Notes under the pieces: model-generated | Told to the model about the DNA's origin: nothing | The model's database searches: none | What the model saw: only the letters and a program-made list of their open reading frames with translations | DNA from: Kiritimatiellia bacterium | Lineage (GTDB): Bacteria; Verrucomicrobiota; Kiritimatiellia; RFP12; UBA1067 | NCBI GenBank assembly: GCA_017406465.1 | Contig: JAFQYM010000009.1 | Coordinates: 8,221 to 72,220, forward strand | Direction of reading: 5' to 3' | Length of the DNA stretch: 64,000 nt | Part shown: piece after piece, positions 1 to 64,000 of the stretch | How positions within the stretch are numbered: position 1 is the first letter of the stretch | Layout of the letters: each line of letters begins with the position of its first letter | Translations under genes and position numbers: made by a program

Positions 1-2083
1 CGCCCGAAACTTCCCACGAATACGGAAGCGAAACAGCCGATCCATTTTCAGACAATGTGCAATCCGGACCGGAAACCTTGCTGAGTTCCAACGCCCCCGG
101 CCGGTTTCCATTGTAGGCGCACGAAAGTGTCGAGGCGAGATTCGAAGAGGCCGGAACCCAGATTCCGTCCGTCCCGAGATGAGCGTCCTCGAACACGAGA
201 ACGCGCGGCGCGGCGCCGAATTCGACAAACTGCGTGAGGTTGGTATATTCCGTATTCGCCGCGACGGAAACCTCGCCCGTCGCGCAAAGATTCCACTTCC
301 CGCTCTGGCCGTTGCCCCACAAGCACCTAACGTGCCCGGAGTTTCCATCCTGCAAGAACACTCCGGCTCGGCTGCCGTTGGCGATCGGCACGACGTTTAT
401 ATTATCGCTTGCCTCCCATGAATAACTTCCGTTTCTCACTGGTGGCGTCATCACAGCGCGCGCCGTCGCGAAACTCGCGTTCGTGAACGCGACACCCTCC
501 ACGGCAAGATAGAGCTTGCGGTGAAAATTCACAGTGTGCTGTTCGTCGGCATAATCCCAGACGACCTTCTCTTCGCCATTGGTAATTTTAACGGTTGCGA
601 ACCCCCTGTCAGCATGGGCATCGTACACAAAACCGCTGCGGCAGGGAACGGTATACGAGCCTGTTGTATTTCCTCTCTGCGCCCATGTATTGATTAATTT
701 GTTGTTTTCCTTGAATTCCACTGTTGACCCGCGCGGCACTGCAAAAGCAAACCGCAAGTAGATATTAAAGCGTCCTGAAGAATAATTGCGAACCGGCAGA
801 GGGAAGTCATATTCATCCAAGCCAAAATCGCCCGATTCCGGTGGCGGTCCAATCTTGGCGACAACACGCGAATCGTCATGAATGATCCAATGAGTTATAT
901 TCGTGACCGTCCCGTTTTCATCCGCAAGAAATACGACATCTTCCGGCAAGACCCCTTCCGGCAATTCGTCGATAGCGCCACCCTGCATGCCTATGTACGG
1001 ACCATATTGCGCTTCCTGCATATCTATAAATTTATGCACGAGGTTGAAATCGTCATCATCGTATTCTGACAGCGGATTCCGTTTTTTTTCAACCATTATT
1101 GAATACTTTTCAATTCTCACAACGTCGTTTGACAGATTCTCTACCTTTTCCCAATATTCATCATGCGCCCGCTCATAGGCATCGTCCCTGAAAAAGCATT
1201 CGACGAAGCACCACTCGTTCGTGTCGTACTCGAAGACGAGATCGCCCGATGCGTCGAGGTGGCAGATTTCGGGATAGTTCTCAAGCCACCATTCCGCGTC
1301 CTGCTCGAGATTCTTCTCAAGTTTTACCGACTGCCCCTCCGCGACGAACGGCGTCATGTCCTGCGTTTCGGAACCAATCTTGACAAAAGAAGAGAAGCCC
1401 TCTTCGGGGATGTTACCGTATGTGAACTCTACATCGCCCCACTCGTATATCGTCGCCGCGAACGAAACGAGGTTGGACGGATCGCGGTTGAAGGCGAGAT
1501 CCTTCCACACGAACGTCTTCGAGCTTTCGTTCGTGACGGCCCAGAAGTCGCTCGTACCCAGTAGGAACGAATTCGTGGCGTAGAGCGGCGCGAGCGTCGT
1601 GTGCCCGTCCTCTATCGTCTCGGGCGAGTCGATTCCCCACGGCTGTGTCGTGACGACGCCGCAGATTCCGGCGACCCATCCAGGCACGGCGACCTGAAAG
1701 TCGTCCGAGACGTTGTGACGGGTCCACATGGACGGCGTGACGGCGTTCGTAGGACGAATGAAGACGTCCGCGCCAGCGGCGAAGTTCGTCGGCGCGAAGT
1801 AGCGGTGAAGCGAGGAGAGTCGATTGTTTGATTGTTTGATTGTTTGAATTGTTTGATTGCTTGAATCGACGTCCTTTGACTTTACATTCTCTCTGCCGCC
1901 CTTTCCTCCCGCCCAGAAGGCGACAGGCGCCGACAGGGCGACGAACAGCAGTGTCTTCGCGATGCCGCGCCGTCGGACTTCAGCTGCCGCGATGCGCCAC
2001 AATCCAACGACGACAAGAACCGCCGTAAGTGCGCCGACTGCGGACAAGATAACGCAAGCATCGTGTATGTCGAACAAAGTCAT
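1..2083 (-). CDS. Hypothetical N-terminally anchored secreted protein (3' end runs off the window; start ATG at complement 2081-2083). Contains a GATTGTTT microsatellite that encodes a SNQTIQTIKQSNN linker.
   Basis: Manual translation of the reverse strand gives an uninterrupted reading frame of more than 690 codons from the ATG at 2083 to the window edge. This was not in the ORF track because there is no stop in the window. RBS AGGAAG lies upstream. The N-terminus MTLFDIHDACVILSAVGALTAVLVVVGLW is hydrophobic. No recognisable catalytic motif. Confidence 0.6.
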   Translation of the reverse strand, partial: MTLFDIHDACVILSAVGALTAVLVVVGLWRIAAAEVRRRGIAKTLLFVALSAPVAFWAGGKGGRENVKSKDVDSSNQTIQTIKQSNNRLSSLHRYFAPTNFAAGADVFIRPTNAVTPSMWTRHNVSDDFQVAVPGWVAGICGVVTTQPWGIDSPETIEDGHTTLAPLYATNSFLLGTSDFWAVTNESSKTFVWKDLAFNRDPSNLVSFAATIYEWGDVEFTYGNIPEEGFSSFVKIGSETQDMTPFVAEGQSVKLEKNLEQDAEWWLENYPEICHLDASGDLVFEYDTNEWCFVECFFRDDAYERAHDEYWEKVENLSNDVVRIEKYSIMVEKKRNPLSEYDDDDFNLVHKFIDMQEAQYGPYIGMQGGAIDELPEGVLPEDVVFLADENGTVTNITHWIIHDDSRVVAKIGPPPESGDFGLDEYDFPLPVRNYSSGRFNIYLRFAFAVPRGSTVEFKENNKLINTWAQRGNTTGSYTVPCRSGFVYDAHADRGFATVKITNGEEKVVWDYADEQHTVNFHRKLYLAVEGVAFTNASFATARAVMTPPVRNGSYSWEASDNINVVPIANGSRAGVFLQDGNSGHVRCLWGNGQSGKWNLCATGEVSVAANTEYTNLTQFVEFGAAPRVLVFEDAHLGTDGIWVPASSNLASTLSCAYNGNRPGALELSKVSGPDCTLSENGSAVSLPYSWEVSG
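1820..1862. repeat. Microsatellite (GATTGTTT)n, about 5 copies with point variants, inside the first CDS
   Basis: Sequence gattgtttgattgtttgattgtttgaattgtttgattgcttgaatcg, read directly. Confidence 0.8.
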
Positions 2084-2084
2084 T

Positions 2085-2938
2085 TCACTTCCTCAAAAAA
2101 CCATATTCGTAGACCTTCGGCTCGATTTCCTTGGCGAGACGCTTCATCGCGGCGCGGAGACTGCCGATGAGTTCGGTGTATTTCGCGTCCTTTCGAACGT
2201 GATGTAGAAGTCATTGGCAACGCGGTCGTCGGCGATGTTGGTCGTCCCGTTGTCCTCGATGTTCATCTCGGCGAGATAGAAGTCCCGGTCGTAGATGTTG
2301 TACTTCTTCTTGAGGACGTCCCACGGCGCGTCGATATGCGGCATGACGATCTCTCGCCACTGACGGTAGATGTGCGTGAAGTTGTTCTTGTTGATGAGTA
2401 TCTTCGAGATGTCGCGGCGTCCCGACTTGAAGTTGGCCTTTATGAACCGACGCAGAATATCGCCGTCCTCTGCATATCTGAAGAGAAGCTTCTCGCGTTC
2501 GATGACGCCCTTTGCAAGCGTGTAGAGCTCCTTGAACTCCTTGGTTTCGTGGTCGCTCGGCGTGACGGTCCAGTCGAAGTCGTTCTTTCCGAGGACGCCC
2601 AGCACGGCATTGTACGGGAGAAATGCGATCTTCTCCGCGTCAAATGCGCCGAGGAAGTGAGGAGGAAGGTTCTTGTCGGCTGCGCGCTGACCTCCGATTG
2701 TCAGAATAAGCTGTACAAAACTCGCGACGATGTCCTTCTTGTTCCCCGCCTTCGCCTCGGCCCACAATACCGGCTCCGCCTCGAATCCAAGAGCGAGTTC
2801 CGTCGCCGGGATATCGACGCAGAAGTCGATGTCCCCGATTATGCGCGTGCAGTCGAACGCGCCGAACCAGTCGGCCGCGACCTTGTTCTTCAGCTCCTCC
2901 TCGCGGAGCGACATAGGATATGCGCTTGGGTGTCCCAT
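2085..2938 (-). CDS. Hypothetical protein with an apparent frameshift near 2180-2195 (track ORF 2144-2938). The alternative frame continues as ...RKDAKYTELIGSLRAAMKRLAKEIEPKVYEYGFLRK to a stop at 2085-2087.
   Basis: The track ORF ends in a low-complexity tail (…NSSAVSAPR). The adjacent frame encodes a protein-like C-terminus and stops 1 nt before the next gene's ATG. Confidence 0.45.
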
Positions 2939-2987
2939 GTCAAATATTATAGCAAAATTGCCACCTTGCCGACATACCCTGTATACT

Positions 2988-3731
2988 TCATGACAGTGCC
3001 TCTTTCACGAGCTGCGACACCTGCTCGGTTGTCTTTCTGCCGCCCTCGCCGTGGTCGTCGCGCATGATCTTTCCGTCGCGCATCACGACATGCCGCTTCG
3101 CGTACGCCGCTATGTCGTCCTCGTGCGTCACCATGACGATCGTGATGCCCTCCTCGGAAAGCTCGGTGAAGAGGTTCATTATCTCGATCGAGCTCTTCGT
3201 GTCGAGGTTGCCGGTGGGCTCGTCTGCGAACACAACCGGCGGATTGTTCATGAGCGCCCGCGCTATCGCGACGCGCTGCTGCTGTCCGCCCGACAGCTGC
3301 GCGGGAGTGTGCGACTCGCGCCCCTTCAGTCCGACGCGCTCAAGGAGCTGCATCGCGCGCGACCTGCGCTCGCGGCGGGAGAGGCGGCCCATGTAGAGGT
3401 CCGGAAGCTCCACGTTCTCGAGCGCGCTCGTCCGAGGCAGGAGGTTGAAGTTCTGGAAGACGAAGCCGAGCTTCATGCAGCGGATGCGCGCAAGCTCCGC
3501 GCGCGAACGCGCCGCGACCTCGATTCCGTCGAGGAGGTACGAGCCCTTCGTCGGCACGTCGAGGCAGCCGAGGATGTTGAGCATCGTGGACTTGCCCGAT
3601 CCCGACGAACCCATTATCGCGACAAACTCGCCGTCGTCCACCGAGAGCGACACGCCGTCGAGCGCATGCACCGGCTCGTCGCCGATGGCGTAGATCTTGT
3701 ACATGTCGCGAATCTCGATAAGATGGGCCAT
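2988..3731 (-). CDS. ABC transporter ATP-binding protein, MacB/LolD family
   Basis: Walker [13 protein letters not shown] signature [15 protein letters not shown], Walker [14 protein letters not shown]-terminus resembles the MacB/LolD ATPase. Confidence 0.85.
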
Positions 3732-3734
3732 GGG

Positions 3735-5045
3735 CTACTTCTTTGGTTCGGGCGCGGTTCCTTTGTTGTTGTTGCGCTTCGGGAACTTCGGCATGAAGGG
3801 ATTCGTCGAGTCCTTGCCGTCCATCGCGGCCATGTTCGCCGTCTGGTAGCCAACGACCGCCTCGCGGCCCTCGAGCGCATCCACGCCCTCGCAGACGATG
3901 GACGTGAACGAATCGTCCGTGACGCCTTCTTCAACTCGGATATACTCAAGCGGATCGCCCTCCTTTTGCGGCTTAAGCCATATCTTGCGCCCACGCGGAA
4001 TTTCGCCGGCGATGCGGTCGCGATCCTCGTCCTTCGGGCGAAACCTGAACGCTGCCGCCGCGACGGCAAGCACGTTCTCGGCGCGCGCCGTCTCAATGGA
4101 GAGCGTTGCTGTCATCCCGGGGAAAAGCTTTTGGTCTGGGTTCTCGGCCTCGACGATTACTGGGAACGTCACGACGTTGCTTGTCGTCGTCGACGCCTTC
4201 CTAATCTGCTTCACCTTGCCCTTGAACCGCGTGCGGTACGCGTCGACGGTGAACGTGACATCCTGGCCAACCTGAATGCCGCCGATGTCGGCCTCGGGAA
4301 TGTCGGCCGCGACCCATATCGTGTCGAGGTCCTCTGCGATTGTAAGGACAGGCACAGCGTTCATCGACGAGACGACAGTCTCTCCCTCCTCGACCTTGCG
4401 GTCGATCACGATGCCATCGACAGGAGAGACGATCGTGCAGTAGTCGAGGTCGGCTTTCGCCTTGCTGGCCGAGGCCTCGGACTGCTCGACCGAGGCGTTG
4501 GCGCTGTTCAGACTCGCTTTCGCGCTTTCGAGCCCGGCCTTTGCACGTTCAAGCGCCTCCTCGGCGCTGTCGAGGTCGGCGACGGGAGCCACCTTCTTCT
4601 CCACAAGCGCCTTCTTGCGGTCGTATGTCTTCTGCGCAAGGGCGAGCTCGGCCTCGGACGAGCGGACGGCCGCTTCTCGAACGGCGACGTTCGCCTTGTT
4701 CACGTGCAGCTGCGCGACGGCGCTTTTGTAGTTGGCGTCATAGACCTGCGGGTCGATGAGCGCGACGACCTGCCCGTTGGTCACGATGTCGTTGTAGTCA
4801 ACGTAAAGCTTTATCAACTTGCCGTTGACCTGCGCACCCACGGGAATTCCCTTCGAGGAATTGCGAGGCGTGACGGAGCCAGTCGCAGAGACCGTGCGAA
4901 CGATATCCGTGCGTGCTATGGAGGCGGTGCGGTAGGACGGCGCCTTGCGGCTCGGGACGAGCGACTTGCCTTCGCCGCAGCCCGCGACGAGCGCAAGGCA
5001 ACCAAGCAGCAACGCGGCGCAAGCCGCCTCATTTTTCGTCTTCAC
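3735..5045 (-). CDS. HlyD/MacA-family periplasmic adaptor (membrane fusion protein) of a tripartite efflux pump
   Basis: Coiled-coil-rich middle and beta-barrel C-terminal region typical of MFPs. Probable GTG start at 5043-5045 preceded by GGAGGAG. N-terminus CAALLLGCLALVAGC is a lipoprotein-like signal. Confidence 0.75.
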   Translation of the reverse strand: MKTKNEAACAALLLGCLALVAGCGEGKSLVPSRKAPSYRTASIARTDIVRTVSATGSVTPRNSSKGIPVGAQVNGKLIKLYVDYNDIVTNGQVVALIDPQVYDANYKSAVAQLHVNKANVAVREAAVRSSEAELALAQKTYDRKKALVEKKVAPVADLDSAEEALERAKAGLESAKASLNSANASVEQSEASASKAKADLDYCTIVSPVDGIVIDRKVEEGETVVSSMNAVPVLTIAEDLDTIWVAADIPEADIGGIQVGQDVTFTVDAYRTRFKGKVKQIRKASTTTSNVVTFPVIVEAENPDQKLFPGMTATLSIETARAENVLAVAAAAFRFRPKDEDRDRIAGEIPRGRKIWLKPQKEGDPLEYIRVEEGVTDDSFTSIVCEGVDALEGREAVVGYQTANMAAMDGKDSTNPFMPKFPKRNNNKGTAPEPKK

Positions 5046-6459
5046 TGATCGTCTCCTCCGTGTATTCGGGCCAGCGGCCCACAACCCTGAAAAGCTTTGC
5101 CTCGGCAATCTGGCCGCGGTAGAACGCGCGTACGCGATCGCCAAGCGACGAGGCGTAGCCCGCCACGGCGTCGGCGAATTCGATGCGGCTCACGTCGCCA
5201 ACCTGGTACTGCTCGCGCACCGTGTCGAGATTCTCCTTGCCGCTCCTGACGCTCGAGCGGGCGGCCTCAAGCGCTTCAAGGGCGTTGTCGCGCTCGGCGA
5301 CGGCGAGCTCTATGTCACGCGAGAGCTCGAGTTCGGCGGCATCTACGCCGTACGCGGCGGCATCAAGCGCGACTGTCGCGCGCTCGACTGCGGCAGTCTT
5401 GCGCCAACCAGTGAAGAGCGACATCGCGCCGTTCACGCCCCAGCGCCAATACCAAAGGGGATCGGTCCAGTTAAGCGCGAGACTTGCGCTGAGAGTCGGG
5501 TAGAGATTTGCCACCGCCGCGTCAACCTCATGCGATGCGGCCTTGAGGTGCGCACGGGCGGCCTGCACCGACGGCGCGTTCGTGCATGCAGTGCCATAGA
5601 GCTCCGAGGCGCCGACGGAAGTGTCCGCAAGCGAGCGGAACATCTGCGCAAGACCGGCGTCGCGCGAGCCGAGAACAGTCCTGAAGTCGCCAGACGCGGC
5701 GTCAACCCCAAGCGCCGCCATAAGCTCGGCACCGGCGGTCACGACGTCGTTCGACGCCGCGACGACGTTCTGCACGGCCTTTGCGAGGTCGAGTTTCGCC
5801 TTGAGGACGTCGAGTTCCTTTGCCTCGCCATGCTCCTTCCTTAGCTCCGCCTGTTCGAGATGCTCGGCGTACTCGGCTTCGTTCGTGAGCGCGACTTCGA
5901 AAAGCGCCTCGTTCCTTAGGAGAGTGAAATACCCGCTCGCCACTTCCTCGAAGACTGAATATCCAGTGCTGATAAGCGTCGTTTCGGCGGCAATGACTTC
6001 CTCCGAGAGAGCTCGTGCTTCCGCAGCGTTGCGACCGAAGTCGTAGATGAGAATATCGAGAGAGAGCGACCCCGATGCGGAGCCATCGGTCCTCCCGTGA
6101 AGACTGCGTCCGGACTTGGACGCCTCCGAGCGACCAATAGAGGCCGCGGCATCCAGTGCGCCCCACGGCGTAGATGAAAGAAGCGGCGCATCTGCCGCGA
6201 CTTGCCTTAGGGCTATGCGTGCATCCTCTACCGCGAGACGCGCACGAACCATAGAAGGACGGTTTGCGAGCGCAAAGTCGACAAGCTGCGCGAGATTGCA
6301 CCCCTTGAGATCGACCTTCTCGGCTTTGGTTTCGACCCCCATGCCGCGGGCGGCATACGTCTTCTGGGCGCTCCGCGCCTCTCGAACGGCATGGAATGTG
6401 CCGCATCCCGCAAAAACGGCGGCAAGCGCAAGGACCTGAAAAATCCGCATCGTGCTCAT
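5029..6459 (-). CDS. TolC-family outer membrane efflux protein
   Basis: Two repeated halves with OEP-type coiled-coil/beta segments. Lipoprotein signal MRIFQVLALAAVFAGC, so the likely start is the internal Met at about 6459. Stop overlaps the MFP start. Confidence 0.75.
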   Translation of the reverse strand: MSTMRIFQVLALAAVFAGCGTFHAVREARSAQKTYAARGMGVETKAEKVDLKGCNLAQLVDFALANRPSMVRARLAVEDARIALRQVAADAPLLSSTPWGALDAAASIGRSEASKSGRSLHGRTDGSASGSLSLDILIYDFGRNAAEARALSEEVIAAETTLISTGYSVFEEVASGYFTLLRNEALFEVALTNEAEYAEHLEQAELRKEHGEAKELDVLKAKLDLAKAVQNVVAASNDVVTAGAELMAALGVDAASGDFRTVLGSRDAGLAQMFRSLADTSVGASELYGTACTNAPSVQAARAHLKAASHEVDAAVANLYPTLSASLALNWTDPLWYWRWGVNGAMSLFTGWRKTAAVERATVALDAAAYGVDAAELELSRDIELAVAERDNALEALEAARSSVRSGKENLDTVREQYQVGDVSRIEFADAVAGYASSLGDRVRAFYRGQIAEAKLFRVVGRWPEYTEETISEDEK

Positions 6460-6518
6460 TGGCGATATTTTACCAAAATCGTGCACTCCCGCCAATACGG
6501 CCCGCGAGAAAGCGACGG

Positions 6519-6905
6519 TCAACTCATGGTTTCTCCCATACAACGTTCAAATGCATCAAGTGTTTCGATGAAATCGGGGACAAGGAATGCATGAGCCTTA
6601 GCGCAGATATCCTGTGGAACGCCGTAGTAAGCCCCAGCCACAGCTCCGCAGATTGCGCCAATGGTATCAGAATCGCCGCCAATCGAGATTGCGTTGCGAA
6701 TCGCAAGCGTCATCACGGTGTCGTCAGTAAAGCAGCATGGCTTCGCCCCCTCGTGCTGCTCCACCAGCAACGTGAAGTCCTTTGACTTGCAGTTGCGCCA
6801 CTCAAACCGCGAGCCGGCGATGTCGCCAACTATTGCGCCTATAAGATGTGGCCTGGATCCGCAGTGTACGGCCACGCTTTTTATTCGCTCGTAGGTCTTA
6901 CTCAT
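6519..6905 (-). CDS. ADP-ribosylglycohydrolase-family protein, internally collapsed (128 aa against the usual roughly 300 aa)
   Basis: Three family motifs are present: N-terminal GAIVGDIAGSRFEW, central FTDDTVMTLA, C-terminal GGDSDTIGAICGAVAGAYYG. They sit only about 60 residues apart. RBS AAGGAGG lies 8 nt upstream of the ATG at 6905. Confidence 0.55.
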   Translation of the reverse strand: MSKTYERIKSVAVHCGSRPHLIGAIVGDIAGSRFEWRNCKSKDFTLLVEQHEGAKPCCFTDDTVMTLAIRNAISIGGDSDTIGAICGAVAGAYYGVPQDICAKAHAFLVPDFIETLDAFERCMGETMS

Positions 6906-6909
6906 AGCG

Positions 6910-7359
6910 TCACCCTCCTTTCGCAAGTTCCTGTACTTTGACGATTTCCTCGTCGGACAGGCGCTTGAACGAATGAGGAACATAGTCCTCCCCGAATACC
7001 GATGCGACCGTTTTGTCAACAGACAGAGGCCGAGGATTCAGAACCTCAAACGCGACCGCCTGCGGCTCGCTCTCATAGTAACCCGTGAGAAAGGCGTCGC
7101 GCTTCACACCATCTGCCTTGCACGTCTGTTCCCATACCTCTTCGGGCGTACCAGTGATGATTTTGCCGACTTCAAACACGGCCAGCAATACGGCGGGCTC
7201 GTCTGAACTGCACAACACCATTTCGCTTCCAGGCACAATCCATTCTGGGCAACGCTTGCGGTATTCGTACGTCTTCTCTCCTGACAGTATCTTGTCGCAA
7301 TACTTTTGATGGATCTTCAGAAGACAGGTTGGCCTTGGTCTGTCGATTACATCGCCCAC
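6910..7359 (-). CDS. ASCH (PUA-like) domain protein
   Basis: N-terminal LLKIHQKYCDKILSGEKTYEYRK matches the ASCH core. Stop lies 4 nt from the next start. Confidence 0.65.
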   Translation of the reverse strand: MGDVIDRPRPTCLLKIHQKYCDKILSGEKTYEYRKRCPEWIVPGSEMVLCSSDEPAVLLAVFEVGKIITGTPEEVWEQTCKADGVKRDAFLTGYYESEPQAVAFEVLNPRPLSVDKTVASVFGEDYVPHSFKRLSDEEIVKVQELAKGG

Positions 7360-7371
7360 AGGTTTACCCCC

Positions 7372-8634
7372 TCATTTGAAGGATTCGAGTTCTTCCCACT
7401 TGATAAATACCGACGGCGTACCGTAGCATCCCGGAAGAATCGAATATGCACCCCAAGTCCACTTTACGCCATCCTTGGATACCAGCATGTACGCTTCATC
7501 AAGATCAAGCGGATGTTTAGACATCTCTTTCGCTTCGTCCCCTTCCAGCAGTTCCTTGCAAAGCCGCTTCGTGACAAACGCCGACAGCTTCTTCAACTTT
7601 CTAGCCGCAAAATAGTCCTTCAAATCCAGTTCAATGCCATCTGGCAGACTGTACACCTTTGAGCAGTATTTTGAATGGCATCCATTACCGCCGTCATTGT
7701 CGTATCCATCGACCCAGACGCTGAGGACCGGGTGCTCGTACCACTTGGAATTCTCCTTGGTTGTAAGACCAAACGGCATGTCAATATGCTGATCTACATC
7801 GTAAGACCATTGGCTGCAACAATGCCACCAACTGTCATCCATCTTTTCCGGGAGCTCGCATTTGTAGCATGCCTGCGCATGCGCCTTAATATCAGCAAGT
7901 CCCAATTCAAGCGACTTAGTTGTAACGCGTCCGTCATCTTTTGCCGGGAGCCGCCCCGTTTCATACGACAGCGCACCACAACACAATGTTGCCCAGTCGG
8001 CAGGCTGGAGGCCAAAACCTTCCAAATCCCTGTCCTCGCCTTCCTCTGCCCATAATTCCTTGTTGCGCTTTTCAAGCGTCTCCTGAGTTTCGCCAAGTGC
8101 CTCCGGACTGACATACGGGCATGGCATTGGCACGAGTACAAAATTCATCCAAAGAATTGCTTTCCGCACCTTGGCGAGCGCATCCTTTGTCAGGCCAGAA
8201 CGCTCTTCTGGCCATTCGATGTGTACTTTGACAGACACATCAGATCCGCGACTCCCAGTATGATCCAGCCCGTATTTCCTGACGTCTGACATCTTATGCG
8301 CCGGCCCTTTGCCATTGAACTCATAAGAATACACAGAATACCGACCCTCATGCAGAACATCCGGCTCGAAACTCTCGGCGATTTGCTGTCCTATCTTGTC
8401 ATTCGGATTGGCGTATGGGTCTTTATAGAGGTCGTCTGGTCCCTCAGAATCCTGTCCATCTTGCTGGTCAACGGAATCGGAGTTTCCCGATGCCTGCGCG
8501 ACCGCATCTTCCTGATCTGCGCATAGTGCCTGATCGATTTCTTCCTGCTCTCGCGAACACGCGGCACACAACAGCAGAATAACACAGGAACAAATCCTGC
8601 CAATACGAATCTTTAGCGATGTCCTTCCTTTCAT
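7372..8634 (-). CDS. Hypothetical lipoprotein
   Basis: Lipobox LLLCAACS. Acidic low-complexity linker followed by a Cys/Trp-rich globular part. RBS AAGGAGG. Confidence 0.6.
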   Translation of the reverse strand: MKGRTSLKIRIGRICSCVILLLCAACSREQEEIDQALCADQEDAVAQASGNSDSVDQQDGQDSEGPDDLYKDPYANPNDKIGQQIAESFEPDVLHEGRYSVYSYEFNGKGPAHKMSDVRKYGLDHTGSRGSDVSVKVHIEWPEERSGLTKDALAKVRKAILWMNFVLVPMPCPYVSPEALGETQETLEKRNKELWAEEGEDRDLEGFGLQPADWATLCCGALSYETGRLPAKDDGRVTTKSLELGLADIKAHAQACYKCELPEKMDDSWWHCCSQWSYDVDQHIDMPFGLTTKENSKWYEHPVLSVWVDGYDNDGGNGCHSKYCSKVYSLPDGIELDLKDYFAARKLKKLSAFVTKRLCKELLEGDEAKEMSKHPLDLDEAYMLVSKDGVKWTWGAYSILPGCYGTPSVFIKWEELESFK

Positions 8635-8645
8635 AGTTACCCTCC

Positions 8646-9413
8646 TTATCTTTTGCGAGTTACAAAATCCTCAAGCCATATCGGCACGTCTGCATTCGCA
8701 GCCCAAAGTGAGTCCCTATAGCCAAGATAGTCGAATGAGAGCTTGCGCAGTTCAACATCAACAGCACCATCTTCTTTTACATCCACGACGGCATACGAGG
8801 CGAACGACACACTCCTAGGACAGCCGACTGTCCCGACGTTTATGACGCACCTATCGGATTCCGTCGCGCTCATTCGGTTCTCCTTGATCATCTCAACACT
8901 GCCATCGTTGCCAAGCCGCCAAAAAGCAGGCTCATGCGTATGGCCTACGAACACGATGTTCACCCCTGCGCCATCCACGGCCGACAGCGCACGCTTCACA
9001 TCGTCCGGGCGGAACATGTATCCGAATCCTGGCTTAATTGCACCTCCATCGCAACACACGTCTCCATGCGCGAACAACATCGAACCTTCCCTTAGCAAAG
9101 ACGGACACGCTCCAAGCCAATCAAAGTTCTCCTCCCCGACCATGCAACGTTGCGCGATAATAGACTTCCGAGCACGATGCGAAAAAGAGTCCATAGACAT
9201 TTCACGCAGCAGCGCAGCATCATGGTTCCCGAGTACGACGTGATTTCCGAACACCTTTCTTGAAAGCATTATCGCCTCGTCCGGAGATGGTCCGTAGCCG
9301 ACGATGTCGCCAAGGCAGAAATAGGCATCGACGCCGCACGCTTGTGCGTCGTCAACCGCCTTTGCGAGCGCCAACGGGTTGGCGTGCACATCAGACATGA
9401 CTGCATATTTCAT
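8646..9413 (-). CDS. Metallophosphoesterase (calcineurin-like, YfcE-type)
   Basis: Motifs MSDVHAN, GDIVGYGP, GNHD, GHTH. TATAAT -10 about 35 nt upstream. Confidence 0.8.
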   Translation of the reverse strand: MKYAVMSDVHANPLALAKAVDDAQACGVDAYFCLGDIVGYGPSPDEAIMLSRKVFGNHVVLGNHDAALLREMSMDSFSHRARKSIIAQRCMVGEENFDWLGACPSLLREGSMLFAHGDVCCDGGAIKPGFGYMFRPDDVKRALSAVDGAGVNIVFVGHTHEPAFWRLGNDGSVEMIKENRMSATESDRCVINVGTVGCPRSVSFASYAVVDVKEDGAVDVELRKLSFDYLGYRDSLWAANADVPIWLEDFVTRKR

Positions 9414-9615
9414 TTCGACACCTCGGTTCCTTGAACGCCGCTATTATACAATATAACAAGCCCGACAACAATGCGTCTCGCGCTCGCACTTCCATGCACG
9501 CACGGCAAAAAATTGGTCCTTTAAAACGTGCAAGACCGTGTAGAGGTTATCCGTATTGCCTTTGTGAAAAACTCATGGGAAAATATAACACGAAACGCAC
9601 AGATAAGGAGAGTCT

Positions 9616-11343
9616 ATGAACACTAACACAAAGCTGATGGCTGCTATGATCGCGCTGGCCGGGATGTGCGGTCTTATCGGAATGACAACAATCCATGCTG
9701 CAGCGCCCGCACTGACGACGAGCCACGCCATCGCATTGACGGCAGGCGTGGCGATACTTGCCTTGATAATTACAGTGGGGCAGAGGCGGCTCTCTTCAGT
9801 GGGACTTACTGCAGCACTGTGCGTAGCCGTGCTCTGCCTCTGTTGCTTCATCGAGGAATCCGATTACGGCTTCAACCGGAAACTCGTGGCGTTCGGATGG
9901 CAAGTGATGGAACCGTCGTTCTTTATAACGCCGTCACTCGTATTGCTATTCGCATGGGCGCGGCGCAGCCATCAGGGGACGATTTTCTTTGCCACCACCA
10001 CAATCGCGGCCCTTCTCCTCGCGGTATACATGCCGAGACTTTCCGAAGCGACGCTCGTGCTTGTCCTCGCCGCCACCGTGTATGGCTTCGTTGTCCGCAT
10101 CCAGAGACACAAGCGCGTTCGTTGCCTGATTGCTGCCGCAATCGCTCTCTCGCCGTTTGTGGTCCGCGAGGTTCAGATGCAGATGTCTGGGCGCAGTTGG
10201 TTCAGCCCCAATTCGCTTATTGGCAGCTACACCGAATTTTCGTGGTACATGGTTGCCAATTCCCCGTGGATTAGGACATCGGAGCTTTCACGTACACTTC
10301 CTCCTATTGGCAGCATTAACGGAAATGTTCTCGGCTTCGCATCGTATTATTGCGGAAAGTGGACGCTCGTTACTCTCGCCTGTATCCTACCACTTCTTGC
10401 GATTTGCCTCATTGTCGCAGTTCGTCGCGCACGCACATCCTCGCAAAAGATCCTTGCCGTCGGCGGAGCGGTTGCTCTTATTGCGGAAATGATCTTGGGC
10501 GCTCTTCACTTCTTCTTCCTCATCCCACGCCACACGAGCTATGTGCCTTTCGTATCCCCGGACAACAGCTATACAGTCGCGTGTTTCGCGCTGCTTGGCC
10601 TTGTCCTCGCGACATTGCGCAAGGATTTGGGCAGCTCCGAGCGAATCAGGCACAAACGCAGATTCGACGCTATCGCATTCGGGACGATCCTTGTGGCAAT
10701 CACCATGGCCGGGGCAATGCTGCTTATTCACAACGAGTCACTTCCCCAGACAAAAATTGCCCGCAGGCTACCGGAAAGCGCGTCCGGTTTCTCATTCGAT
10801 GTCAAAAACGGCATACTGACAGACGACCTCGCAATTGTCCCTGTCAAGAAGTCCACTGGCATTGGAGAACCATCAATCGTCACTGCACTCGCGACCTTTC
10901 GTGACGGCAAGCGGATTTGGAATGAAGACATCAGCCACGAGCCGCCCATAGTCAATGCCAGATGCAGAATCCGCCCTGATGGTTGCATGGCGCTAGACTG
11001 CCGCGACCTTTATGAAGACGAATTCACACTTGTCTTCAAGCCACCGACTGGCGGCAGCACCACACCAGAATCATCAGTTACTGGCGAGCGATGGAGAATC
11101 TCCCTCGATCCGCAAGGGCACCTTGGGTGCACAAATCTCTGGACAGCCGCCCGCGTCACGCAAGCCATCTCCAAAAAACTAAACCTCGACTACGGCTTTG
11201 TCAGCAATGCGATGTCACGAGCCGACTCTCGCTACATAAAGCTGAAAATAACATCCGACCCTGACGAGGTAGCTTGCGCAAGGCGAAACCGACGCTTTTG
11301 GCGCCTCGTCATCGAAAAGGAATCTGCAATAGAGAATCAATAG
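9616..11343 (+). CDS. Polytopic membrane protein with a soluble C-terminal domain, hypothetical
   Basis: About 9-10 hydrophobic segments in the first 370 aa. RBS AAGGAGAG. No recognisable motif in the C-terminal 200 aa. Confidence 0.6.
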   Translation: MNTNTKLMAAMIALAGMCGLIGMTTIHAAAPALTTSHAIALTAGVAILALIITVGQRRLSSVGLTAALCVAVLCLCCFIEESDYGFNRKLVAFGWQVMEPSFFITPSLVLLFAWARRSHQGTIFFATTTIAALLLAVYMPRLSEATLVLVLAATVYGFVVRIQRHKRVRCLIAAAIALSPFVVREVQMQMSGRSWFSPNSLIGSYTEFSWYMVANSPWIRTSELSRTLPPIGSINGNVLGFASYYCGKWTLVTLACILPLLAICLIVAVRRARTSSQKILAVGGAVALIAEMILGALHFFFLIPRHTSYVPFVSPDNSYTVACFALLGLVLATLRKDLGSSERIRHKRRFDAIAFGTILVAITMAGAMLLIHNESLPQTKIARRLPESASGFSFDVKNGILTDDLAIVPVKKSTGIGEPSIVTALATFRDGKRIWNEDISHEPPIVNARCRIRPDGCMALDCRDLYEDEFTLVFKPPTGGSTTPESSVTGERWRISLDPQGHLGCTNLWTAARVTQAISKKLNLDYGFVSNAMSRADSRYIKLKITSDPDEVACARRNRRFWRLVIEKESAIENQ

Positions 11344-11378
11344 ACGACAAAACACCCGAGAAAGAATAAAAGACAGAA

Positions 11379-14348
11379 ATGAGAAAAATCATGTGCGAAG
11401 TGCAACCATTGTATTCAGAGGCCTACTCAAAAATCCTCGCTCTCGCGACTCGCTATGCAGCGGGGACTGACGACAACGTCCTCCGCCTCAAGCACCTTCT
11501 TGCGGCATTTCTCGACACTGATGCGGACATCTTTCGCGAGATACTCGGCGTCAAGCGGCTTATACGCCCGGAGAGCCTTTTATTCGAACCGAGAGAGCAA
11601 GACGGTGAGATCTTTCTCTCTTCTCAAGTCAACCGCATCCTCTCGCTGCACGGCGGGAGAATGGACGACGTCTCAGACGCGCTCGGACCCGTAATCGAGC
11701 TGGGGCTCCCGCACCTCGCGGCGGCAATGCTGATCAAACCCCGCGGCCCCGTACTCGAACTTCTCCAGCTAAATGCCATAGTGTCGGACAACGCTTCGTA
11801 CGTTGACGCCGTAATGGCCAGGGCACAAGAACTCGCCGACACGGAGTTTCAGAAGTCCTGCGCAAAGGAACGCGCAGACAGGATGAGGACGCTCAAGCAG
11901 ATAAAGACCGATCTCTCCAAAACTTGCCGCGGGCAGGACAAGGCCATCGAGGCGCTTATTGCCCATGTCGCAACAGCGATGATCGAACCGCCGTCGGCAC
12001 GAGGCTTCCGCCCCATCTCTGCGGCCTTTATTGGCGGCTCGGGAACGGGCAAGTCCATGATGGCCACGGCCTTCCGCGACGCATGGGCGCATGCGTTCGG
12101 CGGCGGAAAGCCAGACATCGTCGATATGAGCCGCTTCTCTGTCGAACAGCTCATAACTGAGATATGCGGACGCGACCCCTGCTGGAAAGACGGCGGGAAG
12201 GAAGGACAAGTCACCAGGCTCGCCGCTAAGTTCCCGCATGGCGTCATCATCCTCGAAAACATAGACAAGGCCCATCCAGGAGCCCTCGTGCCAATAGCGA
12301 ACATGCTAACCACGGGAAGGCTTGTTGATGAATTTACAGCAAAGGAGGTCTCGTTTGCAAGGAACATCGTAATCCTGACAACCAATCAGGGAACAACCTA
12401 CATCGAATCTGGGAAGTTCGCCCATCTCTGCTCGCGCAATGGCGGGACGATTCCACGGGAAAAGCTCGTCGAGGGCATAACCGCCGCGCTTGAGACGGAA
12501 ACGCCCGAGAAGGCCGGCATCCTCGCCGAAATCCTCAAGAAGGCGGACGTCCCCATCCTCTTCAAGCGCCATGACGTCCGTTCGATGTCTGCAATCATCG
12601 GCGACGCCATCGACAATACGCTCGCGCAAGTGAAGTCACTGTTCAAGGCGGAAATCGAGGCCGACCGAGAGAAGCTCATCGCCTTCTTCATCGAGACGCT
12701 CCAGAATCTTGATTCGGCGCACGGCATTGCACAGGTGATAGAGGACACCCTCGTCACGCGCCTTGAAAGGGAACTGCTGGACACGTCAGACCCAAAAGAC
12801 CTCGACGGTGCGCGAATCTCCATTGTCGTTGACGACCTTCCCGAGCTCGACATCCCGCCCGCGCTGAAATCCAATGGCGCGCTCTCGACGCTGGAGAAGC
12901 GCACGTGGGCCAGACTTCGGCAAGCACTGCAGCTCGAATACGACATCAAAGTGACCTTCGCCGACGGCGCAACTACATTGCGCATCACAAACCTCAGGCA
13001 CACTGTCATGCCGGCCATTGAAGATGCCGGCTGGTTCAGCGTCTGTCCGCCAAACACACGGCCAGAAGACCTCGTAGGGCTGGAAGCCGCATGGGCGCGC
13101 GTACGGAAGTTCCTGGCAAGCACACACAACAACAAAGCCGAGGGTTTCAAGCCCGACCACATTCTCCTGTATGGCCCCCCAGGCACAGGCAAGACCGCCT
13201 TTGCCAAGGCAATCGCCCACACGCTCAACCGCAGCTTCATCTGCGTCAATGCGGCAAAGTTCACGACATCCCGCAACGACAACCGTGCCGTCAGGTGGAT
13301 ACAGAACCTTTTCGCAACGGCGGAAAGAACGCAGTCCATAATCTTCATAGATGAATGCGACGCCATTGGCTCGCGGGAACATTCAAATGCCTCGCAGGCC
13401 CCTGTCATCAACACGCTTCTAACTCTGCTGGACGGGTTTGAGGACAGCAATGTACTCGTAATCGGCGCAACCAATCGGCCCGACATGCTCGACCCCGCCC
13501 TGACGCGCCCAGGACGCCTCCATACCCGAATCAAGGTTGATGTCCTGCGCAGCCCCGACGACCGCCTGAAGCTCATCGACATCTTCTGTCGAAAGGCAAA
13601 GCGCACTATGCCAGAAAAGCTAAAGACCCTTATCGCGCTGGCCACGGACGGATGGGCGCCGGCAAACATCCTGAGCGTCCTGCGCGAGATGTTCGACATC
13701 GCGGGCGACGAAACGCCAACGCGCCGCATGTTCGCGCAGGCCAGGAACACGGAATTTGCAGGCGAGGAAACGCAGCGCCCGCAGCTGACGGACGAGGAAA
13801 AGCTGCATGTGGCAACCCATGAGGCGGGCCACGCGCTCGTCGCCACCCTCCGCAAGCAAAACTGGTTTCAGGTAACGATAAACGGCTTTGCAGACACCCT
13901 CGGATTCCTCGAGCACCTGGACGACGGTTGCATCGGAAAATCCATGGAGAAACTCAAGGAGAAGATTGACGTCGCTCTTGCGGGGAACGCCGCAGAACGA
14001 ATTCTCGGAACGGTCTCAGAGGGGAGCAAAAGCGACTTCGTGTCCGCGACCGGCTACGCAAGGAGGATCGTCTGCGGCGGCTTCTGCGAAGGCGACGAAC
14101 TTGCCGTGACGCCAAACTTCGCCGAAGGAGGCCGTTACTGGGAGCGCATACGCCCCAAGGTAAACGCAATCCTCGCAGACCGGATGAAGATCGTGTCCTC
14201 TCTTCTCACAAAGCACAAGACCGCGCTGAAGATCGTCGCCAACGACCTCGTCCAGTGCGGGACTCTCTTCCAGGAAGACGTTGAAGCTGCACTTCACCGC
14301 AGGAGAGGCACCGTCGTCAAAGGGAAAGGAAGTCACGGCAATGAATAA
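11379..14348 (+). CDS. Chimeric soluble AAA+ protease with four domains and no transmembrane segment: Clp_N-like N-domain, ClpA/B D2-type AAA module, FtsH-type AAA module, M41 zinc-peptidase domain
   Basis: First domain: Clp_N-like LKHLLAAFL. Second: LKQIKTDLSKTCRGQDKAIEALIAHV…FIGGSGTGKSM…VIILENIDKAHPGALVPIANMLTTGRL…NIVILTTNQG, the ClpA/B D2 signature. Third: LLYGPPGTGKTAFAKAIA…IIFIDECDAIG…ATNRPDMLDPALTRPGRLHTRI, the FtsH AAA with SRH. Fourth: THEAGHALVA, the M41 HEXXH. Confidence 0.7.
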   Translation: MRKIMCEVQPLYSEAYSKILALATRYAAGTDDNVLRLKHLLAAFLDTDADIFREILGVKRLIRPESLLFEPREQDGEIFLSSQVNRILSLHGGRMDDVSDALGPVIELGLPHLAAAMLIKPRGPVLELLQLNAIVSDNASYVDAVMARAQELADTEFQKSCAKERADRMRTLKQIKTDLSKTCRGQDKAIEALIAHVATAMIEPPSARGFRPISAAFIGGSGTGKSMMATAFRDAWAHAFGGGKPDIVDMSRFSVEQLITEICGRDPCWKDGGKEGQVTRLAAKFPHGVIILENIDKAHPGALVPIANMLTTGRLVDEFTAKEVSFARNIVILTTNQGTTYIESGKFAHLCSRNGGTIPREKLVEGITAALETETPEKAGILAEILKKADVPILFKRHDVRSMSAIIGDAIDNTLAQVKSLFKAEIEADREKLIAFFIETLQNLDSAHGIAQVIEDTLVTRLERELLDTSDPKDLDGARISIVVDDLPELDIPPALKSNGALSTLEKRTWARLRQALQLEYDIKVTFADGATTLRITNLRHTVMPAIEDAGWFSVCPPNTRPEDLVGLEAAWARVRKFLASTHNNKAEGFKPDHILLYGPPGTGKTAFAKAIAHTLNRSFICVNAAKFTTSRNDNRAVRWIQNLFATAERTQSIIFIDECDAIGSREHSNASQAPVINTLLTLLDGFEDSNVLVIGATNRPDMLDPALTRPGRLHTRIKVDVLRSPDDRLKLIDIFCRKAKRTMPEKLKTLIALATDGWAPANILSVLREMFDIAGDETPTRRMFAQARNTEFAGEETQRPQLTDEEKLHVATHEAGHALVATLRKQNWFQVTINGFADTLGFLEHLDDGCIGKSMEKLKEKIDVALAGNAAERILGTVSEGSKSDFVSATGYARRIVCGGFCEGDELAVTPNFAEGGRYWERIRPKVNAILADRMKIVSSLLTKHKTALKIVANDLVQCGTLFQEDVEAALHRRRGTVVKGKGSHGNE

Positions 14349-14787
14349 AATGTGGGAACCAGAATTCGAGGACTGGTCAGAGGGCAGGGTCTTCCTGTCG
14401 TCATGCGAACTGTCGACGCAATGCTCGGCGCGGAACGAATACGGCGTCATGATGCAGGTGGGAACGGACGACAATCCGTATCCAGTGGATGCCGCGATAT
14501 TCTGGATAGACGAAATGCACCTCTATCTCCGCTATGACTGGGGTCTGTGGTACAAGATTTCCAACGACGACCCGGACAACTGCGCCAACCTCTGCAAAAG
14601 GACCTCCGCGACGCTTCTCCTATGCACAACCTCGTCAATCAAGCACCACGCAGTAAAGGTCTATCACATCGACAGACTCCCCAAAGAGCTGTTCGGGCAG
14701 GAGGAAAGTGACGCCTCAGCCGGACTCGAGGCGATCCAGCTCGACCTTGACTTTATTTCGTCGCCGGGAGACGGCGAAATCCCTTAG
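14341..14787 (+). CDS. Small hypothetical protein translationally coupled to the chimeric AAA protease
   Basis: ATG overlaps the upstream stop (aATGAATAAAATG). Trp/Cys-rich, with no known motif. Confidence 0.45.
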   Translation: MNKMWEPEFEDWSEGRVFLSSCELSTQCSARNEYGVMMQVGTDDNPYPVDAAIFWIDEMHLYLRYDWGLWYKISNDDPDNCANLCKRTSATLLLCTTSSIKHHAVKVYHIDRLPKELFGQEESDASAGLEAIQLDLDFISSPGDGEIP

Positions 14788-14921
14788 GATGCTTTTGCGC
14801 AAGAGAAGGATCCTTCGTCCAATGTCTCGCTCGTTAAACACGACAGGGCGAGCCTGCGCGGCAGCGCGAACACGCGAACGCCATTCCAGCGGAGTGGTCG
14901 AAACTGTCGTTCTGTCGCCCA

Positions 14922-17381
14922 TCAAGGAATTCCGTCGAAGTGGGTTTTAAGGAATTTGACGCGGCGCTTGGCCAAATCCGTATCGTGATCCGCGAAATAA
15001 GCCGTCATATGGGGGCTCGAGAGGATCGCTTCGAGAATACCGCTCGCATCCGCCCGCCCAGCGAGATAGTGGGCGACGAAGGCGATGAAAAGCGCCCTTT
15101 CAGACTCGTCGAAAAACGCCCCGCCGACGATGTCGTCGACAACGTTCGTCTGTCGCGCATGGGTGCGCCCGGTGCGAAGATAGCTCGCGGACGCAATATC
15201 CAGATGCCAGGGGAACGGGAAGTCAAAATCGTGATTAGAGGCGATGAGGATGTGCGTGAAGAATGCGAAGAGGTCTGCTTTCCTCTCCCAGAGCGCGGCG
15301 TGCGCCACGGCAGTATGCACCATGAGGCGCGCGAACACGGCAATCATGACAAGAATCCGCGACTCGCCGGAAAGCTGGTTGTCTATCGTGCATGGGGGCT
15401 CAGATTTGAGCTTCGCCTTGAGTTCGTCCAGGTTGTCCGGCCAGAGTTCACGCTCTACGAGCTCCGCCTTTTCGGCCTCAAGTCGGGCAATCAATCCGCT
15501 GCGCATCTCTGGCGCACACGTCCAGGTGAGATTGGCGGCGAAGGCATGCTTGACATAGCGATTGGCGTCCATGTCGTGCAGGATTTCAAGCGCCTTGGCC
15601 ATAGACATGATCCAGCGTCCGAGGCAGATATCATCTCTCGTAAAGTAGAGATCCCAGAGCACGTCTGCCTTGTCGCAGACTTCCTTGAAATCAATGCCCT
15701 TGTACGAAATCGAGCTTACGGACGGGAATGGGGTTCGCTTCGGCGCCGCAAGAGCACCGTTCTTCTTCCGCCAGTTCTGCAGCCATTCTTCGCGTTCCAC
15801 CTGAAGTCCAGAGTTCCTTTCTTCAGCGCATTTTGCTGAAAGGCCTGCAAGATATCGCACTATCCAGTCGCGGAACTGCGGCGTCTCTTCGCCGGAGAAA
15901 GGCATCCGTTCCGGCAAGACGCGCACAGCACAGCGTTCCTCGTTCAAGAATGAAACTCGAGACATCGAGGCCTTTTTGTTCCCCGTAAGCACCTTGTCCA
16001 TCACCGCGTACTGGAGTGACGCAGCCCCCTCCAGCATAAGGGTCATCAGCGCATCGCGCACACCTGTCTTGCCGACCGATCCGGGCAGATCGGAGATGTT
16101 GCCCCTGTCGAGCACGCCACGCACGAACTGCACAGTCGAGCTCGCGTCATTGAAGGCTTCGCGGCGCTGCTGTTCCGTGTACTTTGCAACGACACAGTCG
16201 CGGTTGACATCACAAGCATAGACAAGTTCACGGAAAATCGGCATAACCGCCTCCCAAAATGCAGAAGCGTTGGCGAAGCCGCTCTTGTCAAGGTAGAAGC
16301 GGCTTTCAACAGGGCGTTCGCAGACGCCGATCTCCTTTAGCAACTTCTCCTCCTCGACTTGTGCGAATTCATCAGGGCGCGAAACGACCCAGTCGTAAAT
16401 CACATTTGCCGCCTTGAGTATCTTCTTGTGCGTCCCCAGCTTGCGAAGCTTGTTCTTGATCCGCACCATGCACTGGGCCACGGACTCCAGCATAACGCGC
16501 GTCGCGGCGGCATTTGTCGAATGTGCATCCGACTCCTTGAGTATAACGTCAGAGAGAACCGCCATCGCGACCCACTGGCGCTCGAAGCGCATATGCGTCC
16601 CAGTCACGTTCGGATCCATCGCGAATTCGTGTTCACGGGCGAATGAGAGCTGCGTAAAGCGGTCGTAGTGGTAGTACTTCAGGAGCGGATTGCGCTTTCG
16701 ATAGTCGTTATGGACATTGGAGAACCCCGAGAGCGGGAGCGTGACGTCGTCGCGTTCCTCGACGTACAGCCCAAGCTCGCCTGCGGCTACCGCTCGGGCG
16801 GCAAGCGCTAGCGCGGCAATTCGGCGGAGAGCGCCCTGTTCATCAGACTTGAGCGCCTCGTAGATGCGCAACTGGAGAAAGCGGTTCATTTCCCAGTCCA
16901 TTGCCCCCCAGACGCCACCCCCAGCGCGTTCGTAGAGGAACCTCTCGAACGCTAGCCGCAGCCCATGACCACGGCTGCGGATGTCTCTCGACGACACATT
17001 CCTCTTCGCCGCAAACCAGAAATCTGGCAGAAACGCAAGTGGTTCGAAAGTGCGCGCGAACGTCGTGAATCCGTTGGGGTTCTTCCTTATCTCGCCGTCG
17101 TTCGACTTCTTCGCCCGACTCAGAATGTAGATGTCGCGAAAGACTTCATACCACCGCATCAACGCGGTTGGCCGCCCGACCGACCTCCCGCCTTTGCCCA
17201 CACATGCAATATATTCTTCATGCGCAACCTCATTGAGCACCTCCACCTCCTGCGCGAGCGCCAATCGGCCACGAGAGGACTCAAACTTCTGGAAGAACGC
17301 CGCGACCTCGTCAGGGATGCTGTCGACAATCTCCTGGAAGCGAAGATGCGGTCTGCTACGCGATTTCAAAGTTTTTCCCAT
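14922..17381 (-). CDS. Hypothetical 819-aa protein, last gene of the giant minus-strand operon
   Basis: Long clean ORF, 24 nt after the upstream gene. No recognisable motif. Confidence 0.6.
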   Translation of the reverse strand: MGKTLKSRSRPHLRFQEIVDSIPDEVAAFFQKFESSRGRLALAQEVEVLNEVAHEEYIACVGKGGRSVGRPTALMRWYEVFRDIYILSRAKKSNDGEIRKNPNGFTTFARTFEPLAFLPDFWFAAKRNVSSRDIRSRGHGLRLAFERFLYERAGGGVWGAMDWEMNRFLQLRIYEALKSDEQGALRRIAALALAARAVAAGELGLYVEERDDVTLPLSGFSNVHNDYRKRNPLLKYYHYDRFTQLSFAREHEFAMDPNVTGTHMRFERQWVAMAVLSDVILKESDAHSTNAAATRVMLESVAQCMVRIKNKLRKLGTHKKILKAANVIYDWVVSRPDEFAQVEEEKLLKEIGVCERPVESRFYLDKSGFANASAFWEAVMPIFRELVYACDVNRDCVVAKYTEQQRREAFNDASSTVQFVRGVLDRGNISDLPGSVGKTGVRDALMTLMLEGAASLQYAVMDKVLTGNKKASMSRVSFLNEERCAVRVLPERMPFSGEETPQFRDWIVRYLAGLSAKCAEERNSGLQVEREEWLQNWRKKNGALAAPKRTPFPSVSSISYKGIDFKEVCDKADVLWDLYFTRDDICLGRWIMSMAKALEILHDMDANRYVKHAFAANLTWTCAPEMRSGLIARLEAEKAELVERELWPDNLDELKAKLKSEPPCTIDNQLSGESRILVMIAVFARLMVHTAVAHAALWERKADLFAFFTHILIASNHDFDFPFPWHLDIASASYLRTGRTHARQTNVVDDIVGGAFFDESERALFIAFVAHYLAGRADASGILEAILSSPHMTAYFADHDTDLAKRRVKFLKTHFDGIP

Positions 17382-17405
17382 GACTCTCGCATTTACGTAG
17401 AATAT

Positions 17406-19928
17406 CTATGTCAAGAACAGCGGGAACAAGTCACGTGCTTTCAGGAGCAAATCGTCCAATGCCTTGCCGTTCATATCCTTTGCTCCATGATCGACAAGCC
17501 AATCGATGAAATCGCGCCAATGCACCTTCAGGGCATCATAGGCTTCTTTGGACTCGTCTTTGGCAAGCCCCTTGGCGGCAACATAGCGATCCTTGACGAT
17601 CTGCGGCAGCTTCGCAGACATTCCGGCGATGCTTTTGTATGAATTCTCCGCCTGGATGTTCCACGTAAGCTCGATTTCGCCTTCGGCCCATGATTTATGA
17701 ACGATCTGCTTCGTGTGCTGGATGTAGTTTGTTCCGCCCTCATCGATGAACTTGCACTTGATCTCCTCGCCATTCGCCGTCGCGCGGTCGACAAGCACCT
17801 TCTGCGCCGCATCGATATTCCGTCTTGTCGCCCCGTCGTCCCAATCTCCGGGGACAAGGAGGCGCAGGTCGATGTCGAACCCACCTTTCAGCACGGCATC
17901 GTAGCCAAGCGACCCGCCGACGAAATACTCCGCTCCCGCGATGCCGCAGTCCTTCACGAGCCGTTCGCCCTCCTCCCGTGCAAGCGCCAGCAGCGCCGGC
18001 GTCTTCGGGTTGCGGAACTTCACCGCCATCCCCGCCGGATCGGCAACCGCATACTTCTTGTAGAATTCTTCAGGTGTCATAGTTATCTTATATGCTATTT
18101 GTTCTAGGAATGTCGGAGCCTCGGCAATCTGCGCCCTGTCTTTCTCCTGCGCTTCATCGTTGAAACGGTTGTTATAGTTCGCCAACTCGGGACGTATCGG
18201 ATTTGAATTGCAGTTCATCTTCACCTCGGCGATCCAACGGCGATGCGTAGCCTTTGCAAGAATCTCGCCGACAGCGCTCCCGATTGGCACGCCAAGCCCC
18301 ATTCCGCATCCATCGGCGACATCTACAAATTCCAACCCAACTGAATGGAAAAGCTCTTTGAATGAATCGACCCTCTGTTTGAATTTCTCTTTGCGGTAAA
18401 TCGACGTATATTCATTGTTGCCGACATCCCACTCCTCGCGATTCTTGAAAATTGCCCTTGCAAGCCTTTCCCTGCGCCAGGCATTGTATGCGGCGCCATT
18501 CTTAAAGCCGAAATAATACACGCTGTCGCATTCCGGCAAATCAAGGAAGTCTTCGTTGGGGCGGTTCACGCCGAATGTCTCGATATCCTGCCTGACATAT
18601 ATCCTGAAATCCGCCTTGCTCCCGTCAAGGAGGTCAAGGAGGTCTTTCATTATCTCCAATGCGGCCGTCGCATCCGTAATCGAGATCACGACGCTTGTCT
18701 GTGCGTCATCCGATACCAGGGCCTTTATTTTGTCCAAGAAGGCGGAACTGTAATATCCTTCTTTCACATCCTCGATTGACAGCTCGAGATGTGTGGTGGG
18801 CGCCTTAATCTCCGGATACTCGCGCAAGAACGCACGGCTTGGGGCCTCCGTGTTTTCTCCAATGACGCGGATTTCCGTTTTCACTTCGTCGCCGTAGTGG
18901 GCGACCCTGGCCGCTTCGACAGCCAATGCCTGCCCCATCTGCGAGAAGCCGACAATCACGACACGCACTGTTTTCTTGCAGTCATGATGCATAAACCGCA
19001 ATGCAGGATATGCCGCGCGGTCTTTTGTCGGCAACATCGCCCACAGCCGCTTGCTCCAATTGTCATAGAAGTTGAAGTAGTCAAGCAGCAACGGATAACT
19101 GTTGCTCGCCTTGCGGCTTCGCTTGAGACGACTGAATAAAAGGAAGGATGCAATCTTCACATGGGCAACAATCTGAGAATTCGGATCCGTGCATTTGCCT
19201 CCGAGCCGCTTGTTGAGCCTCGCCACGAGGTTCAACATGCGGGCATCATGCCCAGACTCCTCCGACTCGCCTACCAGATATATCTCTCGCGCCGCATCAA
19301 GGGAATAATTGGCAATGATGTCGTCCACATCATCGTAATGACCGCGGCAGACGGAAACATAGAGCTTTTCGTCCTTGCCGCAGGCCCTTATTAGCTTTCG
19401 GATTTCCGGCACGTCCTGCACGGTCACGACGGCCACTCGGCGCTCCAAGCCAAGCCGCCCCATGAATTTGTCGTACTCGCTGATTTCCTTTATCAACGTG
19501 GGGACATTGTCATCCCATCCCAGTATGATCGTATGCCCGCCCTCGCTTCGAAAGTCGTGATGTATCAGCCCGTTCCTTCTCCGTCTGCTGTAGTCCAGGC
19601 ATCGCGTCACAAGCGCCGAAAACAGCGCGCCGCTGCCGAGAAACCACGTAAAGGCAAACAGCAACGCACTCGCAAAAGCCGACACTCCGCCAGTCGCAAT
19701 CACCGTGTTTATGTCAAACAAGCTGGTGAATATCCATTTGAACACCCCCTGTTGACCATTTCTGCCAAAGGCAAACCCTAAAATGACCGCCAATATGGCA
19801 ATGCCCGCCAAGACCCACCAGAGATATTTGACAGGATTCCTCTCACCAGCCACCAAGAATCCAAGGAACCTACGGAGATTCCTTATCCTGGGCATTTCCT
19901 TAATAAAATCATTTAATTTGAAACGCAT
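17406..19928 (-). CDS. Membrane protein with a 2-TM pore-like N-terminus, two RCK (TrkA_N-like) Rossmann domains and a C-terminal Pol-beta-type nucleotidyltransferase domain
   Basis: TM1 LWWVLAGIAILAVILGFAF. Re-entrant and filter-like segment FTSLFDINTVIATGGVS. TM2 AFASALLFAFTWFLGSGALFSALV. RCK1 HTIILGWDDNVPTLIKEI. RCK2 RVVIVGFSQMGQALAVE. NTase hG[GS]x11DhDh: VGGSLGYDAVLKGGFDIDL. Confidence 0.6.
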   Translation of the reverse strand: MRFKLNDFIKEMPRIRNLRRFLGFLVAGERNPVKYLWWVLAGIAILAVILGFAFGRNGQQGVFKWIFTSLFDINTVIATGGVSAFASALLFAFTWFLGSGALFSALVTRCLDYSRRRRNGLIHHDFRSEGGHTIILGWDDNVPTLIKEISEYDKFMGRLGLERRVAVVTVQDVPEIRKLIRACGKDEKLYVSVCRGHYDDVDDIIANYSLDAAREIYLVGESEESGHDARMLNLVARLNKRLGGKCTDPNSQIVAHVKIASFLLFSRLKRSRKASNSYPLLLDYFNFYDNWSKRLWAMLPTKDRAAYPALRFMHHDCKKTVRVVIVGFSQMGQALAVEAARVAHYGDEVKTEIRVIGENTEAPSRAFLREYPEIKAPTTHLELSIEDVKEGYYSSAFLDKIKALVSDDAQTSVVISITDATAALEIMKDLLDLLDGSKADFRIYVRQDIETFGVNRPNEDFLDLPECDSVYYFGFKNGAAYNAWRRERLARAIFKNREEWDVGNNEYTSIYRKEKFKQRVDSFKELFHSVGLEFVDVADGCGMGLGVPIGSAVGEILAKATHRRWIAEVKMNCNSNPIRPELANYNNRFNDEAQEKDRAQIAEAPTFLEQIAYKITMTPEEFYKKYAVADPAGMAVKFRNPKTPALLALAREEGERLVKDCGIAGAEYFVGGSLGYDAVLKGGFDIDLRLLVPGDWDDGATRRNIDAAQKVLVDRATANGEEIKCKFIDEGGTNYIQHTKQIVHKSWAEGEIELTWNIQAENSYKSIAGMSAKLPQIVKDRYVAAKGLAKDESKEAYDALKVHWRDFIDWLVDHGAKDMNGKALDDLLLKARDLFPLFLT

Positions 19929-19958
19929 AACGACCCCTATCGCACATGCACTATCTTC

Positions 19959-21986
19959 TTAGGTTTCTTTATATGTGAGTATCATTTGTGCAACGTACTG
20001 CGAAATGTTGCCATTTGACGCAACATGCTTTAGCGTGTAAAGAAGATTTGCCCAATCCTCGCAGAATGCATTCGCCTCCTGCCGCGTCTTGGCAAGGAGC
20101 AAAAATGGCGTCGCCGTTTTGTCATTATCACAGGCAAACAGCTTAAGGTCTTTCCACTCATCGCTATTGTTGCAGTACTTCTTGATACTATAGCTGAATG
20201 ACGTCACTTCCACATCCGAATGCCTCTTGCGCAGCCAATCAAACTGCGCGGACAGCACATTGCTTGTAAATGGATCGTCTTGCGTGAAGAAATCTTCCCC
20301 ACCCTTCAAAAACACATAGAACAAATTCAATCCTGGCGAAAGCCTGCAATCTTTGCGCATAGGGCTGGAATTGCCTGTAAATTGCGCATAATCTTGAATG
20401 AAAGCCGCAACGACGGCATTCGAGTTAAGCCCCTTCAATTCTCGTGCCCAATCGTTCCCATTTCCATCTTCACTCAATGACAGTTCCTTGTTCTCCAACT
20501 CGCGCCGCTTGTCATAGAACTTGAGAAATGCCAGTTCCTCCGCCCTCGCAAGCAGGGCAGATTCGTTCGTCCCCGGCGCGGGGCCACGCGAACTCCCCCT
20601 CTTGTCGGCAAAGATGGCATTGCGCAATGCCGAATTTTTCGCGCTCCATATCTTTATGATCCGCAAGAGCGCGATTCCAATGACAAGCGCAAAAGCCATG
20701 ACAATCGATAGTATGCTTACAAAACTAGTCTGGCCGAAAGCACTATTCAACTTGGCACTTTTGGCGGCGAGATATGGCACCAGCGTACAGCCGACAATCA
20801 CGACAAACATCGGCTCAAATCCCCCGCATACGACAAGCCAGTCTCCACCGGAGAGGCCAAATTTCTCCATGTGCTTCTTCTTCATCACTGCATCATGTAG
20901 CGAAACGCCAGCCAATTGACAAACTGGCGCGACAATGGTGCCTAACACAACGACAATCCAAACCAGCCAAAAACCGTTCGACAAGAAAAACGCCCTGAAT
21001 CCCTCGGCCTTCCCAAGCCAACCATCCATATACAAAACCCATAGATCGTCAAACTCTAGAACCTTCCCTGTCGCAGTGCCCACATGCCCAGCAAGCCAAT
21101 GAGAGCCAGACCAAAACAGATATGCCAAGGCCGCAGCCCCTGAGCACATAATCAAATTCATGACAAGAGCAGCAGTAAGCGCGGCCCGGAATTGCCTTCC
21201 TGCCATGATTTTATCATCCTCGGCCGACACAAGCAGATTGCCGTTTATCTTTGCAAAAGTGTACACGGCACAAATGAAGGCGACTAATGCAGCCCAAACG
21301 GTTATTCCGCCAAGATGCTCCCAAACCCCAACTGGACAACGGGCAGACAAATTCAATATGCCACTTGCAAACACCATGAGGAGCGAGCAAATCCAGACGA
21401 GCGCTTCCACTAACGAGAAATCCTTCGGAGATTTCTTCGGAAAAAGAATAATCAAAAGCAACCCCATATAATAGCCATAGCTGCGAAGCGCTTTTGCCGC
21501 TGTTTCGGATATCACGCTATTGTCAACGGCATCTTGCGCGTAATGCAAGATGAACTTCATCTCAAAGAATCTGGCAAAAAAATATCCAGTCGGCAAAGCA
21601 ATCAACCACCACTTATATTTCCAAATCTTGCGACACGTCACCTTTAGCATTATCCAAATCCATTTCGCATCCCCCTTCATCGCACCCCAAAGGAAAAGCA
21701 CTAACAGCCAAACACCCAGCAACCCAAGTGACACTATAGACGCTAGCAGCGTTCGCATGAAGACCGTGAATATCCGTTCGGCATCAATGATGGGATTGCT
21801 GTTCAGAACATCATACCCCAATGGGAGAAGCCCCCACAGAAGCGGCGCGACAATCGCGAGACAGAGCCATCCCAACCGGCTGAATGCCGCATGCCCCAGC
21901 ACCTTGATCAAGGCGCACAGATCAACTAAACCACCCCACACGTTGACACTTGGCGGCAGACGCAGCAAAGACATTTTCTTACTCAT
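19959..21986 (-). CDS. Polytopic membrane protein with a cytoplasmic C-terminal domain, hypothetical
   Basis: More than 10 hydrophobic helices. Start chosen at the Met whose ATG overlaps the phosphatase stop (ATGAGTAAG); the track start at 22022 is also possible. Confidence 0.55.
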   Translation of the reverse strand: MSKKMSLLRLPPSVNVWGGLVDLCALIKVLGHAAFSRLGWLCLAIVAPLLWGLLPLGYDVLNSNPIIDAERIFTVFMRTLLASIVSLGLLGVWLLVLFLWGAMKGDAKWIWIMLKVTCRKIWKYKWWLIALPTGYFFARFFEMKFILHYAQDAVDNSVISETAAKALRSYGYYMGLLLIILFPKKSPKDFSLVEALVWICSLLMVFASGILNLSARCPVGVWEHLGGITVWAALVAFICAVYTFAKINGNLLVSAEDDKIMAGRQFRAALTAALVMNLIMCSGAAALAYLFWSGSHWLAGHVGTATGKVLEFDDLWVLYMDGWLGKAEGFRAFFLSNGFWLVWIVVVLGTIVAPVCQLAGVSLHDAVMKKKHMEKFGLSGGDWLVVCGGFEPMFVVIVGCTLVPYLAAKSAKLNSAFGQTSFVSILSIVMAFALVIGIALLRIIKIWSAKNSALRNAIFADKRGSSRGPAPGTNESALLARAEELAFLKFYDKRRELENKELSLSEDGNGNDWARELKGLNSNAVVAAFIQDYAQFTGNSSPMRKDCRLSPGLNLFYVFLKGGEDFFTQDDPFTSNVLSAQFDWLRKRHSDVEVTSFSYSIKKYCNNSDEWKDLKLFACDNDKTATPFLLLAKTRQEANAFCEDWANLLYTLKHVASNGNISQYVAQMILTYKET

Positions 21987-22641
21987 AGATGCTCCTTTCC
22001 GTATAAGGTTCCGTGAGAACAAAATCGTTGTCGCAAGACATTTGCCCGCTACAGCTGTTCAACATTAGTGAAATATGGCAGTTCGGCAACTGTCCCATCA
22101 CGTCAAACCACCTGACATCCCAGTGATACCACCTTGCCAAGAAGCACTTGATCGCCGTGCCGTGGGAAACGATAATGATGTTTTCAGGGCAGTCGGCGCG
22201 ATCGAAGCGGCGAAACAACGAATCCATGAACAGCGCCATGCGATCATAGACATCCGCACACGATTCGCCGTCGGGGAAGCGGTAGAAGAAATATCCGAAC
22301 TGCTCACGGAAAGCTCGATTCGCATCGTTCTCGTCCGTCGGTGGCATATTGCCGTATTCCTGCTCGCGCAATTCTGGATCTTGATAGTCAAATACCGGCT
22401 CTCGCCCTATTCCCTCCAACATCGCATTCTTGGTCTGCTCCGCCCGCACATACGGCGAACTGAACACCCCGAACGCCCCATCGCCAATCAACCCCGCAAT
22501 ACGCCGCCCCGCCTCTCGCGCCTGCGCAACGCCCGTGTCCGTCAACGCAATCTTCCAATCCGGAATCTTCGCATAGACCTCATGATCTACGTTCGCTTCC
22601 GACTCGCCGTGCCGGAGAAGTATGATGCGCTTAGGGGTCAT
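21979..22641 (-). CDS. Histidine phosphatase (phosphoglycerate-mutase-like) family protein
   Basis: N-terminal LLRHGESEAN catalytic motif and a C-terminal His (SHG). ATGA overlap with the upstream gene. Confidence 0.8.
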   Translation of the reverse strand: MTPKRIILLRHGESEANVDHEVYAKIPDWKIALTDTGVAQAREAGRRIAGLIGDGAFGVFSSPYVRAEQTKNAMLEGIGREPVFDYQDPELREQEYGNMPPTDENDANRAFREQFGYFFYRFPDGESCADVYDRMALFMDSLFRRFDRADCPENIIIVSHGTAIKCFLARWYHWDVRWFDVMGQLPNCHISLMLNSCSGQMSCDNDFVLTEPYTERSIYE

Positions 22642-25600
22642 GAGGGGTTGTCTCCACCTGATTCAAGGCGCTCTATACAAATGTGAGCAATAGCCAAGAA
22701 ACACGCCGCTGCTTGGATATTATGATCATGCTTTAAATATATTTTAAAAGTATATAGACAACAAAGCGCCGTCGTAAGAGTATACATGTCCGGTGTCATT
22801 TGTTTGTCTTTGAGCGCCGCCCTCCGTATTCGTCTCAATATCTTATAAACCAACGTAAACCGTCTATCGTTGGCAATGTAATCAGGCTCATCTTCATTAA
22901 CAGAAAACATCGCGTCGCATATGTATTTTCTGAATATGCGCACAAGGCGTGCCGCATATCGCGCACTACCACCAACACCTTCATCATTCCATAGGTCATT
23001 ATCAAACAACAAACTGATCGTCGCAGAAAACATGACATTAAAATCATGTGCGATATAGTCGCGTCTTGTCCTTGCAAAATCAATCAACCACACATCCTTC
23101 TCAGGGTTGCCATTCTTCTCATCAAGCATTATATTGGCATAATTCATATCTCCGTGAATAATACCCTGCTGACAATTAAATCGTTCTCCTGTGGTATCCG
23201 CTTGTACCAATTTATCAATCCGACCTTTTTCATCAAGCACTAATTTTCCATACCCAGAGATGTTGACAACTCCATTCCGACCTCCTTTCAACAGATTCTC
23301 GATTAACGTAATTATGCATTGTTTACATCGATTATCAGGATCTCTATTGTCGGATGAATATTTAAATTTATTATCATCGCTCGTCCTATTCTGTTCATCT
23401 CCGTTATAAAACACAACGATACTTTTACTATCGGGATAGAGTCGTTCTTTAATTGACTTCAAGATTGCACCATCTAATTTAGGCTCCACCTCGCTATTCT
23501 TGACAATCGCATATAGCGTTTGCCCTGGCATCGGATGTCGATATTTAGCCACATGCTCGGCTACTACACCTTTTAAAACAACTGTAATCTTGGAATAATC
23601 ATTCACTCCTTGTTTATTCTGTATCTCGTATGCCTCAATTGCATGGCGGCCAACATCATCCTTGCACAAACCATGAAATTCAAAGGCCTTAATCTTTGGG
23701 GCCCTACGAACACAAGCCTCTTCCTGCGAAACAAAGCACTCTACATCATAATACTTTGCGATTGGCATTCGAGACAAATAGTTGCCGACAAAACCATTTT
23801 TCGACAGCACCTTTTCCCCTAATATATGGTTGGGGAAAGACGACATGGCTTTCTCAATCTCAAGATCAAATGAAATGCCATGTATCTTTGGCAATATATC
23901 GTCAAATATTGAATCAAATACACTCGCATACTTTTCATAGTCGCAACGCGCGAAAAACTTTATGTCATTAGAAAGCTTTTCTTTCATCGTTGACAAATTA
24001 TGCGAAGGGTCGTTCTTCCCCGCGAAGGAGTACACGATAGCCGAATTGTCTTTATCGACGACTTTGTTCTTCGTCTCGATTCTTCCACATTCATTTGCTA
24101 TATATGGCCGAATAAAACGGAAGTACCGTTCGAACTCGGTCATAGTATTAAATGCCGAATCAATCTTAACGATTACAGGACTTTGCAATGGTTTTTCATG
24201 GCCCTCAATTGTTTTCCATGCCTTGAATGTCACAGCGGAACTCATGCCGCCGCCCATTGGCTTGATATGTATTCTCTTTCCGGGCAGTTTCTCTAGTACT
24301 TTATAAGTGAGATACATGCGTTCCTGCTCATGTTCGCTACAAAAACTTGCACTCCGTCCAGTCTCAATGGAAAACATGTCTCGATCACACAATCCAAGCC
24401 GTCCCAATGAATCCCATTCCTTTCCCCATTTCTGAAACGAAAGCAATGAAATCATATGACGGGGCAACTTTTCAACATCCTCTTTCCTAATAAACCAATC
24501 TGCCCCAGCTGCAAACGCACGTGAAATATGCCCCATATCATCATATCTCGAATAGATGACAACAGGGATTTGCGGAAAGAACTGCTTAATATATTTTATC
24601 AATTGATACCCAGAAGGATCGTGGCCCGGGTGATCGGCAAGTCTTAGATCCAACAATACAAAATCATAAGATTTATGTGAATCACTTATTTGCCTGAACT
24701 GAGATATAGCCTGTCGAACAACGGTATTGTCACCAGGTATATCCGCCCGAACGGAGATTGGCTCAATAGCCATCACAGGTTTTGTCCTGGCCTCAATATC
24801 TTTCTTTGCATTCTCCGCATCATCATCAATTAACAATCCTGAGAATCTGATTACTGGCGAGAAATACGCGACTTGCGAACCGCCCGGTTCATAAATCACT
24901 TCCTCGCTGAATTTCTTACCACAGTCCTCGTCGTTCAAGTTGTTGCCTTTGACGAATAGACTTGATAATGACGCCATTTCACTCTCGAAAACGACTTCCC
25001 TAAGTCGCTTGAACAACGACTTACTTTCATAGCGTCTTCTCAACTGTTCCTTGTACTTTTTCCAAACACCACCCGGATCATCCTTCAGATTCTTAACATC
25101 GATTGTCCCGTCCGTTCCATGAACATCTTCATCCAGCATGCAAAACCGCCTAAATGCACCAGCCATCCAGTCTTTTATGTCTTCAGCTGACAATCCTTCT
25201 TTCAATTTCTCATCCGACCTCCACGCTTTCATGCGCAATAGCATATCCCGCACAAGGTCGACAGTCAATGCGCCATCCGTTTTATTCGCTTTTCCCTTCT
25301 CAAACCGCAGGACAAATTCATTAGGAATCGAGAAACCAGCCCCATCTATGACACGGACTCGCTTTCCATTGCCCATCGCATATTCAAAATCAACGAAGAG
25401 CGGATAAAATTTCTCAACGCCAGAAAGCTTATCTATTTCAAGAGGGCCGTACCCAAGGCCACGACAGGCCTCTTTAATAACTTCAGCAAGCTTACCAACA
25501 GTTGATGCCGCCGTAACTGGAATAATTAACAATGGCACTATAGTAGCCACCTGTCCATCATTCGTAAGGCTTGCAAAATCTTGTGCATCATATGAGTACT

Positions 25601-26225
25601 GATACACTCGGTTGCTATGTTTTTTACTTTCCGCAGCCAATTTATCAGACAACTCCTTAACTTCAGCTTCACTACTTGGTAATTTCTTCAATCTCCATTT
25701 CGCCCCCGTCTCAACATCCGTCACATTGAAGATTTCCTTACGCATTGAACTAATTGCTTGAACATCCCATTTGACGTAATCATTATTAGCTTGTTTCCAC
25801 CTAGCGAAAACTTCTTGAAAAGCATTGTCCATATCAGAGACGCCGCCAGCATCACCCCCATCTCCCCAGTGGCAAAAAACATGGACAACATTGTCATGCG
25901 TGGGCTCGCCAACGACAACTTCCGTGATATTCTTTTCGATATAATCTTTGACAAAGGTTGTCAGACAATTATCAGCAACTCTTCCAGTGCGAATTACATC
26001 TTTTAGCTCATCAACGTCAGTACTCCTCTTAAGAATGATACAAACACTATCAATATCATCACTCCATTCCACCTTAATAGAAGCAGTGTCCCCTATGCTG
26101 TCTATGAGATCATCAGCACCATCATCACTACTATCAGAATCAAAACCCGATGACGCATCATATGGCATGCCATCATAAGCGTCAAACTCATCTTGATCTT
26201 TGGCAATAAAAACGGCGATTGTCAT
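22638..26225 (-). CDS. 1195-aa multidomain protein: acidic N-terminus, response-regulator receiver (REC) domain, RIO/Kdo-like atypical protein-kinase domain
   Basis: REC: LLIDDD acidic pocket, phospho-acceptor DFVLLDLRL, PVVIYS, FIRKE. Kinase: Gly-rich PMGGGMSSAVTFKAW, VIVKID Lys, catalytic IIHGDMNYANIML, WLIDFARTR DFG-like. Low GC. Confidence 0.65.
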   Translation of the reverse strand: MTIAVFIAKDQDEFDAYDGMPYDASSGFDSDSSDDGADDLIDSIGDTASIKVEWSDDIDSVCIILKRSTDVDELKDVIRTGRVADNCLTTFVKDYIEKNITEVVVGEPTHDNVVHVFCHWGDGGDAGGVSDMDNAFQEVFARWKQANNDYVKWDVQAISSMRKEIFNVTDVETGAKWRLKKLPSSEAEVKELSDKLAAESKKHSNRVYQYSYDAQDFASLTNDGQVATIVPLLIIPVTAASTVGKLAEVIKEACRGLGYGPLEIDKLSGVEKFYPLFVDFEYAMGNGKRVRVIDGAGFSIPNEFVLRFEKGKANKTDGALTVDLVRDMLLRMKAWRSDEKLKEGLSAEDIKDWMAGAFRRFCMLDEDVHGTDGTIDVKNLKDDPGGVWKKYKEQLRRRYESKSLFKRLREVVFESEMASLSSLFVKGNNLNDEDCGKKFSEEVIYEPGGSQVAYFSPVIRFSGLLIDDDAENAKKDIEARTKPVMAIEPISVRADIPGDNTVVRQAISQFRQISDSHKSYDFVLLDLRLADHPGHDPSGYQLIKYIKQFFPQIPVVIYSRYDDMGHISRAFAAGADWFIRKEDVEKLPRHMISLLSFQKWGKEWDSLGRLGLCDRDMFSIETGRSASFCSEHEQERMYLTYKVLEKLPGKRIHIKPMGGGMSSAVTFKAWKTIEGHEKPLQSPVIVKIDSAFNTMTEFERYFRFIRPYIANECGRIETKNKVVDKDNSAIVYSFAGKNDPSHNLSTMKEKLSNDIKFFARCDYEKYASVFDSIFDDILPKIHGISFDLEIEKAMSSFPNHILGEKVLSKNGFVGNYLSRMPIAKYYDVECFVSQEEACVRRAPKIKAFEFHGLCKDDVGRHAIEAYEIQNKQGVNDYSKITVVLKGVVAEHVAKYRHPMPGQTLYAIVKNSEVEPKLDGAILKSIKERLYPDSKSIVVFYNGDEQNRTSDDNKFKYSSDNRDPDNRCKQCIITLIENLLKGGRNGVVNISGYGKLVLDEKGRIDKLVQADTTGERFNCQQGIIHGDMNYANIMLDEKNGNPEKDVWLIDFARTRRDYIAHDFNVMFSATISLLFDNDLWNDEGVGGSARYAARLVRIFRKYICDAMFSVNEDEPDYIANDRRFTLVYKILRRIRRAALKDKQMTPDMYTLTTALCCLYTFKIYLKHDHNIQAAACFLAIAHICIERLESGGDNPS

Positions 26226-29200
26226 TTGTGTTCTCCTATTGGTAAAATGTTCATAATCGTATCGACCAGCACCATTTTCTCTGGGTATTTCTTAAAGAGC
26301 GCAGTCTCCACTACGGAAAATGGCAGTATCCGCGCTGAATCTGGAATGTTCGCAGGAGTGCCACGACCTGTCGTAATCACAACATACGGGACGAACTCTT
26401 TAAGCCTCTTGATAAAAGACTCAACCTTGCCACAATCCGTCCCCACGTGCGGCAACCACTTATCTATCAATCCTTGGTGGATAATCAAGATATCAAAACG
26501 CCAGTCGCGCAATGGGAGCTCCTCACAATTGGTCGCCGAAGACCCATTGACTATCGCATATCTCAGGAAGGCGTCGAATCTCCCTTTGTCTAATGTTATG
26601 AGCGAATCCAACCCAATCTTCTCTTCGCCAAACTTGGTCTCGTCAACGCACCAAATACCCATGCGACAAAATGTCTTGATCTCATCGGACCGATTTCGCA
26701 AAAACTTTGAAACCCGTTCGTCAACTATTAAAATACGCGAGAGCCCCGTCTCATACATCTTAGCAATAAGATGGTAATTGGTTAGTCGTTGATAGACGGA
26801 TTCATTCTGTCCAAGCATCATCATATCATTAAGATATGATTGTGTTCCGCTCAAAGGCTCCAAATACAACATTTTGTCTTGATTAAAATCATCGGATGTT
26901 GCATGCCGCATAAACGCAATGGATTTCCCTTCATTCCATTCCGCGTCTTTTTCATTATATACCAAAGATATTCCCAGTTCTTGCACAATCTTATTATCTA
27001 CACCATCTACGCCCTCCCCGCCGCTATTCCCTTTTATTTCATCATTCAAATCTTCTCCAAAACAACAAGGAAGCGTTATGATTCTCTCTTCATACTTCCG
27101 CAACATGACATCAGATTCTCTGTATGCCGAGCATAGATCCTTAACAAACATAGGCATCCCATTTGATTTATTCACTGCATTGCCTTGATACAAAGGATTG
27201 CCCTGCCTTATCTTAAAATCTGATGCATTGTTTCCAAGTGCTTCTGAAACTTTCGCGTGGTATTTCAATGCAATTGCGTAAACTGCTTCCAATCCCTTTT
27301 TATTGTCAACTGCCGCCATTCTTCTCAATTTGTATTTTTCAGCAAAGGCCGCGAACCCTTGTAAAAGACCATCCGGCGTGTCTCTTAAAATGCCCTGCAA
27401 CACAGAAAACCATCCATCCAATACCTTAAAAATCAATTCCCGTTCTGAATAATCAGCATCAGCTTTGACATCATTAATTTTTTTCCGTAATATCTCATTT
27501 TCACCAACAAAACCAAACACATTCCCATTTATATCAAGCGTTTTCGGCATAGCAACTATCAACGCCAAATACCAATAAACCTCATCTGCAATTATATTTG
27601 GGCGAAGCTCTCCATCTTTCAGTAAATTACCCACAATAGAACGGAACATTTCCTTAAAAACGAAATTCCACACATCCAGATTGCTCACCAACCCCTGCCC
27701 AGGATTCCCCGACGAACCTACTTCCGTCGTCAACACTCTCAACGCAGGCAAGCCAGAATCAAATCTCCTTCTCGTCTCACTCCAATAAGTTATCCACGCT
27801 TTAATCGCCTTGACTTTCAATTTCTTTGCGACAGCCTCTGCCGAAATCGTCCCATTCTGCAAGTCTTTCAACACATCATCATAAAATCCAGACGCATTCG
27901 GAACCATATCAACTTTGCCACTATTATCATTTGCCAAGACGCGGAATGGCAAATGAGGGTCTGCCTGTGAAGGGAACTTCGGCAAAACAACGAACGAATA
28001 GTTCCAATCCTCTTCGCTGTCATTCTTTGGCTTAACAAATCGACCGTCTTTTGGTGGTGGCACAACGAACACGCCTAATGTCCGCAGCTCTTTAATTATG
28101 TCCACATTGACACCAGTCGTATCACAGACAAAGGCAATATCTCTTGGACGAGGAATCGTGAAATGATACCCAAGATGATCTTCATTAGCACGTATTGGTG
28201 TTATTATAGGAATCCCTTTCGACATCCCTCCTATATCGGAGATAGAGCGCTTATTAAGATAACCAGCCGATATCTTCATCTCAGCAAGCCCCCAGTTCTC
28301 TCGCCGCAAAGACCCTGTCTCATCTATAAATGGCTTCTCTATCCTAATCTGCTGACAATGGTGCAATGGCATCCAAAGGCGATTGCCTAAACGTCCATCG
28401 CCAGGCACATCACCAATAAGTCGTCCCGCAATCCGCTTCAATTCATTTTCATTATATTTTAACAGACATGCATATTGCTCTTGATAAAAGACTGGCAACT
28501 GAGCCACAGAGCATTTCCCCGATAAAAACTCTGCAATGCATTCTTGCTCCGACGGTAGTAAAGAAGTCTGCAAGGCTTCTTTATACGTCTCATACCATCT
28601 TTTAAGCGACTCATCAGTTGTATGTGAAGTCCAAAGTCGTTTGCCTATGCCGCCATCGCTTGACGCCTCGCCCACAAGCCAACGCTCAATCTTCTCAATG
28701 GCATCCTTGTCCCGATTCTTTAGCAATAAATACTGTTTCTTGTAACATTCAGGCAAGGAGTCCACCGCCCCCTTCCCAGAGAGAAACTTTGAAATCTGCA
28801 TCCTTTCATCTCGCGTCAATCTCTGCAGGACATCTCTACACTCCTCGAACCACTTCAAAAGATCTTTATCAACCATCCAATAGTCATCGAACGTCGCAAA
28901 CACATTTGATATACCATCATAAACATCAACCAAAACCGCCCTTCCGTCATCGTCTGCGGCGAAATCGACATAAACATCCAGATTTGTCTTTTCTCCTTTA
29001 AACTTTGACCAACCATGCTTTGCTGCGTTTCGAATTACATTCTCAAGAATAGTAAAGAATGCATGAGAGCCGACAATGCCACCCGGCAATGCAACTGCTA
29101 AATCGCTTGAAAATTTATCATTGTCTCTCACACTCTTTTTAGCATTCGCGACATTGGATGCATTTTCAACAATAGGATCATCGCTATAGGTAATAAATTC

Positions 29201-31258
29201 AACAGACTTGCGTCCATCATTGAATCGCCTTGAGACATGCAGCTTTATAGTGTTTTCTTGGCTCCACCTAGCAGGACCTGAGACATTAGGGTCTTGGAAC
29301 TTAAATGCGTGAAGGCCTTCGCTACTTGCTATATATTCCAAGAGATGTCGTTGAGAAAGAAAGCGACGTGTCAAATCATTTACTAGTTTTGCGCTGCCAG
29401 CCCATGTAGGGAAATCTGTTGTTGCCGTCGCAGTATAATCCATTCTGTGCTGTATGTACTGATACAAAACTCTGTCATCCGGCATCGTCCCTATATTATG
29501 AGACAACGCCGCCAATACATGACTACCAATATTATGGGAACCATTGCGAGACATTATTGAGCCAATGGCAGACTTTGTATTTGCTATCTTAAGCTTATTC
29601 GTCGCTATTGCATTTCGAACTCCATCAAATACCCGATTAACTGAATTCGACACTAGTTGCAATGCTATTAAATCCAATTTCCTTTTACAACTAAAGACAA
29701 TGCAGCCCTTATCCAACGCATTAGAAGTCTCTGGAACAAGATACACCCATCTATCGTCCCCCTTTAAATAATCTTTTGTCCAATTAGTCAACGCCTCTCC
29801 TCGCTTACGCATTTTGGAAATCGCTTCTCTACTACTATTTTTAAACTTAATAGCAGCATCTTCCTGCGACCATGCCGCTACTACTGGAAATCTTTTCTCG
29901 ATTGATTGGCAATATGGTACCGCGAACTTCCTGAGATTGGAGTCGTCTGAGCACTTAAGAAATAACCTATACGAATCATTGTCACATAAATCATATTCTC
30001 GCAAATTCACTTGAATAGGCTTATCCTCTAACGCACTTAGTAGCCCCTTCTGAAATATATCGACTTCAGCAGACGTGTCAGAAAAAAGAGCCTTCTCTCC
30101 CGAAAATATCATTACATGATTAAGATCAAAGTACTGACCTAAAAGTGAATGCCTCAAAACTTCCCAAACGAAAGAACGAAGAGAACAATCTGAAATATCA
30201 ACAACTTGGATCTTCGCGCATTTATCAACAAGTGCTTCAGTATCTTTCATGAAATTAACTTGCGCAATTGGCGTTAAACGGCAAACTAGATTATCAACTC
30301 CCGCCCTCCAATTCTCATCTATGGCCGGATAGCCAAATTCATTAACGATTTTACCTACTAGACACGGTGCTAGCGACCCACCTTTTCGCAAAACTATTGA
30401 ATCCTTTTCTCCCAACAAATAAACGCCTTTGTGCAACGGCTCTTCACAAAAGACACCCGCAGAAAAACAATCAGCAATCCTATCTCTCGAAAACTTAACA
30501 AATACTTGAAATAAATTCTTCGAGTCAATATCATTGACAAGAGACAAATAGCGAACACTTTTAAATTCAGGTGGGAAATGAACCTCATTATTACCCATGT
30601 CTGTACAAAGAATTGGCAATGCAATATCAGTAAACACAACTGCCGAATTGCTTACCGCGTATTTTAATATATATTCGTAATTGTCACCGTATCCTGTTAC
30701 ATATACAAAATCTCCTTTGCTAAGTATACTTTTTATAGATGTGTTTACCGAGGTGTCCTGATATGCGCAGGGCTTATATTTATACGCAATATGCGGTATC
30801 AATTCCCTGGACAAGGTTTCAAAATGCAACTTAAAAGCATTCTGCATATCTACCTGAGACGAACTGTAAAATATCCTCACAGTAATTTCATTCTCATCAT
30901 TATTACCACTCGTATACATCCTATGTATTTCGCCAATCATTCTTCGTGCAACTAAATACGTTTGATCCGTTGCCGATATCCACCAGCGATAATACTTTAT
31001 CCCAGCGGAAAGAATGATGTCCTCGTTTGTCTGAACAGTCCCCGTGCAGAAAAGAGGGATTCTCTGCGCTTTTGCAATCTTCAAGAGTGCTTCACTCGGC
31101 GTGCCAATTGAAAGAATGCCAGACCAAGATTCACCTAAGATATCACTGCGCAGTGAAGCATCAACGAAACTCTCCCCCTTGTATTTGCCAATTATTACTT
31201 TAGATGAATTATCCAACTCATCATCAGCCATTCCCCTGTAAACCAAAATCTTATTCAT
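26222..31258 (-). CDS. 1678-aa giant protein: PBP1-like N-terminal region, doubled SHNIG His motif, GHKL/HATPase_c-like N-box, internal duplicated roughly 60-aa module, receiver-like C-terminus
   Basis: N-terminus IGTPSEALLKIAKAQRIPLF…GDFVYVTGYGDNYEYILKYA is periplasmic-binding-protein-type-I-like. RNGSHNIGSHVLAALSHNIG at residues 572-590. ENVIRNAAKHG…VDVYDGISNV at residues 738-786. Repeats FLSGKGAVDSLPECYKKQY…GIGKRLW and FLSGKCSVAQLPVFYQEQY…RLGNRLW. C-terminus ILIVDER…FDILIIHQG. ATGA-coupled to the next gene. Confidence 0.6.
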   Translation of the reverse strand: MNKILVYRGMADDELDNSSKVIIGKYKGESFVDASLRSDILGESWSGILSIGTPSEALLKIAKAQRIPLFCTGTVQTNEDIILSAGIKYYRWWISATDQTYLVARRMIGEIHRMYTSGNNDENEITVRIFYSSSQVDMQNAFKLHFETLSRELIPHIAYKYKPCAYQDTSVNTSIKSILSKGDFVYVTGYGDNYEYILKYAVSNSAVVFTDIALPILCTDMGNNEVHFPPEFKSVRYLSLVNDIDSKNLFQVFVKFSRDRIADCFSAGVFCEEPLHKGVYLLGEKDSIVLRKGGSLAPCLVGKIVNEFGYPAIDENWRAGVDNLVCRLTPIAQVNFMKDTEALVDKCAKIQVVDISDCSLRSFVWEVLRHSLLGQYFDLNHVMIFSGEKALFSDTSAEVDIFQKGLLSALEDKPIQVNLREYDLCDNDSYRLFLKCSDDSNLRKFAVPYCQSIEKRFPVVAAWSQEDAAIKFKNSSREAISKMRKRGEALTNWTKDYLKGDDRWVYLVPETSNALDKGCIVFSCKRKLDLIALQLVSNSVNRVFDGVRNAIATNKLKIANTKSAIGSIMSRNGSHNIGSHVLAALSHNIGTMPDDRVLYQYIQHRMDYTATATTDFPTWAGSAKLVNDLTRRFLSQRHLLEYIASSEGLHAFKFQDPNVSGPARWSQENTIKLHVSRRFNDGRKSVEFITYSDDPIVENASNVANAKKSVRDNDKFSSDLAVALPGGIVGSHAFFTILENVIRNAAKHGWSKFKGEKTNLDVYVDFAADDDGRAVLVDVYDGISNVFATFDDYWMVDKDLLKWFEECRDVLQRLTRDERMQISKFLSGKGAVDSLPECYKKQYLLLKNRDKDAIEKIERWLVGEASSDGGIGKRLWTSHTTDESLKRWYETYKEALQTSLLPSEQECIAEFLSGKCSVAQLPVFYQEQYACLLKYNENELKRIAGRLIGDVPGDGRLGNRLWMPLHHCQQIRIEKPFIDETGSLRRENWGLAEMKISAGYLNKRSISDIGGMSKGIPIITPIRANEDHLGYHFTIPRPRDIAFVCDTTGVNVDIIKELRTLGVFVVPPPKDGRFVKPKNDSEEDWNYSFVVLPKFPSQADPHLPFRVLANDNSGKVDMVPNASGFYDDVLKDLQNGTISAEAVAKKLKVKAIKAWITYWSETRRRFDSGLPALRVLTTEVGSSGNPGQGLVSNLDVWNFVFKEMFRSIVGNLLKDGELRPNIIADEVYWYLALIVAMPKTLDINGNVFGFVGENEILRKKINDVKADADYSERELIFKVLDGWFSVLQGILRDTPDGLLQGFAAFAEKYKLRRMAAVDNKKGLEAVYAIALKYHAKVSEALGNNASDFKIRQGNPLYQGNAVNKSNGMPMFVKDLCSAYRESDVMLRKYEERIITLPCCFGEDLNDEIKGNSGGEGVDGVDNKIVQELGISLVYNEKDAEWNEGKSIAFMRHATSDDFNQDKMLYLEPLSGTQSYLNDMMMLGQNESVYQRLTNYHLIAKMYETGLSRILIVDERVSKFLRNRSDEIKTFCRMGIWCVDETKFGEEKIGLDSLITLDKGRFDAFLRYAIVNGSSATNCEELPLRDWRFDILIIHQGLIDKWLPHVGTDCGKVESFIKRLKEFVPYVVITTGRGTPANIPDSARILPFSVVETALFKKYPEKMVLVDTIMNILPIGEHK

Positions 31259-31278
31259 AGTAAATCATCCACGCTTAC

Positions 31279-32430
31279 TTATTTGATATTTTGGCCAATT
31301 TCTTCATCCAAAACAACTTCTTGTCCATTAGAATCAAATCCAACAACTATTAATGGAAAGAAAATCTCTCCCTGAGAATCATATGAAATTTCACCCACGA
31401 TAGAATGATATTTGCTTATACGCCGAAATCCTTCTATCAATTTATCACTAGATTTGGCATTTTTATACGCCTCATTATACAACATCAGTGCTTCATATGC
31501 AAAAGCGCCAACAATTGTAGGTTCTCTCCCATAAGCACGGGAATATTCATTTACAAACGCTATCCGCTCCGGAGTATTTATTTTCACGCCAAATTCTGTA
31601 TCAAGAAAGATGATATTAGATAAATCTTTTACATGAGAACGCTGATCAGAAGCAACCAATGATATTTCTGTCAAGATCTTACCACTAAACCGACACTCCT
31701 TTAAATAGTTCAAAGAAGATATATAAGCTGGACCAAAACCTGTTATAAAAATGGCATCAGGCTTTGAATCTACCAATTTCATAATTTGAGCCTTGACATC
31801 AACATCACTAATATCAAAGCGTTCTATGGGATACACAACACCATCTTTCCCATATTGAGATTTAAATATTGAAATCGCATCATCTCCACTTTGATCATTG
31901 ATTGCGAAGACTGCAATTCTATTAATTTTCAATATGTCATGTGCATATTTAGCCATAACTTTTGCCTGAAGAGCTACAGGAATCCACGCACGAAAAACCA
32001 AATCACTTAATTTCGTTACATCAGACGCACCAGTACCAAAGGCAACCAACGGCATATGCTCCTCATTCAACCGTGGAATAAACTGCGATACAGGCGTATT
32101 CCCGAAAGCCAGAACCCCCTTTAGCCGCTTCATTTGCAAAAGGCGAGCAAATGCCAACACAGTATCTTTGGAGGTGTATCTTCCATCCTCTACAATCAGC
32201 TCAAACGGTTGTTCATTACCAAACCGTCCTTCTAATTTCTGCTCTGCTATCTTTATGGAATTAAATATTTCCTGCCCCATTACAGAAACAGAACCCGTCA
32301 ATGGCAGGATCGCTCCAATCCGAATTACATCATCTGGTGCGGACTTATTCGTTGCCTTGTACGCCAGTAACGACACAATGCCAATCAGCACGACTGCGCC
32401 AATCGCAATCAGCAACTTATTTTTCTTCAT
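31279..32430 (-). CDS. Periplasmic binding protein, type I (LivK/LivJ-like ligand-binding protein), N-terminally anchored
   Basis: Signal/anchor MKKNKLLIAIGAVVLIGIVSLLAY. PBP1 core RIGAILPLTGSVSVMGQE…GVLAFGNTPV…IAVFAINDQSGDD. RBS AAAGGAAAAC. Very AT-rich. Confidence 0.75.
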   Translation of the reverse strand: MKKNKLLIAIGAVVLIGIVSLLAYKATNKSAPDDVIRIGAILPLTGSVSVMGQEIFNSIKIAEQKLEGRFGNEQPFELIVEDGRYTSKDTVLAFARLLQMKRLKGVLAFGNTPVSQFIPRLNEEHMPLVAFGTGASDVTKLSDLVFRAWIPVALQAKVMAKYAHDILKINRIAVFAINDQSGDDAISIFKSQYGKDGVVYPIERFDISDVDVKAQIMKLVDSKPDAIFITGFGPAYISSLNYLKECRFSGKILTEISLVASDQRSHVKDLSNIIFLDTEFGVKINTPERIAFVNEYSRAYGREPTIVGAFAYEALMLYNEAYKNAKSSDKLIEGFRRISKYHSIVGEISYDSQGEIFFPLIVVGFDSNGQEVVLDEEIGQNIK

Positions 32431-32452
32431 TTTTTGTTTTCCTTTCTTGTGT

Positions 32453-32719
32453 TCAAATGATTCCCAGCGCCTTTGCGCGCCACTCGCGGGCTTTGGACAG
32501 ATCCTGCGGGACGCCGCAACCAGATTCATAGCAGGATGCAAGCTGTCGCATGCAGTTCGCGTTTCCCAATTGCGCACCACGCATGAAGCACTCAATGGCC
32601 TTCTGCACGTCGACGACATTCTCGTTGGCGTCATCAAACAGGTATCGCATACCCGCCGCCCATTCGGCATCTCCATCGGTTTTGGGCGTGAAGTTCTTAA
32701 CCCAGTTCGTATCACCCAT
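32453..32719 (-). CDS. Sel1-repeat protein (88 aa)
   Basis: Two Sel1-like repeats: AAGMRYLFDDANENVVDVQKAIECFMRGAQLGN and MRQLASCYESGCGVPQDLSKAREWRAKA. RBS GGGAGG. Confidence 0.6.
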   Translation of the reverse strand: MGDTNWVKNFTPKTDGDAEWAAGMRYLFDDANENVVDVQKAIECFMRGAQLGNANCMRQLASCYESGCGVPQDLSKAREWRAKALGII

Positions 32720-32844
32720 TGGAGGCCTCCCTCTTTTTGGAGGTCAGACAGGCCTTAAGTCCACGGCACTCAGCCATGAACTCACCCAGCACGCTTGATA
32801 TGAAGATTCGGTATTTCATCACAAGGCATTATATCCTTTTCCCC

Positions 32845-34227
32845 TTACGTCCGCCATTCTTCCTGAACCTCCTTAAGGCATCGACCCTCCGCCGTCTTCC
32901 AATCGAGACGCCCGTTAGACGGACGGCCCGAAACAACCGAGGATGCCGCAGACGGGGATGCGAATTCATAATCTCGCGCAAAAATTCTATCAACAATCAC
33001 ACCCTCCGCCTCCAATTGCTTGCGTAACCGATAATAGCTGGGCGTATGATTCCTCAACGATGGCACAGCCCTGATAGACACTCGCGATCCTGCGACAACG
33101 ATGAATCCAGACTCGCTAATCCGCCCTCGCGCCTTAGCACCGGAAATGTCGCAAGTAAAGTCCCCAGGCTGGATTTTCTTGTCGCCATCAAAAAAACGCT
33201 CCCGCACCGTATTGCAGACTTTTTCCACAGATTGAACCATGTCTCTAAACTCCACAGGAAGACGTCGCGTCGTATAGCGAGCAATCCCTATTGGTGCGCT
33301 TTCGCCTTGCAAAGCATATTTTGCCACGACAGCATCGCGCTCCTTGCATAGCAACAGCCCTATCGTCTGCCCATCCCACTCATGCTTCAACTGGTTGTCC
33401 ACAGCCGTCATGTAAAAACGCAACTGACTCAAGTTTTCTGGCTGGAACTCGCCAACCTTCAATTCAATAACAAGATAACGACGCAACCCCAAATGATAGA
33501 AAATCAGGTCGGGATAAAACTCGCGCTCTCCCACCTGGAATCGGACTTGATGGCCCACATAGGCAAAACCTTGACCAAGCTCCATTAATGTTTCCGAGAT
33601 ATGTGAGATTAGCGCCCGCTCAATGTCGCGCTCCTGTGCGGTCTCCGCTATCTCCGCAAATGCAAAATGATATGGGTCTCGTATGGTTTCGCGTATCAAG
33701 TCACTGTCGTTAGGCGGCATCGTCAATGCAAAGTTGTTTATCCCTCGCCCATACCGTTCGAAAAGATTCGTGTCCAAATGGTTCAAAAGCGCATTGCGAC
33801 TCCACCCGTGTTCAAGCGTCTTTTGAACGTAAAACAACGCCTTTGCGCTATTCCCACCGCATCTGTCGATTATGAATCTATGATGCCCCCACGGAACCTT
33901 AATCAAAATTTCCACAACTTGTGGAAGATTTGGCTGCTCGAAATACAATTCATAAAACCGCTGGCAATATCGCAGGTTTATAGGCGAAAGTCCGCTTGCA
34001 TTCTGAAGTTCCGATTGCAAATCCCTGCTTAACGTAACAAAGAAACGCGACCCATAGTACGCCGTGCCGACATAACGCTCACGAATATCCTTCCCCAACC
34101 TCCAATAAAACTCCATCAAAGCACCATTAACAGAAACTGCCGCACGAATCTGCAGCTGCCGATAGCAAGATTTCAAATCTGCTATCCAAGTTCGATATGC
34201 GTCATCCATTGCAATCAATTCACCCAT
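32845..34227 (-). CDS. YhcG-like PD-(D/E)XK nuclease (DUF1016) with a C-terminal DUF4357-like domain
   Basis: Core FYPDLIFYHLGLRRYLVIELKVGEF. C-terminal GFIVVAGSRVSIRAVPSL…YRLRKQLEAEGVI. Start at the internal Met with GAGGAGA RBS. Confidence 0.7.
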   Translation of the reverse strand: MGELIAMDDAYRTWIADLKSCYRQLQIRAAVSVNGALMEFYWRLGKDIRERYVGTAYYGSRFFVTLSRDLQSELQNASGLSPINLRYCQRFYELYFEQPNLPQVVEILIKVPWGHHRFIIDRCGGNSAKALFYVQKTLEHGWSRNALLNHLDTNLFERYGRGINNFALTMPPNDSDLIRETIRDPYHFAFAEIAETAQERDIERALISHISETLMELGQGFAYVGHQVRFQVGEREFYPDLIFYHLGLRRYLVIELKVGEFQPENLSQLRFYMTAVDNQLKHEWDGQTIGLLLCKERDAVVAKYALQGESAPIGIARYTTRRLPVEFRDMVQSVEKVCNTVRERFFDGDKKIQPGDFTCDISGAKARGRISESGFIVVAGSRVSIRAVPSLRNHTPSYYRLRKQLEAEGVIVDRIFARDYEFASPSAASSVVSGRPSNGRLDWKTAEGRCLKEVQEEWRT

Positions 34228-34240
34228 CGCTTCGGTCTCC

Positions 34241-34954
34241 TCACTCGAAATAGTTCTTTGACAGCCAGTTCGGATCGAGGAACTGGCGGGAATCGGATGT
34301 CTCGGCCTTGACCTCGCCCTGCGACAGGAACACGGCACGATCAATCCATGAAAGCAGGTCAAGGCGGTGCTCAACCATCACAATCGCGCGTTTCGCATCC
34401 TCCTTCGCGAAGCGGCGGACGCGCTCGATGATGTCCTGCGCAGACTTGGGCGAAAGCCCTGCGGACGGCTCGTCCAAGAGGTAGAGTCGTTGTGGACGCA
34501 TGAACACCATCGCGAGCGCAAGCGCCTGACGCTGCCCGCCAGAAAGAGAACCTGCACGCTGTCCGAGCTTCGGCACAAGGAAGTCGAATAGCGCGAGCAT
34601 CTCGTCCCTTGCAGCGGCGTATACCGTCTTAGGAAGTGACATCCCAGCAAGCTGCAAATTTTCCTCTACAGTCTGTCCAGGAAAGATGTTGTCCGTCTGG
34701 CGCAGATAGCCGAGTCCAAGGCGTACACGCTCCTCTACCGACTTGCCCATCAGCGATTCACCGCCCAATGCAATATCGCCCGCCGTAAGCGGCAACGCAC
34801 CTACCGTCGCCTTGAGGAGCGTCGATTTCCCGCAACCGTTCGGTCCCGCGATCAGCACAGCGTCCCCCTCGCGCACCGTAAGACTCACGTCATTCAGCAC
34901 CGGCCTCTCGCCATAGCCGCAGGAGAGATGGTCTATCTTGAGCAGTTCACTCAT
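34241..34954 (-). CDS. livF: Branched-chain amino acid ABC transporter ATP-binding protein LivF
   Basis: Walker A GPNGCGKST, LSGGQRQALALA, DEPSAGL. Typical LivF length. Operon order H-M-G-F. Confidence 0.85.
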   Translation of the reverse strand: MSELLKIDHLSCGYGERPVLNDVSLTVREGDAVLIAGPNGCGKSTLLKATVGALPLTAGDIALGGESLMGKSVEERVRLGLGYLRQTDNIFPGQTVEENLQLAGMSLPKTVYAAARDEMLALFDFLVPKLGQRAGSLSGGQRQALALAMVFMRPQRLYLLDEPSAGLSPKSAQDIIERVRRFAKEDAKRAIVMVEHRLDLLSWIDRAVFLSQGEVKAETSDSRQFLDPNWLSKNYFE

Positions 34955-35763
34955 ATCGCCATCCCTCCCGACAAGCCCATGTAGAGTTCACGCACGGCAG
35001 GGTTCTCCAGAACCTCCTTCTGCGTGCCGTGCGTATGGACGGTTCCCTCGTGCAAAAAGTAGATGTAATCCGCGAGATCGCGCACCACGCCCATGTTGTG
35101 CTCGATAAGTGCAATAGTCAGCTTCTGCTCCGCGACAAGGCTGCGGATCAAATCAACCATCTTCTTCGTCATCGCCGGCGAAAGCGCCGCCGTCGGCTCG
35201 TCCAAGAGAAGAAGCGCAGGGCGCAGCGCGACGATACGCGCAAGCGCGAGAAGCTTCTGCTGTCCGTAGGAAAGCTCGCCAGCCGGCTCGTCCGCCTTGT
35301 CCGCAAGCCCCACGAACTCCAGCCACTTCATCGCGCGTTCACGGCGATCCTTCTCGCGCGCCTCTGCACGCCACCACGCAAGCGTCGTCGCAAGCGAGTA
35401 GTCGCTACGGTGCAGGAACGCGACTTCAATGTTCTCGGCGACGGAGAGTGCGGGAAACACACGCACGTCCTGGAATAGCCGCCCGACATGCCTCCGCGCA
35501 ATCTTGTAAGGCGGCAAGCCCGTGACGTCCATACCGTTCAGAAAAACCCTGCCGGAATCCGGCGCGAGGTTCCCGCCGATTACATGGAAAAGCGTTGTCT
35601 TGCCCGCACCGTTCGGGCCAACGAGCGCTGTGACCTGTCCGACCTTGCACGTCAGATTGACGTTTTGAAGCGCGACAAAAGAGCCAAAGCTCTTCGCCAC
35701 GTTCTCGACCCGCAGTTCGACGGGCTGGATGATGCGCGGATCGCTATTTGATTGCATACGCAC
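34951..35763 (-). CDS. livG: Branched-chain amino acid ABC transporter ATP-binding protein LivG
   Basis: Walker A GPNGAGKTT, LSYGQQKLLALARIV, LLLDEPTAAL. Confidence 0.85.
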   Translation of the reverse strand: MRMQSNSDPRIIQPVELRVENVAKSFGSFVALQNVNLTCKVGQVTALVGPNGAGKTTLFHVIGGNLAPDSGRVFLNGMDVTGLPPYKIARRHVGRLFQDVRVFPALSVAENIEVAFLHRSDYSLATTLAWWRAEAREKDRRERAMKWLEFVGLADKADEPAGELSYGQQKLLALARIVALRPALLLLDEPTAALSPAMTKKMVDLIRSLVAEQKLTIALIEHNMGVVRDLADYIYFLHEGTVHTHGTQKEVLENPAVRELYMGLSGGMAI

Positions 35764-36613
35764 CTGCCAGTCCTTTGGGTTTCATGTAGATGAGAACGAT
35801 CAGCAACACGCCGTAGATGATCTCGCGAAGATTCGCCGCAATGGCGTCCGGCAGCCCCACAAACCGCAAAAGCTCGGGCAGGATGACCATGAACGCAACG
35901 CCCGCCATCGGCCCTTTCAAGTTGCCAGATCCGCCTACGAGCAGAATACAGGCAATAAAGATGGACTCTGTGAGCGTAAAGCTCGTCGGGTCGATATAAG
36001 TGATGTAGCTTGCAAAGCACACGCCAGGCACGGCCGCCACCGCCGCCGAAAAGACCATTGCGCGGATGTACTGCCCCTTCGGGCATATCGCCAGCGTCTG
36101 CGCCGCCGCCTCATCGTCGCGGAGCGCCTTGAGAGAAAGCGCGAACGGGCTATTGCAGACGAGGTGCATGAAACCCAGCACAAGCACGAAGAGAACGAGC
36201 GTAAAAAGGAAGTAGGCAGGCACCGACTCTATACCAATACCAAAGAACAACGGACGCGGAATGCCAGAAATACCATACGGCCCACGCGTTAGGTCTGTCC
36301 AGTTGTAGAGCGTGACATAAACGATCATCTGGAAACCGATGGTCGCCAGTACGAACGCTTCGTTTCTGAAGCGGAGCGCAGCATGACCGAATAGCCAGCC
36401 GACAAGCGCACAAAGCGCGATGGCCGCAGGAAGCGTCACGAAAAATGGCAAACCAAGCTTAAGCGACAGAAGTGCGTATGTGTAAGCACCAAGTCCATAA
36501 AACGCCGCCTGTGCCATCGTGAGGAGCCCACCGAATCCAATGAGCAGATTTGCCGAGAGGGCCAGCATCCCGTAGATACCCAGCATCACGCCGATGTGGA
36601 GAAGATAGTTCAT
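35744..36613 (-). CDS. livM: Branched-chain amino acid ABC transporter permease LivM
   Basis: Polytopic permease, overlapping neighbours in the H-M-G-F arrangement. Confidence 0.8.
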   Translation of the reverse strand: MNYLLHIGVMLGIYGMLALSANLLIGFGGLLTMAQAAFYGLGAYTYALLSLKLGLPFFVTLPAAIALCALVGWLFGHAALRFRNEAFVLATIGFQMIVYVTLYNWTDLTRGPYGISGIPRPLFFGIGIESVPAYFLFTLVLFVLVLGFMHLVCNSPFALSLKALRDDEAAAQTLAICPKGQYIRAMVFSAAVAAVPGVCFASYITYIDPTSFTLTESIFIACILLVGGSGNLKGPMAGVAFMVILPELLRFVGLPDAIAANLREIIYGVLLIVLIYMKPKGLAGAYAIK

Positions 36614-37494
36614 TTCGCCTCCTCCAATCGCTTGCTGACACCAAAGAGCCCCTGCGGACGAAAGAGTAGCACAAAGATCAGAACACCAAATGTGACGAGA
36701 TCAGTCCAGCGAGCCGAGAACTTCCATACGGCAAGACTCTGCAACACCGAGAGTAGCATCGCCCCTGCGCCCCACGCCCAATAGCGATCGGTTCCGCCAA
36801 AGAACACGGCGACCGAACCAAGCAGAAGATAGTGCATGCCGACATGCGGATCCATGCCGATGTCCCAAGAGATCAACATCGCGGCAATCGCGACCAGAAT
36901 TCCGCCAATGGACATCACAAGAAGACGAAGCCGCATAAGCGGCAAACCAAGGACGGGCAGCAACTCGGGCTGGTCGCCCATTGCCCACAACGCCTTGAAC
37001 CACTTGCCAAAGCGTACAGCCACACCCACGGCAGCGAACACACCGATCCCGACGAAGAACTGCAAGAGCTGGATGCGCGTAAATCTGAGCCCCGAAAATA
37101 CGATGGACGGTTCCAACTGGTTGGAGATCGTCTTCACCTCGTTTCCGAAAGCAAGAGCAATTAAGTTTTCCACGACGATCATCACGCCAAGCGAAGCAAT
37201 CATCACCACGCCTGACGAACAGCCCTTGTGGAAGAACGGACGGTACACCGCCCATTCAATCGCCGCCGCAAACAGGACCGAGAGCGCCAGCGTTCCGCAT
37301 ACGGCGAGCGCCAGCGGCAGTCTCAGCATTGTTGCGCACAGATAGAAGGCGTAGCATGAAAAGACGAACTGTGCCCCCATCGCGATGTGAAACACTCGGA
37401 ACGACCTATAGACGAAACCGAACCCGGCTGCGTAGAGCATCGCAACCGCGCCCTGCACGATCCCGTTTCCTAGTAGCTGGGCAAAAAGATTCAT
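36610..37494 (-). CDS. livH: Branched-chain amino acid ABC transporter permease LivH
   Basis: Polytopic permease, first gene of the operon. TGGTATAAT -10 about 20 nt upstream. Confidence 0.8.
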   Translation of the reverse strand: MNLFAQLLGNGIVQGAVAMLYAAGFGFVYRSFRVFHIAMGAQFVFSCYAFYLCATMLRLPLALAVCGTLALSVLFAAAIEWAVYRPFFHKGCSSGVVMIASLGVMIVVENLIALAFGNEVKTISNQLEPSIVFSGLRFTRIQLLQFFVGIGVFAAVGVAVRFGKWFKALWAMGDQPELLPVLGLPLMRLRLLVMSIGGILVAIAAMLISWDIGMDPHVGMHYLLLGSVAVFFGGTDRYWAWGAGAMLLSVLQSLAVWKFSARWTDLVTFGVLIFVLLFRPQGLFGVSKRLEEAK

Positions 37495-37511
37495 AATGCC
37501 AATGTGGTGAC

Positions 37512-37522
37512 ATTATACCATA
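37512..37522 (-). promoter_or_regulatory. Extended -10 element TATGGTATAAT upstream of livH
   Basis: Reverse complement of attataccata. About 20 nt upstream of the livH ATG. Confidence 0.5.
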
Positions 37523-37572
37523 TATATAGTTTCCGATGGTAGTAAACGAAAAACCTAATATTGCCACGGGAA

Positions 37573-37649
<77 letters not shown>

Positions 37650-37668
37650 TGTCGAAAAGACGGGTGAT

Positions 37669-37679
37669 ATTATACCATA
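37669..37679 (-). promoter_or_regulatory. Extended -10 element TATGGTATAAT upstream of tRNA-Pro
   Basis: Same 11-mer, 20 nt upstream of the mature tRNA 5' end. Confidence 0.5.
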
Positions 37680-37682
37680 AAT

Positions 37683-38087
37683 TCAGTCGTCGCTCGGAAT
37701 TGTCCTGCGAAGACGCTTGACTTCCGAATGTGCGTGCTTGTCGTCGAGCATCTTCTGCTTCTGGCGACGGCTCCTGCGGCGCTTCTGGCGACGAATTTTC
37801 TCGGCGGCCTGCCGCGCGGCGGACTTGCGGCCTTTCTCGCGCTCGAGAATGAGCTCGGCGAGCATGCGCCGCGCGAGCCAGCGGTTAGTTTCGCGGCTCC
37901 TCGTCTCACCACAGCGCACCATGAGGCCGCTCGGCTCGTGCGAAAGCCGCACGACGTTCGACGTCTTGTTCGTCTTCTGCCCTCCCGGACCGCCGCCGAG
38001 GATGAAGCTCTCCGCAAGGTCTTCCTCAAAGACCGATGCCTCTTCCATCAGCGCCTTGATGCGCTCTATCGTCTCAGGGGAGATCAT
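37683..38087 (-). CDS. arfB: Peptidyl-tRNA hydrolase ArfB (alternative ribosome-rescue factor, RF-1 domain)
   Basis: GGQ motif GGPGGQKTNKTSNVVRL and a basic C-terminal tail. Start at the internal Met (MISPETIERIK) that overlaps the upstream stop. Confidence 0.8.
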   Translation of the reverse strand: MISPETIERIKALMEEASVFEEDLAESFILGGGPGGQKTNKTSNVVRLSHEPSGLMVRCGETRSRETNRWLARRMLAELILEREKGRKSAARQAAEKIRRQKRRRSRRQKQKMLDDKHAHSEVKRLRRTIPSDD

Positions 38088-38596
38088 GGCGCGGCAGTCC
38101 CCGAAGGCGCAGCAGCAGCCTTCTCCGCCCTGCGCGCGGCACGTCTGGCACGGAACGCGCGGGCGCGAACCACAAGGCGCCTGACTATGAAGTACGCAAT
38201 CGGCGTCATAACGATTGCAAGGAGAAAGCCCCCAAGGAAGAACGACGCCATCGCCTCTGCGCCAAGACGCCGAACGGCCGCCCACGTCCACTCTGTCTCC
38301 GCAAGCCGAGAATACGTGAGCGAGCCGTCAAACAGAAGCTTGTTCACGACGAACGTCTGCGCGGGATAGATGAAGAAGATGGTAACCGGGTTCGTGATGA
38401 ACGTGCCGAGCGTCGCGCCTATCTTCGAGACACGCATCATCATGGCGAGCGGAATCGAGATGATGAGCTGTAGCCCAAACGGAATCGCGCACCCGACGAA
38501 AACGCCAAGGGCCCATCCGGCGGCTATGTCCTCAGGCGGAAGAGGGTCGCGGACCATCTTCTCGCGAAGTCGCCGGAAATAGCCGCGGACGTCCAT
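38084..38596 (-). CDS. DUF2062-family membrane protein
   Basis: MDVRGYFRRLREKMVRDPLPPEDIAAGWALGVFVGCAIPFGLQ followed by 3 TM segments. ATGA coupling with arfB. Confidence 0.6.
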   Translation of the reverse strand: MDVRGYFRRLREKMVRDPLPPEDIAAGWALGVFVGCAIPFGLQLIISIPLAMMMRVSKIGATLGTFITNPVTIFFIYPAQTFVVNKLLFDGSLTYSRLAETEWTWAAVRRLGAEAMASFFLGGFLLAIVMTPIAYFIVRRLVVRARAFRARRAARRAEKAAAAPSGTAAP

Positions 38597-38598
38597 CG

Positions 38599-39792
38599 TC
38601 AGACGGTGTGCACGAAGAGCCCCGAACGGAGCTTCGGCTCGAACCACGTGGACTTTGGCGGCATTATCGCCCCCGCGTCGGCTATCGCCATCATCTCCTC
38701 GACCGTGACCGGCTCCATCGCGAAAGCGACAGCGGCTTCGCCCGAGTCGACCTTCGCCGCAAGCGCCGCGTCGCCGCGGATCCCGCCCATGAAGGAAATC
38801 CTCTTGTCGGTGCGCGGATCCCCGATTCCGAGAACCGGCGCGAGAAGCTTGTCCTGCAAATAACTCACGTCGAGCGACGAGACAACGTCCGCGCCGGACG
38901 GAATGTCCCACGAAAGATCGGTCCAGCTGCCGTTGATGTACATGCGGCAGTTGCGCGAGCCCTTCTGCCCAATAGTGAAGTTCTCGCTGATGCGCGACAT
39001 GAATTCATACGGCGAGAGTCCGTTCAAGTCGGCGACGAGGCGGTTGTAGGCGAGGATCTTGAGCTGGCTCGCGGGGAAGGCGACGGCGAGGAACCAGCGG
39101 CTCTCGCCCTCGAAGCCGTGCTCCTTCGCGTAGCGCGACGCCGCCGCGCTGCGGTGGTGTCCGTCGGCGATGTAGGCGACGGGGATGCGCGCAAAGAGCT
39201 CCTGAAGCTCATCGGCCGCGCATGAAGAAGCGGCCGCGATCTCCCAGACCGTGTGCCCAATGCCGTCGGGCGCGACGAAGTCGTACAGGGGCTCGCGGCG
39301 ACAGGCATCGGCGACGATGAGGTCTATCGCCTTGTCGTCGCGGTATGTGAGAAACGCCGGACCCGTGTGCGCAGAAAGCGTCTCGATGTGGCGCGTGCGG
39401 TCGTCTTCCTTGTCCTTGCGCGTCTTCTCGTGCTGCTTCAGGACGCCGGCGAGATAGTCCTGGGTGTCGAACGTCGCAACGATGCCCGTCTGCGAGTGCG
39501 AGCCCATCGTCTGCCGGTAGGCGTAGAACTTCGGCTCCGCGTCGCGCACGAGGACACCGTCGGCGATAAGCTTGTCGAGGGCCTTGCGCGCCTGCGCGTA
39601 CGCCTCGGGAGACGAGCAGTCCGTTCCCTCGGGGAGGTCTATCTCGGGGCGCGAGACGTGCAGGAAGCTCTTGGGGTTGCCCGTGGCGAGGGCCTTCGCC
39701 TCGGCCGTATCGACTACATCATAAGGAACGGACGCGACAAGAGCCGCGTCCTCCCTGTTCGGCCTGACGGCCGCAAATGGCTGTATCTTCAT
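38599..39792 (-). CDS. DUF1015-family protein
   Basis: N-terminal MKIQPFAAVRPN… and overall length are typical of the conserved DUF1015 family. Confidence 0.6.
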   Translation of the reverse strand: MKIQPFAAVRPNREDAALVASVPYDVVDTAEAKALATGNPKSFLHVSRPEIDLPEGTDCSSPEAYAQARKALDKLIADGVLVRDAEPKFYAYRQTMGSHSQTGIVATFDTQDYLAGVLKQHEKTRKDKEDDRTRHIETLSAHTGPAFLTYRDDKAIDLIVADACRREPLYDFVAPDGIGHTVWEIAAASSCAADELQELFARIPVAYIADGHHRSAAASRYAKEHGFEGESRWFLAVAFPASQLKILAYNRLVADLNGLSPYEFMSRISENFTIGQKGSRNCRMYINGSWTDLSWDIPSGADVVSSLDVSYLQDKLLAPVLGIGDPRTDKRISFMGGIRGDAALAAKVDSGEAAVAFAMEPVTVEEMMAIADAGAIMPPKSTWFEPKLRSGLFVHTV

Positions 39793-39798
39793 TTTGTA

Positions 39799-40410
39799 TC
39801 AGAAGCCGATGTTGACAATCGGCATGAACTGGAATTCCGCGTCGCGGATTATGTTGATGAGGCCGATCTGGAAACCATACATCGTCTCACTGCGGTTGAT
39901 GAGGCCGATCTGGACTCCCTGCGAGTCGCCAGAGACGTTGATCGCGCCGAACTGGGCGCCACGATGGCTCTGAGACTCGTTCCACAGGCCGACCTGGATA
40001 CCGAAGAGGTCCCCGCGGGCGACCGAGTTGTAGCAGCCAAACTGGATGCCGGCGCAGGAATCCCTGACGTCGTTCCTGAGCACGTTGAACTGGACGCCCT
40101 CGAAATACTCAGACCTGCCCCAGAGGCCGAAGTCGACGCCCGTCACGTTCTCCTGCTTGGTGGAGTAGGGGACGGTAATGCGCAGGCCCACGAGATCGGG
40201 CGTCTCGGGGAAGTCCCAGATCGCGATGAAAGCCGGCCACAGCGCGACGTTCTTGCGCGGCGCGTCGACCTTGACTTCGAGCCCGTTGTCCTCGTCGACC
40301 GAGAGGTCGTCGGCGACGTCGTCGACAGTAACCATGTCAGACGACGCAGTCGCAGCACATAAGGGAAGCGCGAAAACGGCGATTGCCGCTATTGCGATAA
40401 GTTTCTTCAT
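39799..40410 (-). CDS. Secreted protein with short Gly/Gln-rich repeats (GxQxGLxN)
   Basis: Signal peptide MKKLIAIAAIAVFALPLCA. Repeats GVQFNV/GIQFGC/GIQVGLWN/GAQFGAIN/GVQIGLIN/GFQIGLIN. TTTATAAT -10 and AGGAGTG RBS upstream. Confidence 0.6.
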   Translation of the reverse strand: MKKLIAIAAIAVFALPLCAATASSDMVTVDDVADDLSVDEDNGLEVKVDAPRKNVALWPAFIAIWDFPETPDLVGLRITVPYSTKQENVTGVDFGLWGRSEYFEGVQFNVLRNDVRDSCAGIQFGCYNSVARGDLFGIQVGLWNESQSHRGAQFGAINVSGDSQGVQIGLINRSETMYGFQIGLINIIRDAEFQFMPIVNIGF

Positions 40411-40475
40411 TTGTCACTCCTGGATATTGGTGGTATGGTGGTTATTATAAACTTTCCCAGCCGACTTGGCAACCG

Positions 40476-40970
40476 TCAATCTACGACAACCTTGCGTATC
40501 ACGACGGCTTCCTCCGGCACATTCTCATAGGGGCCTACCGATCTCGTGCGCGACTTCGCGATGGCGTCGACCACGTCGAGCCCGTCGGTCACGCGGCCAA
40601 ACACGGCGTATCCGTACCCCTGTGCGGTGGGCGCCGTGAAGTCGAGGAAGCCGTTGTCCACGAGGTTGATGAAGAACTGGCTCGTCGCAGAGTTCGGGTT
40701 CATCGTGCGGGCCATGGCAATCGTACCGCGCACGTTTGAAAGCCCGTTCATCGACTCGATCATTATCGGCTCGCGCGTCTCCTTCTGGTTCATGTCGCGG
40801 GTGAAGCCGCCGCCCTGGATCATGAACCCGTCAATGACGCGGTGGAAGATGGTCCCATCGTAGAAACCGCTTTTCGCGTATTCCGCGAAGTTCGCCACAG
40901 TCGCCGGGGCCTTCTCACCGTCAAGTTCAAGGGTTATCGTGCCCTTTGAAGTCTCGATAGTAGCTTTCAT
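40476..40970 (-). CDS. ppiB: Peptidyl-prolyl cis-trans isomerase, cyclophilin type
   Basis: Cyclophilin motifs [14 protein letters not shown] and NGSQFFI-like [10 protein letters not shown]. Confidence 0.9.
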
Positions 40971-40977
40971 GGCCGAG

Positions 40978-40988
40978 ATTATACCAAA
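40978..40988 (-). promoter_or_regulatory. Extended -10 element TTTGGTATAAT placed 7 nt before the ppiB ATG (predicts a leaderless mRNA); overlaps the gatA stop codon
   Basis: Reverse strand reads ggaagTTTGGTATAATctcggccATG. Confidence 0.45.
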
Positions 40989-42394
40989 CTTCCCCGCAGT
41001 TCTTCAAATGCTTTTGATATTTTCAGGAGCTTCGCCTCCTCGAACGCGCCGCAGATGAACTGGACGCCGACCGGCATCTTCGTATCGCGAGAGAAGCCGG
41101 CGGGGATCGACGAGGCGCAGACGCCCGCGAGCGCCGACGGAATCGTGAAGAGGTCGTTAAGGTACATCGTAAGCGGGTCTTGGAGCTCCTTGAACTTGAA
41201 CGCCGGCGTCGGGGCGCAGGGCGAGAGAAGCGCGTCGCACTTCCCGAAGGCCTCGGCAAAGTCGCGCGTTATGAGCGTACGGACCTTCTGGGCGCGCCCG
41301 TAGTAGGCGTCGTAATAACCGCTCGAAAGAACATACGTTCCCATGATTATACGACGCTTCACCTCGGGACCGAAGCCCTCGGCGCGGCTCTTCGTGTAGA
41401 GGGAAAAGACATCCTTCGCCTCGGCGGAACGGTGCCCGTAGCGGACGCCGTCGAACCTTGCGAGGTTTGCGCTCGCCTCGGCCGGCGCGATGATGTAGTA
41501 GACGGCCATCGCGTACTCGGTGTGCGGGAGCGACACCTCGACGAGCTCCGCGCCCGCCTTCTCGCACTTCGAAATCGCCTCTTCGGTAATGCGCTTCACC
41601 TCGGGATCGAGCCCCTTGACGTCGAAATACTCCTTCGCGACGCCGAGCCGGACACCCTTCATCGACGCACCCTCAAGCGCAGATGCGTAGTCCGGGACGG
41701 GATCCTTTGGCGTCGTACCGTCCATCTCGTCGTGGCCTGCGAGCGCGCCAAGGAGTATCGCCGCATCCTCGACGGACTTCGTCATCGGGCCCACCTGGTC
41801 GAGCGAGCTCGCGAACGCCGTGACGCCATAGCGGCTCACGCGACCGTAGCTTGGCTTGACGCCAACGCAGTTGCAGAAGCTCGCCGGCTGGCGAATGGAG
41901 CCGCCCGTATCGGTGCCAAGCGCCGCGATGCAGAGATTCCCGCCCACCGCCGCCGCGCTGCCGCCGGAGCTACCGCCGGGGACTCGCCCGAGGTCATAGG
42001 GATTGCGCGTCACGCCAAGACCGGAGTTCTCGGTCGACGAGCCCATCGCGAATTCGTCCATGTTGACGCGCCCAGCGGGAATGAACCCATGCGCCTTCAT
42101 GTTCTTGATAACGGTCGCATCATAGGGCGATACATACCCTTTCAATATCTTCGACGCGCACGTGCAGGGCTGACCTGCGACGTTGATCAAGTCCTTAACC
42201 GCGATCGGCACCGACTTCGGGTTCTCGCGCGCGAGCGCAAGCGCCTGGTCCTCGTCGAACGTAAGGTACGCGCCAATCTCGGCGTTCTTCGCGTGGTAGC
42301 GGTCGATGATCGCCTGCGTCAGCTCGACCGACGAGAACTCGCCCTTCGCGATTCCGTCCTGCGCCGCCTTGATTCCAAGTTCGTAGAGTTCCAT
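40979..42394 (-). CDS. gatA: Glutamyl-tRNA(Gln)/aspartyl-tRNA(Asn) amidotransferase subunit A
   Basis: Amidase signature [11 protein letters not shown]. Classic GatA length. Immediately follows gatC. Confidence 0.9.
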
Positions 42395-42395
42395 G

Positions 42396-42686
42396 TCAGC
42401 TCTCCGCTCCTTCGACGATCTTGGGGAGGAGGAATTCGTCGCCCACGCGCTTGGGCGCGTTGGCTAGCGCGGTTTCGACCGCAAGCGACGGGCGCACCAC
42501 GTCTTCGCGGAACGCGTTGACGAGCGTACGGCCGTGCATCATCGGCTCCACGCCCTCGACATCGACCTCCGAAATCTTCTCGACGTACTTGACGATGTTC
42601 TCAAGCTGCGGCTGGAACACCGACTTTTCCTCGTCGGTGAGCTCGAGCCGCGCCAGCTCCGCTACATATCCCACATCGATTTTCAT
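42396..42686 (-). CDS. gatC: Glu/Asp-tRNA amidotransferase subunit C
   Basis: 96-aa protein MKIDVGYVAELARLELTDEEK… typical of GatC, 1 nt upstream of gatA. Confidence 0.85.
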   Translation of the reverse strand: MKIDVGYVAELARLELTDEEKSVFQPQLENIVKYVEKISEVDVEGVEPMMHGRTLVNAFREDVVRPSLAVETALANAPKRVGDEFLLPKIVEGAES

Positions 42687-42760
42687 TCCTGACTCCTGAC
42701 TACTGACCCCTGACTCCTGAGTACTGACTCCTGACCCCTAACTCCTGACCCCTAACTCCT
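42687..42760. repeat. Degenerate tandem repeat (units about CTGACYCCTGA / CTCCTGACCCCTAA, 5-6 copies) filling the TolB-like/gatC intergenic region
   Basis: Read directly. On the coding (minus) strand it reads TTAGGGGTCAGGAGTTAGGGGTCAGGAGTCAGTACTCAGGAGTCAGGGGTCAGTAGTCAGGAGTCAG immediately 5' of the gatC ATG. Confidence 0.7.
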
Positions 42761-43922
42761 ACCTAATCCATGTCGGAGTGATCCAGTTTCCATCGGCGCG
42801 GAACATCTGCCGCGGCTCGTCGCCGCCCTCCGAGGGCTCTACGGAGTCAACGACGAAAAGCGCCTTGTCGCGTCCCGCGACGAGGTGGCGGCTGTCGCGC
42901 GACCACACGGGATGCTCCCAGCTGCCTGGCGACGTCACGAGCTTCGCAGTGGAGTCGCCCGTCTTGGGATCCATGACAGCCACCTGGGCAAGCCCGCCGC
43001 GCTTAGTGATGTACGCGATGCGGCCGTCGGCGCCCCAGTCGGGGTCGACGTTCTGCGAGCCCTTCGCCGTGAGGCGGCGCTTGGCCTTCGTCGCGACATC
43101 GACGACGTAGATCTGCGGATGGCGGGTTTCGTCAGAGACGTACGCTATCTGCGTGCCGTCGGGGCTCCACGTCGGCTGGCCCTCGCTCGCGGTCTTGGTG
43201 TTCGTGAGCCGAGTGTAGCGCCCGCCGGATAGGATGTAAAGCTCGGGATTGCCCTGGAAGGACGCCGCAATCGCTACCTTGGTGCCGTCAGGCGAAATCG
43301 CCGCGGGGGACGATATCCCCTTCAGGTTGAACGCAACCTTGCGATCCCCGGTCTCGACGTTGTGCTCGAAAATCTGCTGGCCGCCGTTCAGGTAGCCGAT
43401 GTAGTAGACGGTCTTCGCGTCTTTCCAGCGAGGGCCGACCGCCGCCTTGCCGTCGCTCGTAAGCTGGCGGACGTCCTGTCCGTCTGGATAGCACATGCAG
43501 AGTTCGGATGACTGCGGACTCTTGCGCAACACGCACACGACGCGGTCGCACGCAAAGCCCTTCTGCCCGTTCTCGGACATCGCGGCGACCATGGCGTCAC
43601 TCATCCTGCGCGCGGCCATCCTTATCGCCTTTGCGTCGCCCGCCGGGGTCGGCGCGCTCAGAGACTTGCCGGCGCCGGACGCCGTGACGGTGCCGCCAAT
43701 CGTGCCAGACACCTTGATCGCACCGCCGTTCTCGATCTTGAAGCATCCGGAGAGCTCGAGGTTGCGCTTAAGCGTCTTCATATAAGTATCGGCGCCATTG
43801 CCGCCGACGTTGACCGAGACGGACTTCTTGTCGTGCGCACCTATGCCGGTGACGTCGACGACGGTAGCGCAGTTCCCCGCAATCGCCGCCGCGACCGCGC
43901 ATGCAAATATCCAGTTCTTCAT
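42759..43922 (-). CDS. TolB-like periplasmic beta-propeller protein
   Basis: Signal peptide followed by repeated PxWSPDG blades (AISPDGTKVA, PTWSPDGTQIAYVSD, DPDWGADGRIAYI). Confidence 0.7.
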   Translation of the reverse strand: MKNWIFACAVAAAIAGNCATVVDVTGIGAHDKKSVSVNVGGNGADTYMKTLKRNLELSGCFKIENGGAIKVSGTIGGTVTASGAGKSLSAPTPAGDAKAIRMAARRMSDAMVAAMSENGQKGFACDRVVCVLRKSPQSSELCMCYPDGQDVRQLTSDGKAAVGPRWKDAKTVYYIGYLNGGQQIFEHNVETGDRKVAFNLKGISSPAAISPDGTKVAIAASFQGNPELYILSGGRYTRLTNTKTASEGQPTWSPDGTQIAYVSDETRHPQIYVVDVATKAKRRLTAKGSQNVDPDWGADGRIAYITKRGGLAQVAVMDPKTGDSTAKLVTSPGSWEHPVWSRDSRHLVAGRDKALFVVDSVEPSEGGDEPRQMFRADGNWITPTWIR

Positions 43923-43972
43923 TTTATTGTCCTCCTTAAAGTTAACTCACAAACTTACAACTCACCAACTTC

Positions 43973-45193
43973 TCACGTCGTATAGTCGGCGTTGATGTGT
44001 ACATAGTCGAGCGAGAAGTCGCAAGTGTAGATCGTGCTCTCGGCCGAACCGAGGTGCAGATCTACGACGACCGAGAAGGCGTCCTTCTCCATGACCTTCG
44101 CGAGCCGTGCAAGTTGCTTCTCGTCCGCGACCTTCCCGAAGCGGAACGCCCATACGCCGTCGTAGAAGACTTCCGACTTCATATCTACGACTTCCGCGCC
44201 CGAGTAGCCGACGGCCGCGAGGACGCGGCCCCAGTTGGGATCCTTGCCGAACCAGCTCGTCTTTGCAAGCGGCGACTTCGCGACGGCACGAGCGGCGCGC
44301 TCGGCGTCGCGCTCCGTCTTCGCGCCCTTCACGGTGACGGTCACGAATTTCGTCGCGCCCTCGCCGTCCGTCGCCATCTGGCGGGCGAGCGAGACACATA
44401 CCGTCTCGAGCGCGGCGCGGAAAGCATCAAAGTCCTTGCCAGGCGCGTCGATTTCGCGGTTCCCCGCCTTACCCGACGCGAGGATGAAAAGAGAGTCGTT
44501 CGTCGATTCGTCGCCGTCGACGACGAGGCGGTTGAAACTGCGCCCAACGGCGAGCTGGAGGGCGCGCTTCAGCATCCGCGGCGAAACTGCCGCATCGGTC
44601 GTGAGAAAGCCGAGCATCGTCGCCATATTGGGCTCGATCATCCCGGAGCCCTTCGACATGCCGCCGACAGTCACCTTCTTGCCGCCAATAGTTACAGTCG
44701 CGCACGCCTCTTTCGAGCGCGTGTCGGTAGTCATGATTGCTTTCGCCGCCGCGAGCCCATGAGCGCCGGTGCGTCCGAGCGCTTTGGTAGCCGCTTTCAT
44801 GCCAGCAAGAAGCCGATCGACTGGAAGACGACGGCCGATAACGCCGGTAGACGCGACGAGCACGTGGTGCGGGTCAAGCCCGAGTTCGCCCGCGGTGACG
44901 AGCGCAGAGAGACGCGCGTCCTCGAGCCCCTGCTCGCCGGTGCATGCGTTCGCACAACCGGAATTGGCGAGGATCGCCTGCACCTTGCCGCCCTTCACGA
45001 CCGAGCGGTCGTAGACGACTGGCGCAGCAGCGACCTTGTTCGTCGTGAAGACTGCGGCCGCCGAGCACGGCGCGTCGGCTACGATCAGCGCGACGTCGTT
45101 GCGCCCCTTGTACTTGATCTCCGCCGCGACACCCGCCGCGCGGAATCCCTTTGCGGAACATACGCCGCCCTTTACTTTCCTGCAAACTGCCAT
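43973..45193 (-). CDS. argJ: Bifunctional glutamate N-acetyltransferase / amino-acid acetyltransferase ArgJ
   Basis: ArgJ-family sequence, including the autoproteolytic ATMLGFLTTDAA region. Confidence 0.85.
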   Translation of the reverse strand: MAVCRKVKGGVCSAKGFRAAGVAAEIKYKGRNDVALIVADAPCSAAAVFTTNKVAAAPVVYDRSVVKGGKVQAILANSGCANACTGEQGLEDARLSALVTAGELGLDPHHVLVASTGVIGRRLPVDRLLAGMKAATKALGRTGAHGLAAAKAIMTTDTRSKEACATVTIGGKKVTVGGMSKGSGMIEPNMATMLGFLTTDAAVSPRMLKRALQLAVGRSFNRLVVDGDESTNDSLFILASGKAGNREIDAPGKDFDAFRAALETVCVSLARQMATDGEGATKFVTVTVKGAKTERDAERAARAVAKSPLAKTSWFGKDPNWGRVLAAVGYSGAEVVDMKSEVFYDGVWAFRFGKVADEKQLARLAKVMEKDAFSVVVDLHLGSAESTIYTCDFSLDYVHINADYTT

Positions 45194-45214
45194 TGGTGCT
45201 ATTATATCAAAAAC

Positions 45215-46594
45215 TCACTTGCTTAGAAGACCGAGAAAGCCCTTCCTGTCGGAAAGCTTCACGTACTTGCGCGGCCTGTAGATCGGCTTGTAGGCGGGAC
45301 GGATGATCGGACCTTCGTTCACGAGTTCCTCCATCCGGTGCGCGCACCAGCTCACGCAGCGCGCGACGGCGAAGATTGGCGTGTAGAGGTCCTTCGGGAT
45401 GCCGAGCATGTCGTAGACGAGCCCCGAGTAGAGGTCGACGTTGGCGCAGATGTCCTCGGCGCGCGGATGGCGCGCCTTGATTATCGCGGGGCCGACTTCC
45501 TCGACGGTCTCGAATAGCTTCATGTCCTCCGTGCGCCCGGCCTCCTTCGCGAGCGCTCTCGCTTTCTCCTTAAGGAGTTGCGCACGCGGGTCGGAGATCG
45601 TGTAGACCGCATGGCCGAGGCCGTAGATGAGCCCCGTTCCGTCGCCGGCCTTCTTGTCGGCGATGCGCTCCAGGTAGCGGGCGACCTGCTCGGTCTTTGT
45701 CCAGTCCTTGACGTTCGCCTTGATCTCCTCCATCTGGCGCATGACGCGCAGGTTGGCGCCGCCGTGACGCGAGCCCTTCAGCGAGAGGATCGACGCCGCG
45801 ACAGACGAATAGATGTCGGAGTGGGAAGAGGTGACGACGTGCGTCGTGAACGACGAGTTGTTGCCGCCGCCGTGCTCGGCGTGGATGATGAGAGAGAGGT
45901 CAAGCGTCTCGGCCTCGAGCTTCGTGTACCTCCCATCCTCGCGCATGAGCATGAGCAGCGTCTCGGCCGTCGACTTGGCGGGGTCGGGGTTGCGGATCAT
46001 CAGCGACCCGCCGTCGTGGTAGTGGGCTTTCGCCTGGTAGGCGTAGGCGGCAATCGTCGGGATCGAGCCGATGAGATCCATCGACTGCTCGAGGCACTTG
46101 TCCAAGGACAGGTCGTCGGGAGTCCCCTCGGGATCGTACGCGTAGGCGAAGAGGACGGCGCGGGCGAGAGCGTTCATGATGTCCTTCGAGGGATGCTTCA
46201 TGATCGCGTTTTCCTTGAACCCGTCGGAAAGCTTCCTGTACGCGCCGATGCGCTGCTTCCAGTCAACGAGCTGCCGCGCGGTGGGTAGTTCTCCGAAAAG
46301 AAGGAGGTAAGCCGTCTCCTCGTATCCGAAGCGGTGCTCGCGCTTGTCGGCCTGCACGATGTCCTTGACGTTGATGCCGCGGTAGTAGAGTTCGCCAGGG
46401 ATGGCCTTGCGCTCGCCTTCGTCCATGACGTAGCCGTGGACGTTGCCTATCGTCGTGAGTCCGACGAGCACGCCCGAACCATTGTCGTTTCTAAGCCCCC
46501 GCTTGACGCCATACTTAGCGTAGAGCGCAGGGTCGATGTAGTCGGCCGCACGCGCCTTTTCCGCCTGTTTCTTGAGCCATTTCCTGTCTATTGT
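45215..46594 (-). CDS. gltA: Citrate synthase
   Basis: GLGHAVYT (GHxVY) and HGGGNN/HAEHGG motifs. Start at the internal Met MTIDRKW with GAGGAAA RBS. TGGTATAAT -10 upstream. Confidence 0.8.
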   Translation of the reverse strand, partial: TIDRKWLKKQAEKARAADYIDPALYAKYGVKRGLRNDNGSGVLVGLTTIGNVHGYVMDEGERKAIPGELYYRGINVKDIVQADKREHRFGYEETAYLLLFGELPTARQLVDWKQRIGAYRKLSDGFKENAIMKHPSKDIMNALARAVLFAYAYDPEGTPDDLSLDKCLEQSMDLIGSIPTIAAYAYQAKAHYHDGGSLMIRNPDPAKSTAETLLMLMREDGRYTKLEAETLDLSLIIHAEHGGGNNSSFTTHVVTSSHSDIYSSVAASILSLKGSRHGGANLRVMRQMEEIKANVKDWTKTEQVARYLERIADKKAGDGTGLIYGLGHAVYTISDPRAQLLKEKARALAKEAGRTEDMKLFETVEEVGPAIIKARHPRAEDICANVDLYSGLVYDMLGIPKDLYTPIFAVARCVSWCAHRMEELVNEGPIIRPAYKPIYRPRKYVKLSDRKGFLGLLSK

Positions 46595-46624
46595 CATCTG
46601 GACATTTCCTCGCTTAAAGAGGAA

Positions 46625-46635
46625 ATTATACCATA
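46625..46635 (-). promoter_or_regulatory. Extended -10 element TATGGTATAAT upstream of citrate synthase, just downstream of a murG-terminator-like hairpin
   Basis: Reverse strand reads aatccgccataggcgcgcggatTTATGGTATAATttcctctttaagcgaggaaatgtccagATG. Confidence 0.5.
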
Positions 46636-46670
46636 AATCCGCGCGCCTATGGCGGATTGAATGCGTCACC

Positions 46671-47750
46671 TTACTTTGCTGCGAGTTCGACGAGGTCGGC
46701 GACGCGGGAGGCGGCGTCGGGGGTCGCGAGGGTGCGCATCTTCGTGGACATCTCCGCAAGGCGCTCAGGGCGGTCGTAGCAGCCCATGAGATAGAGGTAA
46801 AGCTGCTTCGCCGTCAGACTGGACTGGATGCCCTCGTCGGCAGCGCCCTTCGCGACAAATGCCTCGGCATTGAAGTGCTGGTGGTTGCGCATCGCCGAGG
46901 GAAGCGGTATCAGCATCGCCGCCTTGCCGCAAGCCGCAAGCTCGAAGCACGTCGACGCTCCCGCGCGGGCAATCACAACATCCGCGGAGGCAAAGGCGTT
47001 CGCCATCTCGCGCTCAAACGCCTGGACGCGCGACTGAAGCGCCGCATGCGCGTAGGCCGCCATCACCGCCCCCTCGTCGGCTGCGCCGGTCTGGTGAATG
47101 ACGTAAAGCGGACGGACTTCCCGCCCGGAAGCCGCCCTGCGGTCTATCTCGCCCTTCATCATCGAAATCGCCTCGCTCGCGAGACGGTTCACCATGTGCG
47201 CACCCTGCGAGCCACCGGTGACAAACACGACAAAAGAGCCCGCGGGTATGAAACCGAAGCGAGTTCCAGACGCGATGTCGGCGCGGACGGGGAGCCCCGT
47301 CTTCACGGTGTCGCAGCCCGGCAAGTGCTTGGCAGTCACGTCGAAGCTGATCGCGACTTTCTTCGCAAAGCGGGAAAGAAACTCGACCGCGCGACCAGGA
47401 ATGGTGTTCGCCTCGTGAAGGACGACTGGCACGCCGCACCCTTTCGCCGCGAGAACCGGCGGAAGCGACGAATAGCTCCCCATCGCAAGCAAGACATCCG
47501 GCTTCGCGCGCCTCATCTCCTTTCGGCAGCGCAGAATCGAGCGCAGGATGGAAAAGGCGTTGCGCGCGGCGAGCTGCTTCGCGCCAGTCGAGAAGACCGC
47601 CCCCTTCCAGTTACGCATGACGCTCGACTCTATGTCGCGCCCCGAGTCCCACACCGTCACGTCGTGTCCGCGATTCTTGAGCTCCTCCGCCACCGCGAGC
47701 CCCGGAAACGCATGTCCACCGGTTCCACCACAAGCTACTACGATCTTCAT
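46671..47750 (-). CDS. murG: UDP-N-acetylglucosamine--N-acetylmuramyl-(pentapeptide) pyrophosphoryl-undecaprenol N-acetylglucosamine transferase MurG
   Basis: N-terminal MKIVVACGGTGGHAFPGL motif. RBS AAGGAG. Confidence 0.85.
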   Translation of the reverse strand: MKIVVACGGTGGHAFPGLAVAEELKNRGHDVTVWDSGRDIESSVMRNWKGAVFSTGAKQLAARNAFSILRSILRCRKEMRRAKPDVLLAMGSYSSLPPVLAAKGCGVPVVLHEANTIPGRAVEFLSRFAKKVAISFDVTAKHLPGCDTVKTGLPVRADIASGTRFGFIPAGSFVVFVTGGSQGAHMVNRLASEAISMMKGEIDRRAASGREVRPLYVIHQTGAADEGAVMAAYAHAALQSRVQAFEREMANAFASADVVIARAGASTCFELAACGKAAMLIPLPSAMRNHQHFNAEAFVAKGAADEGIQSSLTAKQLYLYLMGCYDRPERLAEMSTKMRTLATPDAASRVADLVELAAK

Positions 47751-47791
47751 TTACTGTTTGCTCCTTTATTTTTTCAAGTATCACTAAGGTG

Positions 47792-48007
47792 TCATGACTG
47801 AATATATCGTATTGTATTTGTCCACAAAACGGCCGCCACACTCGCATCTGGCACCGGAGCTCCCGCGTCATCGTGAACTTTCAGGCAAATCTTTGTCTCC
47901 GCGCCATATGCCATGGCACGTTCGACTTCGGGAGCAAGTTTTCGCGCGAACACGGCACCAGGAATCACGGCAACAACAATCAACAACAGTTTTATCTTGC
48001 GTTTCAT
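47792..48007 (-). pseudogene. Truncated 5' fragment (71 codons) of a member of the secreted paralog family
   Basis: MKRKIKLLLIVVAVIPGAVFARKLAPEVERAMAYGAETKICLKVHDDAGAPVPDASVAAVLW matches the N-termini of paralogs C and D, then diverges and stops. Confidence 0.6.
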
Positions 48008-48135
48008 TTTAGGTTTCCTTTCTCAATTGCCTTGTCGTAGAACTTGAAGTTATAGAAATACGCTACATCTTTCATATCCGAATGGCACCAACGCCCAGAA
48101 TAGTTAGGATGGTCGGGCCAACCATTGGGCAGCAA
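48008..48135 (-). other. Duplicated scar of the 3' end of gene 51235-55653. It is read in frame through the stop of paralog B and ends GNLK* overlapping the next ATG.
   Basis: Reverse-strand translation …LLPNGWPDHPNYSGRWCHSDMKDVAYFYNFKFYDKAIEKGNLK*. Compare the giant protein C-terminus …RPNGWPTRSDYQGQWCHSDLKDVAYFYAFKFYEKAIEKGNLK*. Confidence 0.65.
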
Positions 48136-49110
48136 TTACTTTGCCCCTCCAATATGTTTTGGCTCGAGATTCGTATCATTCGGAGTAGGGTTCATCGCAC
48201 CCGTTAGACGAAAACATCCAGCACCATCAGGTTCACAGGCAAAATCGACATTATGCACTATTGAATAATTAGCTTCTACAAGCAAACCATCTGAATTAAC
48301 TTTGCATCTGCTTCTGACAACCCAGCACTTGCACTTGTCAAACCAATGTCGAATCCGTTTATTGTCGCTTGATACCTCTTCATAGAATCTTGCTTCCTTC
48401 TGGAATTCTGCTTGTGGATTGGCTTTGTAAGGTCCCTTGAACTCGCTTTCTGTATTAATAGCACTGATATAATACCCAGAATAAGGCTCAACAAACCGTA
48501 TGCGCAACCCCATCCCCCTGTACTCCGGCAGCCATTTTCCATTCCAATCTATTGCCACTTGAAAATCCGTTTCTTTTCCTTTCCCGTATGGAGCAACAAA
48601 GTCATTCTTTTCGACATCGTACCCTATCCATTCGTTCAAACATTTCGTATTAACAAATCGCCCATCTATTGCAACGTCCATCTGATGCTTTATCTTCCGT
48701 AGCCTGATTTTCTCTTCCACGTCATACGGCTGCCACTTGCCGTCCTTCACGTCGCGCTCCTCGCCCATCTTGGCATAGCGGTACATCACATGCGAACCAT
48801 AGTATCCATCTTTTGCGACGAAAACCTCAATCTCGTCGCCGCAGGTCTTCCCCTCCAAAACAAACACGCCATTTGTGTCGGTCGTTCCATTGATCCAGGT
48901 TCCCAGCGGACGGAAATTCATGCCGAGGTACGCCTTTATCTTGGCGTCCGGCACAGGCGTCCCGTCATCATCCTGGATGTGCAACTCTATCTTCGTCTGC
49001 GCACCGTTGCGACGCGCGTCACGATAGACAGGGTCTTTCTTCAACGTCACCAGGGCCACGACCTGCAATGCAGACAGCGAAATCATAACAGCCATGATAT
49101 ACTTTTTCAT
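48136..49110 (-). CDS. Secreted paralog B (324 aa): signal peptide, transthyretin/CarbopepD_reg-like N-domain, conserved C-terminal NPTPNDTNLE motif
   Basis: Shares KWQPYD…WIGYD…NPTPNDTNLE blocks with paralogs C and D. ATGA overlap with the upstream mini-ORF. Confidence 0.7.
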   Translation of the reverse strand: MKKYIMAVMISLSALQVVALVTLKKDPVYRDARRNGAQTKIELHIQDDDGTPVPDAKIKAYLGMNFRPLGTWINGTTDTNGVFVLEGKTCGDEIEVFVAKDGYYGSHVMYRYAKMGEERDVKDGKWQPYDVEEKIRLRKIKHQMDVAIDGRFVNTKCLNEWIGYDVEKNDFVAPYGKGKETDFQVAIDWNGKWLPEYRGMGLRIRFVEPYSGYYISAINTESEFKGPYKANPQAEFQKEARFYEEVSSDNKRIRHWFDKCKCWVVRSRCKVNSDGLLVEANYSIVHNVDFACEPDGAGCFRLTGAMNPTPNDTNLEPKHIGGAK

Positions 49111-49199
49111 TTAAGGTTTCCTTTCTCCACCGCCTTGTCGTAGAATTTGAAGTTGTAGAAATACGCGACGTCCTTCATGTCAGTGTCTGGCCTCGGCCT
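49111..49199 (-). other. Second duplicated scar of the giant gene 3' end, forming a 23-codon mini-ORF (MKDVAYFYNFKFYDKAVEKGNLK) between paralogs C and B
   Basis: In frame after the stop of C. Its own stop overlaps the ATG of B (cttaaATGAaaaag). Confidence 0.6.
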
Positions 49200-50210
49200 T
49201 TACTCCCTCTGAGGCTCGCAGTTGCGAATGAAATGCCGCGATTGCTTGGCAATCTCCGCGTCTTCGAGATTCGTGTCGTTGGGCGTGGGGTTAAACACAT
49301 ATGAAATGCTCAATGTTGCCTGTCCTCGACTGGCTGGACTAATTCGGAAGTCATTTATCCTTGCATAGTTCGCTTGTTTCAGTTCCCCGGACTCATCAAG
49401 CACGCAGCGAGTGCGGATTACAAATGACGAATTAGGGCGAAACGGTATTTTTGTCGCCGACAAATTCGGCGGCTTCCCATTTCTATTGACTATGCGAACA
49501 TTTGTCTCCGTATATGCAGAAGTGATTTCTGCCTCATACGGATATGGAAATTCGCTGCCAGAAACATTGTCAACATAATAACCGCCGCAAGGAACACCTC
49601 TCACCCGCATTTCCCCTAGACAAAAACAACTCTTCCATGGTGGTAGTCCATCCCATTCGACATATATCTCAATGTCAGAAGTGTCCCCTTCCCCAAATGG
49701 CTGGACAAATGACTTTTTCTCCATATCAAATCCAACCCAAGAATTTGTCGAGGGGATTTTAAAGAATGTTCCGCATGACACCAGATTCTTAGGATTGTGT
49801 ATCTTCCGAAGTTCCACGGCCTCCTCTGCCCCGTACGGTTGCCATTTTCCGTCCTTAACGTCATGCTCTGCATTCATGGGAACATACGACAATTCCTTTT
49901 GGGAACCATAATATCCTTCTTTCCCGACGAGAAACCTTACCTTGTTTCCATTTGTCTTACCTATGGCGACACATACGCCATTTGCATCAGTCTTCCCATA
50001 GACCGAGTGCGGACTTGGCAACATGTCAAAAACTACCGCCACGCTCGCATTTGAAACAGGCTGTCCAAGGTCATCGTGGACTTTCAGGCAGATTTTTGCT
50101 TCTGCACCATACGCCATTGCGTGCTCTACCTCAGGTTTAATCCGCCCCGCGAACAAGGAGCCCGGGATCACAACAGCAACAGTCAACAATGTTTTTAACT
50201 TGCGATTCAT
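49200..50210 (-). CDS. Secreted paralog C (336 aa)
   Basis: MNRKLKTLLTVAVVIPGSLFA signal peptide, then KPEVEHAMAYGAEAKICLKVHDD… The 3' 100 nt are about 90% identical to the 3' end of D. ATGA overlap with D. Confidence 0.7.
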   Translation of the reverse strand: MNRKLKTLLTVAVVIPGSLFAGRIKPEVEHAMAYGAEAKICLKVHDDLGQPVSNASVAVVFDMLPSPHSVYGKTDANGVCVAIGKTNGNKVRFLVGKEGYYGSQKELSYVPMNAEHDVKDGKWQPYGAEEAVELRKIHNPKNLVSCGTFFKIPSTNSWVGFDMEKKSFVQPFGEGDTSDIEIYVEWDGLPPWKSCFCLGEMRVRGVPCGGYYVDNVSGSEFPYPYEAEITSAYTETNVRIVNRNGKPPNLSATKIPFRPNSSFVIRTRCVLDESGELKQANYARINDFRISPASRGQATLSISYVFNPTPNDTNLEDAEIAKQSRHFIRNCEPQRE

Positions 50211-51238
50211 TTCAGATTGCCTTTCCCCGGCGGCTCGCAGTGACGAATGAAATGCCGCGACTGCTTGGCGATCTCCTCGTCTTCGAGGTTCGTGTCGTTG
50301 GGCGAGGGATTGAAAGCACCTGTAACGCAAATACATGCGATACCACCTTTGTCACAGCCGAACGCAATATTATTGATAACTGAATAATGTGCAGACACAA
50401 GGTTGCCTTCAGCATCCACTTTGCATCGACTGCGAACAACCCAACACTTGTTCTTGTCAAAAACCTTTCGTTCATATCGTCGCCCATATGCATCAGGGTC
50501 AATTATAACACGTTCATAGAAATCGGCAGCTTGCTGGTATGTAGCATCAGGCAATGCAGAATATGGCCCTTTGAATTCACTAACTGCGTTGACCGCGCAT
50601 TGATAATAGCCGGAATACTTATCGGCAAATCTAATCTTCTTTCCCATCCCAGTATAATCGGGCAACCATTTCCCATCCCAGTCGAAGAATATTTCAAAAT
50701 CCACTATTTCCCCTTTTCCATGCGGTTGAACGAAATCGCGTTTCTCTAAATCAAACCCTACCCAAGCGTTAATGGCCTTTGTACTGTTGAATTCGCGCAT
50801 ATATGCGACTGCCAAATGAGCAGGGTTGCGTATCTTCCGTAATTCAATGTTCTCTATAGCACCGTATGGCTGCCATTTCCCGTCCTTGACGTCATGCTCC
50901 TCATTCATGGGAACATACGACAATTCCTTTTGGGAACCATAGTATCCTTCTTTCCCGACGAGAAACCTAATCTTGTTCCCATTTGTCTTCCCTTCGGCGA
51001 CACAGATGCCATTCGAGTCGGTCTTCACATAGACCGAGTGTGGCCTTGGCAACATGTCAAAAACGACCGCCACACTCGCATTTGTAACCGGCTGCCCCAC
51101 GTCATCGCAGACTTTCAAGCAAATCTTTGCCTCCGCGCCATACGCCATGGCGTGTTCAACTTCGGGCGCAAGTTTTCGCGCGAACACGGCAGATGGCAGC
51201 GTCAACAGCAGAAAAACAAAAGCGCTCTTTGTTTTCAT
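50207..51238 (-). CDS. Secreted paralog D (343 aa)
   Basis: MKTKSAFVFLLLTLPSAVFA signal peptide. Same domain blocks. ATG overlaps the stop of the giant upstream gene. Confidence 0.7.
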   Translation of the reverse strand: MKTKSAFVFLLLTLPSAVFARKLAPEVEHAMAYGAEAKICLKVCDDVGQPVTNASVAVVFDMLPRPHSVYVKTDSNGICVAEGKTNGNKIRFLVGKEGYYGSQKELSYVPMNEEHDVKDGKWQPYGAIENIELRKIRNPAHLAVAYMREFNSTKAINAWVGFDLEKRDFVQPHGKGEIVDFEIFFDWDGKWLPDYTGMGKKIRFADKYSGYYQCAVNAVSEFKGPYSALPDATYQQAADFYERVIIDPDAYGRRYERKVFDKNKCWVVRSRCKVDAEGNLVSAHYSVINNIAFGCDKGGIACICVTGAFNPSPNDTNLEDEEIAKQSRHFIRHCEPPGKGNLK

Positions 51239-54200
51239 TTCAGATTTCCTTTCTCAATTGCTTTCTCATAAAACTTGAACGCGTAAAAATACGCGACATC
51301 CTTCAAATCAGAATGACACCATTGTCCTTGATAGTCCGATCGTGTCGGCCAGCCATTTGGACGCTCTATTTGAACATGACAATTGCAAGATTTCTGTTCC
51401 ATCGGTTCTCCTCCAAATGCCACTCGTCCTGCCGCCGGCGACAACGCAGGGATTCCTTGAGCAAGGTGTGCGCCGCGCACAAGCAATGGGATTGTCGACT
51501 GATTCATGCTTGACGGATAGCAATAAAACACGGTGTTGGTCTTGAGGTCCGCTTCGGACATCTGCAAAGCTTGCGCAACGGAAATCTTGTTTATACCCAA
51601 TATATTTTCTTCAATATTCCAACCCGACCAATTTGTGCCACCGACCCCGCCCCGACCTTTAAACAGCTCCTGCTTGTGCCAACTGTAGTGGCCCCATGAA
51701 CTCCCGACGCCAGTCCAAGTATGCACATTATTGTTTGCAGCAAGCTCCAAAATCTCGTCACCAGTCGAGTAGAAGTTAACCGCATACTGCGAGACATTGG
51801 CGAAACGCCCCGGCCAACCAAGGAACTTCCGGTCATCGTTGGAATCGTTACGGAAGAGCCAATGCCATGTCGAGGCCCATGAATTTGTTGGGTACTCCGC
51901 CCACTCTGGATGAACAAGCTGTGGAACCCGTAGCGCCTCGTCGGTGTCATACGCCTCAGCTGGAACTGCGGAGTTGCACATTAGATAGCAATCAACATTC
52001 AGCTCGTAGTCTTGAATCATCGACGAGCAAACCATGTTGCCAAGCGAGTGGGCCATCAGGACCTTTGTGCCAGGGAGAGCCGAAACCTGTGGGGCCAGCA
52101 CGCTTGCCGTGAAGAAAGCATTCGACACGTTCTCATGGTAGTTTGCGTCGCTACCGATGTCGCTCCTCCACGTCACGCCAGTAAACTTCGCCGTCATGCC
52201 AGACTGCCACATCCGCTTGAACACCTCCGCCGACCATCCCCGCGCACGCGACTGCGTCACGTTCGCTCCATGGAGGAAAACAAGATGCTTGTCTGACGTC
52301 TCCAGGTCTGGCCTGTTCATTGGATCGCCGACTGATGGATTCCATGTCACCGTCTCGCCGGACAACCCACGCATATTCAGATGGCGATACATGTCCTCGA
52401 CACTGGAAACGCTGATATTCGCCTCGCCAGAGACGATCTTCCGACCCTCGTTGCCCGCCGTCCAACCTTCGACTACGAGATTGTCCCCCGCCGCGCATCC
52501 CTCAATCAGAAACACACCGCAATCCTGCGAACCACGAATCGCGGAAAGAATTTGCGCAGGCATCGCAGCTCCGTCAGATGCATTCGTCACCGTTGCGTTT
52601 ACCATCTCTAACACGGCGTAGGTTCCAAAATGAAAACCGAGAGATGTGCGGTGGAACAAACCAGCTTGAGTTCTCGATATGTCCGTCCACATGACATTCG
52701 CACAATCTGAACGCACCTTCCAAGTCACCGCTTCGCGGATAGCAAGTGGAGTTGTCGGCGGGAAGACGGTTGTCGTGTCAATCCAGACTGGTGTGAAGTC
52801 AAGGATGTCCCCTTTCCCGTTTACATGATTGTCGGCATAATCTGTCCCAGCGCCCGGGATGTCGTCATCCGGGCCATTGATGTTTCCAGAGTCGCTATCG
52901 TCATTCACCCAGAACCGGAAGGTTTTCGTGCCCGCCCGTGCGATTGCAGCTTCGGCGTCGGTAATCGACCCGTCGCGGTCGTAGTCGAATACGAGGACAG
53001 GGTCGCCAAGGACATATAGGTCAGCGACCTTCCCAGCCCCAGCAAAGTATGTGCTTTCCGTGTGTGTTCCGAAGAGCGACGATGGATCGTCTAAAATGAC
53101 ATTATCGGGCATGGGGGCGGCAATCGCCAGTTCGTAGTCGTAGTCTGGCCTTGGCGTATCGCCATAATTCGGACTCGTCCCTGCATGGCGAAGTCGGACT
53201 TCGTACTTCCAACCAGGCTTCAGCATCCCGGTTTTCGTCTCGCACTCGCCGTAACGCTCGTTGACCCACGAAAATGTCCTCGATGCGCCACCGACGCCAT
53301 TGACGGGGCGTATCTCAAGCTGGTATTTCTCTGAAACACTGCCGCTTGGATCACCAAAGGTGAACGGCACGGGAATGCGGCTGTTCGGCAAACCACCATC
53401 TTCGGCATCGTTCGGATCGCTATTCTGCGTGACCTCTGCACCATCGCTCACATCATCACCATCCGTATCGTAACCATCCGCAATGCCATCGTTATCCCCG
53501 TCCTGCCCACTCGGATTCGTATTCCAGTCGCACTCCTGTCCGTTCGTGAGCCCGTCGCCATCTGGATCGGCATTTATGTCGTTGTCAGCGTTAGCGTCCG
53601 TAGCATTGTCAACCAGAGGATTGAATCCTGCGGGAAAATGCCGATACTCCCATCCGTCGTTCATTCCATCCATATCCGTATCAGGCTGAAGCGGATTCGT
53701 GTGAATAACATTCTCTTCCCCATCCGAAATCCCGTCATAGTCCGAGTCTGAGTTGCAAGGGTCTGTGCCGGAAACGATCTCATCCTCGTCTTCAACCCCA
53801 TCATCGTCGGTATCCGCGAGACAAGGATTCGTCCCGAGCGAGAGTTCCTCCGAATCGGAAAGTCCATCACCGTCGGTGTCGGCGAGGCGCGGATTTGTGC
53901 CATTCCTGTATTCCTGCCAGTTCGCCAGCCCATCGTTGTCGATGTCGCCGAGCCGCCCGTTGTCGCCTTCGGCCGAGAGCGGGTTGAGCGCATATAGAAT
54001 CTCCCATCCATCTGGCAGGAGGTCGCCGTCGCTGTCGGATAGCTTTGGATTCGTGCCAATGGCATATTCCTGTACATCCGTCAGGCCATCCCCGTCACCG
54101 TCTATGCTCAGCGGATCGCTATGCGACAAACCTATTTCAAAATCATCCGACAATCCGTCACCATCGGTGTCCGACGATATCGGATTTGTAGCATAGCCAA

Positions 54201-55653
54201 GACGATACTCCCATGTCGTCTGCGGCAGAATCGGACCGAACTTCGCGAAGTCAAACGTCAAGTTGTAGTAGCCATTTGTCGTCACGATGTCCTTGTTCTG
54301 GACTCCCACGACTGCACCGTCTCCATCCAACCAGAAATCAGAGCAGAGATAGCTTATCCTCACCGTCCGGTTGCTGTCCGTCGGCACGATGACCTGCATC
54401 GTGACGCCAAGATCGGTGCCGTACTTCTTCAAGTTGCGGTATTCGACCACGTGGACGCCATTGCTCGCGACGTATCCTACACGCATGAAGGAGTTCGTGT
54501 TGCCTATCTCCAGTTCGGAAGCCATCCAATACGGGACTACGAGAAATGTACCGCAGTTGCTCGCCCATCCGCTCAGAGGGCTAGGGTCCAGGGGATCAAA
54601 ATTGTATGCAGAGCTACCAGCGCTAAAAAAGGATGCGTATCCACAATGATAGGCAAAAAGCCATGTGAGGCTCGTATCGTAAAATGAAACTGTCGGGGAC
54701 AAGGAACGATAGATCGAAGGGTACATCGGCGATCCGATTCCATTGCCGCCAAGCCATGCGTATGGATCAACGCCATACGCCGTCGTCCAGCCCGTGCTGT
54801 CATACCACTCAAAGCCATCGGTTTTTCGAATCCAGCCCACCTCGTCGCCATCGCAAAGTGCATCGCCGTCCGTGTCCGCCGAAAGAGGGCTTGTACATTG
54901 CGCGACCTCCTCACCATCGGAAAGCAAATCCCCGTCCGTGTCGTAGGCGCAAGGATCCGTCCCGTATACAAAGCGCTCGTCGGAGTCAGGGAGCCCGTCG
55001 CCGTCAGAGTCGGTCGCATCGCCGACAGAGAAGAATGCCTGCGCGTTTCCGTTTGTGCCGGAGACGGATTCGTCGGCTATCGCCACAAATGCGTTGCTGA
55101 CGCACTGCGATACGTCGAGCGTAAACAGTTTCGAGAGCTCAAGAAGGTTAGTCCCCGCGTAGAGGTCAACAAGGTCGCTTGCCGGGCGAACAGACGGCGG
55201 CCACGCGACGACGGAATACGTCGCGTTGCTACCACGCAGAATCGCGGCGACCATCAGATTCGTGGCAATGGGCATTCCGCCGAAGCCCTCGCCATCGCCA
55301 ACGTCGCAGACATCGGGCTGCAGGACGGGAGAACTGCGTAGATGAGGATGCAGGGCTTCGGCAACGCTGCGCGACCCACTTCCCGCCTCCCATTGCCCAA
55401 CTCCAATCTGCACACCAGTGCGGTCAAGGCCATTCGTGTTCTTAGTGGCTCCTGCACGGACAAAACCAAACACAATTACCGCAAGAACAGCAATCTCGCA
55501 GATTGGGCGGCGAAGGACGGACAGGTATCTGCGAACCGGAATGAAATCATACTCAAATGCAAGCACCGCAAGCCACGCCACAAGCAGGATTGCTGCGACT
55601 GCAAGAATCAAATATGCGTCACGCAAGCCAAACAGGGTTACAGCCGCCATCAC
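51235..55653 (-). CDS. 1472-aa secreted/anchored protein with an array of thrombospondin-type-3-like Ca-binding repeats and a C-terminal alpha/beta-hydrolase (lipase/esterase-like) domain
   Basis: Two N-terminal hydrophobic helices. More than 15 D-x-D-x-DG-x-x-D repeats (DTDGDGLSD, DSDGDLLPD, DTDDDGVEDEDE…). VFLHGANVT…LMAHSLGNMV nucleophile-elbow GxSxG motif. Starts with ATGA overlap on the upstream TPR gene. Confidence 0.7.
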   Translation of the reverse strand: MMAAVTLFGLRDAYLILAVAAILLVAWLAVLAFEYDFIPVRRYLSVLRRPICEIAVLAVIVFGFVRAGATKNTNGLDRTGVQIGVGQWEAGSGSRSVAEALHPHLRSSPVLQPDVCDVGDGEGFGGMPIATNLMVAAILRGSNATYSVVAWPPSVRPASDLVDLYAGTNLLELSKLFTLDVSQCVSNAFVAIADESVSGTNGNAQAFFSVGDATDSDGDGLPDSDERFVYGTDPCAYDTDGDLLSDGEEVAQCTSPLSADTDGDALCDGDEVGWIRKTDGFEWYDSTGWTTAYGVDPYAWLGGNGIGSPMYPSIYRSLSPTVSFYDTSLTWLFAYHCGYASFFSAGSSAYNFDPLDPSPLSGWASNCGTFLVVPYWMASELEIGNTNSFMRVGYVASNGVHVVEYRNLKKYGTDLGVTMQVIVPTDSNRTVRISYLCSDFWLDGDGAVVGVQNKDIVTTNGYYNLTFDFAKFGPILPQTTWEYRLGYATNPISSDTDGDGLSDDFEIGLSHSDPLSIDGDGDGLTDVQEYAIGTNPKLSDSDGDLLPDGWEILYALNPLSAEGDNGRLGDIDNDGLANWQEYRNGTNPRLADTDGDGLSDSEELSLGTNPCLADTDDDGVEDEDEIVSGTDPCNSDSDYDGISDGEENVIHTNPLQPDTDMDGMNDGWEYRHFPAGFNPLVDNATDANADNDINADPDGDGLTNGQECDWNTNPSGQDGDNDGIADGYDTDGDDVSDGAEVTQNSDPNDAEDGGLPNSRIPVPFTFGDPSGSVSEKYQLEIRPVNGVGGASRTFSWVNERYGECETKTGMLKPGWKYEVRLRHAGTSPNYGDTPRPDYDYELAIAAPMPDNVILDDPSSLFGTHTESTYFAGAGKVADLYVLGDPVLVFDYDRDGSITDAEAAIARAGTKTFRFWVNDDSDSGNINGPDDDIPGAGTDYADNHVNGKGDILDFTPVWIDTTTVFPPTTPLAIREAVTWKVRSDCANVMWTDISRTQAGLFHRTSLGFHFGTYAVLEMVNATVTNASDGAAMPAQILSAIRGSQDCGVFLIEGCAAGDNLVVEGWTAGNEGRKIVSGEANISVSSVEDMYRHLNMRGLSGETVTWNPSVGDPMNRPDLETSDKHLVFLHGANVTQSRARGWSAEVFKRMWQSGMTAKFTGVTWRSDIGSDANYHENVSNAFFTASVLAPQVSALPGTKVLMAHSLGNMVCSSMIQDYELNVDCYLMCNSAVPAEAYDTDEALRVPQLVHPEWAEYPTNSWASTWHWLFRNDSNDDRKFLGWPGRFANVSQYAVNFYSTGDEILELAANNNVHTWTGVGSSWGHYSWHKQELFKGRGGVGGTNWSGWNIEENILGINKISVAQALQMSEADLKTNTVFYCYPSSMNQSTIPLLVRGAHLAQGIPALSPAAGRVAFGGEPMEQKSCNCHVQIERPNGWPTRSDYQGQWCHSDLKDVAYFYAFKFYEKAIEKGNLK

Positions 55654-56993
55654 CAGTCCCTTTCATTGGGTGGCAATGGGGCTTTTCTCATCCGCGCCTT
55701 CTTCTCCGCCTCGTGCTCGTCGCTGCGTTCCTGCGCTTTTTTCAAAACGGCTTCGACCTCCTGATCCTCGGCGTCCTGCTGGTCGCCCTCGTCGGGCTCT
55801 TCCTTGGCCTTGTCATCCTCGCCCTCGGGCTGTTGCTGGTCCTGATTCTGTTGCTGCTGATCCTGGTTCTGCTGTTGGTCCTGATTTTGCTGATTCTGCT
55901 GTTGGTTCTGGTCGTTCTTCTGCTGCTGGTCGTTTTTCTGCTGTTGCTGCCCGCCGCCGTTCTGATCCTTCGGCAGAAGCTCGCGTATCTCGTTTATGAT
56001 GCGGACCGCCTCTTCCTGGCTCGGCGGAAGCGACTTCTCCACGCACTCCATCTGAAGCTTTTCAAGCTCCGTCGCGAGAGCCGATATCTTCGCCTGGTCC
56101 TCGGCCGTGAACGGCGGCTTGTTGGTGTCGCTCTGCGCCTGCTGCTCGTAGGCCCGCGCCCACGCCGGGAACTTCGCACGGAAGGCGCGCGTGTAGTCGA
56201 GCGCGTCCTGCTGCCAGCTGCGACCGTTGAACTGCTCGACGTCCATCCACGCGTTCGACTGCGCGACAAGGTCTTCGTCCATCGCCGCGGGCGGCATAAC
56301 CGTGAGTTTCACAAATCTCGTGAAGTCGTGCTCCACGTCAGAGAGAAGCGGATATGCCTCGGCGTCGAAGTCGGAGAGCTTCGTCGCCGCGTCCTTCGTC
56401 TTCTTCCGCGCGGCGTCGATCTGCGCGGAGATTGTCGCCGCCTGCTCCTCGTTCGTGACAGACTGCGCAATCAGTTCGCGGACGGGAATCCACGAATCGG
56501 AAAGCCGCTCCGCTCGCTTCGAAAGAGCGTCTGCGAGCGCGACCGCCTTTTCAGCGCGGTTCGTGCGGTAAACGCCCGACTCTGACATAAGAGCGCGGCA
56601 ATCCTTCGTCGCGGCGAGGAGCAAGGAACCGGGATCCTTCCCTTCCGCTGCCTTGAGGACCGACTTTAAATGCTCCTCCTCGCGGATCGCAGGCAGGCGG
56701 TCGGTCGCACGCGTGAAATTGCGATTCGCCTTCGCGTCCTCGGGTGCGGCCCTAAGTGCGATCTGCGCTGCGTTCGCCGCCTCTTCAAGATTCCCCTTTT
56801 CGTATTCGAGCTTGGCGATGACCTCGGCCGCGCGCGCGCCGTGCGTCTTGGAAAGAAGCAGTGGACGCAGCGTCTTAAGGGCGTTCGTCACATCGCCATC
56901 GCGGTAGAACGACACACCCTCGTTCCAGACCTCGCCGTCGGTCATCGCCGGCTCGGTCGCGGCAAGCAAAAATGCTGCCAGAGCCAAAATCAC
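55650..56993 (-). CDS. TPR-like protein with a Q/N-rich low-complexity segment and an acidic/basic C-terminus (BatC-like architecture)
   Basis: Signal-like N-terminus. TPR-like helices (EGVSFYRDGDVTNALKTLRPLL). Low-complexity GGGQQQQKNDQQQKNDQNQQQNQQNQDQQQNQDQQQQNQDQQQ. ATGA-coupled to pyrF upstream and to the giant gene downstream. Confidence 0.55.
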   Translation of the reverse strand: MILALAAFLLAATEPAMTDGEVWNEGVSFYRDGDVTNALKTLRPLLLSKTHGARAAEVIAKLEYEKGNLEEAANAAQIALRAAPEDAKANRNFTRATDRLPAIREEEHLKSVLKAAEGKDPGSLLLAATKDCRALMSESGVYRTNRAEKAVALADALSKRAERLSDSWIPVRELIAQSVTNEEQAATISAQIDAARKKTKDAATKLSDFDAEAYPLLSDVEHDFTRFVKLTVMPPAAMDEDLVAQSNAWMDVEQFNGRSWQQDALDYTRAFRAKFPAWARAYEQQAQSDTNKPPFTAEDQAKISALATELEKLQMECVEKSLPPSQEEAVRIINEIRELLPKDQNGGGQQQQKNDQQQKNDQNQQQNQQNQDQQQNQDQQQQNQDQQQPEGEDDKAKEEPDEGDQQDAEDQEVEAVLKKAQERSDEHEAEKKARMRKAPLPPNERDW

Positions 56994-57685
56994 AGCGCCA
57001 TCTCCGCGAGAATCGCCGCGGCCGCCGCCACAGGATCGTCAGCAGCGAGGATCGGGCGCCCAACGACAAGATGGGTCGCGCCGTCGCGCACCGCGTCTGC
57101 GGGCGTCGCAACGCGCTTCTGGTCGCCGACCGCGGCGCCAGCGGGCCTGACCCCAGGAGTCACGAAAATGGTTCCAGCGGCGAGAGACTTCGAAAGCGAG
57201 CCGACTTCCTTCGGGCTGCACACGAGCCCGTTCGCACCATTCTCGACGGCGAACTTCGCCATCGCTGCGACTTGCTCGGCTGGAGTGCGGCCAACGATTC
57301 CGACGTCAGCGAGATCGGCGCCGTCCATCGAGGTGAGCACAGTAACGGCGAGGATCTTCGGCGCGGCCGCGCCGAACTCGGCTGCGGCGTCCGCTGCGGC
57401 GCGAATCATCGCCTTGCCACCGACGGAGTGAATCGTCATGAGGTCTACGCCGAGCTTTCCGCCCGAGCGGACAGCGCGTTCGACTGTACGAGGGATATCG
57501 TGAAACTTGAGGTCGAGAAAGACCTTCTTGCCAAGATCCTTCACTGCCTTCACGACATCGGGACCCTCGGCCGTGTAAAGCTCAAGCCCGATTTTGTAGA
57601 AGCCGACGCCGTCGCCGATGGCCTTCACCTTGGCGACCGCCTCTTCTCTCGTCTGCACGTCAAGCGCAACAATCAGTTCTGCCAT
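56990..57685 (-). CDS. pyrF: Orotidine-5'-phosphate decarboxylase
   Basis: MAELIVALDV… with the FLDLKFHDIP catalytic Lys motif. TGGTATAAT -10 and AAAGGG RBS upstream. Confidence 0.9.
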   Translation of the reverse strand: MAELIVALDVQTREEAVAKVKAIGDGVGFYKIGLELYTAEGPDVVKAVKDLGKKVFLDLKFHDIPRTVERAVRSGGKLGVDLMTIHSVGGKAMIRAAADAAAEFGAAAPKILAVTVLTSMDGADLADVGIVGRTPAEQVAAMAKFAVENGANGLVCSPKEVGSLSKSLAAGTIFVTPGVRPAGAAVGDQKRVATPADAVRDGATHLVVGRPILAADDPVAAAAAILAEMAL

Positions 57686-57705
57686 TTTAAAGCCCTTTCT
57701 GCTGT

Positions 57706-57716
57706 ATTATACCATA
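57706..57716 (-). promoter_or_regulatory. Extended -10 element TATGGTATAAT upstream of pyrF
   Basis: Reverse strand reads ggagaaTATGGTATAATacagcagaaagggctttaaaATG. Confidence 0.5.
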
Positions 57717-57751
57717 TTCTCCGTTCGCCACGACACCCGTCGTCTATGCAC

Positions 57752-59335
57752 TCACGTCTGCGAGTACAGTACCTGCGAAGTGGCCGCGTCCAAAATCGAG
57801 AACGCCTCTGGATGGCGGTGAAGCTCCGAAACGAAGGTGAGCCGCGTGTTGAACTGCTTCTGCATCTGCGCGAGGATGTCGGCGTCCTCGGTCCTGAGGC
57901 GCTGCATCACCTGCGGCGCGATGACGATCTTCGGCTCGAACGGCTTCTTGTCGGCCTCGGCCTTGCGGAGAAGCGAGACGAGCTTACGCTGAAGCTCTAT
58001 CGAGACGGACATCGGAGACTTGACGAGCCCGTGGCCCGAGCAGTAGGGGCACTTCGACGTGAGCATCGAGAGGATCGAGCGGTCCTGGCGCTGGCGCGAC
58101 ATCTCGAGAAGTCCGAGCTCGGAAATCTCGAGGACGTTCGTGCGGGCGCGGTCGCGCTTAAGCGCATCCTTTAGCGCGCGGTACACCTGCTTTTGGTGCT
58201 TACGGGACTTCATGTCGATGAGGTCGAGGACTACGAGCCCGCCGATATTCCTGAGCCGGAGCTGGCGCGCGACTTCCTCGACGGCCTCGAGGTTCACTTC
58301 GAGAATCGCTTCCTCCTGGCTGCCCTTGCCCTTGTGGTGGCCGGTGTTGACGTCGACTGCGATAAGCGCCTCGGTCTCGTCGATGACAAGATACCCGCCC
58401 GACTTAAGCGGCACCTGGCGCGAGAACGCCTCGGCAAGCTGACGCTCGAGACCGTAGTGCTCAAAGACGTTGGTGACGCCGTCGTAGCGGCGAATCTTTC
58501 CCTTGGCGCGGCGCGATATGCGACCCGTCACCTCGCGCATAGACTCGTAGCTCGCCTCGTCGTCGATGACGATCGCGTCGACATCCTCTGTAAGCCAGTC
58601 GCGGACGACGCGCTCGCAGAGGTCTGGCTCCTGGAAGATGCAGCACGGCGTCCTAAGGCGCTTCGTGTTCGACTGCATCTCGCTCCAGACGGAGAGCAGG
58701 TTCCTGAGGTCGCGAGCGAACGCGCGGGAACTCGCGCCTGCGCCGACGGTGCGAACGACGAGGCCGACGTTCTCGGGAAGCGGAAGCTTGTCGAGTATCT
58801 TCTTTAGGCGCAGACGCTCCTTCGCGTCGCCGATCTTCTTTGAGACGCCGCGGATACGCGTACCAGGCATCATGACGAGATACCGCCCGGGGATCGAGAG
58901 GTTCGCGGTGACGCGAGGGCCCTTAGTCGAGATCGGGCCCTTCGTAACCTGGACGATGATCTCGCTCCCGGGAGGGAAGCGCTTCGCAATCTCGGCATCC
59001 GAGAGGCGGTTCGACTTCCTGCCGCCCTTCTGCCCCTTCTTCGGCTCGTCGTCTTCGTCCAGGAGCGCATCCGCATCGGGCGTCATGTCCCAGTAGTGCA
59101 GAAACGCGTTCTTCTTGAGCCCGATGTCGACGAACGCCGCCTGAAGGTCGTTCTCGAGGTTCTGGACGCGCCCCTTGAATATGCTCCCTACGAGGCGCTC
59201 GGCCTCGGGATGCTCGACCATGAACTCCTCGAGGCGGCCGTTTTCAAGGACCGCGACGCGGGTTTCAAGTTTTTCCACGTTTACTATTATCTCGCGCTTC
59301 AGCTTTGAGCGCTTTAGCCATCCGAACAGGTTCAT
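57752..59335 (-). CDS. rng: Ribonuclease G (RNase E/G family, S1 domain plus catalytic domain)
   Basis: N-terminal S1 domain. DNase-I-like and Mg-site region VIDETEALIAVDVNTG. 527 aa fits RNase G. ATGA-coupled to rodA. Confidence 0.8.
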   Translation of the reverse strand: MNLFGWLKRSKLKREIIVNVEKLETRVAVLENGRLEEFMVEHPEAERLVGSIFKGRVQNLENDLQAAFVDIGLKKNAFLHYWDMTPDADALLDEDDEPKKGQKGGRKSNRLSDAEIAKRFPPGSEIIVQVTKGPISTKGPRVTANLSIPGRYLVMMPGTRIRGVSKKIGDAKERLRLKKILDKLPLPENVGLVVRTVGAGASSRAFARDLRNLLSVWSEMQSNTKRLRTPCCIFQEPDLCERVVRDWLTEDVDAIVIDDEASYESMREVTGRISRRAKGKIRRYDGVTNVFEHYGLERQLAEAFSRQVPLKSGGYLVIDETEALIAVDVNTGHHKGKGSQEEAILEVNLEAVEEVARQLRLRNIGGLVVLDLIDMKSRKHQKQVYRALKDALKRDRARTNVLEISELGLLEMSRQRQDRSILSMLTSKCPYCSGHGLVKSPMSVSIELQRKLVSLLRKAEADKKPFEPKIVIAPQVMQRLRTEDADILAQMQKQFNTRLTFVSELHRHPEAFSILDAATSQVLYSQT

Positions 59336-60501
59336 CTGTCATTCTCCCTTCTATGTATTGATACGCTTTGTACGATGCCGAGGCCGGCCATCACCGTCAC
59401 GAGGAACGTCCGCCCTGCCGATATGAACGGCAGCGGCAGCCCCGTGATCGGGACGAGCCCTATCGACATCGCTATGTTTATGAAAACGTGCGCGAACACA
59501 AGGGTCGAGACGCCGATCGAAACCAACCGTCCCCTTCCATCCGCGGCGACATACGCCGTCCACACGCACGGAACGAGAAGCGTTCCGAAAAGTGCGAGCA
59601 GCACGACCGATCCGACGAACCCCGCCTCCTCCGCGTACACGCAGAAGATGAAGTCGTTCATCGAAATTGACTGCGGCAGGTACTTCAGGTGGTTCGTCTC
59701 GCCCTTGCGGAACCCCTTGCCGGAGAAACCGCCGGAGCCGATCGATATCATCGCCTGCCTTAAAGTGTATCCCGCGGCGTGAGGATCCTCGTCGGGGAAC
59801 AGGAAAATCTTGACCCGCTTCACCTGGTGCGGCCTTAGGGGCACGAACTTCAGTATCGTCGCCTTCCTTGCCTCGGTGACGCCAGGCCTCTCCGCCTCGT
59901 ATACCGCCGCGAGAACGGCCGACACGACGATTGCCGCGATGCATGCCGCCGTAAGAATCCCACGCCGCCAGACGCGCGCGACAAAGAGCATCACGAGCGT
60001 CGCGGGAAGGAGCGCGAGCATAGTGCCGAGGTCCGGCTCGAGAAGTATGAGCAGCGCAGGAACTCCTATCACCGCCAGCGCGACGAGGAAACCGTAGAAC
60101 TTCCGCAGCCACGGCCGCTCGTCGGCAGATCCGTATATCCACGCGAGCGCCGCGATAACGCAAAGCTTCGCCACCTCGCTCGGCTGGAAGAACCAGAGCC
60201 ACCGCCGCCCGCCGTAGGTCGAGGTTCCGACGATAAGGACGGCTACGAGAAGGACGAGCGAGAAGAGATACGACGGCGCGGCGAGAAGGTTCAGGTAACG
60301 GCGGTAGTCGAAGAAGGCAAGCACGAAATAGATGGCGAGCCCAAACACCGCCGTCGAGAGGTTCGCTTTCCACATTGAGTGGAACAGCTCCTCCGTCCTG
60401 GCGTTGCCAGCCGAGTATATCGCGGCCGTGCCGAGCGCCACGAGCGCCAGCATCGCCACGAACATCAGCCAGTTGAACCTCTTGAGCTTATCGATCATCA
60501 C
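59332..60501 (-). CDS. rodA: SEDS-family peptidoglycan glycosyltransferase RodA
   Basis: 10-TM SEDS protein. ATGA-coupled downstream of mrdA in the mreBCD cluster. Confidence 0.8.
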   Translation of the reverse strand: MMIDKLKRFNWLMFVAMLALVALGTAAIYSAGNARTEELFHSMWKANLSTAVFGLAIYFVLAFFDYRRYLNLLAAPSYLFSLVLLVAVLIVGTSTYGGRRWLWFFQPSEVAKLCVIAALAWIYGSADERPWLRKFYGFLVALAVIGVPALLILLEPDLGTMLALLPATLVMLFVARVWRRGILTAACIAAIVVSAVLAAVYEAERPGVTEARKATILKFVPLRPHQVKRVKIFLFPDEDPHAAGYTLRQAMISIGSGGFSGKGFRKGETNHLKYLPQSISMNDFIFCVYAEEAGFVGSVVLLALFGTLLVPCVWTAYVAADGRGRLVSIGVSTLVFAHVFINIAMSIGLVPITGLPLPFISAGRTFLVTVMAGLGIVQSVSIHRRENDR

Positions 60502-62270
60502 CTATTCCCGTTCCCCGTTTCCCGTTCCCCGAATATCGCCTTGAGCACGGCGTTCACCTTCGGCGCGGTAGTTGTGCCGCCCGACTCTCCATTCTCGATC
60601 ACCATCGCAATCGCCACCGTCGGTTTCTCTGCCGGCGCGTAGGCGATGAACCACGTGTTCTTGCGCCTCGTCGCGCCAAGGCCGACCTCGGCCGTTCCCG
60701 TCTTGCCCGCGACTGCGACTGCGACACCGTCTCCGGCAAGACGCCCGGTGCCGCCGTCCACCACCATCCTCATGCCCTCCCTAATGACGGCGAGATTCTT
60801 CGCGGAAAACGGCAGCGGAGTACGCTCGACCGGCGAATCTGCCCTCAGTCGCGGCCTCGTGAGGAAGCCTGTTCCTATCGCACCCGCGAGACGCGCCATC
60901 TGGAGAGGCGTCACGAGCAGCTGCCCCTGGCCAATCGATGCATGCGCCAGATCGCTCGCATACCACGGCAGGTCGTAGTGGCTGCGCTTGTATTCCTCCG
61001 ACGGTACTACGCCCGCGGAATCCTGCGGGAAGTCAATCCCCGTCTTCGCGCCGAGCCCCATCGCGCGCGCGGCGGAGAAAAGCGCATTCGTGCCGATGTC
61101 GCAACCAAGGTTACTGAAATACGTATTGCAGCTCTCCTTGATCGCGTGCTTCATGTCTATCGGGCCGTGCCCCCAGCGGCGCGCGCAGTGAAGCTTCATG
61201 CCGCCAAGCTCGAAAACTCCAGTGCATTCGTAGGAAACCTCTGGCGGGACACCAGCCGCAAGCCCCGCGAGAGCTGTCACTGGCTTGAACGTCGATCCCG
61301 GCGCATACGTCTCGAAGCAGGCACGGTTGCGGTAGTCATTCCTTGGATTCCTGAAGAGCCGGTCGTTTATCTCTGGCGTTAGCTGCGGGACGAGGAGGTT
61401 CAGGTCGTATGCGGGAGCGCTCGCAAGCGCAAGCACCGCGCCATTGCGCGGATCGATGACAGCGCATGCGCCGCGCTCTCCGCGAAGCTGGCGCTCGACC
61501 GCACGCTGCATCGCGACATCAAGCGAAAGCCGGAGATCCGGGCCTCGCCTCGCCTCGACGAGCACCGTCTTCTCGACGGCGAAGCCGCGCGCATCGACCG
61601 TTACCTGAAGCTCTCCCGAAGAGCCGCGCAGATAGCTGTCGTAGAACGCCTCGAGCCCTTCGCGTCCGCACATCTCCTTGTCGCGGAAGTTGAACTTCTC
61701 GCTACCCGCAGACTCCGTCTCGCGGCGGCCTACGAAGCCAATCACGTGCGCTGCAAGACGTCCCTCGGGATAGACGCGCTCTTCCGTCTCGATACAGGTG
61801 AAGCCGGGGAACTCCGCCGCGCGCTCCGCGAAGCGGGCTATTGGCTCGTCGCCGACGTCGCGCCAGACGATAAGAGGCCTCGCGAGCTGCTGGCGGACAT
61901 GGCGCGCTATCGCGTTCGTCGTGAGGGAGGAAGGAATGTCGATTGTCGCCGCCACGGCGTCCACGGCGTTCGAGATCGCGAGCACCGTGTCGTTCCACGA
62001 ACGGCGCTGGAAGCCCTCGGGGTTCACGGCGATGGACACCGACGCGCGGTTGTCGGCAAGCACCGTCCCGTCGCGCGCGAGGATTCGCCCGCGCGGACCG
62101 GCGGTCTGGACGGCGCGTATCGCCTGCCTCGCGCCGTCGTACGAGTGCTTCGCGGCGTCGACAAGCTGGACCTGCGCGAGACGGAAGCCGAGCGCCACGA
62201 GCCCGGCAACGAAGATGACGCCGACTGCGAGGACGGAGAGATCGCTCGCGATGGATGCTTCGCTACGCAT
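60498..62270 (-). CDS. mrdA: Penicillin-binding protein 2 (elongasome transpeptidase)
   Basis: N-terminal TM then transpeptidase motifs (SxxK in PGSTFKPVTALAGL, SxN, KTGT: GKTGTAEV). Start at the internal Met MRSEAS (62270) rather than the track start. Confidence 0.8.
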   Translation of the reverse strand: MRSEASIASDLSVLAVGVIFVAGLVALGFRLAQVQLVDAAKHSYDGARQAIRAVQTAGPRGRILARDGTVLADNRASVSIAVNPEGFQRRSWNDTVLAISNAVDAVAATIDIPSSLTTNAIARHVRQQLARPLIVWRDVGDEPIARFAERAAEFPGFTCIETEERVYPEGRLAAHVIGFVGRRETESAGSEKFNFRDKEMCGREGLEAFYDSYLRGSSGELQVTVDARGFAVEKTVLVEARRGPDLRLSLDVAMQRAVERQLRGERGACAVIDPRNGAVLALASAPAYDLNLLVPQLTPEINDRLFRNPRNDYRNRACFETYAPGSTFKPVTALAGLAAGVPPEVSYECTGVFELGGMKLHCARRWGHGPIDMKHAIKESCNTYFSNLGCDIGTNALFSAARAMGLGAKTGIDFPQDSAGVVPSEEYKRSHYDLPWYASDLAHASIGQGQLLVTPLQMARLAGAIGTGFLTRPRLRADSPVERTPLPFSAKNLAVIREGMRMVVDGGTGRLAGDGVAVAVAGKTGTAEVGLGATRRKNTWFIAYAPAEKPTVAIAMVIENGESGGTTTAPKVNAVLKAIFGERETGNGNR

Positions 62271-62709
62271 CGGCGCCCGCCTTTCTCCAGAGTCGCGGCA
62301 GAATCGCAAACGCCATTGCCAGGCACACGGCGCCGACCGGCACAGAAAGGAGGATGCGACCAGATGCGCCGGCAACGTCCGACACGAGCGCGAGCCATAC
62401 CTGGTACGACGGATAGGCGACGGCAATCCAGACAACCGGCTCGCGGAAGAACCTTATCGCCACGGCGATTGCGGCAAAGAACACCATAGCAGAGCCGGGG
62501 GGCAGCGAGCATATCGCCTCCTCGAAAGCGCCTGCGGCCACTGCCGCCATGATCCATATCGGCATCCGCGTCTCGACTGCAAAGAACACGGCGAGCGACA
62601 GAAGTATCGGGAACCCAAGCGAACCAATCGACGGCAACATGTCCTCCAGCGCCCCTCCGAGGACGATGGCGACGACGATGAACACAAACTGGACGATATT
62701 ATTTTTCAC
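62263..62709 (-). CDS. mreD: Rod shape-determining protein MreD
   Basis: Small 5-TM protein between mreC and mrdA. Confidence 0.7.
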   Translation of the reverse strand: MKNNIVQFVFIVVAIVLGGALEDMLPSIGSLGFPILLSLAVFFAVETRMPIWIMAAVAAGAFEEAICSLPPGSAMVFFAAIAVAIRFFREPVVWIAVAYPSYQVWLALVSDVAGASGRILLSVPVGAVCLAMAFAILPRLWRKAGADA

Positions 62710-63484
62710 GGCGGATGAAGACGTCCCTCAGCGTCGCAAAGTCGACAGCCGGCAGCACTTCACCCTCTCTTCTCGGCGAATCAGAGTCGTTTCTGACTTC
62801 GAGCAAAGTGCCAACGGCGATCCCCTTGGGATATATCCCTCCGAGACCCGACGTAAAAACCGAACTGCGCGGCGGGACCTCCGCCGCGGACAAGATGTGT
62901 TTCATGACAAGCCGCTCGTCAGTGCCGCCGGCGAGAGTACCACGAAGAACCCCGCCTCCCGGAAGCGACACTTCGCAGCCGACGCCGAGCGACGGATCGG
63001 TGACGAGACGGATTTCCGATGTGTGGGGCGTCACGGACTCGACCCGCCCGACAAGTCCTTCGGGAACGACGACTATCGCCCCTTCTCGCACACCGGCAAG
63101 AGAGCCCCTGTCGACCCTGAGCGCTCCGCGCGGCCCCGAGCCGCCGCCGACAAGCACTGCGGCAGCGAGCCACGTTTCCGGCTCCCTATCCCTGTATTCA
63201 AGAACACGCCTAAGCCGTGCGTTCTCGGCCTCGAGCCGCGCTACGTCCTCGCGCGCCAGCGCGAGCGCCGCGACCTCGCGCCTTAGGGCCACGTTTTCCG
63301 CAGAGGCCGCCGCTCCCCTGCAGGCGCCTTTCACGCGAGACCAGACATTGTCGGAAAACGCGCGGCGCGCGCGCTCGATCGGGAAAACCACCTCAAGGGC
63401 CGTTCCCCGAGAAAAAGCGACGACCGCCACGGCCATCGCCCCGAGGGCGATGAGCACGTATGCACCGGTCGTTCTTGCTTTCAT
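62699..63484 (-). CDS. mreC: Rod shape-determining protein MreC
   Basis: N-terminal TM, coiled-coil (ALALAREDVARLEAENARLRRVL), beta-rich C-domain. Confidence 0.8.
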   Translation of the reverse strand: MKARTTGAYVLIALGAMAVAVVAFSRGTALEVVFPIERARRAFSDNVWSRVKGACRGAAASAENVALRREVAALALAREDVARLEAENARLRRVLEYRDREPETWLAAAVLVGGGSGPRGALRVDRGSLAGVREGAIVVVPEGLVGRVESVTPHTSEIRLVTDPSLGVGCEVSLPGGGVLRGTLAGGTDERLVMKHILSAAEVPPRSSVFTSGLGGIYPKGIAVGTLLEVRNDSDSPRREGEVLPAVDFATLRDVFIRREK

Positions 63485-63522
63485 TCTGGCAAGTCCTCCT
63501 AAAAGCGGACTTGCCGAAGACT

Positions 63523-64000
63523 CTACGCACGCTTATTCTTCGAGAGGAAGTCGAGCTCGTTCATCACGACGCCCGTGCCCTCAGCAACAGCCGAAAGCGG
63601 ATCGTCCGCCACCGTGACGGGAAGCCCCGTCTGCTGCGCGAGAAGCTTGTCGAGGCCGCGAAGCTGCGAGCTTCCGCCCGACAGCACAAGGCCCCTGTCC
63701 ACAAGGTCAGCCGCAAGTTCCGGTTCGCACTTGTCCAGAGTGGACCTCACTGCGTCCACGATCTGGCCGACCGGCTCCTTCAGGGCTCCCCTGATTTCCT
63801 CGGAGGTTATCGTCAAAGTCTTCGGCAACCCCGCCACTATGTCTCTGCCCTTGATTTCGAGCGTCTTCTCCTCACCAGTCGGGAAGGCACTCCCTATCTC
63901 AATCTTTATCATCTCGGCCATGCGCTCGCCGATCAGCAGGTTGTAGACCCGCTGGATGTACTTCATTATGCACTCGTCCATCGCGTCGCCGCCCGCCTGG
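63523..64000 (-). CDS. mreB: Rod shape-determining protein MreB (C-terminal part only; gene continues beyond the window end)
   Basis: Actin-fold C-terminal sequence LVLSGGSSQLRGLDKLLAQQTGLPVTVADDPLSAVAEGTG. Confidence 0.85.
   Translation of the reverse strand, partial: QAGGDAMDECIMKYIQRVYNLLIGERMAEMIKIEIGSAFPTGEEKTLEIKGRDIVAGLPKTLTITSEEIRGALKEPVGQIVDAVRSTLDKCEPELAADLVDRGLVLSGGSSQLRGLDKLLAQQTGLPVTVADDPLSAVAEGTGVVMNELDFLSKNKRA

What the first reader, a model, noticed from the sequence alone, without database searches (positions are those of the whole stretch)
22638..32430. Sharp drop in GC content over about 10 kb
By eye, the PBP1 gene, the 1678-aa gene and the REC-kinase gene are strongly AT-enriched (for example ttgatattttggccaatttcttcatccaaaacaacttc). 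The flanks are about 60% GC, and liv, gat and arg genes are GC-rich with GC3-biased codons.

Intermediate composition continues to about 14.9 kb. This indicates horizontal acquisition of the core of the giant operon. No integrase or transposase ORF is present, so the mobilisation route is unclear.
Basis: seen in the sequence. Interest (0 to 1): 0.55.

Follow-up and report, generated by a model that had tools for sequence, protein, structure and literature searches.

The report
AT-rich swappable sensor cassette in operon
The 10-kb AT-rich stretch is not a foreign island but the hypervariable, recombination-swapped sensor and kinase core of a conserved transporter-linked signalling operon of gut Kiritimatiellia, built around a large, undescribed family of histidine kinases.

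Summary
The GC drop is real and sharp. Window 22638-32430 averages 0.415 GC against 0.571 elsewhere, with GC3 about 0.33-0.40 against 0.65-0.85, and both edges fall on gene boundaries.

It is not an inserted island. The same 13-gene order is found in at least nine versions from related gut Kiritimatiellia: livHMGF, a variable slot, a Sel1-like 88-aa gene, a binding protein (PBP), a giant kinase, a REC-TCAD9 kinase, a His phosphatase and membrane proteins. In every version where both were compared, the same three genes are AT-rich and hyperdivergent or mosaic. The interleaved liv, Sel88 and HisPhos genes stay GC-rich and 63-93% identical.

Cassettes are swapped by homologous recombination at short conserved anchors. 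One 3-kb cassette is nearly identical (dS 0.02-0.03) between two backgrounds whose anchor genes differ at dS 0.44-0.72. I found no integrase, att repeats, or phage or plasmid relatives.

The giant protein is a divergent histidine kinase with interchangeable head domains. Its family is large (2160 representatives), has no Pfam model, and usually sits directly after an ABC transporter and binding protein. Across that family the binding-protein and kinase genes are systematically AT-richer and far more divergent than the transporter genes. The cause of the AT-richness is unresolved.

The parts
37573..37649 (-). tRNA-Pro(TGG), immediately upstream of the operon. It is not an attachment site: no repeat of its 3' end was found.
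   Evidence: tRNA; no att-like repeat
34241..37494 (-). livH (36610-37494), livM (35744-36613), livG (34951-35757) and livF (34241-34954): Liv-type ABC transporter permeases and ATPases. This is the conserved, GC-rich (0.55-0.60) half of the unit.
   Evidence: Pfam BPD_transp_2 and ABC_tran; 66-93% aa identity to other versions; the same genes precede the PBP and kinase in distant family members
32845..34227 (-). YhcG/DUF1016 PDDEXK nuclease + DUF4357 (460 aa), GC 0.49. It occupies a variable insertion slot between the transporter genes and the Sel1-like gene.
   Evidence: Pfam; PADLOC candidate PDC-S02, E 1e-120. In other versions the slot holds ATPase_2/DUF234, a 618-aa gene, a 344-aa gene or other YhcG paralogues.
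32453..32719 (-). Sel1-like 88-aa gene: a conserved, GC-rich (0.56) anchor at the upstream edge of the AT-rich block.
   Evidence: 80-93% aa identity in all versions that have it; GC3 0.62-0.74; dS only 0.37-0.56
31279..32430 (-). Peripla_BP_6 substrate-binding protein (383 aa) with an N-terminal signal/anchor helix. GC 0.385, GC3 0.33. First gene of cassette A. The 478-aa ORF to 32715 is an over-extension.
   Evidence: Pfam E 1.5e-27; gene calls; hydrophobic N-terminus; only 21-32% identity between cassette types
29630..31258 (-). Giant protein residues 1-543: the variable 'head' domain and second part of cassette A. Function unknown. Seven mutually unalignable types occur in nine loci, and one of the others is an N6_N4 methyltransferase domain.
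   Evidence: found only in P0002, P0003 and a fragment; matrix; L012 head = N6_N4_Mtase, E 3.6e-10
29375..29629 (-). Giant protein residues 544-628: the ultra-conserved DHp helix with the motif SAIGSIMSRNGSHNIGSHVLAALSHN..MPDDRVLYQYIQHRMDY. It acts as an internal recombination anchor. The junction with L010 and L007 is at ~29402-29433.
   Evidence: 67-100% aa identity across nine loci; invariant His residues; nucleotide alignment of the junction; blastn endpoints identical in L007 and L010
27959..29374 (-). Giant protein residues 629-1100: catalytic ATP-binding (CA, GHKL) domain with N-box ENVIRNAAKH and G2-like RENWGLAEMKISAGYL, split by a variable insert that here holds two ~70-aa repeats.
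   Evidence: AlphaFold model, pLDDT 82.5, pTM 0.81; all top 50 Foldseek PDB matches are DHp+CA histidine kinases; weak HATPase_c in 2 of 15 family members
26222..27958 (-). Giant protein residues 1101-1678: a variable middle region plus a strongly conserved C-terminal ~200-aa domain (RILIxDER..FDILIIHQG..YVVITTGRGTP..ILPFS). The latter may be receiver-like, but this is unconfirmed.
   Evidence: alignment A4, 41 invariant columns; present in 46 of 58 family loci; no PDB or Pfam sequence match
22638..26225 (-). 1195-aa protein: unknown N-terminal domain (residues 1-450, invariant FCHWGxGG), receiver domain (about 461-590; D467/D468, D526, S559, K586 invariant) and TCAD9 protein-kinase-like domain (about 620-1190; HGD1026..N1031, IDF1050 invariant). 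It forms cassette B together with the kinase's C-terminal two-thirds.
   Evidence: Pfam Response_reg and TCAD9; alignment A3; Foldseek hits to REC domains, TM-score to target up to 0.78; 30-51% identity between versions
21979..22641 (-). Histidine-phosphatase superfamily (branch 1) gene of 220 aa: a conserved, GC-rich (0.54) anchor at the downstream edge of the AT-rich block. Its start overlaps the TCAD9 stop.
   Evidence: Pfam E 1.8e-29; 65-82% aa identity across versions; blastn similarity resumes exactly at 22642
14922..21986 (-). Three downstream genes of intermediate GC:
- d1, 675 aa, about 8 TM helices (19959-21986).
- d2, 840 aa, 2 N-terminal TM helices plus a conserved C-terminal 220 aa (17406-19928).
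- d3, 819 aa (14922-17381).
They are mosaic in the same way as the core: variable parts are AT-richer and conserved parts GC-richer.
   Evidence: TM segments, cross-locus homology; no Pfam, NCBIfam or PADLOC match

Best explanation
**What the stretch is.** The AT-rich 9.8 kb is the hypervariable specificity core of a conserved, vertically positioned 13-gene operon (about 14.9-37.5 kb, minus strand) found in gut Kiritimatiellia. It is not an inserted island. The operon is one functional unit made of:
- a Liv-type ABC transporter (livHMGF);
- its periplasmic binding protein (PBP);
- a giant cytoplasmic, highly divergent histidine kinase with an interchangeable head domain;
- a response-regulator protein whose output is a TCAD9 protein-kinase-like domain;
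- a histidine-phosphatase-family enzyme;
- several membrane proteins.

**Shown.**
- Between lineages, two cassettes are replaced. Cassette A is the PBP plus the kinase head. Cassette B is the rest of the kinase plus the REC-TCAD9 protein.
- Replacement happens by homologous recombination at three short conserved anchors: the Sel1-like gene, the 85-residue DHp motif and the HisPhos gene.
- The cassettes are AT-rich in every lineage examined. The PBP and kinase genes are AT-richer and far more divergent than the transporter genes across the wider kinase family.
- The AT-rich genes are under purifying selection.

**Inferred mechanism.**
1. The PBP and transporter capture or import a ligand.
2. 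The kinase head senses it, or senses the transporter's state, in the cytoplasm.
3. The kinase autophosphorylates on a histidine of the SHNIGSH motif and transfers the phosphate to D526 of the REC-TCAD9 protein, switching on its kinase.
4. The HisPhos enzyme resets the system, and the membrane proteins are targets or outputs.

The PBP and head being swapped as one unit suggests they form a matched specificity pair kept diverse by diversifying or frequency-dependent selection, as in pherotype or conflict loci.

**Unresolved.** AT-richness is a regional property of the cassettes. Its cause is either repeated import from an AT-richer allele pool or a local AT-biased evolutionary regime.
For: **Synteny and conservation of the dip**
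- Searches show the same gene order in L007, L010, L012-L014 and L018-L020. L012 also shares the terminal 819-aa gene (76% identity) and the convergent AAA-M41 gene.
- Searches show PBP, giant and TCAD9 genes at GC 0.31-0.51 in every version. liv genes are at 0.56-0.64, and Sel88 and HisPhos at 0.54-0.57 (one HisPhos at 0.49).

**Hypervariability and mosaicism**
- Conserved: liv 63-93%, Sel88 80-93%, HisPhos 65-82%, DHp motif 67-100%.
- Variable: PBP 21-32% between types, kinase heads in seven unalignable types among nine loci, remainder 25-51% with incongruent nearest neighbours.

**Recent cassette exchange**
- Searches show identical breakpoints at 29402 and 22642 against both L007 and L010.
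- One search gives dS 0.02-0.03 for cassette A against 0.44 (Sel88) and 0.72 (HisPhos) in the same pair.

**Functional genes:** dN/dS 0.10-0.17.

**No mobility signature:**

**Kinase identity**
- 2160 family representatives.
- invariant H-box-like and N-box residues.
- confident model, and all top 50 PDB matches are DHp+CA histidine kinases.
- weak HATPase_c matches.

**Partner:** intact REC and kinase motifs.

**Family-wide coupling to transporter and PBP:**, and (PBP directly upstream in 41 of 58 loci; REC in 22).

**Family-wide AT bias and divergence**
- median GC difference -0.087.
- GC3 of the kinase is below that of the ATPases in 25 of 32 loci, and GC3 of the PBP is below in 26 of 28.
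- 19 of 19 non-identical locus pairs with ATPase identity of 75% or more have PBP at 21-38% where a PBP alignment was obtained (18 of the pairs) and kinase at 30-62% or unalignable.
Against: - No biochemical evidence exists for any step, and the ligand is unknown.
- The kinase head, the TCAD9 protein's N-terminal domain and the downstream proteins have no assigned fold or function.
- PBP and head co-variation rests on only three loci sharing one type.
- Within the window's own species, every sample carries the same allele, so standing polymorphism within a population is not shown.
- The family-level statistics use loci that are not phylogenetically independent, so the p-values are inflated.
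- The conserved DHp segment is also AT-rich (GC3 0.375). AT-richness is therefore not simply a consequence of fast protein evolution, and an old foreign origin of the whole PBP-kinase block cannot be excluded.
Confidence: 0.62

Rival explanations
1. Classical horizontally acquired island. A block of foreign, AT-rich DNA was recently inserted into a native GC-rich operon of this genome by an unknown mobile element.
For: - Strong, sharp compositional break, also seen in tetranucleotide usage and at GC1 and GC2.
- A tRNA-Pro lies at the head of the operon.
- The giant protein's head domain is extremely rare.
- Family members exist in uniformly AT-rich genomes that could in principle be donors.
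Against: - The same genes sit at the same position in every relative examined, and they are AT-rich in all of them.
- No empty site was found.
- There is no integrase, transposase, att repeat or tRNA-fragment repeat.
- The giant protein has no phage or plasmid homologues.
- The flanking 'liv' genes are functionally part of the same unit in other phyla.
- Start and stop codons overlap at both internal gene junctions (giant/TCAD9 and TCAD9/HisPhos).
Confidence: 0.07
2. Cause of the AT-richness, option A: an endogenous regime. The cassettes are native. Because alleles are too divergent to recombine internally and evolve under diversifying selection, they escape GC-biased gene conversion and codon or GC selection. 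They then drift toward the AT-rich mutational equilibrium.
For: - Cassette GC3 scales with host GC3 (slope 0.38, r 0.71) rather than sitting at one donor value.
- The dip vanishes in hosts that are already AT-rich.
- The dip is present in many unrelated lineages of the family.
- Within the operon, GC3 correlates with conservation (rho 0.72).
- No external donor was found.
Against: - The 85-residue DHp anchor is 81% conserved and is itself a crossover site, yet it is still AT-rich (GC3 0.375).
- GC1 and GC2 are also shifted, which implies very long exposure.
- No direct measurement of substitution direction was made.
- gBGC in Kiritimatiellia is assumed, not shown.
Confidence: 0.4
3. Cause of the AT-richness, option B: repeated import. 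Cassettes circulate horizontally among many hosts, including AT-richer ones, and are continually re-imported by recombination at the anchors. They therefore never equilibrate to the host's composition.
For: - A recent cassette transfer is demonstrated.
- Cassette GC varies widely (0.31-0.47) while the flanks stay at 0.55-0.62.
- Nearest neighbours are incongruent between modules.
- AT-rich genomes carry family members.
Against: - All close relatives of the window's cassettes are in Kiritimatiellia loci of the same type.
- The partial tracking of host GC is not expected from a common AT-rich pool unless exchange is mostly among relatives.
Confidence: 0.35
4. Functional rival: the locus is an anti-phage or inter-bacterial conflict system in which the PBP, kinase head and TCAD9 kinase diversify in an arms race. 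On this view it is not a ligand or kin-signal sensing two-component pathway.
For: - TCAD9 was defined from conflict-system neighbourhoods and belongs to the protein-kinase-like clan (Kaur et al. 2020, PMC7159879, for the systems).
- Head domains are displaced by unrelated domains (methyltransferase, NACHT), as in conflict systems.
- A slot in the operon collects defence-candidate genes such as YhcG/PDC-S02 and ATPase_2.
- A double-AAA FtsH-like gene with IetA-like hits is a conserved neighbour.
Against: - No PADLOC model matches any core protein.
- No MoxR or vWA partner is present.
- The ancestral family context is an ordinary-looking transporter + PBP + REC two-component module.
- No toxin-type effector domain was recognised.
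Confidence: 0.3
5. Artefact: a chimeric metagenome assembly or binning error joined AT-rich DNA from another organism to a Kiritimatiellia contig.
For: The source is a MAG. One short contig (L031) does carry a chimeric tail.
Against: - The full junctions were assembled independently in many samples and by different pipelines at 99.3-100% identity. This includes a 19.3-kb contig identical over both edges.
- Reading frames overlap across the TCAD9/HisPhos edge.
- The same pattern occurs in at least eight other genomes.
Confidence: 0.01

Closest known systems
Replacement flexible genomic islands (for example O-chain, flagellar-glycosylation and giant-protein clusters; Lopez-Perez et al. 2014, PMC4033161)
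   Same: - Same genomic position in different lineages.
- Contents barely or not homologous but functionally equivalent.
- No integrases or illegitimate-recombination hallmarks.
- Exchange by homologous recombination in conserved flanks.
- 'Smoking-gun' pairs with near-identical cassettes in divergent backgrounds. Here that is window versus L010.
   Different: - The variable unit is not a polysaccharide or surface-structure gene cluster. It is the sensor and transducer half of a signalling operon, and only the PBP lies outside the cytoplasm.
- One crossover anchor lies inside a gene (the DHp helix of the kinase), so the protein itself is a chimera.
- The comparison here is between species-level MAGs, not strains of one species.
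Pherotype-type polymorphic two-component loci (Bacillus comQXP, Staphylococcus agr; reviewed in PMC6334282)
   Same: - A hypervariable segment covers the signal-handling genes plus the 5' sensor part of the histidine-kinase gene.
- The kinase catalytic part and the flanks are conserved.
- The variable parts form matched specificity sets.
   Different: - No signal-peptide or signal-processing gene was found.
- The extracellular component is an ABC-transporter binding protein.
- The kinase is cytoplasmic, with no membrane sensor.
- The downstream half (kinase C-terminal part and the response regulator) is also hypervariable.
- Any quorum-sensing role is untested.
Transporter-coupled histidine kinases ('trigger transporters': PstSCAB-PhoU-PhoR, BceAB-BceS). 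This comparison rests on my own knowledge and was not tested here.
   Same: A kinase without its own extracytoplasmic sensor is encoded with, and presumably depends on, an ABC transporter. The gene linkage is conserved across the family.
   Different: - The kinase family is unrelated at the sequence level and has no Pfam HisKA or HATPase_c hit above threshold.
- The proteins are giant (1100-1900 aa) with swappable enzymatic-type heads.
- The importer is of the Liv/Peripla_BP_6 type.
- Physical or functional coupling has not been demonstrated.
MoxR-vWA 'ternary' conflict systems of Kaur, Burroughs, Iyer and Aravind 2020 (PMC7159879). The attribution of the TCAD9 domain name to this work is my inference.
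   Same: - A TCAD9 kinase-like domain is present.
- A neighbouring protein has two AAA domains of the FtsH type, as in their FtsH-containing class.
- Domain displacement and diversification follow the same theme.
   Different: No MoxR and no vWA protein is present in or next to the operon. The core here is an ABC transporter + PBP + histidine kinase. The locus fails the defining-feature test and is not a member.
Classical integrative genomic or defence islands
   Same: Atypical composition, unknown-function genes, proximity to a tRNA gene, and a defence-candidate nuclease gene in the neighbourhood.
   Different: No integrase, no direct repeats, no empty site, and a conserved position and gene order in all relatives.

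Membership tests
Classical horizontally acquired (integrative) genomic island | Composition deviating from the host genome | tested here: met
   GC 0.415 against 0.571, GC3 about 0.33-0.40 against 0.65-0.85, tetranucleotide correlation at or below 0
Classical horizontally acquired (integrative) genomic island | Presence/absence polymorphism: relatives with an uninterrupted (empty) site | tested here: not met
   All related loci examined carry PBP, giant and TCAD9 genes in the same order between the conserved liv/Sel88 and HisPhos genes. No empty site was seen.
Classical horizontally acquired (integrative) genomic island | Mobility genes (integrase, transposase, recombinase) and flanking direct repeats or a tRNA-3' duplication | tested here: not met
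   The called operon genes were scanned with Pfam and no mobility gene was found. No att-like repeat occurs in 14-38 kb. The tRNA-Pro has no duplicated end.
Replacement-type flexible genomic island / allelic cassette locus | Same chromosomal position in different lineages, bounded by conserved genes | tested here: met
   Flanking liv, Sel88 and HisPhos are 63-93% identical, and the 819-aa and AAA-M41 genes are shared with L012
Replacement-type flexible genomic island / allelic cassette locus | Contents of equivalent function but negligible or low similarity between lineages | tested here: met
   PBP 21-32% between types, seven unalignable kinase-head types in nine loci, rest of kinase and TCAD9 25-51%
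Replacement-type flexible genomic island / allelic cassette locus | Evidence of exchange by homologous recombination (near-identical cassette in divergent backgrounds; breakpoints in conserved sequence) | tested here: met
   Cassette A dS 0.02-0.03 against anchors at 0.44 and 0.72. Junction at the end of the conserved DHp motif. Shared breakpoints at 29402 and 22642.
Replacement-type flexible genomic island / allelic cassette locus | Different versions coexisting among strains of one species or population | tested here: inconclusive
   Contigs carrying the window's exact anchor proteins all carry the same allele. L010 shares a 98% identical upstream gene but a different cassette B, and its species identity cannot be determined from a 17.9-kb contig.
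Sensor histidine kinase (two-component system) | DHp helical hairpin followed by a GHKL (CA) ATP-binding domain | tested here: met
   AlphaFold model, pLDDT 82.5, pTM 0.81. All top 50 Foldseek PDB matches are DHp+CA kinases, probability mostly 0.9-1.0 (lowest 0.75), E 2e-3 to 2e-2.
Sensor histidine kinase (two-component system) | Conserved phospho-acceptor His in DHp helix 1, and N and G boxes in the CA domain | tested here: met
   Invariant H36, H41 and H48 of the core construct lie at the C-terminal end of helix 1 or just beyond it. Invariant ENxxRNxAKH. Invariant WGxAE..S.G.L..G, which is G2-like. Which His is phosphorylated is not known.
Sensor histidine kinase (two-component system) | Match to curated HisKA/HATPase_c sequence models | tested here: not met
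   No Pfam or NCBIfam hit for the window protein even at E<=1-5. Only 2 of 15 relatives reach HATPase_c weakly (best E 5.6e-4).
Sensor histidine kinase (two-component system) | Cognate receiver-domain partner encoded nearby | tested here: met
   The REC domain with intact DD, D, S/T and K residues lies in the next gene. REC genes flank 22 of 58 family loci.
Sensor histidine kinase (two-component system) | Autophosphorylation and phosphotransfer activity | not testable with these tools
   Requires biochemistry
MoxR-vWA ternary conflict systems (Kaur et al. 2020) | MoxR AAA+ ATPase plus vWA protein plus a third component (VMAP, iSTAND, FtsH or beta-propeller) | tested here: not met
   No MoxR or vWA domain in any gene from 9.6 to 39.8 kb. 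Only a TCAD9 domain and a neighbouring double-AAA FtsH-like protein are present. System definition taken.
Known anti-phage defence systems (PADLOC-DB v2) | Match of core proteins to a defence-system model | tested here: not met
   No hit for PBP, giant, TCAD9, HisPhos or d1-d3. Only the inserted YhcG gene (candidate PDC-S02) and the AAA-M41 neighbour (IetA-like AAA) match.
Pherotype-type quorum-sensing locus (comQXP/agr-like) | Signal precursor and processing genes co-varying with the kinase sensor part | tested here: inconclusive
   PBP and kinase head are exchanged as one unit, but no signal-peptide or processing gene was recognised. The small Sel1-like gene is conserved, not variable.

The most novel reading that the evidence does not exclude
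The window exposes a widespread, undescribed class of ABC-transporter-coupled two-component systems: (REC)-livHMGF-PBP-giant atypical histidine kinase-(REC), with at least 2160 representative kinases across bacteria and archaea.

In this class the binding protein and the kinase's swappable head form a hypervariable, AT-rich specificity cassette. The cassette is exchanged by recombination at an ultra-conserved DHp motif that doubles as a crossover anchor.

On this reading the system is a recognition device (kin or self versus non-self, or phage or competitor sensing) rather than a nutrient sensor. In gut Kiritimatiellia it is wired to a REC-activated protein-kinase-like effector.
Probability: 0.25. 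Interest if true: 0.8.

Novelty: new variant of a known kind. Interest (0 to 1): 0.6.

Why it matters
- **For genome annotation.** A sharp GC dip is routinely read as a foreign island. Here it marks an allelic cassette region inside a conserved operon, maintained for a long time in many lineages. Composition alone would therefore give the wrong history.
- **For biology.** The locus brings to light a large histidine-kinase family that curated domain models do not detect. The family is consistently linked to Liv-type ABC transporters and binding proteins, has interchangeable head domains, and uses a conserved DHp motif as an in-gene recombination anchor.
- **For evolution.** The sensor half is systematically AT-richer and far more divergent than the transporter half across phyla. 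That makes a concrete test case for whether AT-richness of variable genes comes from foreign origin or from a local evolutionary regime (no gene conversion, diversifying selection). This question has usually been argued only for surface-polysaccharide loci.

Tried and rejected
- **Curated family scans.** PADLOC, NCBIfam and relaxed-threshold Pfam scans found nothing for the giant protein's head and tail, the TCAD9 protein's N-terminal third, d1-d3 and the 575-aa neighbour.
- **PDB sequence searches.** Searches with the giant protein and with a profile of its conserved C-terminal domain gave no usable hit. The only match was a chance-level YtoQ hit at E 0.75. The receiver-like reading of the C-terminus is therefore unconfirmed.
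- **First homologue search.** The word-indexed search with the full giant protein returned only three proteins and wrongly suggested an orphan. The exhaustive search corrected this.
- **TCAD9 protein model.** The full-length model was mediocre (pLDDT 64) and Foldseek recognised only the REC domain. The N-terminal domain stays unassigned.
- **Literature.** Searching for the kinase motif gave nothing. 'TCAD' does not occur in the text or held supplement of Kaur et al. 2020, so what TCAD9 was originally associated with could not be read directly.
- **Diversification mechanisms.** DGR-like, invertible or att-type repeats were looked for and not found. Rfam found only the tRNA.
- **Mobile-element origin.** Phage and plasmid collections gave no match.
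- **Within-species polymorphism.** Exact anchor-protein look-ups found none. The one apparent variant (L031) is an assembly chimera with a GC 0.665 nonsense tail.

Full report
**1. Observation**

- Three consecutive minus-strand genes have GC 0.39-0.42 and GC3 0.33-0.40. They are 22638-26225 (1195 aa), 26222-31258 (1678 aa) and 31279-32430 (a 383-aa binding protein; the 478-aa ORF is an over-extension).
- Housekeeping genes in the same window have GC 0.59-0.65 and GC3 0.69-0.85.
- In 1-kb windows the region averages 0.415 +/- 0.024 against 0.571 +/- 0.052 elsewhere. The two sets do not overlap.
- The transitions occur within about 100-200 bp, at 22.6 kb and 32.4 kb.
- Tetranucleotide usage becomes uncorrelated with the rest of the window.
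- The intermediate zone down to 14.9 kb is also real.
- The locus was assembled independently in about ten samples at 99.3-100% identity, so it is not an assembly artefact.
- The source is a Kiritimatiellae MAG from ruminant gut metagenomes.

**2. What is encoded**

From the tRNA-Pro at 37573-37649 a tightly packed minus-strand operon runs to 14922. Its genes in order are:
- livH, livM, livG and livF (Liv-type ABC transporter);
- a YhcG/DUF1016 nuclease (PADLOC candidate PDC-S02);
- a Sel1-like 88-aa gene;
- a Peripla_BP_6 binding protein with a signal/anchor helix;
- the 1678-aa protein, which has no Pfam, NCBIfam or PADLOC hit;
- a 1195-aa protein with a receiver domain and a TCAD9 protein-kinase-like domain;
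- a histidine-phosphatase-superfamily enzyme;
- an 8-TM membrane protein, a 2-TM 840-aa protein and an 819-aa protein, all without family matches.

Gene junctions overlap or are 13-30 bp apart, apart from a 125-bp gap between the YhcG and Sel1-like genes. No integrase or transposase is present.

**3. The dip is a conserved feature of a syntenic locus, not an insertion**

Relatives of the giant protein and of the TCAD9 protein, together with a scan of GTDB species genomes, led to eight further versions of the locus: L007, L010, L012, L013, L014, L018, L019 and L020. The named hits are gut Kiritimatiellia MAGs.

Gene order is the same in all of them. L012 also shares the terminal 819-aa gene (76% identity) and the convergent AAA-M41 gene.

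In every version the PBP, giant and TCAD9 genes are AT-rich, at GC 0.31-0.51. The liv genes are at 0.56-0.64, and the small Sel1-like and HisPhos genes wedged against the AT-rich genes are at 0.54-0.57, with one HisPhos at 0.49. The most extreme case is L014, with core genes at 0.30-0.36 against livF at 0.59.

No version lacking the core was seen.

**4. Hypervariability and cassette exchange**

All-against-all comparisons give the following identities.

| Part | aa identity between versions |
|---|---|
| liv genes | 63-93% |
| Sel88 | 80-93% |
| HisPhos | 65-82% |
| 85-residue DHp stretch of the giant protein | 67-100% |
| PBP (between types) | 21-32% |
| Giant N-terminal ~350-830 residues | seven mutually unalignable types in nine loci |
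| Rest of the giant protein and TCAD9 protein | 25-51% |

- One of the alternative N-terminal heads is an N6_N4 methyltransferase domain.
- Nearest neighbours differ from module to module. For example, L010 and L012 have an identical DHp stretch but only 29% identity in the C-terminal part. L012 and L013 share 72% in the middle part but 45% in the TCAD9 protein.
- DNA similarity of the window to both L007 and L010 stops at the same two coordinates, 29402 and 22642.
- The window and L010 are identical up to about 29433 and unrelated beyond 29402. That point is the end of the ultra-conserved motif ...QHRMDY.ATATTDFP.W.
- For that pair the PBP and the first 617 codons of the giant gene have dS 0.02-0.03. 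The adjacent Sel88 gene has dS 0.44 and HisPhos 0.72.
- This matches the 'smoking-gun' criterion used for replacement flexible genomic islands (PMC4033161).
- The AT-rich genes evolve under purifying selection (dN/dS 0.10-0.17), so they are functional.
- No att repeats, DGR-like repeats or invertible segments were found. There are no phage or plasmid homologues.

The route of exchange is therefore homologous recombination at three conserved anchors: Sel88, the DHp motif and HisPhos. These define two cassettes.
- Cassette A is the PBP plus the kinase head.
- Cassette B is the rest of the kinase plus the REC-TCAD9 protein.

**5. The giant protein is a divergent histidine kinase of a large, unannotated family**

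- An exhaustive profile-free search with residues 1-1100 found 2160 representative proteins at E<=1e-3, of which 313 are at E<=1e-30. Most are 1100-1900 aa, and they match only residues ~500-1100.
- Named members come from bacteria and archaea, and all are 'hypothetical'. Some carry class-I methyltransferase or NACHT domains at the N-terminus.
- The core has near-invariant motifs: SAIGSIMSRNGSHNIGSHVL..SHN..MPDD..YQYIQ.RMDY, then ENxIRNAAKH, then RENWGLAEMKISAGYL.
- An AlphaFold model of the window's core is confident (pLDDT 82.5, pTM 0.81). It shows a long helical hairpin followed by an alpha/beta domain.
- All top 50 PDB matches are DHp+CA sensor kinases such as WalK, CpxA and HK853.
- Two of 15 relatives weakly match HATPase_c.
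- The C-terminal ~200 residues are strongly conserved and look receiver-like by eye, but no sequence match supports this.
- The TCAD9 protein has invariant receiver residues (D467/D468, D526, S559, K586) and invariant kinase catalytic motifs (HGD1026, N1031, D1049). Its REC fold is confirmed. Its N-terminal 450 residues remain unassigned.

**6. The transporter link and the AT bias are family-wide**

- Distant members in other phyla are also encoded directly after a Liv-type transporter and a Peripla_BP_6 protein.
- In 58 metagenomic loci with a strong core match, a PBP gene lies immediately upstream on the same strand in 41. ABC ATPases occur in 30, Liv permeases in 23 and REC genes in 22.
- The canonical order is (REC)-permease-permease-ATPase-ATPase-PBP-kinase-(REC).
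- TCAD9 and HisPhos occur in only 5-6 of these loci, so they are a clade-specific output.
- In 34 loci that have both halves, the kinase gene is AT-richer than the transporter genes (median -0.087, down to -0.21). The exception is genomes that are already very AT-rich.
- At third codon positions the kinase is below the ATPases in 25 of 32 loci (median -0.115). The PBP is below them in 26 of 28 (median -0.20).
- Cassette GC3 tracks host GC3 only partly (slope 0.38, r 0.71).
- In all 19 non-identical locus pairs whose ATPases are at least 75% identical (permeases 83-96%), the PBPs are 21-38% identical wherever an alignment was obtained (18 of the pairs). The kinases are 30-62% identical or unalignable.
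- These loci are not phylogenetically independent, so the p-values are only indicative.

**7. Interpretation**

*Shown.*
- The AT-rich block is the hypervariable sensor and transducer core of a conserved operon.
- It is exchanged cassette-wise by homologous recombination.
- The same compositional and divergence asymmetry characterises the whole kinase family.

*Inferred.*
- The transporter and PBP present a ligand, the kinase head senses it (or the transporter's state), and phosphotransfer goes from the SHNIGSH histidine to D526 of the REC-TCAD9 kinase.
- HisPhos resets the system, and the membrane proteins act downstream.
- The PBP and head being swapped as one unit suggests a matched specificity pair. 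The closest analogies are the comQXP and agr pherotype loci (PMC6334282) and replacement flexible islands.

*Unresolved.* The cause of the AT-richness.
- The conserved DHp stretch is still AT-rich at third positions (GC3 0.375). The bias is therefore regional and not a by-product of fast protein evolution.
- Partial tracking of host GC and the lack of any outside donor favour a local regime. The demonstrated transfers and the wide spread of cassette GC favour repeated import.

**8. Comparison with known systems and novelty**

- The locus fails the tests for a classical island: no empty site, no mobility genes, no repeats.
- It fails the tests for the MoxR-vWA ternary systems, to which I attribute the TCAD9 name, because no MoxR or vWA protein is present.
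- It meets the tests for a replacement-type cassette locus, apart from within-species coexistence, which could not be shown.
- The kinase meets the structural and motif criteria of a histidine kinase but not the curated sequence models.

I rate the finding a new variant of a known kind. The evolutionary phenomenon is known. Its occurrence inside a signalling operon with an in-gene anchor, and the underlying transporter-coupled kinase family, appear to be undescribed, as far as the held literature and libraries show.

Noticed in passing
window 48136-51238: A second AT-rich patch (GC 0.46-0.48 against ~0.62 in its flanks; tetranucleotide correlation 0.24). It holds three ORFs (324, 378 and 343 aa) with no Pfam match, directly downstream of a 1472-aa bacterial TSP3-repeat protein (51235-55653).
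   Followed up: partly
window 11379-14348 (+); also L007 1-1907 and 23517-24500, L012 21321-23585: A 989-aa protein with two AAA domains and a C-terminal M41 peptidase (FtsH-like, with no membrane anchor seen). It is a conserved neighbour at the end of the operon in the window and L012, and two paralogues flank the module in L007. It matches PADLOC IetA-type AAA models and resembles the double-AAA FtsH component that Kaur et al. 2020 describe for their FtsH ternary systems. No MoxR or vWA protein is nearby.
   Followed up: partly
window 32845-34227 and the equivalent slot in L012, L013, L014, L007, L010, L019: The position between the transporter ATPase genes and the Sel1-like gene is an insertion hot spot holding a different gene in each lineage:
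- a YhcG nuclease (PADLOC candidate PDC-S02), present as two tandem paralogues in L010;
- ATPase_2/DUF234, inserted between livG and livF in L012;
- a 618-aa unknown;
- an AT-rich 344-aa unknown;
- DUF3990/DUF3791 genes in L007.
L007 also retains a ~100-bp remnant of the livF 3' end (window 34240-34345 matches L007 6245-6350 at 85%), although its liv genes are not adjacent.
   Followed up: partly
window 32453-32719: The Sel1-like 88-aa gene has unusually low synonymous divergence (dS 0.37-0.56) compared with neighbouring conserved genes (dS 0.7 to >1.2). A long alternative-frame ORF, the N-terminal extension of the 478-aa PBP ORF, overlaps it. This could reflect an extra constraint (an RNA or regulatory element, or dual coding) or homogenisation at a recombination anchor.
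   Followed up: no
window 37506-37530 and 37663-37687: A 25-nt direct repeat (84% identical, GGTGAYATTATACCATA...) brackets the tRNA-Pro gene on both sides. It may be a duplicated promoter or processing element.
   Followed up: no
window 28360-28830 (giant protein residues ~810-965): Inside the ATP-lid insert of the kinase's CA domain there are two tandem ~70-residue repeats (..FLSGK..(S/Q)LP..Y..QY..L......(L/I)..I...L.G....DG..G.RLW). Single copies of the same motif occur in other family members. It is predicted to be helical with lower confidence.
   Followed up: no
window 9616-11343 (+): A 575-aa ORF with no family match lies between the promoter region and the AAA-M41 gene. It is absent from the syntenic position in L007, where window 9345-9502 and 11374-13292 match contiguous L007 sequence, so it is a lineage-specific insertion.
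   Followed up: no
L031 3034-3633: A short metagenome contig is 99.97% identical to the window up to position 31487 (inside the PBP gene). It then continues with 600 nt of GC 0.665 sequence that has a nonsense translation and no match to any locus. This is most likely an assembly chimera. Many other contigs from these samples break inside the AT-rich block.
   Followed up: yes
L022 (Hadza gut Kiritimatiellaeota MAG) 10001-16716: This is a reduced relative. A short REC + TCAD9-like gene, HisPhos and the 819-aa homologue are present in a GC 0.61-0.67 genome. tblastn with the window's giant-kinase and PBP proteins found no match in the 21.5-kb locus. A local dip to GC 0.44-0.45 occurs in the gene between HisPhos and the 819-aa homologue.
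   Followed up: no

What the first reader, a model, noticed from the sequence alone, without database searches (positions are those of the whole stretch)
22638..26225. Receiver domain fused upstream of a RIO/Kdo-like atypical protein kinase
A bona fide-looking REC domain occupies residues about 458-585 (nt about 24470-24855). It has the acidic pocket LLIDDD, phospho-Asp LLDLRL, Ser in PVVIYS and Lys in FIRKE.

It is followed by a kinase-fold region, residues about 640-1080. This has the glycine loop PMGGGMSSAVTFKAW, a VIVKID lysine, the catalytic loop IIHGDMNYANIML and WLIDFAR (DFG-like), with long insertions.

The N-terminal 450 aa are highly acidic (DSDSSDDGADD…). A REC-regulated eukaryotic-like or atypical kinase next to a His-ATPase-like giant protein and a PGAM phosphatase suggests a His-Asp to Ser/Thr phospho-relay hybrid.
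Basis: partly seen in the sequence, partly recalled or inferred. Interest (0 to 1): 0.65.

Follow-up and report, generated by a model that had tools for sequence, protein, structure and literature searches.

The report
Receiver-gated TCAD9 kinase with hidden histidine kinase
This gene encodes a response-regulator receiver domain fused to an active-looking atypical (TCAD9/APH-type) kinase. It sits directly behind a very divergent, unannotated histidine-kinase-like giant protein in a fast-diverging operon of gut Kiritimatiellia, so it looks like a two-component switch whose output is a second kinase rather than a transcription factor.

Summary
Window 22638-26225 (minus strand) encodes a 1195-aa protein with a receiver domain (Pfam above threshold; D467/D468/D526/S559/K581) and a protein-kinase-like domain. 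That domain is TCAD9 (PF19974, E about 1e-22), not RIO or Kdo. Its K687, E697, H1024, D1026 and N1031 are invariant in 128 relatives.

The N-terminal 450 aa are not simply acidic: they form two conserved folded domains.

The upstream 1678-aa protein has no Pfam hit. Its AlphaFold model matches DHp+CA histidine kinases, and it carries a near-invariant H-box-like SHNIGSH and an N-box.

Relatives of this kinase-like protein are common in metagenomes (at least 344). In loci of at least 12 kb they sit next to a Peripla_BP_6 binding protein (30/34), Liv-type ABC genes, and REC (25/34) or sigma-54 (15/34) regulators.

Long REC-TCAD9 forms keep the acceptor Asp and always lie directly downstream of the giant. 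Short forms carry Gly there and are uncoupled from it.

The cassette is low in GC and only 25-50% identical between genomes whose flanking genes are 80-95% identical.

Best reading: an atypical His-to-Asp relay that gates a TCAD9 kinase. The substrate and biological role are unknown. I rate it a new variant of a known kind.

The parts
22638..26225 (-). REC-TCAD9 kinase gene (1195 aa), the finding itself
   Evidence: ORF. Pfam TCAD9 plus Response_reg. 128-member family.
25551..26225 (-). N-dom (residues 1-225). An alpha/beta domain with invariant FCHWGxGG (117-124) and AISSxR (157-162). It contains a non-conserved acidic loop at about 20-60.
   Evidence: Alignments. pLDDT is 70-87 outside the loop. 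It is a separate ORF between the giant and the kinase in L006, L007 and L012. No Pfam or PDB match.
24861..25550 (-). MID domain (residues 226-455) with invariant DxxVHG (365-370)
   Evidence: Present in the long forms (85 of the 128 aligned sequences have residues at the MID marker columns) and absent from all short forms. Detected in L012 and in the distant L017 protein. No Pfam match.
24426..24860 (-). Receiver (REC) domain, residues 456-600. Key residues are D467/D468/D469, acceptor D526, S559 and K581. It is followed by the invariant linker KLPRH...W..EW (586-604).
   Evidence: Pfam. Model. Foldseek. Conservation.
22641..24425 (-). TCAD9-type protein-kinase-like domain, residues 601-1195. 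It has a Gly loop at 656-670, K687, E697/E699, H1024-G-D1026, N1031 and D1049. An inserted module of about 180-220 aa spans about 825-1005, and the domain ends in a helical tail.
   Evidence: Pfam. Alignments. Conservation. The model is poor here, with pLDDT below 50 in the N-lobe and catalytic loop.
26222..31258 (-). Giant 1678-aa cytoplasmic protein. Its stop codon overlaps the kinase start codon (ATGA).
   Evidence: No Pfam, NCBIfam or PADLOC hit. No credible membrane helix: one 19-residue window just over the threshold at 720-738, inside the confidently modelled core.
29627..31258 (-). Giant, variable N-terminal region (residues 1-544). It is unrelated between loci. In this window it shows weak similarity to the neighbouring binding protein.
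   Evidence: (E=1e-4).
28079..29626 (-). Giant, histidine-kinase-like core (residues 545-1060). It has a helical hairpin carrying MSRNGSHNIGSH (H575, H580), an N-box ILENVIRNAAKH (737-748), a variable insert of about 230 aa, and a G-box-like FIDxxG...NWGLAEMK (977-995).
   Evidence: Model pLDDT is 85-95. The top 39 Foldseek matches are DHp+CA histidine kinases. HATPase_c gives weak hits in 13/51 homologues. Motifs are near-invariant in 80 metagenome homologues.
26228..26938 (-). Giant, conserved C-terminal alpha/beta domain (residues 1441-1677) with DER (1513-1515), IIHQG (1592-1596) and TTGRGTP (1629-1635). Function unknown.
   Evidence: Present in 33/34 long metagenome loci. Encoded as a separate gene in L015. 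No similarity to REC by hhalign.
31279..32430 (-). Peripla_BP_6 solute-binding protein with an N-terminal hydrophobic signal or anchor. The mechanical ORF runs on to 32715 and absorbs an 88-aa upstream gene.
   Evidence: Pfam E=1.5e-27. Only 23-33% identical to its counterparts in related loci. Hydrophobic segment.
34241..37494 (-). Liv-type ABC transporter genes: LivH 36610-37494, LivM 35744-36613, LivG 34951-35763, LivF 34241-34954
   Evidence: 66-95% identical to genes called BPD_transp_2 or ABC_tran in related loci (80-95% for most comparisons). 35-54% identical to those next to distant giant homologues.
21979..22641 (-). His_Phos_1 (PGAM/SixA superfamily) phosphatase with RHG and SHG motifs. 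Its start overlaps the kinase stop (ATGA). It is an accessory component.
   Evidence: Pfam E=1.8e-29. NCBIfam. Present in L001, L007, L009, L012 and L013. Absent from L002 and L004.
19959..22022 (-). 687-aa polytopic membrane protein (about 8-9 helices) with a soluble C-terminal part
   Evidence: 28-39% identical counterparts in L001 and L007.
17406..19928 (-). 840-aa protein: 2-3 N-terminal membrane helices, Rossmann-like regions, and a C-terminal Pol-beta-type nucleotidyltransferase-like module (residues 617-839, motif GGS...DID). The module is a separate 212-224-aa gene in related loci.
   Evidence: Sequence reading.. No Pfam hit.
14922..17381 (-). 819-aa soluble protein of unknown function, last gene of the co-directional block. 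Whether it belongs to the system is uncertain.
   Evidence: 76-77% identical in L001, L008 and L011, which is flank-like conservation. No Pfam hit.

Best explanation
The 1195-aa protein is a response regulator whose output domain is an active TCAD9-type protein-kinase-like enzyme. Its cognate sensor is the 1678-aa protein encoded immediately upstream.

**The sensor.** It is a soluble, highly divergent histidine kinase made of four parts: a variable N-terminal input region, a DHp-like hairpin with H575, a CA-like ATP-binding domain, and a conserved C-terminal domain. This kinase-like family is normally wired to a Liv-type ABC importer, a Peripla_BP_6 binding protein, and REC or REC-sigma54 regulators.

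**Proposed sequence of events.**
1. A solute bound by the binding protein, or imported by the ABC system, changes the state of the giant.
2. The giant autophosphorylates on H575.
3. The phosphoryl group passes to D526 of the receiver.
4. The phosphorylated receiver acts through the invariant KLPRH...W..EW linker and the MID domain to switch on the TCAD9 kinase.
5. The kinase phosphorylates an unknown target, which could be a protein or a small molecule.
6. The overlapping His_Phos_1 phosphatase, where present, resets the system.

**Shown here.** Domain identities, conservation of catalytic and acceptor residues, the histidine-kinase-like predicted fold and motifs of the giant, translational coupling, and conserved gene linkage across distant lineages.

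**Inferred.** Every phosphoryl transfer, the activation logic, the ligand, the substrate and the role of the phosphatase.
For: **Receiver.** It passes the Pfam cut-off and has a full DD-D-S-K quintet and a CheY-like fold.

**Kinase.** It hits TCAD9 at E about 1e-22. K687, E697, H1024, D1026 and N1031 are 128/128 and D1049 is 127/128.

**Giant.**
- The model has pLDDT 85-95 over the core, with a two-helix hairpin followed by an alpha/beta domain.
- The top 39 Foldseek matches are all DHp+CA histidine kinases; the best is 5c93_B, E=6e-3, probability 0.99.
- SHNIGSH parallels the canonical SHELRTP H-box (own knowledge). H575 is 79/79 in the aligned metagenome homologues.
- N-box residues E739, R743 and N744 are at least 76/77.
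- HATPase_c gives weak hits in 13/51 homologues.

**Context of giant homologues.** In 34 metagenome loci of at least 12 kb:

| Neighbour | Loci |
|---|---|
| Binding protein | 30 |
| LivH / LivM / LivG | 24 / 26 / 28 |
| REC | 25 |
| Sigma54 regulator | 15 |

L015, L016 and L017 contain an orphan REC-sigma54 regulator and no canonical histidine kinase.

**Coupling of the two genes.**
- There are ATGA overlaps between giant and kinase and between kinase and phosphatase.
- In 12 related loci the long (MID-carrying) REC-TCAD9 gene lies directly downstream of the giant on the same strand, as it does in the window. At most the small N-dom ORF intervenes. All long forms carry the acceptor Asp.
- Gly-type short forms lie 4.8-13 kb away, or have no giant in view.
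- A REC-TCAD9-NUDIX protein only 26% identical has the same arrangement: BPD_transp_2 x2, REC-sigma54, binding protein, giant homologue, 250-aa ORF, then the kinase.
- The DDD[ST]K quintet is kept in most (about 45 of 57) of the more distant representatives with a receiver hit.
Against: - No biochemical evidence exists.
- The giant has no Pfam HisKA or HATPase_c hit above threshold, and profile searches against PDB sequences find nothing.
- The Foldseek E-values are weak (6e-3 and worse) and TM-scores are low (0.29-0.37).
- The residue after the H-box His is Asn rather than the usual Glu/Asp. The G1-box Asp (D979) is kept in only 42 of about 72 homologues.
- 41 of 128 family members have Gly at the acceptor position, so the kinase can evidently work without receiver phosphorylation.
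- The kinase part of the model is low in confidence, so the fold rests on HMM matches and motifs.
- The cassette is low in GC and hypervariable. TCAD9 is associated with conflict systems elsewhere. Both are unusual for ordinary nutrient signalling.
Confidence: 0.55

Rival explanations
1. The wiring is the same, but the biological role is immunity or conflict. The cassette would be a defensive two-component system in the manner of Detocs. The giant senses an invader-related cue and phosphorylates the receiver. The unleashed TCAD9 kinase then acts as a growth-arresting effector. The His_Phos_1 phosphatase serves as a safety or reset, and the membrane proteins and nucleotidyltransferase act as co-effectors.
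For: - The cassette GC is 0.38-0.49 against 0.57-0.63 in the flanks.
- In L005 the flanking Liv genes are 91-93% identical, but the binding protein is 26%, the giant 34-51% and the kinase 31.5%.
- The N-terminal regions of the giants are unrelated between loci.
- Foreign genes are inserted within the operon: a YhcG-type PD-(D/E)XK gene here and in L002, an ATPase_2/DUF234 gene in L001, and a radical SAM gene in L012.
- TCAD9 occurs elsewhere as an effector-type domain with vWA-MoxR-VMAP, with CARF, and fused to SMODS-associated NUDIX.
- L016 and L017 lie among KAP NTPase, PIN, DUF3800, HipA, integrase and transposase genes.
- Detocs shows that His-Asp relays can drive immune effectors.
Against: - No PADLOC model hits any of the six proteins at E<=0.1.
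- The system is tied to a periplasmic solute-binding protein, an ABC importer and sigma54 transcription activators in most loci. That is typical of solute sensing and unknown for phage defence.
- It always occupies the same chromosomal site in Kiritimatiellia, between Liv genes and an FtsH-like gene, rather than a changing defence island.
- There is no relative of the kinase in 2.9 million viral contigs, and only one weak relative of the giant. This shows only that the system is not phage-borne.
Confidence: 0.25
2. There is no His-to-Asp transfer. The giant would be a GHKL-type ATPase or scaffold with another job. The receiver would be a structural or dimerisation module, a pseudo-receiver controlled by binding to the N-dom/MID domains or to the giant, or it might be phosphorylated by acetyl phosphate.
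For: - 41/128 family members have Gly at the acceptor position yet keep every kinase catalytic residue and the rest of the receiver.
- The giant lacks any above-threshold HisKA or HATPase_c match, has a degenerate G1 box and an Asn after the His.
- The Foldseek support is weak in absolute terms.
Against: - The Gly forms are exactly the ones that are not adjacent to the giant. All 86 long forms keep Asp, and all 13 observed (12 related loci and the window) sit directly downstream of it.
- H575 and H580 are invariant in about 130 homologues.
- Giant homologues co-occur with REC proteins in 25/34 loci, often with no other kinase nearby.
Confidence: 0.15
3. The kinase is a small-molecule kinase rather than a Ser/Thr protein kinase. 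It would phosphorylate the solute brought in by the Liv-type transporter, or a derived metabolite. The nucleotidyltransferase and phosphatase would act on the same compound in a salvage or envelope-decoration pathway. The receiver would merely gate flux. This rivals the reader's 'Ser/Thr' output, not the relay itself.
For: - Apart from TCAD9, the nearest Pfam families are APH, EcKL and Kdo, which are small-molecule kinases. The Pkinase score is only 11.9 bits.
- Kaur et al. suggested low-molecular-weight substrates for the APH-like kinases of ternary systems.
- An importer, kinase, nucleotidyltransferase-like module, phosphatase and polytopic membrane proteins are all present in one operon.
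- Hypervariable, low-GC loci are typical of surface-decoration pathways (own knowledge).
Against: - The nucleotidyltransferase-like module is of the Pol-beta type (GGS...DID), not the sugar- or choline-phosphate nucleotidylyltransferase type used in known activation pathways (own knowledge).
- It has no Pfam support.
- The phosphatase and nucleotidyltransferase are not universal across loci.
- Large regulatory domains and an inserted module of about 200 aa are unusual for a metabolic kinase.
Confidence: 0.2

Closest known systems
TCAD9 (Pfam PF19974, 'ternary complex associated domain 9'). This is an APH-like kinase domain. The Pfam family name comes from the vWA-MoxR-VMAP 'ternary complex' systems of Kaur et al. 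2020 (PMC7159879), a paper whose text mentions APH-like kinases but never uses the name TCAD9. The domain is also seen with CARF near CRISPR arrays (PMC10910872).
   Same: The kinase region scores 78-81 bits against a cut-off of 40. It has the same HGD..N / DF catalytic signature. Like other TCAD9 proteins, the kinase sits behind a signal-receiving domain.
   Different: There are no vWA, MoxR or VMAP genes in the operon. The input here is a receiver domain plus the MID and N-dom domains. The protein carries an inserted module of about 200 aa. It belongs to a tight clade: only 217 relatives at E<=1e-3 among 1.84 billion representatives.
Classical two-component systems with enzymatic response regulators (CheB, PleD/WspR, RssB and RpfG types), plus the rare REC-Ser/Thr-kinase architectures listed in Galperin's response-regulator censuses (own knowledge).
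   Same: A receiver with a complete phospho-acceptor pocket is fused N-terminal to an enzyme. The gene lies adjacent to, and is translationally coupled with, a kinase-like sensor gene.
   Different: The output is a TCAD9/APH-type kinase rather than a Pkinase, GGDEF or methylesterase domain. The sensor is so divergent that no HisKA or HATPase_c model recognises it. Two further conserved domains precede the receiver.
Detocs (defensive two-component system: DtcA kinase, DtcB receiver-only buffer, DtcC receiver-effector; Rousset et al., bioRxiv 10.1101/2023.01.24.525353).
   Same: A soluble sensor kinase with a variable N-terminal region lies next to a receiver-effector protein whose effector is not a DNA-binding domain. 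The effector is modular.
   Different: There is no sequence relationship by PADLOC. There is no stand-alone buffer receiver, and a phosphatase gene sits in the operon instead. The effector is a kinase rather than an ATP nucleosidase. The system is linked to an ABC importer and a binding protein. A defence role is untested.
Transporter-coupled sensing by histidine kinases (PstSCAB-PhoU-PhoR, BceAB-BceS) and the cytoplasmic Peripla_BP-type sensor AmiC (own knowledge).
   Same: The kinase-like sensor has no membrane or periplasmic domain of its own. It is persistently encoded with an ABC transporter and its binding protein.
   Different: The transporter family differs (Liv/HAAT type). The kinase family is unannotated. 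Coupling is inferred from gene linkage only.

Membership tests
Response regulator receiver (PF00072, CheY-like) | Profile match above the curated cut-off | tested here: met
   35.1 bits against 30.2, E=1.6e-8, residues 513-586.
Response regulator receiver (PF00072, CheY-like) | (beta-alpha)5 fold | tested here: met
   Five strands and five helices at 461-596 in the model. All top 50 Foldseek/PDB hits are receivers, with target TM-scores of about 0.65-0.73 against isolated receiver-domain chains.
Response regulator receiver (PF00072, CheY-like) | Acidic pair after beta1, acceptor Asp after beta3, Ser/Thr after beta4, Lys after beta5 | tested here: met
   D467/D468, D526, S559 and K581 are present. 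They are conserved 125, 126, 86, 127 and 126 of 128. The acceptor is Gly in the 41 short forms.
Response regulator receiver (PF00072, CheY-like) | Phosphorylation on the acceptor Asp | not testable with these tools
   Needs biochemistry.
TCAD9 (PF19974) | Profile match above the curated cut-off | tested here: met
   78.4-81.3 bits against 40. Two stretches match, the best being residues 1019-1161 to profile positions 296-424 of 429. All homologues listed carry PF19974.
TCAD9 (PF19974) | Association with a vWA-MoxR-VMAP ternary system (the origin of the name) | tested here: not met
   No vWA, MoxR or VMAP family was found in any operon protein or in the syntenic loci.
Protein-kinase-like superfamily, catalytically active | Gly loop, beta3 Lys, helix-C Glu, HxD...N catalytic loop, DFG-type Asp | tested here: met
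   G660/S662, K687, E697, H1024/D1026/N1031 and D1049 are invariant or 127/128.
Protein-kinase-like superfamily, catalytically active | Bilobal kinase fold | tested here: inconclusive
   Kdo scores 18.9-20.2 against 21.3. RIO1 scores 13.4 against 22. Both match only about 35 residues of the catalytic loop.
Histidine kinase (DHp + CA), applied to the upstream giant | Helical hairpin with a conserved His in helix 1, followed by a Bergerat ATP-binding domain | tested here: met
   In the model, helices span 2-41 and 48-70, with H575 at model residue 31, followed by an alpha/beta domain. The top 39 Foldseek hits are DHp+CA kinases, though E-values are 6e-3 and weaker. This rests on a predicted structure only.
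Histidine kinase (DHp + CA), applied to the upstream giant | N, G1 and G2 boxes | tested here: inconclusive
   The N-box (E739, N740, R743, N744, K747, H748) is near-invariant. The G2-like WG..E.K is conserved. The G1 Asp is only 42 of about 72.
Histidine kinase (DHp + CA), applied to the upstream giant | HisKA or HATPase_c profile match above the cut-off | tested here: not met
   The window protein gives no hit. HATPase_c matches 13/51 homologues, with a best E of only 0.018.
Histidine kinase (DHp + CA), applied to the upstream giant | Genomic pairing with receiver-domain proteins | tested here: met
   REC ORFs occur in 25/34 long loci and sigma54 regulators in 15/34. Long REC-TCAD9 forms (all Asp-type) are directly downstream in 12 related loci and in the window.
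Detocs | DtcA/DtcB/DtcC homologues, including a stand-alone buffer receiver | tested here: not met
   No PADLOC hit at E<=0.1. I did not check whether that release holds Detocs models. There is no stand-alone receiver gene in the operon.
Histidine phosphatase superfamily, branch 1 (downstream gene) | Profile match plus the RHG and second-His motifs | tested here: met
   103.3 bits against 21.7. RHG at residues 10-12 and SHG in the C-terminal half.

The most novel reading that the evidence does not exclude
The giant represents a previously unrecognised, widespread family of histidine kinases that no current domain model detects and that is dedicated to ABC-importer-coupled sensing.

In gut Kiritimatiellia this relay has been rewired from sigma54 transcription control to a receiver-gated TCAD9 kinase. 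The rewired version sits inside a cassette kept hypervariable by diversifying selection. That would make it a new kind of His-Asp-to-kinase cascade working in immunity or strain discrimination rather than in nutrient regulation.
Probability: 0.2. Interest if true: 0.85.

Novelty: new variant of a known kind. Interest (0 to 1): 0.6.

Why it matters
- Response regulators almost always end in DNA-binding, cyclic-di-GMP or chemotaxis domains. A receiver that gates an atypical kinase links the two main bacterial phosphorylation systems in a single polypeptide.
- The partner sensor escapes every HisKA and HATPase_c model, yet it has hundreds of metagenomic relatives in a fixed gene context. Current censuses of two-component systems therefore probably miss a whole kinase family.
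- TCAD9 kinases have no known substrate. This operon offers a defined on-switch (D526) and a candidate off-switch (the phosphatase) with which to find one.
- The sharp contrast between near-identical flanks and a cassette only 25-50% identical marks a locus under unusual selection in a poorly studied gut phylum.

Tried and rejected
- **PADLOC models.** No hit for six operon proteins.
- **Profile searches against PDB sequences.** I tried the kinase (A4), giant core (A5), giant C-terminal domain (A6) and N-dom (A8). Nothing credible came back.
- **Idea that N-dom and the giant's C-terminal domain are related, or are degenerate receivers with His in place of Asp.** hhalign gave probabilities below 1%. 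The receiver-like topology of the giant's C-terminal domain in the model remains only an impression.
- **hhalign of the giant family against a REC-PAS protein from L014.** Nothing.
- **Sigma54 promoter consensus in the window.** 28 matches against 28 expected, none usefully placed.
- **Promoter and terminator scan of the operon.** Uninformative in AT-rich DNA.
- **Second TCAD9 copy in the window.** None.
- **Viral contigs.** No kinase relative and one weak giant relative.
- **'Highly acidic N-terminus' as a feature.** Rejected. It is a 40-residue non-conserved loop within a folded domain.
- **Pfam at E<=5** on the giant N-terminus, on N-dom+MID and on the nucleotidyltransferase-like module. 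Nothing.

Full report
**1. What is there**

The finding corresponds to one ORF on the minus strand, 22638..26225, 1195 aa.

Pfam gives two matches above their curated cut-offs:
- TCAD9 (PF19974): 78.4 bits against 40, E=8e-22.
- Response_reg (PF00072): 35.1 bits against 30.2, E=1.6e-8.

APH, EcKL, Kdo, RIO1 and Pkinase match only the catalytic loop and stay below their cut-offs. The kinase is therefore a TCAD9-type protein-kinase-like domain, not a RIO or Kdo kinase.

An AlphaFold model built from 8 sequences has mean pLDDT 63.6.
- It shows a complete (beta-alpha)5 receiver at 461-596.
- It shows confident structure for residues 1-445.
- It has low confidence in the kinase N-lobe and catalytic loop.

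A Foldseek search of this model against the PDB returns only receiver domains in its top 50.

The 'highly acidic N-terminal 450 aa' is an overstatement. Only residues about 20-60 are Asp-rich, and that loop is not conserved. The region consists of two conserved domains:
- N-dom, residues 1-225, with FCHWGxGG and AISSxR.
- MID, residues 226-455, with DxxVHG.

**2. The family**

A full-length search found only 7 relatives, at 33-51% identity. A profile of the kinase domain found 137, all carrying TCAD9 and most also Response_reg. An exhaustive HMM search of 1.84 billion representatives found only 217 proteins at E<=1e-3.

Conservation in 128 aligned members:
- Kinase residues K687, E697, H1024, D1026 and N1031 are invariant. 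D1049 is 127/128.
- Receiver residues D467, D468, S559 and K581 are 125-127/128.

The acceptor Asp splits cleanly:
- All 86 long forms (at least 975 aa, with MID) have Asp.
- All 41 short forms (557-691 aa, receiver plus kinase only) have Gly.

The 557-583-aa short forms also lack the module of about 200 aa inserted at residues 825-1005.

More distant relatives show these architectures:
- An N-terminal region, REC and TCAD9, often with a C-terminal SMODS-associated NUDIX domain.
- CARF-TCAD9.
- Cache-HAMP-PP2C-TCAD9.

The receiver quintet DDD[S/T]K is kept in most (about 45 of 57) of the distant representatives that have a receiver hit. TCAD9 therefore recurs as the output of different signal-receiving domains.

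**3. The neighbourhood**

The source organism is most likely a gut Kiritimatiellia bacterium, because all close genomic relatives are such MAGs.

The gene lies in a tight co-directional block on the minus strand:
- LivH, LivM, LivG and LivF.
- An inserted YhcG-type nuclease gene.
- A Peripla_BP_6 binding protein.
- The 1678-aa giant.
- The REC-TCAD9 kinase.
- A His_Phos_1 phosphatase.
- A 687-aa polytopic membrane protein.
- An 840-aa protein made of a membrane part, Rossmann-like regions and a nucleotidyltransferase-like module.
- An 819-aa protein.
- A convergent FtsH-like AAA protease gene.

The giant/kinase and kinase/phosphatase junctions are ATGA overlaps.

The same locus, between the Liv genes and the FtsH-like gene, recurs in every related contig examined. 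The flanks are 66-95% identical, mostly 80-95%. The binding protein (23-33%), the giant (31-51%, over its C-terminal 1100 aa only), the kinase (31-51%) and the membrane proteins (about 28%) are far more divergent.

In L005 the Liv proteins are 91-93% identical but the kinase is 31.5% identical. The cassette is also low in GC, 0.38-0.49 against about 0.6.

**4. The giant is a hidden histidine-kinase-like protein**

It has no Pfam, NCBIfam or PADLOC hit and no credible membrane helix. Its N-terminal 300-840 aa are unrelated between loci.

Its core (residues 545-1060) and its C-terminal domain (1441-1677) are conserved. The core has about 50 homologues in other phyla, including archaea, and again none has a domain annotation for it.

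An AlphaFold model of residues 545-1677 built from 51 sequences has pTM 0.70, with pLDDT 85-95 over the first 620 residues. It shows two long antiparallel helices followed by an alpha/beta domain. The top 39 Foldseek/PDB matches are all DHp+CA histidine kinases such as WalK, HK853, CpxA, ZraS, RetS and DivL. The scores are weak; the best is E=6e-3 at probability 0.99.

Motifs:
- Helix 1 carries MSRNGSHNIGSH, which lines up with the canonical SHELRTP H-box (own knowledge).
- H575 and H580 are essentially invariant in 80 metagenomic homologues.
- The N-box residues are also near-invariant.
- The G1 Asp is only partly conserved.

HATPase_c matches 13 of 51 homologues weakly.

**5. The conserved module**

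A metagenome scan with the giant core found at least 344 relatives. Neighbours in the 34 loci of at least 12 kb:

| Neighbour | Loci of 34 |
|---|---|
| Giant C-terminal domain | 33 |
| Peripla_BP_6-type protein | 30 |
| LivH / LivM / LivG types | 24 / 26 / 28 |
| Receiver ORFs | 25 |
| Sigma54-activator regulator | 15 |
| TCAD9 kinase | 4 |

In L015, L016 and L017 there is an orphan REC-sigma54 regulator and no canonical histidine kinase nearby.

The general system is therefore a binding protein, an ABC importer and this kinase-like sensor, with receiver-domain regulators as partners. The REC-TCAD9 kinase is a lineage-specific alternative output.

Three observations tie it to the giant:
- The ATGA overlap between the two genes.
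- In 12 related loci, as in the window, the long (MID-carrying, Asp-type) REC-TCAD9 gene lies directly downstream of the giant, with at most the N-dom ORF between them. Gly-type short forms are 4.8-13 kb away or have no giant in view.
- A REC-TCAD9-NUDIX protein only 26% identical sits in the same arrangement, downstream of a giant homologue and next to BPD_transp_2 genes, a binding protein and a sigma54 regulator.

**6. Mechanism**

I propose an atypical His-to-Asp relay:
1. A solute-dependent change occurs in the giant.
2. The giant autophosphorylates on H575.
3. The phosphoryl group transfers to D526.
4. The TCAD9 kinase is activated through the invariant linker (residues 586-604).
5. An unknown target is phosphorylated.
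6. The His_Phos_1 enzyme resets the system where it is present.

The phosphatase belongs to the superfamily that includes the phosphohistidine phosphatase SixA.

Domain identities, residue conservation and gene linkage are shown. All chemistry is inferred. My confidence is about 0.55.

The biological role is open:
- The link to a transporter and to sigma54 regulators points to solute sensing.
- The hypervariability, the low GC, the foreign insertions and the company TCAD9 keeps elsewhere point to conflict or immunity, in the manner of Detocs.

Whether the kinase targets proteins or small molecules is unknown. Its nearest families are small-molecule kinases.

**7. Comparison and novelty**

The REC+TCAD9 architecture exists in automatic annotations. 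I found no description of it among the five papers in the library that mention TCAD9.

- It meets the membership tests for receiver and TCAD9 domains.
- It fails those for RIO/Kdo and for Detocs.
- The giant meets the fold and context tests for a histidine kinase but fails the profile test.

I rate the finding a new variant of a known kind: a two-component system with a cryptic sensor-kinase family and a kinase output. It has a real chance of being part of something more unusual.

Noticed in passing
window 32845-34374 (-): A YhcG-type PD-(D/E)XK nuclease gene (DUF1016_N + YhcG_C + DUF4357) is inserted between LivF and the binding-protein gene. Related loci carry other inserts in the same stretch between the Liv genes and the binding-protein gene: a 46%-identical YhcG gene in L002, an ATPase_2/DUF234 gene in L001, and a radical SAM gene in L012. 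It looks like an insertion hot spot inside the operon.
   Followed up: partly
window 30617-31120 (-), giant residues 47-214: The variable N-terminal region of this giant aligns with the neighbouring Peripla_BP_6 protein (23% identity over 179 aa, pairwise E=1e-4). This hints at a cytoplasmic binding-protein-like input domain. Giants in other loci have unrelated N-termini, and some distant homologues carry SAM-methyltransferase or NACHT domains there.
   Followed up: partly
L005 22935-23525; L008 3-1838; L009 9839-11554; L011 9950-11992; L013 485-2200; L020 14230-15816: Short REC-TCAD9 paralogues have Gly in place of the acceptor Asp (LLGLRF) but fully conserved kinase residues. They usually lie near the 819-aa and FtsH-like genes rather than next to the giant. 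L005 has both a long Asp form and a short Gly form. The window has only the long form.
   Followed up: partly
window 17406-18080 (-), residues 617-839 of the 840-aa protein: A module with a Pol-beta-type nucleotidyltransferase signature (GGSLGYDAVLKGGFDIDL) has no Pfam hit. It is fused here to a membrane/Rossmann-like protein but is a separate 212-224-aa gene in L001, L002 and L004. It is 82% identical to the L001 copy although the rest of the protein is only 28% identical.
   Followed up: partly
window 11379-14348 (+): A 989-aa FtsH-like protein with two AAA modules and an M41 peptidase domain has at most one marginal hydrophobic window (101-119, score 1.61 against the 1.6 threshold). It is convergent with the operon and conserved at this position in all related loci. 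It has a sub-threshold match to the anti-phage ATPase IteA model (E=9e-21, 74.5 bits against 510).
   Followed up: no
window 31279-32715 (-): The mechanical ORF for the binding protein runs on upstream and absorbs an 88-aa gene that is separate in L001, L002 and L003 (74% identical to the L001 copy; faint Sel1 match there). The stop codon between the two genes seems to be missing in this window.
   Followed up: no
window 48000-55700 (-): A second low-GC stretch (0.47-0.49 at 48-52 kb) holds three ORFs without significant Pfam domains (one has a sub-threshold CarboxypepD_reg match). Next to it is a 1472-aa protein with bacterial TSP3 repeats (51235-55653).
   Followed up: no
L016 8001-15348; L017 10001-14119: Distant giant homologues are followed by different large proteins: a 1264-aa adenosine-deaminase-domain protein in L016 (Candidatus Kentrum) and a REC-TCAD9-Sa_NUDIX protein in L017. 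Both sit among toxin-antitoxin, KAP NTPase, integrase and transposase genes.
   Followed up: partly
P0252, P0260 (representative proteins): TCAD9 kinases are also fused to Cache-HAMP-PP2C phosphatase (P0252) and to a CARF domain (Cas_NE0113, P0260). This shows the domain is reused as the output of several unrelated sensing modules.
   Followed up: no

What the first reader, a model, noticed from the sequence alone, without database searches (positions are those of the whole stretch)
26222..31258. 1678-aa protein with a doubled SHNIG histidine motif upstream of a GHKL-like N-box, a tandemly duplicated 60-aa module and a PBP1-like N-terminus
Residues 572-590 read RNGSHNIGSHVLAALSHNIG (nt about 29490-29545). 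This is two SHNIG copies 11 residues apart.

About 160 residues downstream lies ENVIRNAAKHG…VDVYDGISNV (nt about 28900-29055). That resembles the N-box and G1 of histidine-kinase/GHKL ATPases. I could not find a convincing G2 box or a canonical HisKA H-box.

Residues about 818-965 (nt about 28360-28810) contain two copies of the module FLSGK(G/C)xVxxLPxxYxxQYxxL…G(I/L)GxRLW, an intragenic duplication.

The N-terminal 250 aa look like a cytoplasmic type-I periplasmic-binding-protein fold, echoing the secreted PBP1 encoded just upstream. The C-terminus has receiver-like hhhhDE / hhhhHQG strands.

The architecture may be an unconventional sensor kinase or a non-enzymatic scaffold.
Basis: partly seen in the sequence, partly recalled or inferred. 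Interest (0 to 1): 0.7.

Follow-up and report, generated by a model that had tools for sequence, protein, structure and literature searches.

The report
Giant soluble histidine-kinase-like sensor protein
This 1678-residue protein is a very divergent, membrane-free histidine-kinase-type sensor with a ligand-binding domain copied from its neighbouring transporter protein, and it belongs to a large, unnamed family found almost only in uncultured bacteria.

Summary
The ORF (26222-31258, minus strand), the two SHNIG copies, the ENVIRNAAKHG box and the tandem modules are all present.

No Pfam, NCBIfam, PADLOC, PHROG or PDB sequence profile matches the protein. An exhaustive HMMER search nevertheless found about 2,900 relatives (50%-identity clusters). 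They share a core of about 1,000 residues that starts at the SHNIG motif. In 120 aligned members H575, H580, H587 and the N-box residues (E739, N740, R743, N744, K747, H748) never vary.

The N-terminus is homologous to the adjacent periplasmic binding protein (hhalign 95.9%, E 6e-9). The duplicated module of about 80 residues sits in the ATP lid. It is duplicated only in this protein.

The "receiver-like" C-terminus is not supported, and the G1 box is not canonical.

Across 22 loci the gene sits beside a binding protein, often a Liv-type ABC importer, and receiver-domain proteins.

Most likely it is a ligand-gated soluble kinase that signals to the downstream receiver-kinase. Kinase activity is inferred, not shown.

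The parts
26222..31258 (-). Whole gene for the 1678-aa soluble histidine-kinase-like protein. Identical to 'hypothetical protein IJG18_01870' of a Kiritimatiellae metagenome-assembled genome.
   Evidence: No transmembrane segment. No hit in Pfam, NCBIfam, PADLOC or PHROGs.
30344..31258 (-). N-terminal cytoplasmic domain (aa 1-305) resembling a type-I periplasmic binding protein; proposed ligand sensor.
   Evidence: hhalign of aa 49-304 against the profile of the system's binding proteins: 95.9%, E 6e-9, with controls below 1%. The HMM of those binding proteins hits the window protein at E 1.1e-6 and at least 30 of 198 family members. The structure model of this part was poor (pLDDT 38).
29672..30343 (-). 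Region of unknown fold between the sensor domain and the kinase core (aa 306-529).
   Evidence: Model confidence is low across aa 211-500 of the N-terminal model; only aa 501-529 are confidently modelled, in the second model. No family hit.
29420..29671 (-). Helical hairpin like the dimerisation/phosphotransfer (DHp) domain of histidine kinases (aa 530-613): helix aa 530-586, loop, helix aa 593-613.
29489..29551 (-). Family signature SRNGSHNIGSHVLAALSHNIG (aa 570-590). H575 is the proposed phospho-acceptor; H580 and H587 are also invariant.
   Evidence: Invariant in 120 homologues.
28229..29401 (-). ATP-binding domain of the histidine-kinase (Bergerat/GHKL) type, aa 620-1010, including the lid insertion.
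29012..29044 (-). N-box ENVIRNAAKHG (aa 739-749).
   Evidence: E739, N740, R743, N744, A746, K747 and H748 are invariant. hhalign aligns it to the EnvZ N-box, but not significantly.
28364..28897 (-). All-helical insertion in the ATP-lid position (aa 788-965). It holds two tandem modules of about 80 aa (aa 799-878 and aa 884-964).
   Evidence: The modules are 36% identical, E 3e-17. The insertion is absent from P0002 and P0003. The module is single-copy in 18 other sampled members and double only here.
28277..28303 (-). G2-like box RENWGLAEM (aa 986-994).
   Evidence: W989, G990, A992 and E993 are invariant.
26969..28201 (-). Family-specific middle region (aa 1020-1430): a beta-rich part followed by a helical part. 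Function unknown.
   Evidence: Confidently modelled. No match in PDB or to the profiles tested.
26225..26968 (-). C-terminal alpha/beta domain (aa 1431-1678). Invariant residues: R1451, H1452, S1470, G1471, Q1473, D1513, E1514, R1515, H1594, G1596, D1599, TTGRG 1629-1633. Not a demonstrable receiver.
31279..32430 (-). Exported or membrane-anchored type-I binding protein (Peripla_BP_6; 383 aa counted from MKKNK). It is the most conserved partner gene.
   Evidence: Pfam E 1.5e-27. Present next to the giant gene in 17 of 22 loci.
22638..26225 (-). Downstream 1195-aa protein with a complete receiver domain and an APH-like kinase domain (Pfam TCAD9); proposed phosphotransfer target. Its start overlaps the giant gene's stop by 4 nt.
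   Evidence: Pfam hits TCAD9 E 8e-22 and Response_reg E 1.6e-8. Receiver residues D466-468, D526, S559 and K581; kinase residues HGD1026 and D1049.
21979..22641 (-). Histidine-phosphatase-superfamily enzyme (His_Phos_1); proposed reset step.
   Evidence: Pfam E 1.8e-29. Conserved in related Kiritimatiellae loci.
19959..22022 (-). Membrane protein with about 8 transmembrane segments, conserved in related loci.
34241..37494 (-). Liv-type ABC importer (two permeases, two ATPases). It is probably part of the system and is separated from it here by a YhcG nuclease gene.
   Evidence: Pfam. The same importer precedes the binding protein and the giant gene in distant loci L017, L018, L020, L021 and L024.

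Best explanation
**What it is.** The gene encodes a soluble, very divergent histidine-kinase-type sensor. Its domains, from N- to C-terminus, are:
- a cytoplasmic ligand-binding domain related to the neighbouring periplasmic binding protein;
- a helical hairpin carrying an invariant histidine motif;
- a histidine-kinase ATP-binding domain whose lid holds a duplicated helical insertion;
- about 650 residues of family-specific domains of unknown function.

**Proposed mechanism.**
1. A solute captured by the periplasmic binding protein is imported by the linked Liv-type ABC transporter, or is signalled through the linked membrane protein.
2. The N-terminal binding-protein-like domain senses it in the cytoplasm.
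3. This switches autophosphorylation on H575.
4. The phosphoryl group passes to D526 of the receiver domain in the protein encoded immediately downstream, and this controls that protein's APH-like kinase domain.
5. The next gene's histidine-phosphatase-family enzyme resets the system.

**Shown by tool results:** the fold assignment, motif invariance, homology of the N-terminus to the binding protein, and the conserved gene neighbourhood.

**Inferred:** ATP binding, autophosphorylation, the choice of H575, the identity of the partner, and the role of the phosphatase.
For: **Fold**
- The model of aa 501-1678 has pLDDT 83.3 and pTM 0.82.
- The Foldseek top 50 PDB hits are all histidine kinases, with probability up to 0.99. 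The best viral hits are also histidine kinases.

**Conservation**
- H575, H580, H587, the N-box and the G2-like box are invariant in 120 homologues.
- H575 lies 11 residues before the end of the first hairpin helix. From my recollection of EnvZ and HK853 (not tested here), the phospho-accepting histidine sits at a similar distance in those kinases.

**N-terminus**
- Homology to the adjacent binding protein: hhalign 95.9%, E 6e-9, controls below 1%.
- The same kind of N-terminus occurs in at least 30 of 198 family members.

**Neighbourhood in 22 loci**
- A binding protein is adjacent in 17 loci, Liv-type permeases in 11, ABC ATPases in 13 and receiver-domain proteins in 12.
- The receiver proteins include NtrC-type sigma-54 activators in L017 and L018.
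- No canonical histidine kinase was seen among the genes of these loci that were scanned against Pfam.

**This operon**
- The downstream protein has a complete receiver (D466-468, D526, S559, K581) and intact kinase motifs.
- Gene starts and stops overlap by 4 nt, which fits a single operon.
Against: - No sequence method links the protein to HisKA or HATPase_c. hhalign against EnvZ aligns only the N-box, at 0.5% probability.
- The G1 box (DxGxG, adenine contact) is absent from the family, so ATP binding is not assured.
- All Foldseek E-values are above 1e-3.
- Model confidence dips to 52-64 exactly at the SHNIG motif, so its geometry is uncertain.
- I could not obtain a residue-level structural alignment to confirm that H575 superposes on the phospho-accepting histidine.
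- The roughly 650-residue C-terminal half, with its own invariant polar residues, is unexplained and may carry the real activity.
- Five of the 22 loci lack the adjacent binding protein.
Confidence: 0.6

Rival explanations
1. The operon is an anti-phage or other conflict system of the 'defensive two-component' kind, like Detocs. The giant protein would sense infection and activate a toxic receiver-effector: here the APH-like kinase, elsewhere a Cad1-type adenosine deaminase. The histidine phosphatase or small stand-alone receivers would act as buffers against accidental firing. This differs from the best explanation in biological role, not in kinase chemistry.
For: - The region is low in GC (0.38-0.45 against about 0.6 in the flanks).
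- A PD-(D/E)XK YhcG nuclease that matches candidate defence models (PDC-S02, E 1e-120) is adjacent.
- The gene is mosaic. DNA identity to L005 (98.4%) and L001 (82.7%) collapses at the same point, nt 29402, just after the hairpin.
- N-termini vary and include SAM methyltransferase and N6/N4 DNA-methylase domains.
- TCAD9 is a Pfam 'ternary complex associated domain'. The paper on ternary conflict systems (PMC7159879) mentions an APH-like kinase among their effector domains, but does not name TCAD9.
- The 1190-aa neighbour in L017 matches the CRISPR-associated CARF_ADA deaminase (E 1.6e-49).
- Stand-alone receivers of 120-148 aa occur in several loci. They recall DtcB of Detocs (bioRxiv 10.1101/2023.01.24.525353).
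Against: - No PADLOC model matches the giant protein or any other core gene.
- The most conserved partners are a solute-binding protein and a nutrient-type ABC importer. Several loci use an NtrC-type transcription activator, which is typical of metabolic regulation.
- There is no match in phage or plasmid collections.
- Only one locus carries the deaminase.
Confidence: 0.25
2. The protein keeps a histidine-kinase fold but is not a histidine autokinase. It could be a pseudokinase scaffold or ATPase, or a serine or small-molecule kinase like other kinases of this fold (PDK/BCKDK, SpoIIAB). In that case the invariant histidines would serve another role such as metal binding, and the conserved C-terminal domains would carry the real activity.
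For: - The G1 box is degenerate across the family.
- Three invariant histidines spaced i, i+5 and i+12, with low model confidence around them, could form a metal site.
- The C-terminal 650 residues hold many invariant polar residues (RH 1451-1452, SGxQ, DER 1513-1515, HQG 1594-1596, TTGRG 1629-1633). This suggests a separate active site.
Against: - The invariant N-box and G2-like box argue that nucleotide binding is retained.
- A two-helix hairpin with an invariant histidine precedes the ATP-binding domain, as in true histidine kinases.
- Complete receiver domains are encoded nearby in 12 of 22 loci, and no other kinase was found to serve them.
Confidence: 0.15

Closest known systems
Classical two-component sensor histidine kinases (DHp + CA core; e.g. 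HK853, WalK, CpxA, PhoQ, BceS, NifL)
   Same: - A predicted helical hairpin carrying a conserved histidine, followed by a Bergerat-fold ATP-binding domain.
- An N-box of the form NxxxNAxK[HY].
- A receiver-domain partner encoded next door.
   Different: - No detectable sequence similarity to HisKA or HATPase_c.
- The H-box reads SHNIGSHVL..SHN, with three invariant histidines.
- There is no DxGxG G1 box.
- The ATP lid carries an insertion of 18-237 residues.
- There is no membrane anchor.
- A conserved C-terminal extension of about 650 residues has unknown folds.
Detocs defensive two-component system (DtcA/DtcB/DtcC; bioRxiv 10.1101/2023.01.24.525353)
   Same: - A large soluble sensor kinase followed by a receiver fused to a non-transcriptional effector.
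- Extra stand-alone receivers in some loci.
- Effector swapping between loci.
   Different: - DtcA is described as resembling a typical two-component sensor kinase with TPR repeats. The present protein matches no kinase profile.
- It is instead linked to a binding protein and an ABC importer.
- No PADLOC hit.
Sensor kinases that use solute-binding-protein (Venus-flytrap) domains, or that signal through an ABC transporter. Examples recalled from general knowledge, not tested here: BvgS/EvgS, BceS-BceAB, the PhoR-Pst system, the cytoplasmic amide sensor AmiC.
   Same: - A type-I binding-protein fold is used as the sensor.
- The kinase gene is genetically coupled to an ABC transporter and its binding protein.
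   Different: - Here the binding-protein-like domain is cytoplasmic, fused to a soluble kinase, and homologous to the operon's own periplasmic binding protein.
- I know of no described kinase with this arrangement. A motif search of the literature found nothing.
APH-like kinase effector of the 'ternary' conflict systems (Kaur et al. 2020, PMC7159879); Pfam calls such a domain TCAD9
   Same: The downstream protein carries the TCAD9 kinase domain.
   Different: The defining vWA-MoxR/VMAP or STAND NTPase components of those systems were not seen among the window and locus genes scanned against Pfam. That paper reports no histidine kinases among the vWA-associated effector domains of those systems.

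Membership tests
Two-component histidine kinases (DHp + CA) | Helical-hairpin (DHp) domain with a conserved, exposed histidine in helix 1 | tested here: met
Two-component histidine kinases (DHp + CA) | Bergerat-fold ATP-binding domain that is structurally closest to histidine kinases | tested here: met
Two-component histidine kinases (DHp + CA) | Nucleotide-binding boxes N, G1 (DxGxG), F and G2 (GxGxG) | tested here: inconclusive
   The N-box is invariant and of the kinase type. The G2-like box ENWGLAEM is invariant but reduced. G1 is absent: the consensus is W[TD]x[LM]SDV.
Two-component histidine kinases (DHp + CA) | Significant match to HisKA / HATPase_c sequence profiles | tested here: not met
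   There are no Pfam or NCBIfam hits at E <= 0.1. Family profiles give no meaningful hit to PDB sequences at E <= 10: none with A5, and only chance hits at E above 1 to unrelated proteins with A1 and A3.
Two-component histidine kinases (DHp + CA) | Cognate receiver-domain protein encoded nearby | tested here: met
   The window's downstream protein has a complete receiver. Receiver proteins occur in 12 of 22 loci, including NtrC-type regulators.
Two-component histidine kinases (DHp + CA) | ATP-dependent autophosphorylation on histidine and transfer to aspartate | not testable with these tools
   This needs biochemistry.
Type-I periplasmic binding proteins (Peripla_BP_6), for the N-terminal domain | Homology to the family by profile comparison | tested here: met
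   hhalign 95.9%, E 6e-9 over 234 columns, with controls below 1%. hmmsearch E 1.1e-6. The domain is below Pfam's reporting threshold.
Type-I periplasmic binding proteins (Peripla_BP_6), for the N-terminal domain | Two-lobed alpha/beta fold with a ligand cleft | tested here: inconclusive
   The N-terminal model is poor (pLDDT 38). Only an alternating strand/helix pattern is seen in aa 1-210.
Receiver (CheY-like) domains, for the C-terminus | Structural or sequence similarity to receivers | tested here: not met
Receiver (CheY-like) domains, for the C-terminus | Phospho-accepting aspartate after strand 3 and lysine after strand 5 | tested here: not met
   The corresponding positions read IIHQG (invariant H1594) and RILPF, with no lysine.
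Detocs / known anti-phage systems | Match to curated defence-system models | tested here: not met
   PADLOC gives no hit for the giant protein, the binding protein, the receiver-kinase, the phosphatase or the membrane protein. Only the neighbouring YhcG nuclease and the L017 deaminase match.

The most novel reading that the evidence does not exclude
The protein would represent an undescribed class of soluble giant histidine kinases, with about 2,900 sequence clusters, mostly from uncultured Kiritimatiellae, Lentisphaerae and Bacteroidota-group bacteria. In this reading the class forms a modular 'import-and-sense' system with these features:
- A cytoplasmic copy of the transporter's own binding protein reads the imported ligand.
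- The kinase drives interchangeable receiver-effectors: an APH-like kinase, a sigma-54 activator, and possibly a Cad1-type deaminase.
- The unexplained, invariant C-terminal domain (RH...DER...HQG...TTGRG) performs a new catalytic or phosphorelay step.
Probability: 0.3. Interest if true: 0.75.

Novelty: new variant of a known kind. Interest (0 to 1): 0.6.

Why it matters
If the protein is an active kinase, histidine kinases extend well beyond what current sequence profiles detect. A family of thousands of members goes unlabelled in genome annotation of gut and rumen bacteria.

It would also provide a clear case of a sensor built by copying the transporter's own binding protein into the cytoplasm. 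That couples uptake directly to signalling.

Three features point to an evolutionarily dynamic signalling module and give concrete hypotheses to test:
- the sharp recombination boundary right after the invariant histidine motif;
- the variable ATP-lid insertions;
- the interchangeable outputs.

Tried and rejected
**Sequence searches that found nothing for the giant protein**
- Pfam, NCBIfam, PADLOC and PHROGs gave no hits.
- phmmer and hmmsearch against PDB sequences gave only chance hits, using the single sequence and profiles of 3, 21 and 66 sequences.

**Structure work with limited return**
- The structure prediction of aa 1-520 from two sequences failed (pLDDT 38). No fold search was attempted on it.
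- The afdb50 fold library was unavailable.

**Hypotheses tested and rejected for the C-terminus**
- Receiver domain: rejected.

**Other checks**
- The 333-aa gene that follows the giant gene in L001 has no detectable counterpart in the window.
- No tandem repeat exists at the DNA level in the duplicated region.
- tblastn found no match in plasmid or phage collections.
- No paper contains the motifs.
- Cluster look-ups gave no names for family members.

Full report
**1. The observation**

The ORF at 26222-31258 on the minus strand encodes 1678 aa.
- SHNIG at aa 574 and aa 586 (nt 29489-29539);
- ENVIRNAAKHG at aa 739-749;
- VDVYDGISNV at aa 777-786;
- FLSGK at aa 825 and aa 911.

The two repeated modules are 36% identical over 81 aa (E 3e-17), so the unit is about 80-86 aa rather than 60. 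They leave no tandem repeat at the DNA level. The protein has no predicted transmembrane segment.

**2. No known sequence family, but a very large unnamed one**

Pfam, NCBIfam, PADLOC and PHROGs give no hit. PDB sequences give only chance hits.

A word-indexed search of 5.8 billion proteins found only three relatives:
- an identical 'hypothetical protein' from a Kiritimatiellae metagenome-assembled genome;
- P0002, 87% identical over the aligned 46% of the query (essentially identical over the first ~610 residues);
- P0003, 68% identical over the same span.

An exhaustive HMMER profile search with aa 501-1678 found far more: 2,930 cluster representatives at E <= 1e-3, of which 790 score below 1e-30. 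These relatives share one contiguous core that begins at the SHNIG region and runs to the C-terminus. Their N-termini vary from about 200 to 770 aa.

None of the 120 listed hits of a second search carries a Pfam domain that could lie in the core. Some N-termini are SAM methyltransferases or N6/N4 DNA methylases.

Alignments of 66 and 120 members show these invariant residues:
- SRNGSHNIGSHVL...H, that is H575, H580 and H587;
- E739, N740, R743, N744, A746, K747 and H748 (the N-box);
- W989, G990, A992 and E993;
- a further set in the C-terminal half: R1451, H1452, S1470, G1471, Q1473, D1513, E1514, R1515, H1594, G1596, D1599 and TTGRG 1629-1633.

The family has no DxGxG.

**3. Fold**

An AlphaFold2 model of aa 501-1678, built with the 66-sequence alignment, is confident (pLDDT 83.3, pTM 0.82). 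It shows, in order:
- a long helix (aa 530-586) that contains the first SHNIG;
- a loop that starts at the second SHNIG;
- a return helix (aa 593-613);
- an alpha/beta domain interrupted by an all-helical insertion (aa 788-946 in the model), which is the duplicated module;
- a beta-rich segment and then a helical segment;
- a C-terminal alpha/beta domain.

Fold searches point only to histidine kinases:
- All 50 best Foldseek hits are DHp+CA histidine kinases, with probability up to 0.99. Their E-values are only 0.04-0.4.
- The best hits in the viral structure library are also histidine kinases.
- No Hsp90, MutL or GyrB appears in the listed hits, and no receiver domain does either.

H575 lies 11 residues before the end of helix 1. 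From my recollection of EnvZ and HK853, the phospho-acceptor sits at a comparable position. This is an inference, because no residue-level superposition was available. Model confidence also dips to 52-64 at the motif.

**4. N-terminus**

The direct model of aa 1-520 failed (pLDDT 38). Profile comparison succeeded where it did not:
- Residues 49-304 align to the profile of the system's own periplasmic binding proteins at 95.9% probability, E 6e-9, over 234 columns.
- Six reversed or shuffled controls, and three other segments of the giant protein, all scored at or below 3.6%.
- The binding-protein HMM also hits the N-termini of at least 30 of 198 sampled family members.

**5. The insertion**

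The duplicated module lies between the last strand before the lid and the G2-like box, which is the ATP-lid position.
- Across 120 members this site varies in several length classes: 18-35, 48-57, 67-155, and up to 237 residues.
- The module occurs once in 18 other sampled members.
- It occurs twice only in the window protein.
- P0002 and P0003 lack it.

**6. C-terminus**

The 'receiver-like' reading is not supported.
- hhalign against receivers from the same loci gives 2.3-2.4%.
- The would-be aspartate position holds an invariant histidine.
- A histidine-phosphatase reading, prompted by the RH and HQG motifs, also failed (0.9%).

This conserved half of the protein remains unexplained.

**7. 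Gene context**

In the window the genes are packed tightly on the minus strand, in this order:
- LivHMGF-type ABC importer (34241-37494);
- YhcG PD-(D/E)XK nuclease;
- binding protein (Peripla_BP_6);
- the giant protein;
- a 1195-aa receiver plus TCAD9/APH-like kinase, whose start overlaps the giant gene's stop by 4 nt;
- a His_Phos_1 phosphatase, again with a 4-nt overlap;
- a membrane protein with about 8 transmembrane segments.

The downstream receiver has all its functional residues, and its kinase motifs are intact.

I collected 25 related loci and clustered their ORFs, leaving out four near-duplicate loci and adding the window region, which gave 22 loci in all. Among these 22:
- the binding protein is adjacent in 17;
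- Liv permeases are present in 11 and ABC ATPases in 13;
- receiver proteins are present in 12.

In the distant Ignavibacteriales locus (L017), which was scanned gene by gene against Pfam, the order is LivH-LivM-LivG-LivF, then the binding protein, then an accessory SAM methyltransferase, then the giant gene, then two small unknown proteins, then an NtrC-type sigma-54 activator. In the Caldithrix locus (L018) an NtrC-type activator and a radical-SAM accessory gene were likewise confirmed by Pfam. ORF clustering gives L018 and the Kiritimatiellae locus L021 the same gene order. L024 carries a B12-binding radical-SAM gene in the accessory position.

One locus adds a 1190-aa protein whose C-terminus matches the CRISPR-associated CARF_ADA deaminase (E 1.6e-49).

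No canonical histidine kinase was found in the genes scanned in these operons. That makes the giant protein the obvious partner of the receivers.

**8. Mosaicism**

DNA identity to L005 (98.4%) and to L001 (82.7%) covers the binding-protein gene and codons 1 to about 619 of the giant gene. In both comparisons it then falls below detection at the same nucleotide, 29402, immediately after the hairpin. It returns only at the phosphatase gene.

The region is also low in GC, 0.38-0.45 against about 0.6 in the flanks.

This pattern suggests that sensor and output halves are shuffled by recombination at the invariant motif.

**9. Interpretation**

Best explanation (confidence 0.6): a ligand-gated, soluble histidine kinase of a divergent, undescribed family. 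It would read an imported or periplasmically captured solute through a cytoplasmic copy of the transporter's binding protein. It would then phosphorylate the receiver of the adjacent APH-like kinase, and the phosphatase would reset the system.

Rivals:
- The same chemistry used as a Detocs-like defence system (0.25). The island, the mosaicism, the nuclease, the TCAD9 domain and the deaminase favour this. The nutrient-type importer, the NtrC regulators and the absence of PADLOC hits argue against it.
- A non-autokinase protein with a kinase fold (0.15). The missing G1 box and the unexplained, invariant C-terminal half favour this.

**10. Novelty**

The fold and the signalling logic are known. 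The following appear to be undescribed:
- the family itself, its H-box and its lid insertions;
- the fused cytoplasmic binding-protein domain;
- the 650-residue C-terminal extension.

No paper in the searched library contains the motifs. No member has a name other than 'hypothetical protein' or a name taken from a fused methyltransferase. I rate it a new variant of a known kind, with interest 0.6.

Noticed in passing
window 29402 (within the giant gene); compared with L005 and L001: There is a sharp mosaic boundary. DNA is 98.4% identical to L005 and 82.7% identical to L001 from the binding-protein gene through codon ~619. Identity then becomes undetectable until the His_Phos_1 gene, and the breakpoint is the same in both comparisons. 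This suggests recombination at the invariant histidine motif.
   Followed up: partly
window 32845-34374 (-): A YhcG/DUF1016 PD-(D/E)XK nuclease with a C-terminal DUF4357 sits between the Liv importer genes and the binding-protein gene. It matches PADLOC candidate defence models PDC-S02 (E 1e-120) and PDC-S14. A YhcG-family gene recurs next to the cassette in several Kiritimatiellae loci.
   Followed up: partly
window 14922-17381 (-) and 17406-19928 (-): Two large proteins (819 and 840 aa) downstream of the operon have no Pfam, PHROG or PADLOC hit. The C-terminal ~200 aa of the 840-aa protein are about 50% identical to small proteins in related loci (family F5).
   Followed up: partly
window 11379-14348 (+); also both ends of L001: A 989-aa FtsH-like protein with two AAA modules and a peptidase M41 domain lies beside the island. 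In L001, homologues flank the cassette on both sides. This may mark a recurrent insertion site.
   Followed up: no
L017 15577-19149: A 1190-aa protein next to the Ignavibacteriales family member has a C-terminal adenosine deaminase. It matches the CRISPR-associated CARF_ADA (Cad1-type) model at E 1.6e-49.
   Followed up: partly
L017, L018, L020, L024 and fused N-termini of P0090, P0165, P0192, P0053 and others: SAM methyltransferase, radical-SAM, B12-radical-SAM or N6/N4 DNA-methylase domains lie immediately upstream of the kinase core or are fused to it. Their role is unknown.
   Followed up: no
window 48136-55653 (-): A second low-GC stretch (0.47-0.49) encodes three proteins without Pfam hits (324, 378 and 343 aa) next to a 1472-aa protein with bacterial TSP3 repeats.
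   Followed up: no
L019 (2.7-kb contig labelled Promethearchaeota): One family member lies on a very short contig binned to an Asgard archaeon. This may be a binning artefact rather than a real archaeal occurrence.
   Followed up: no
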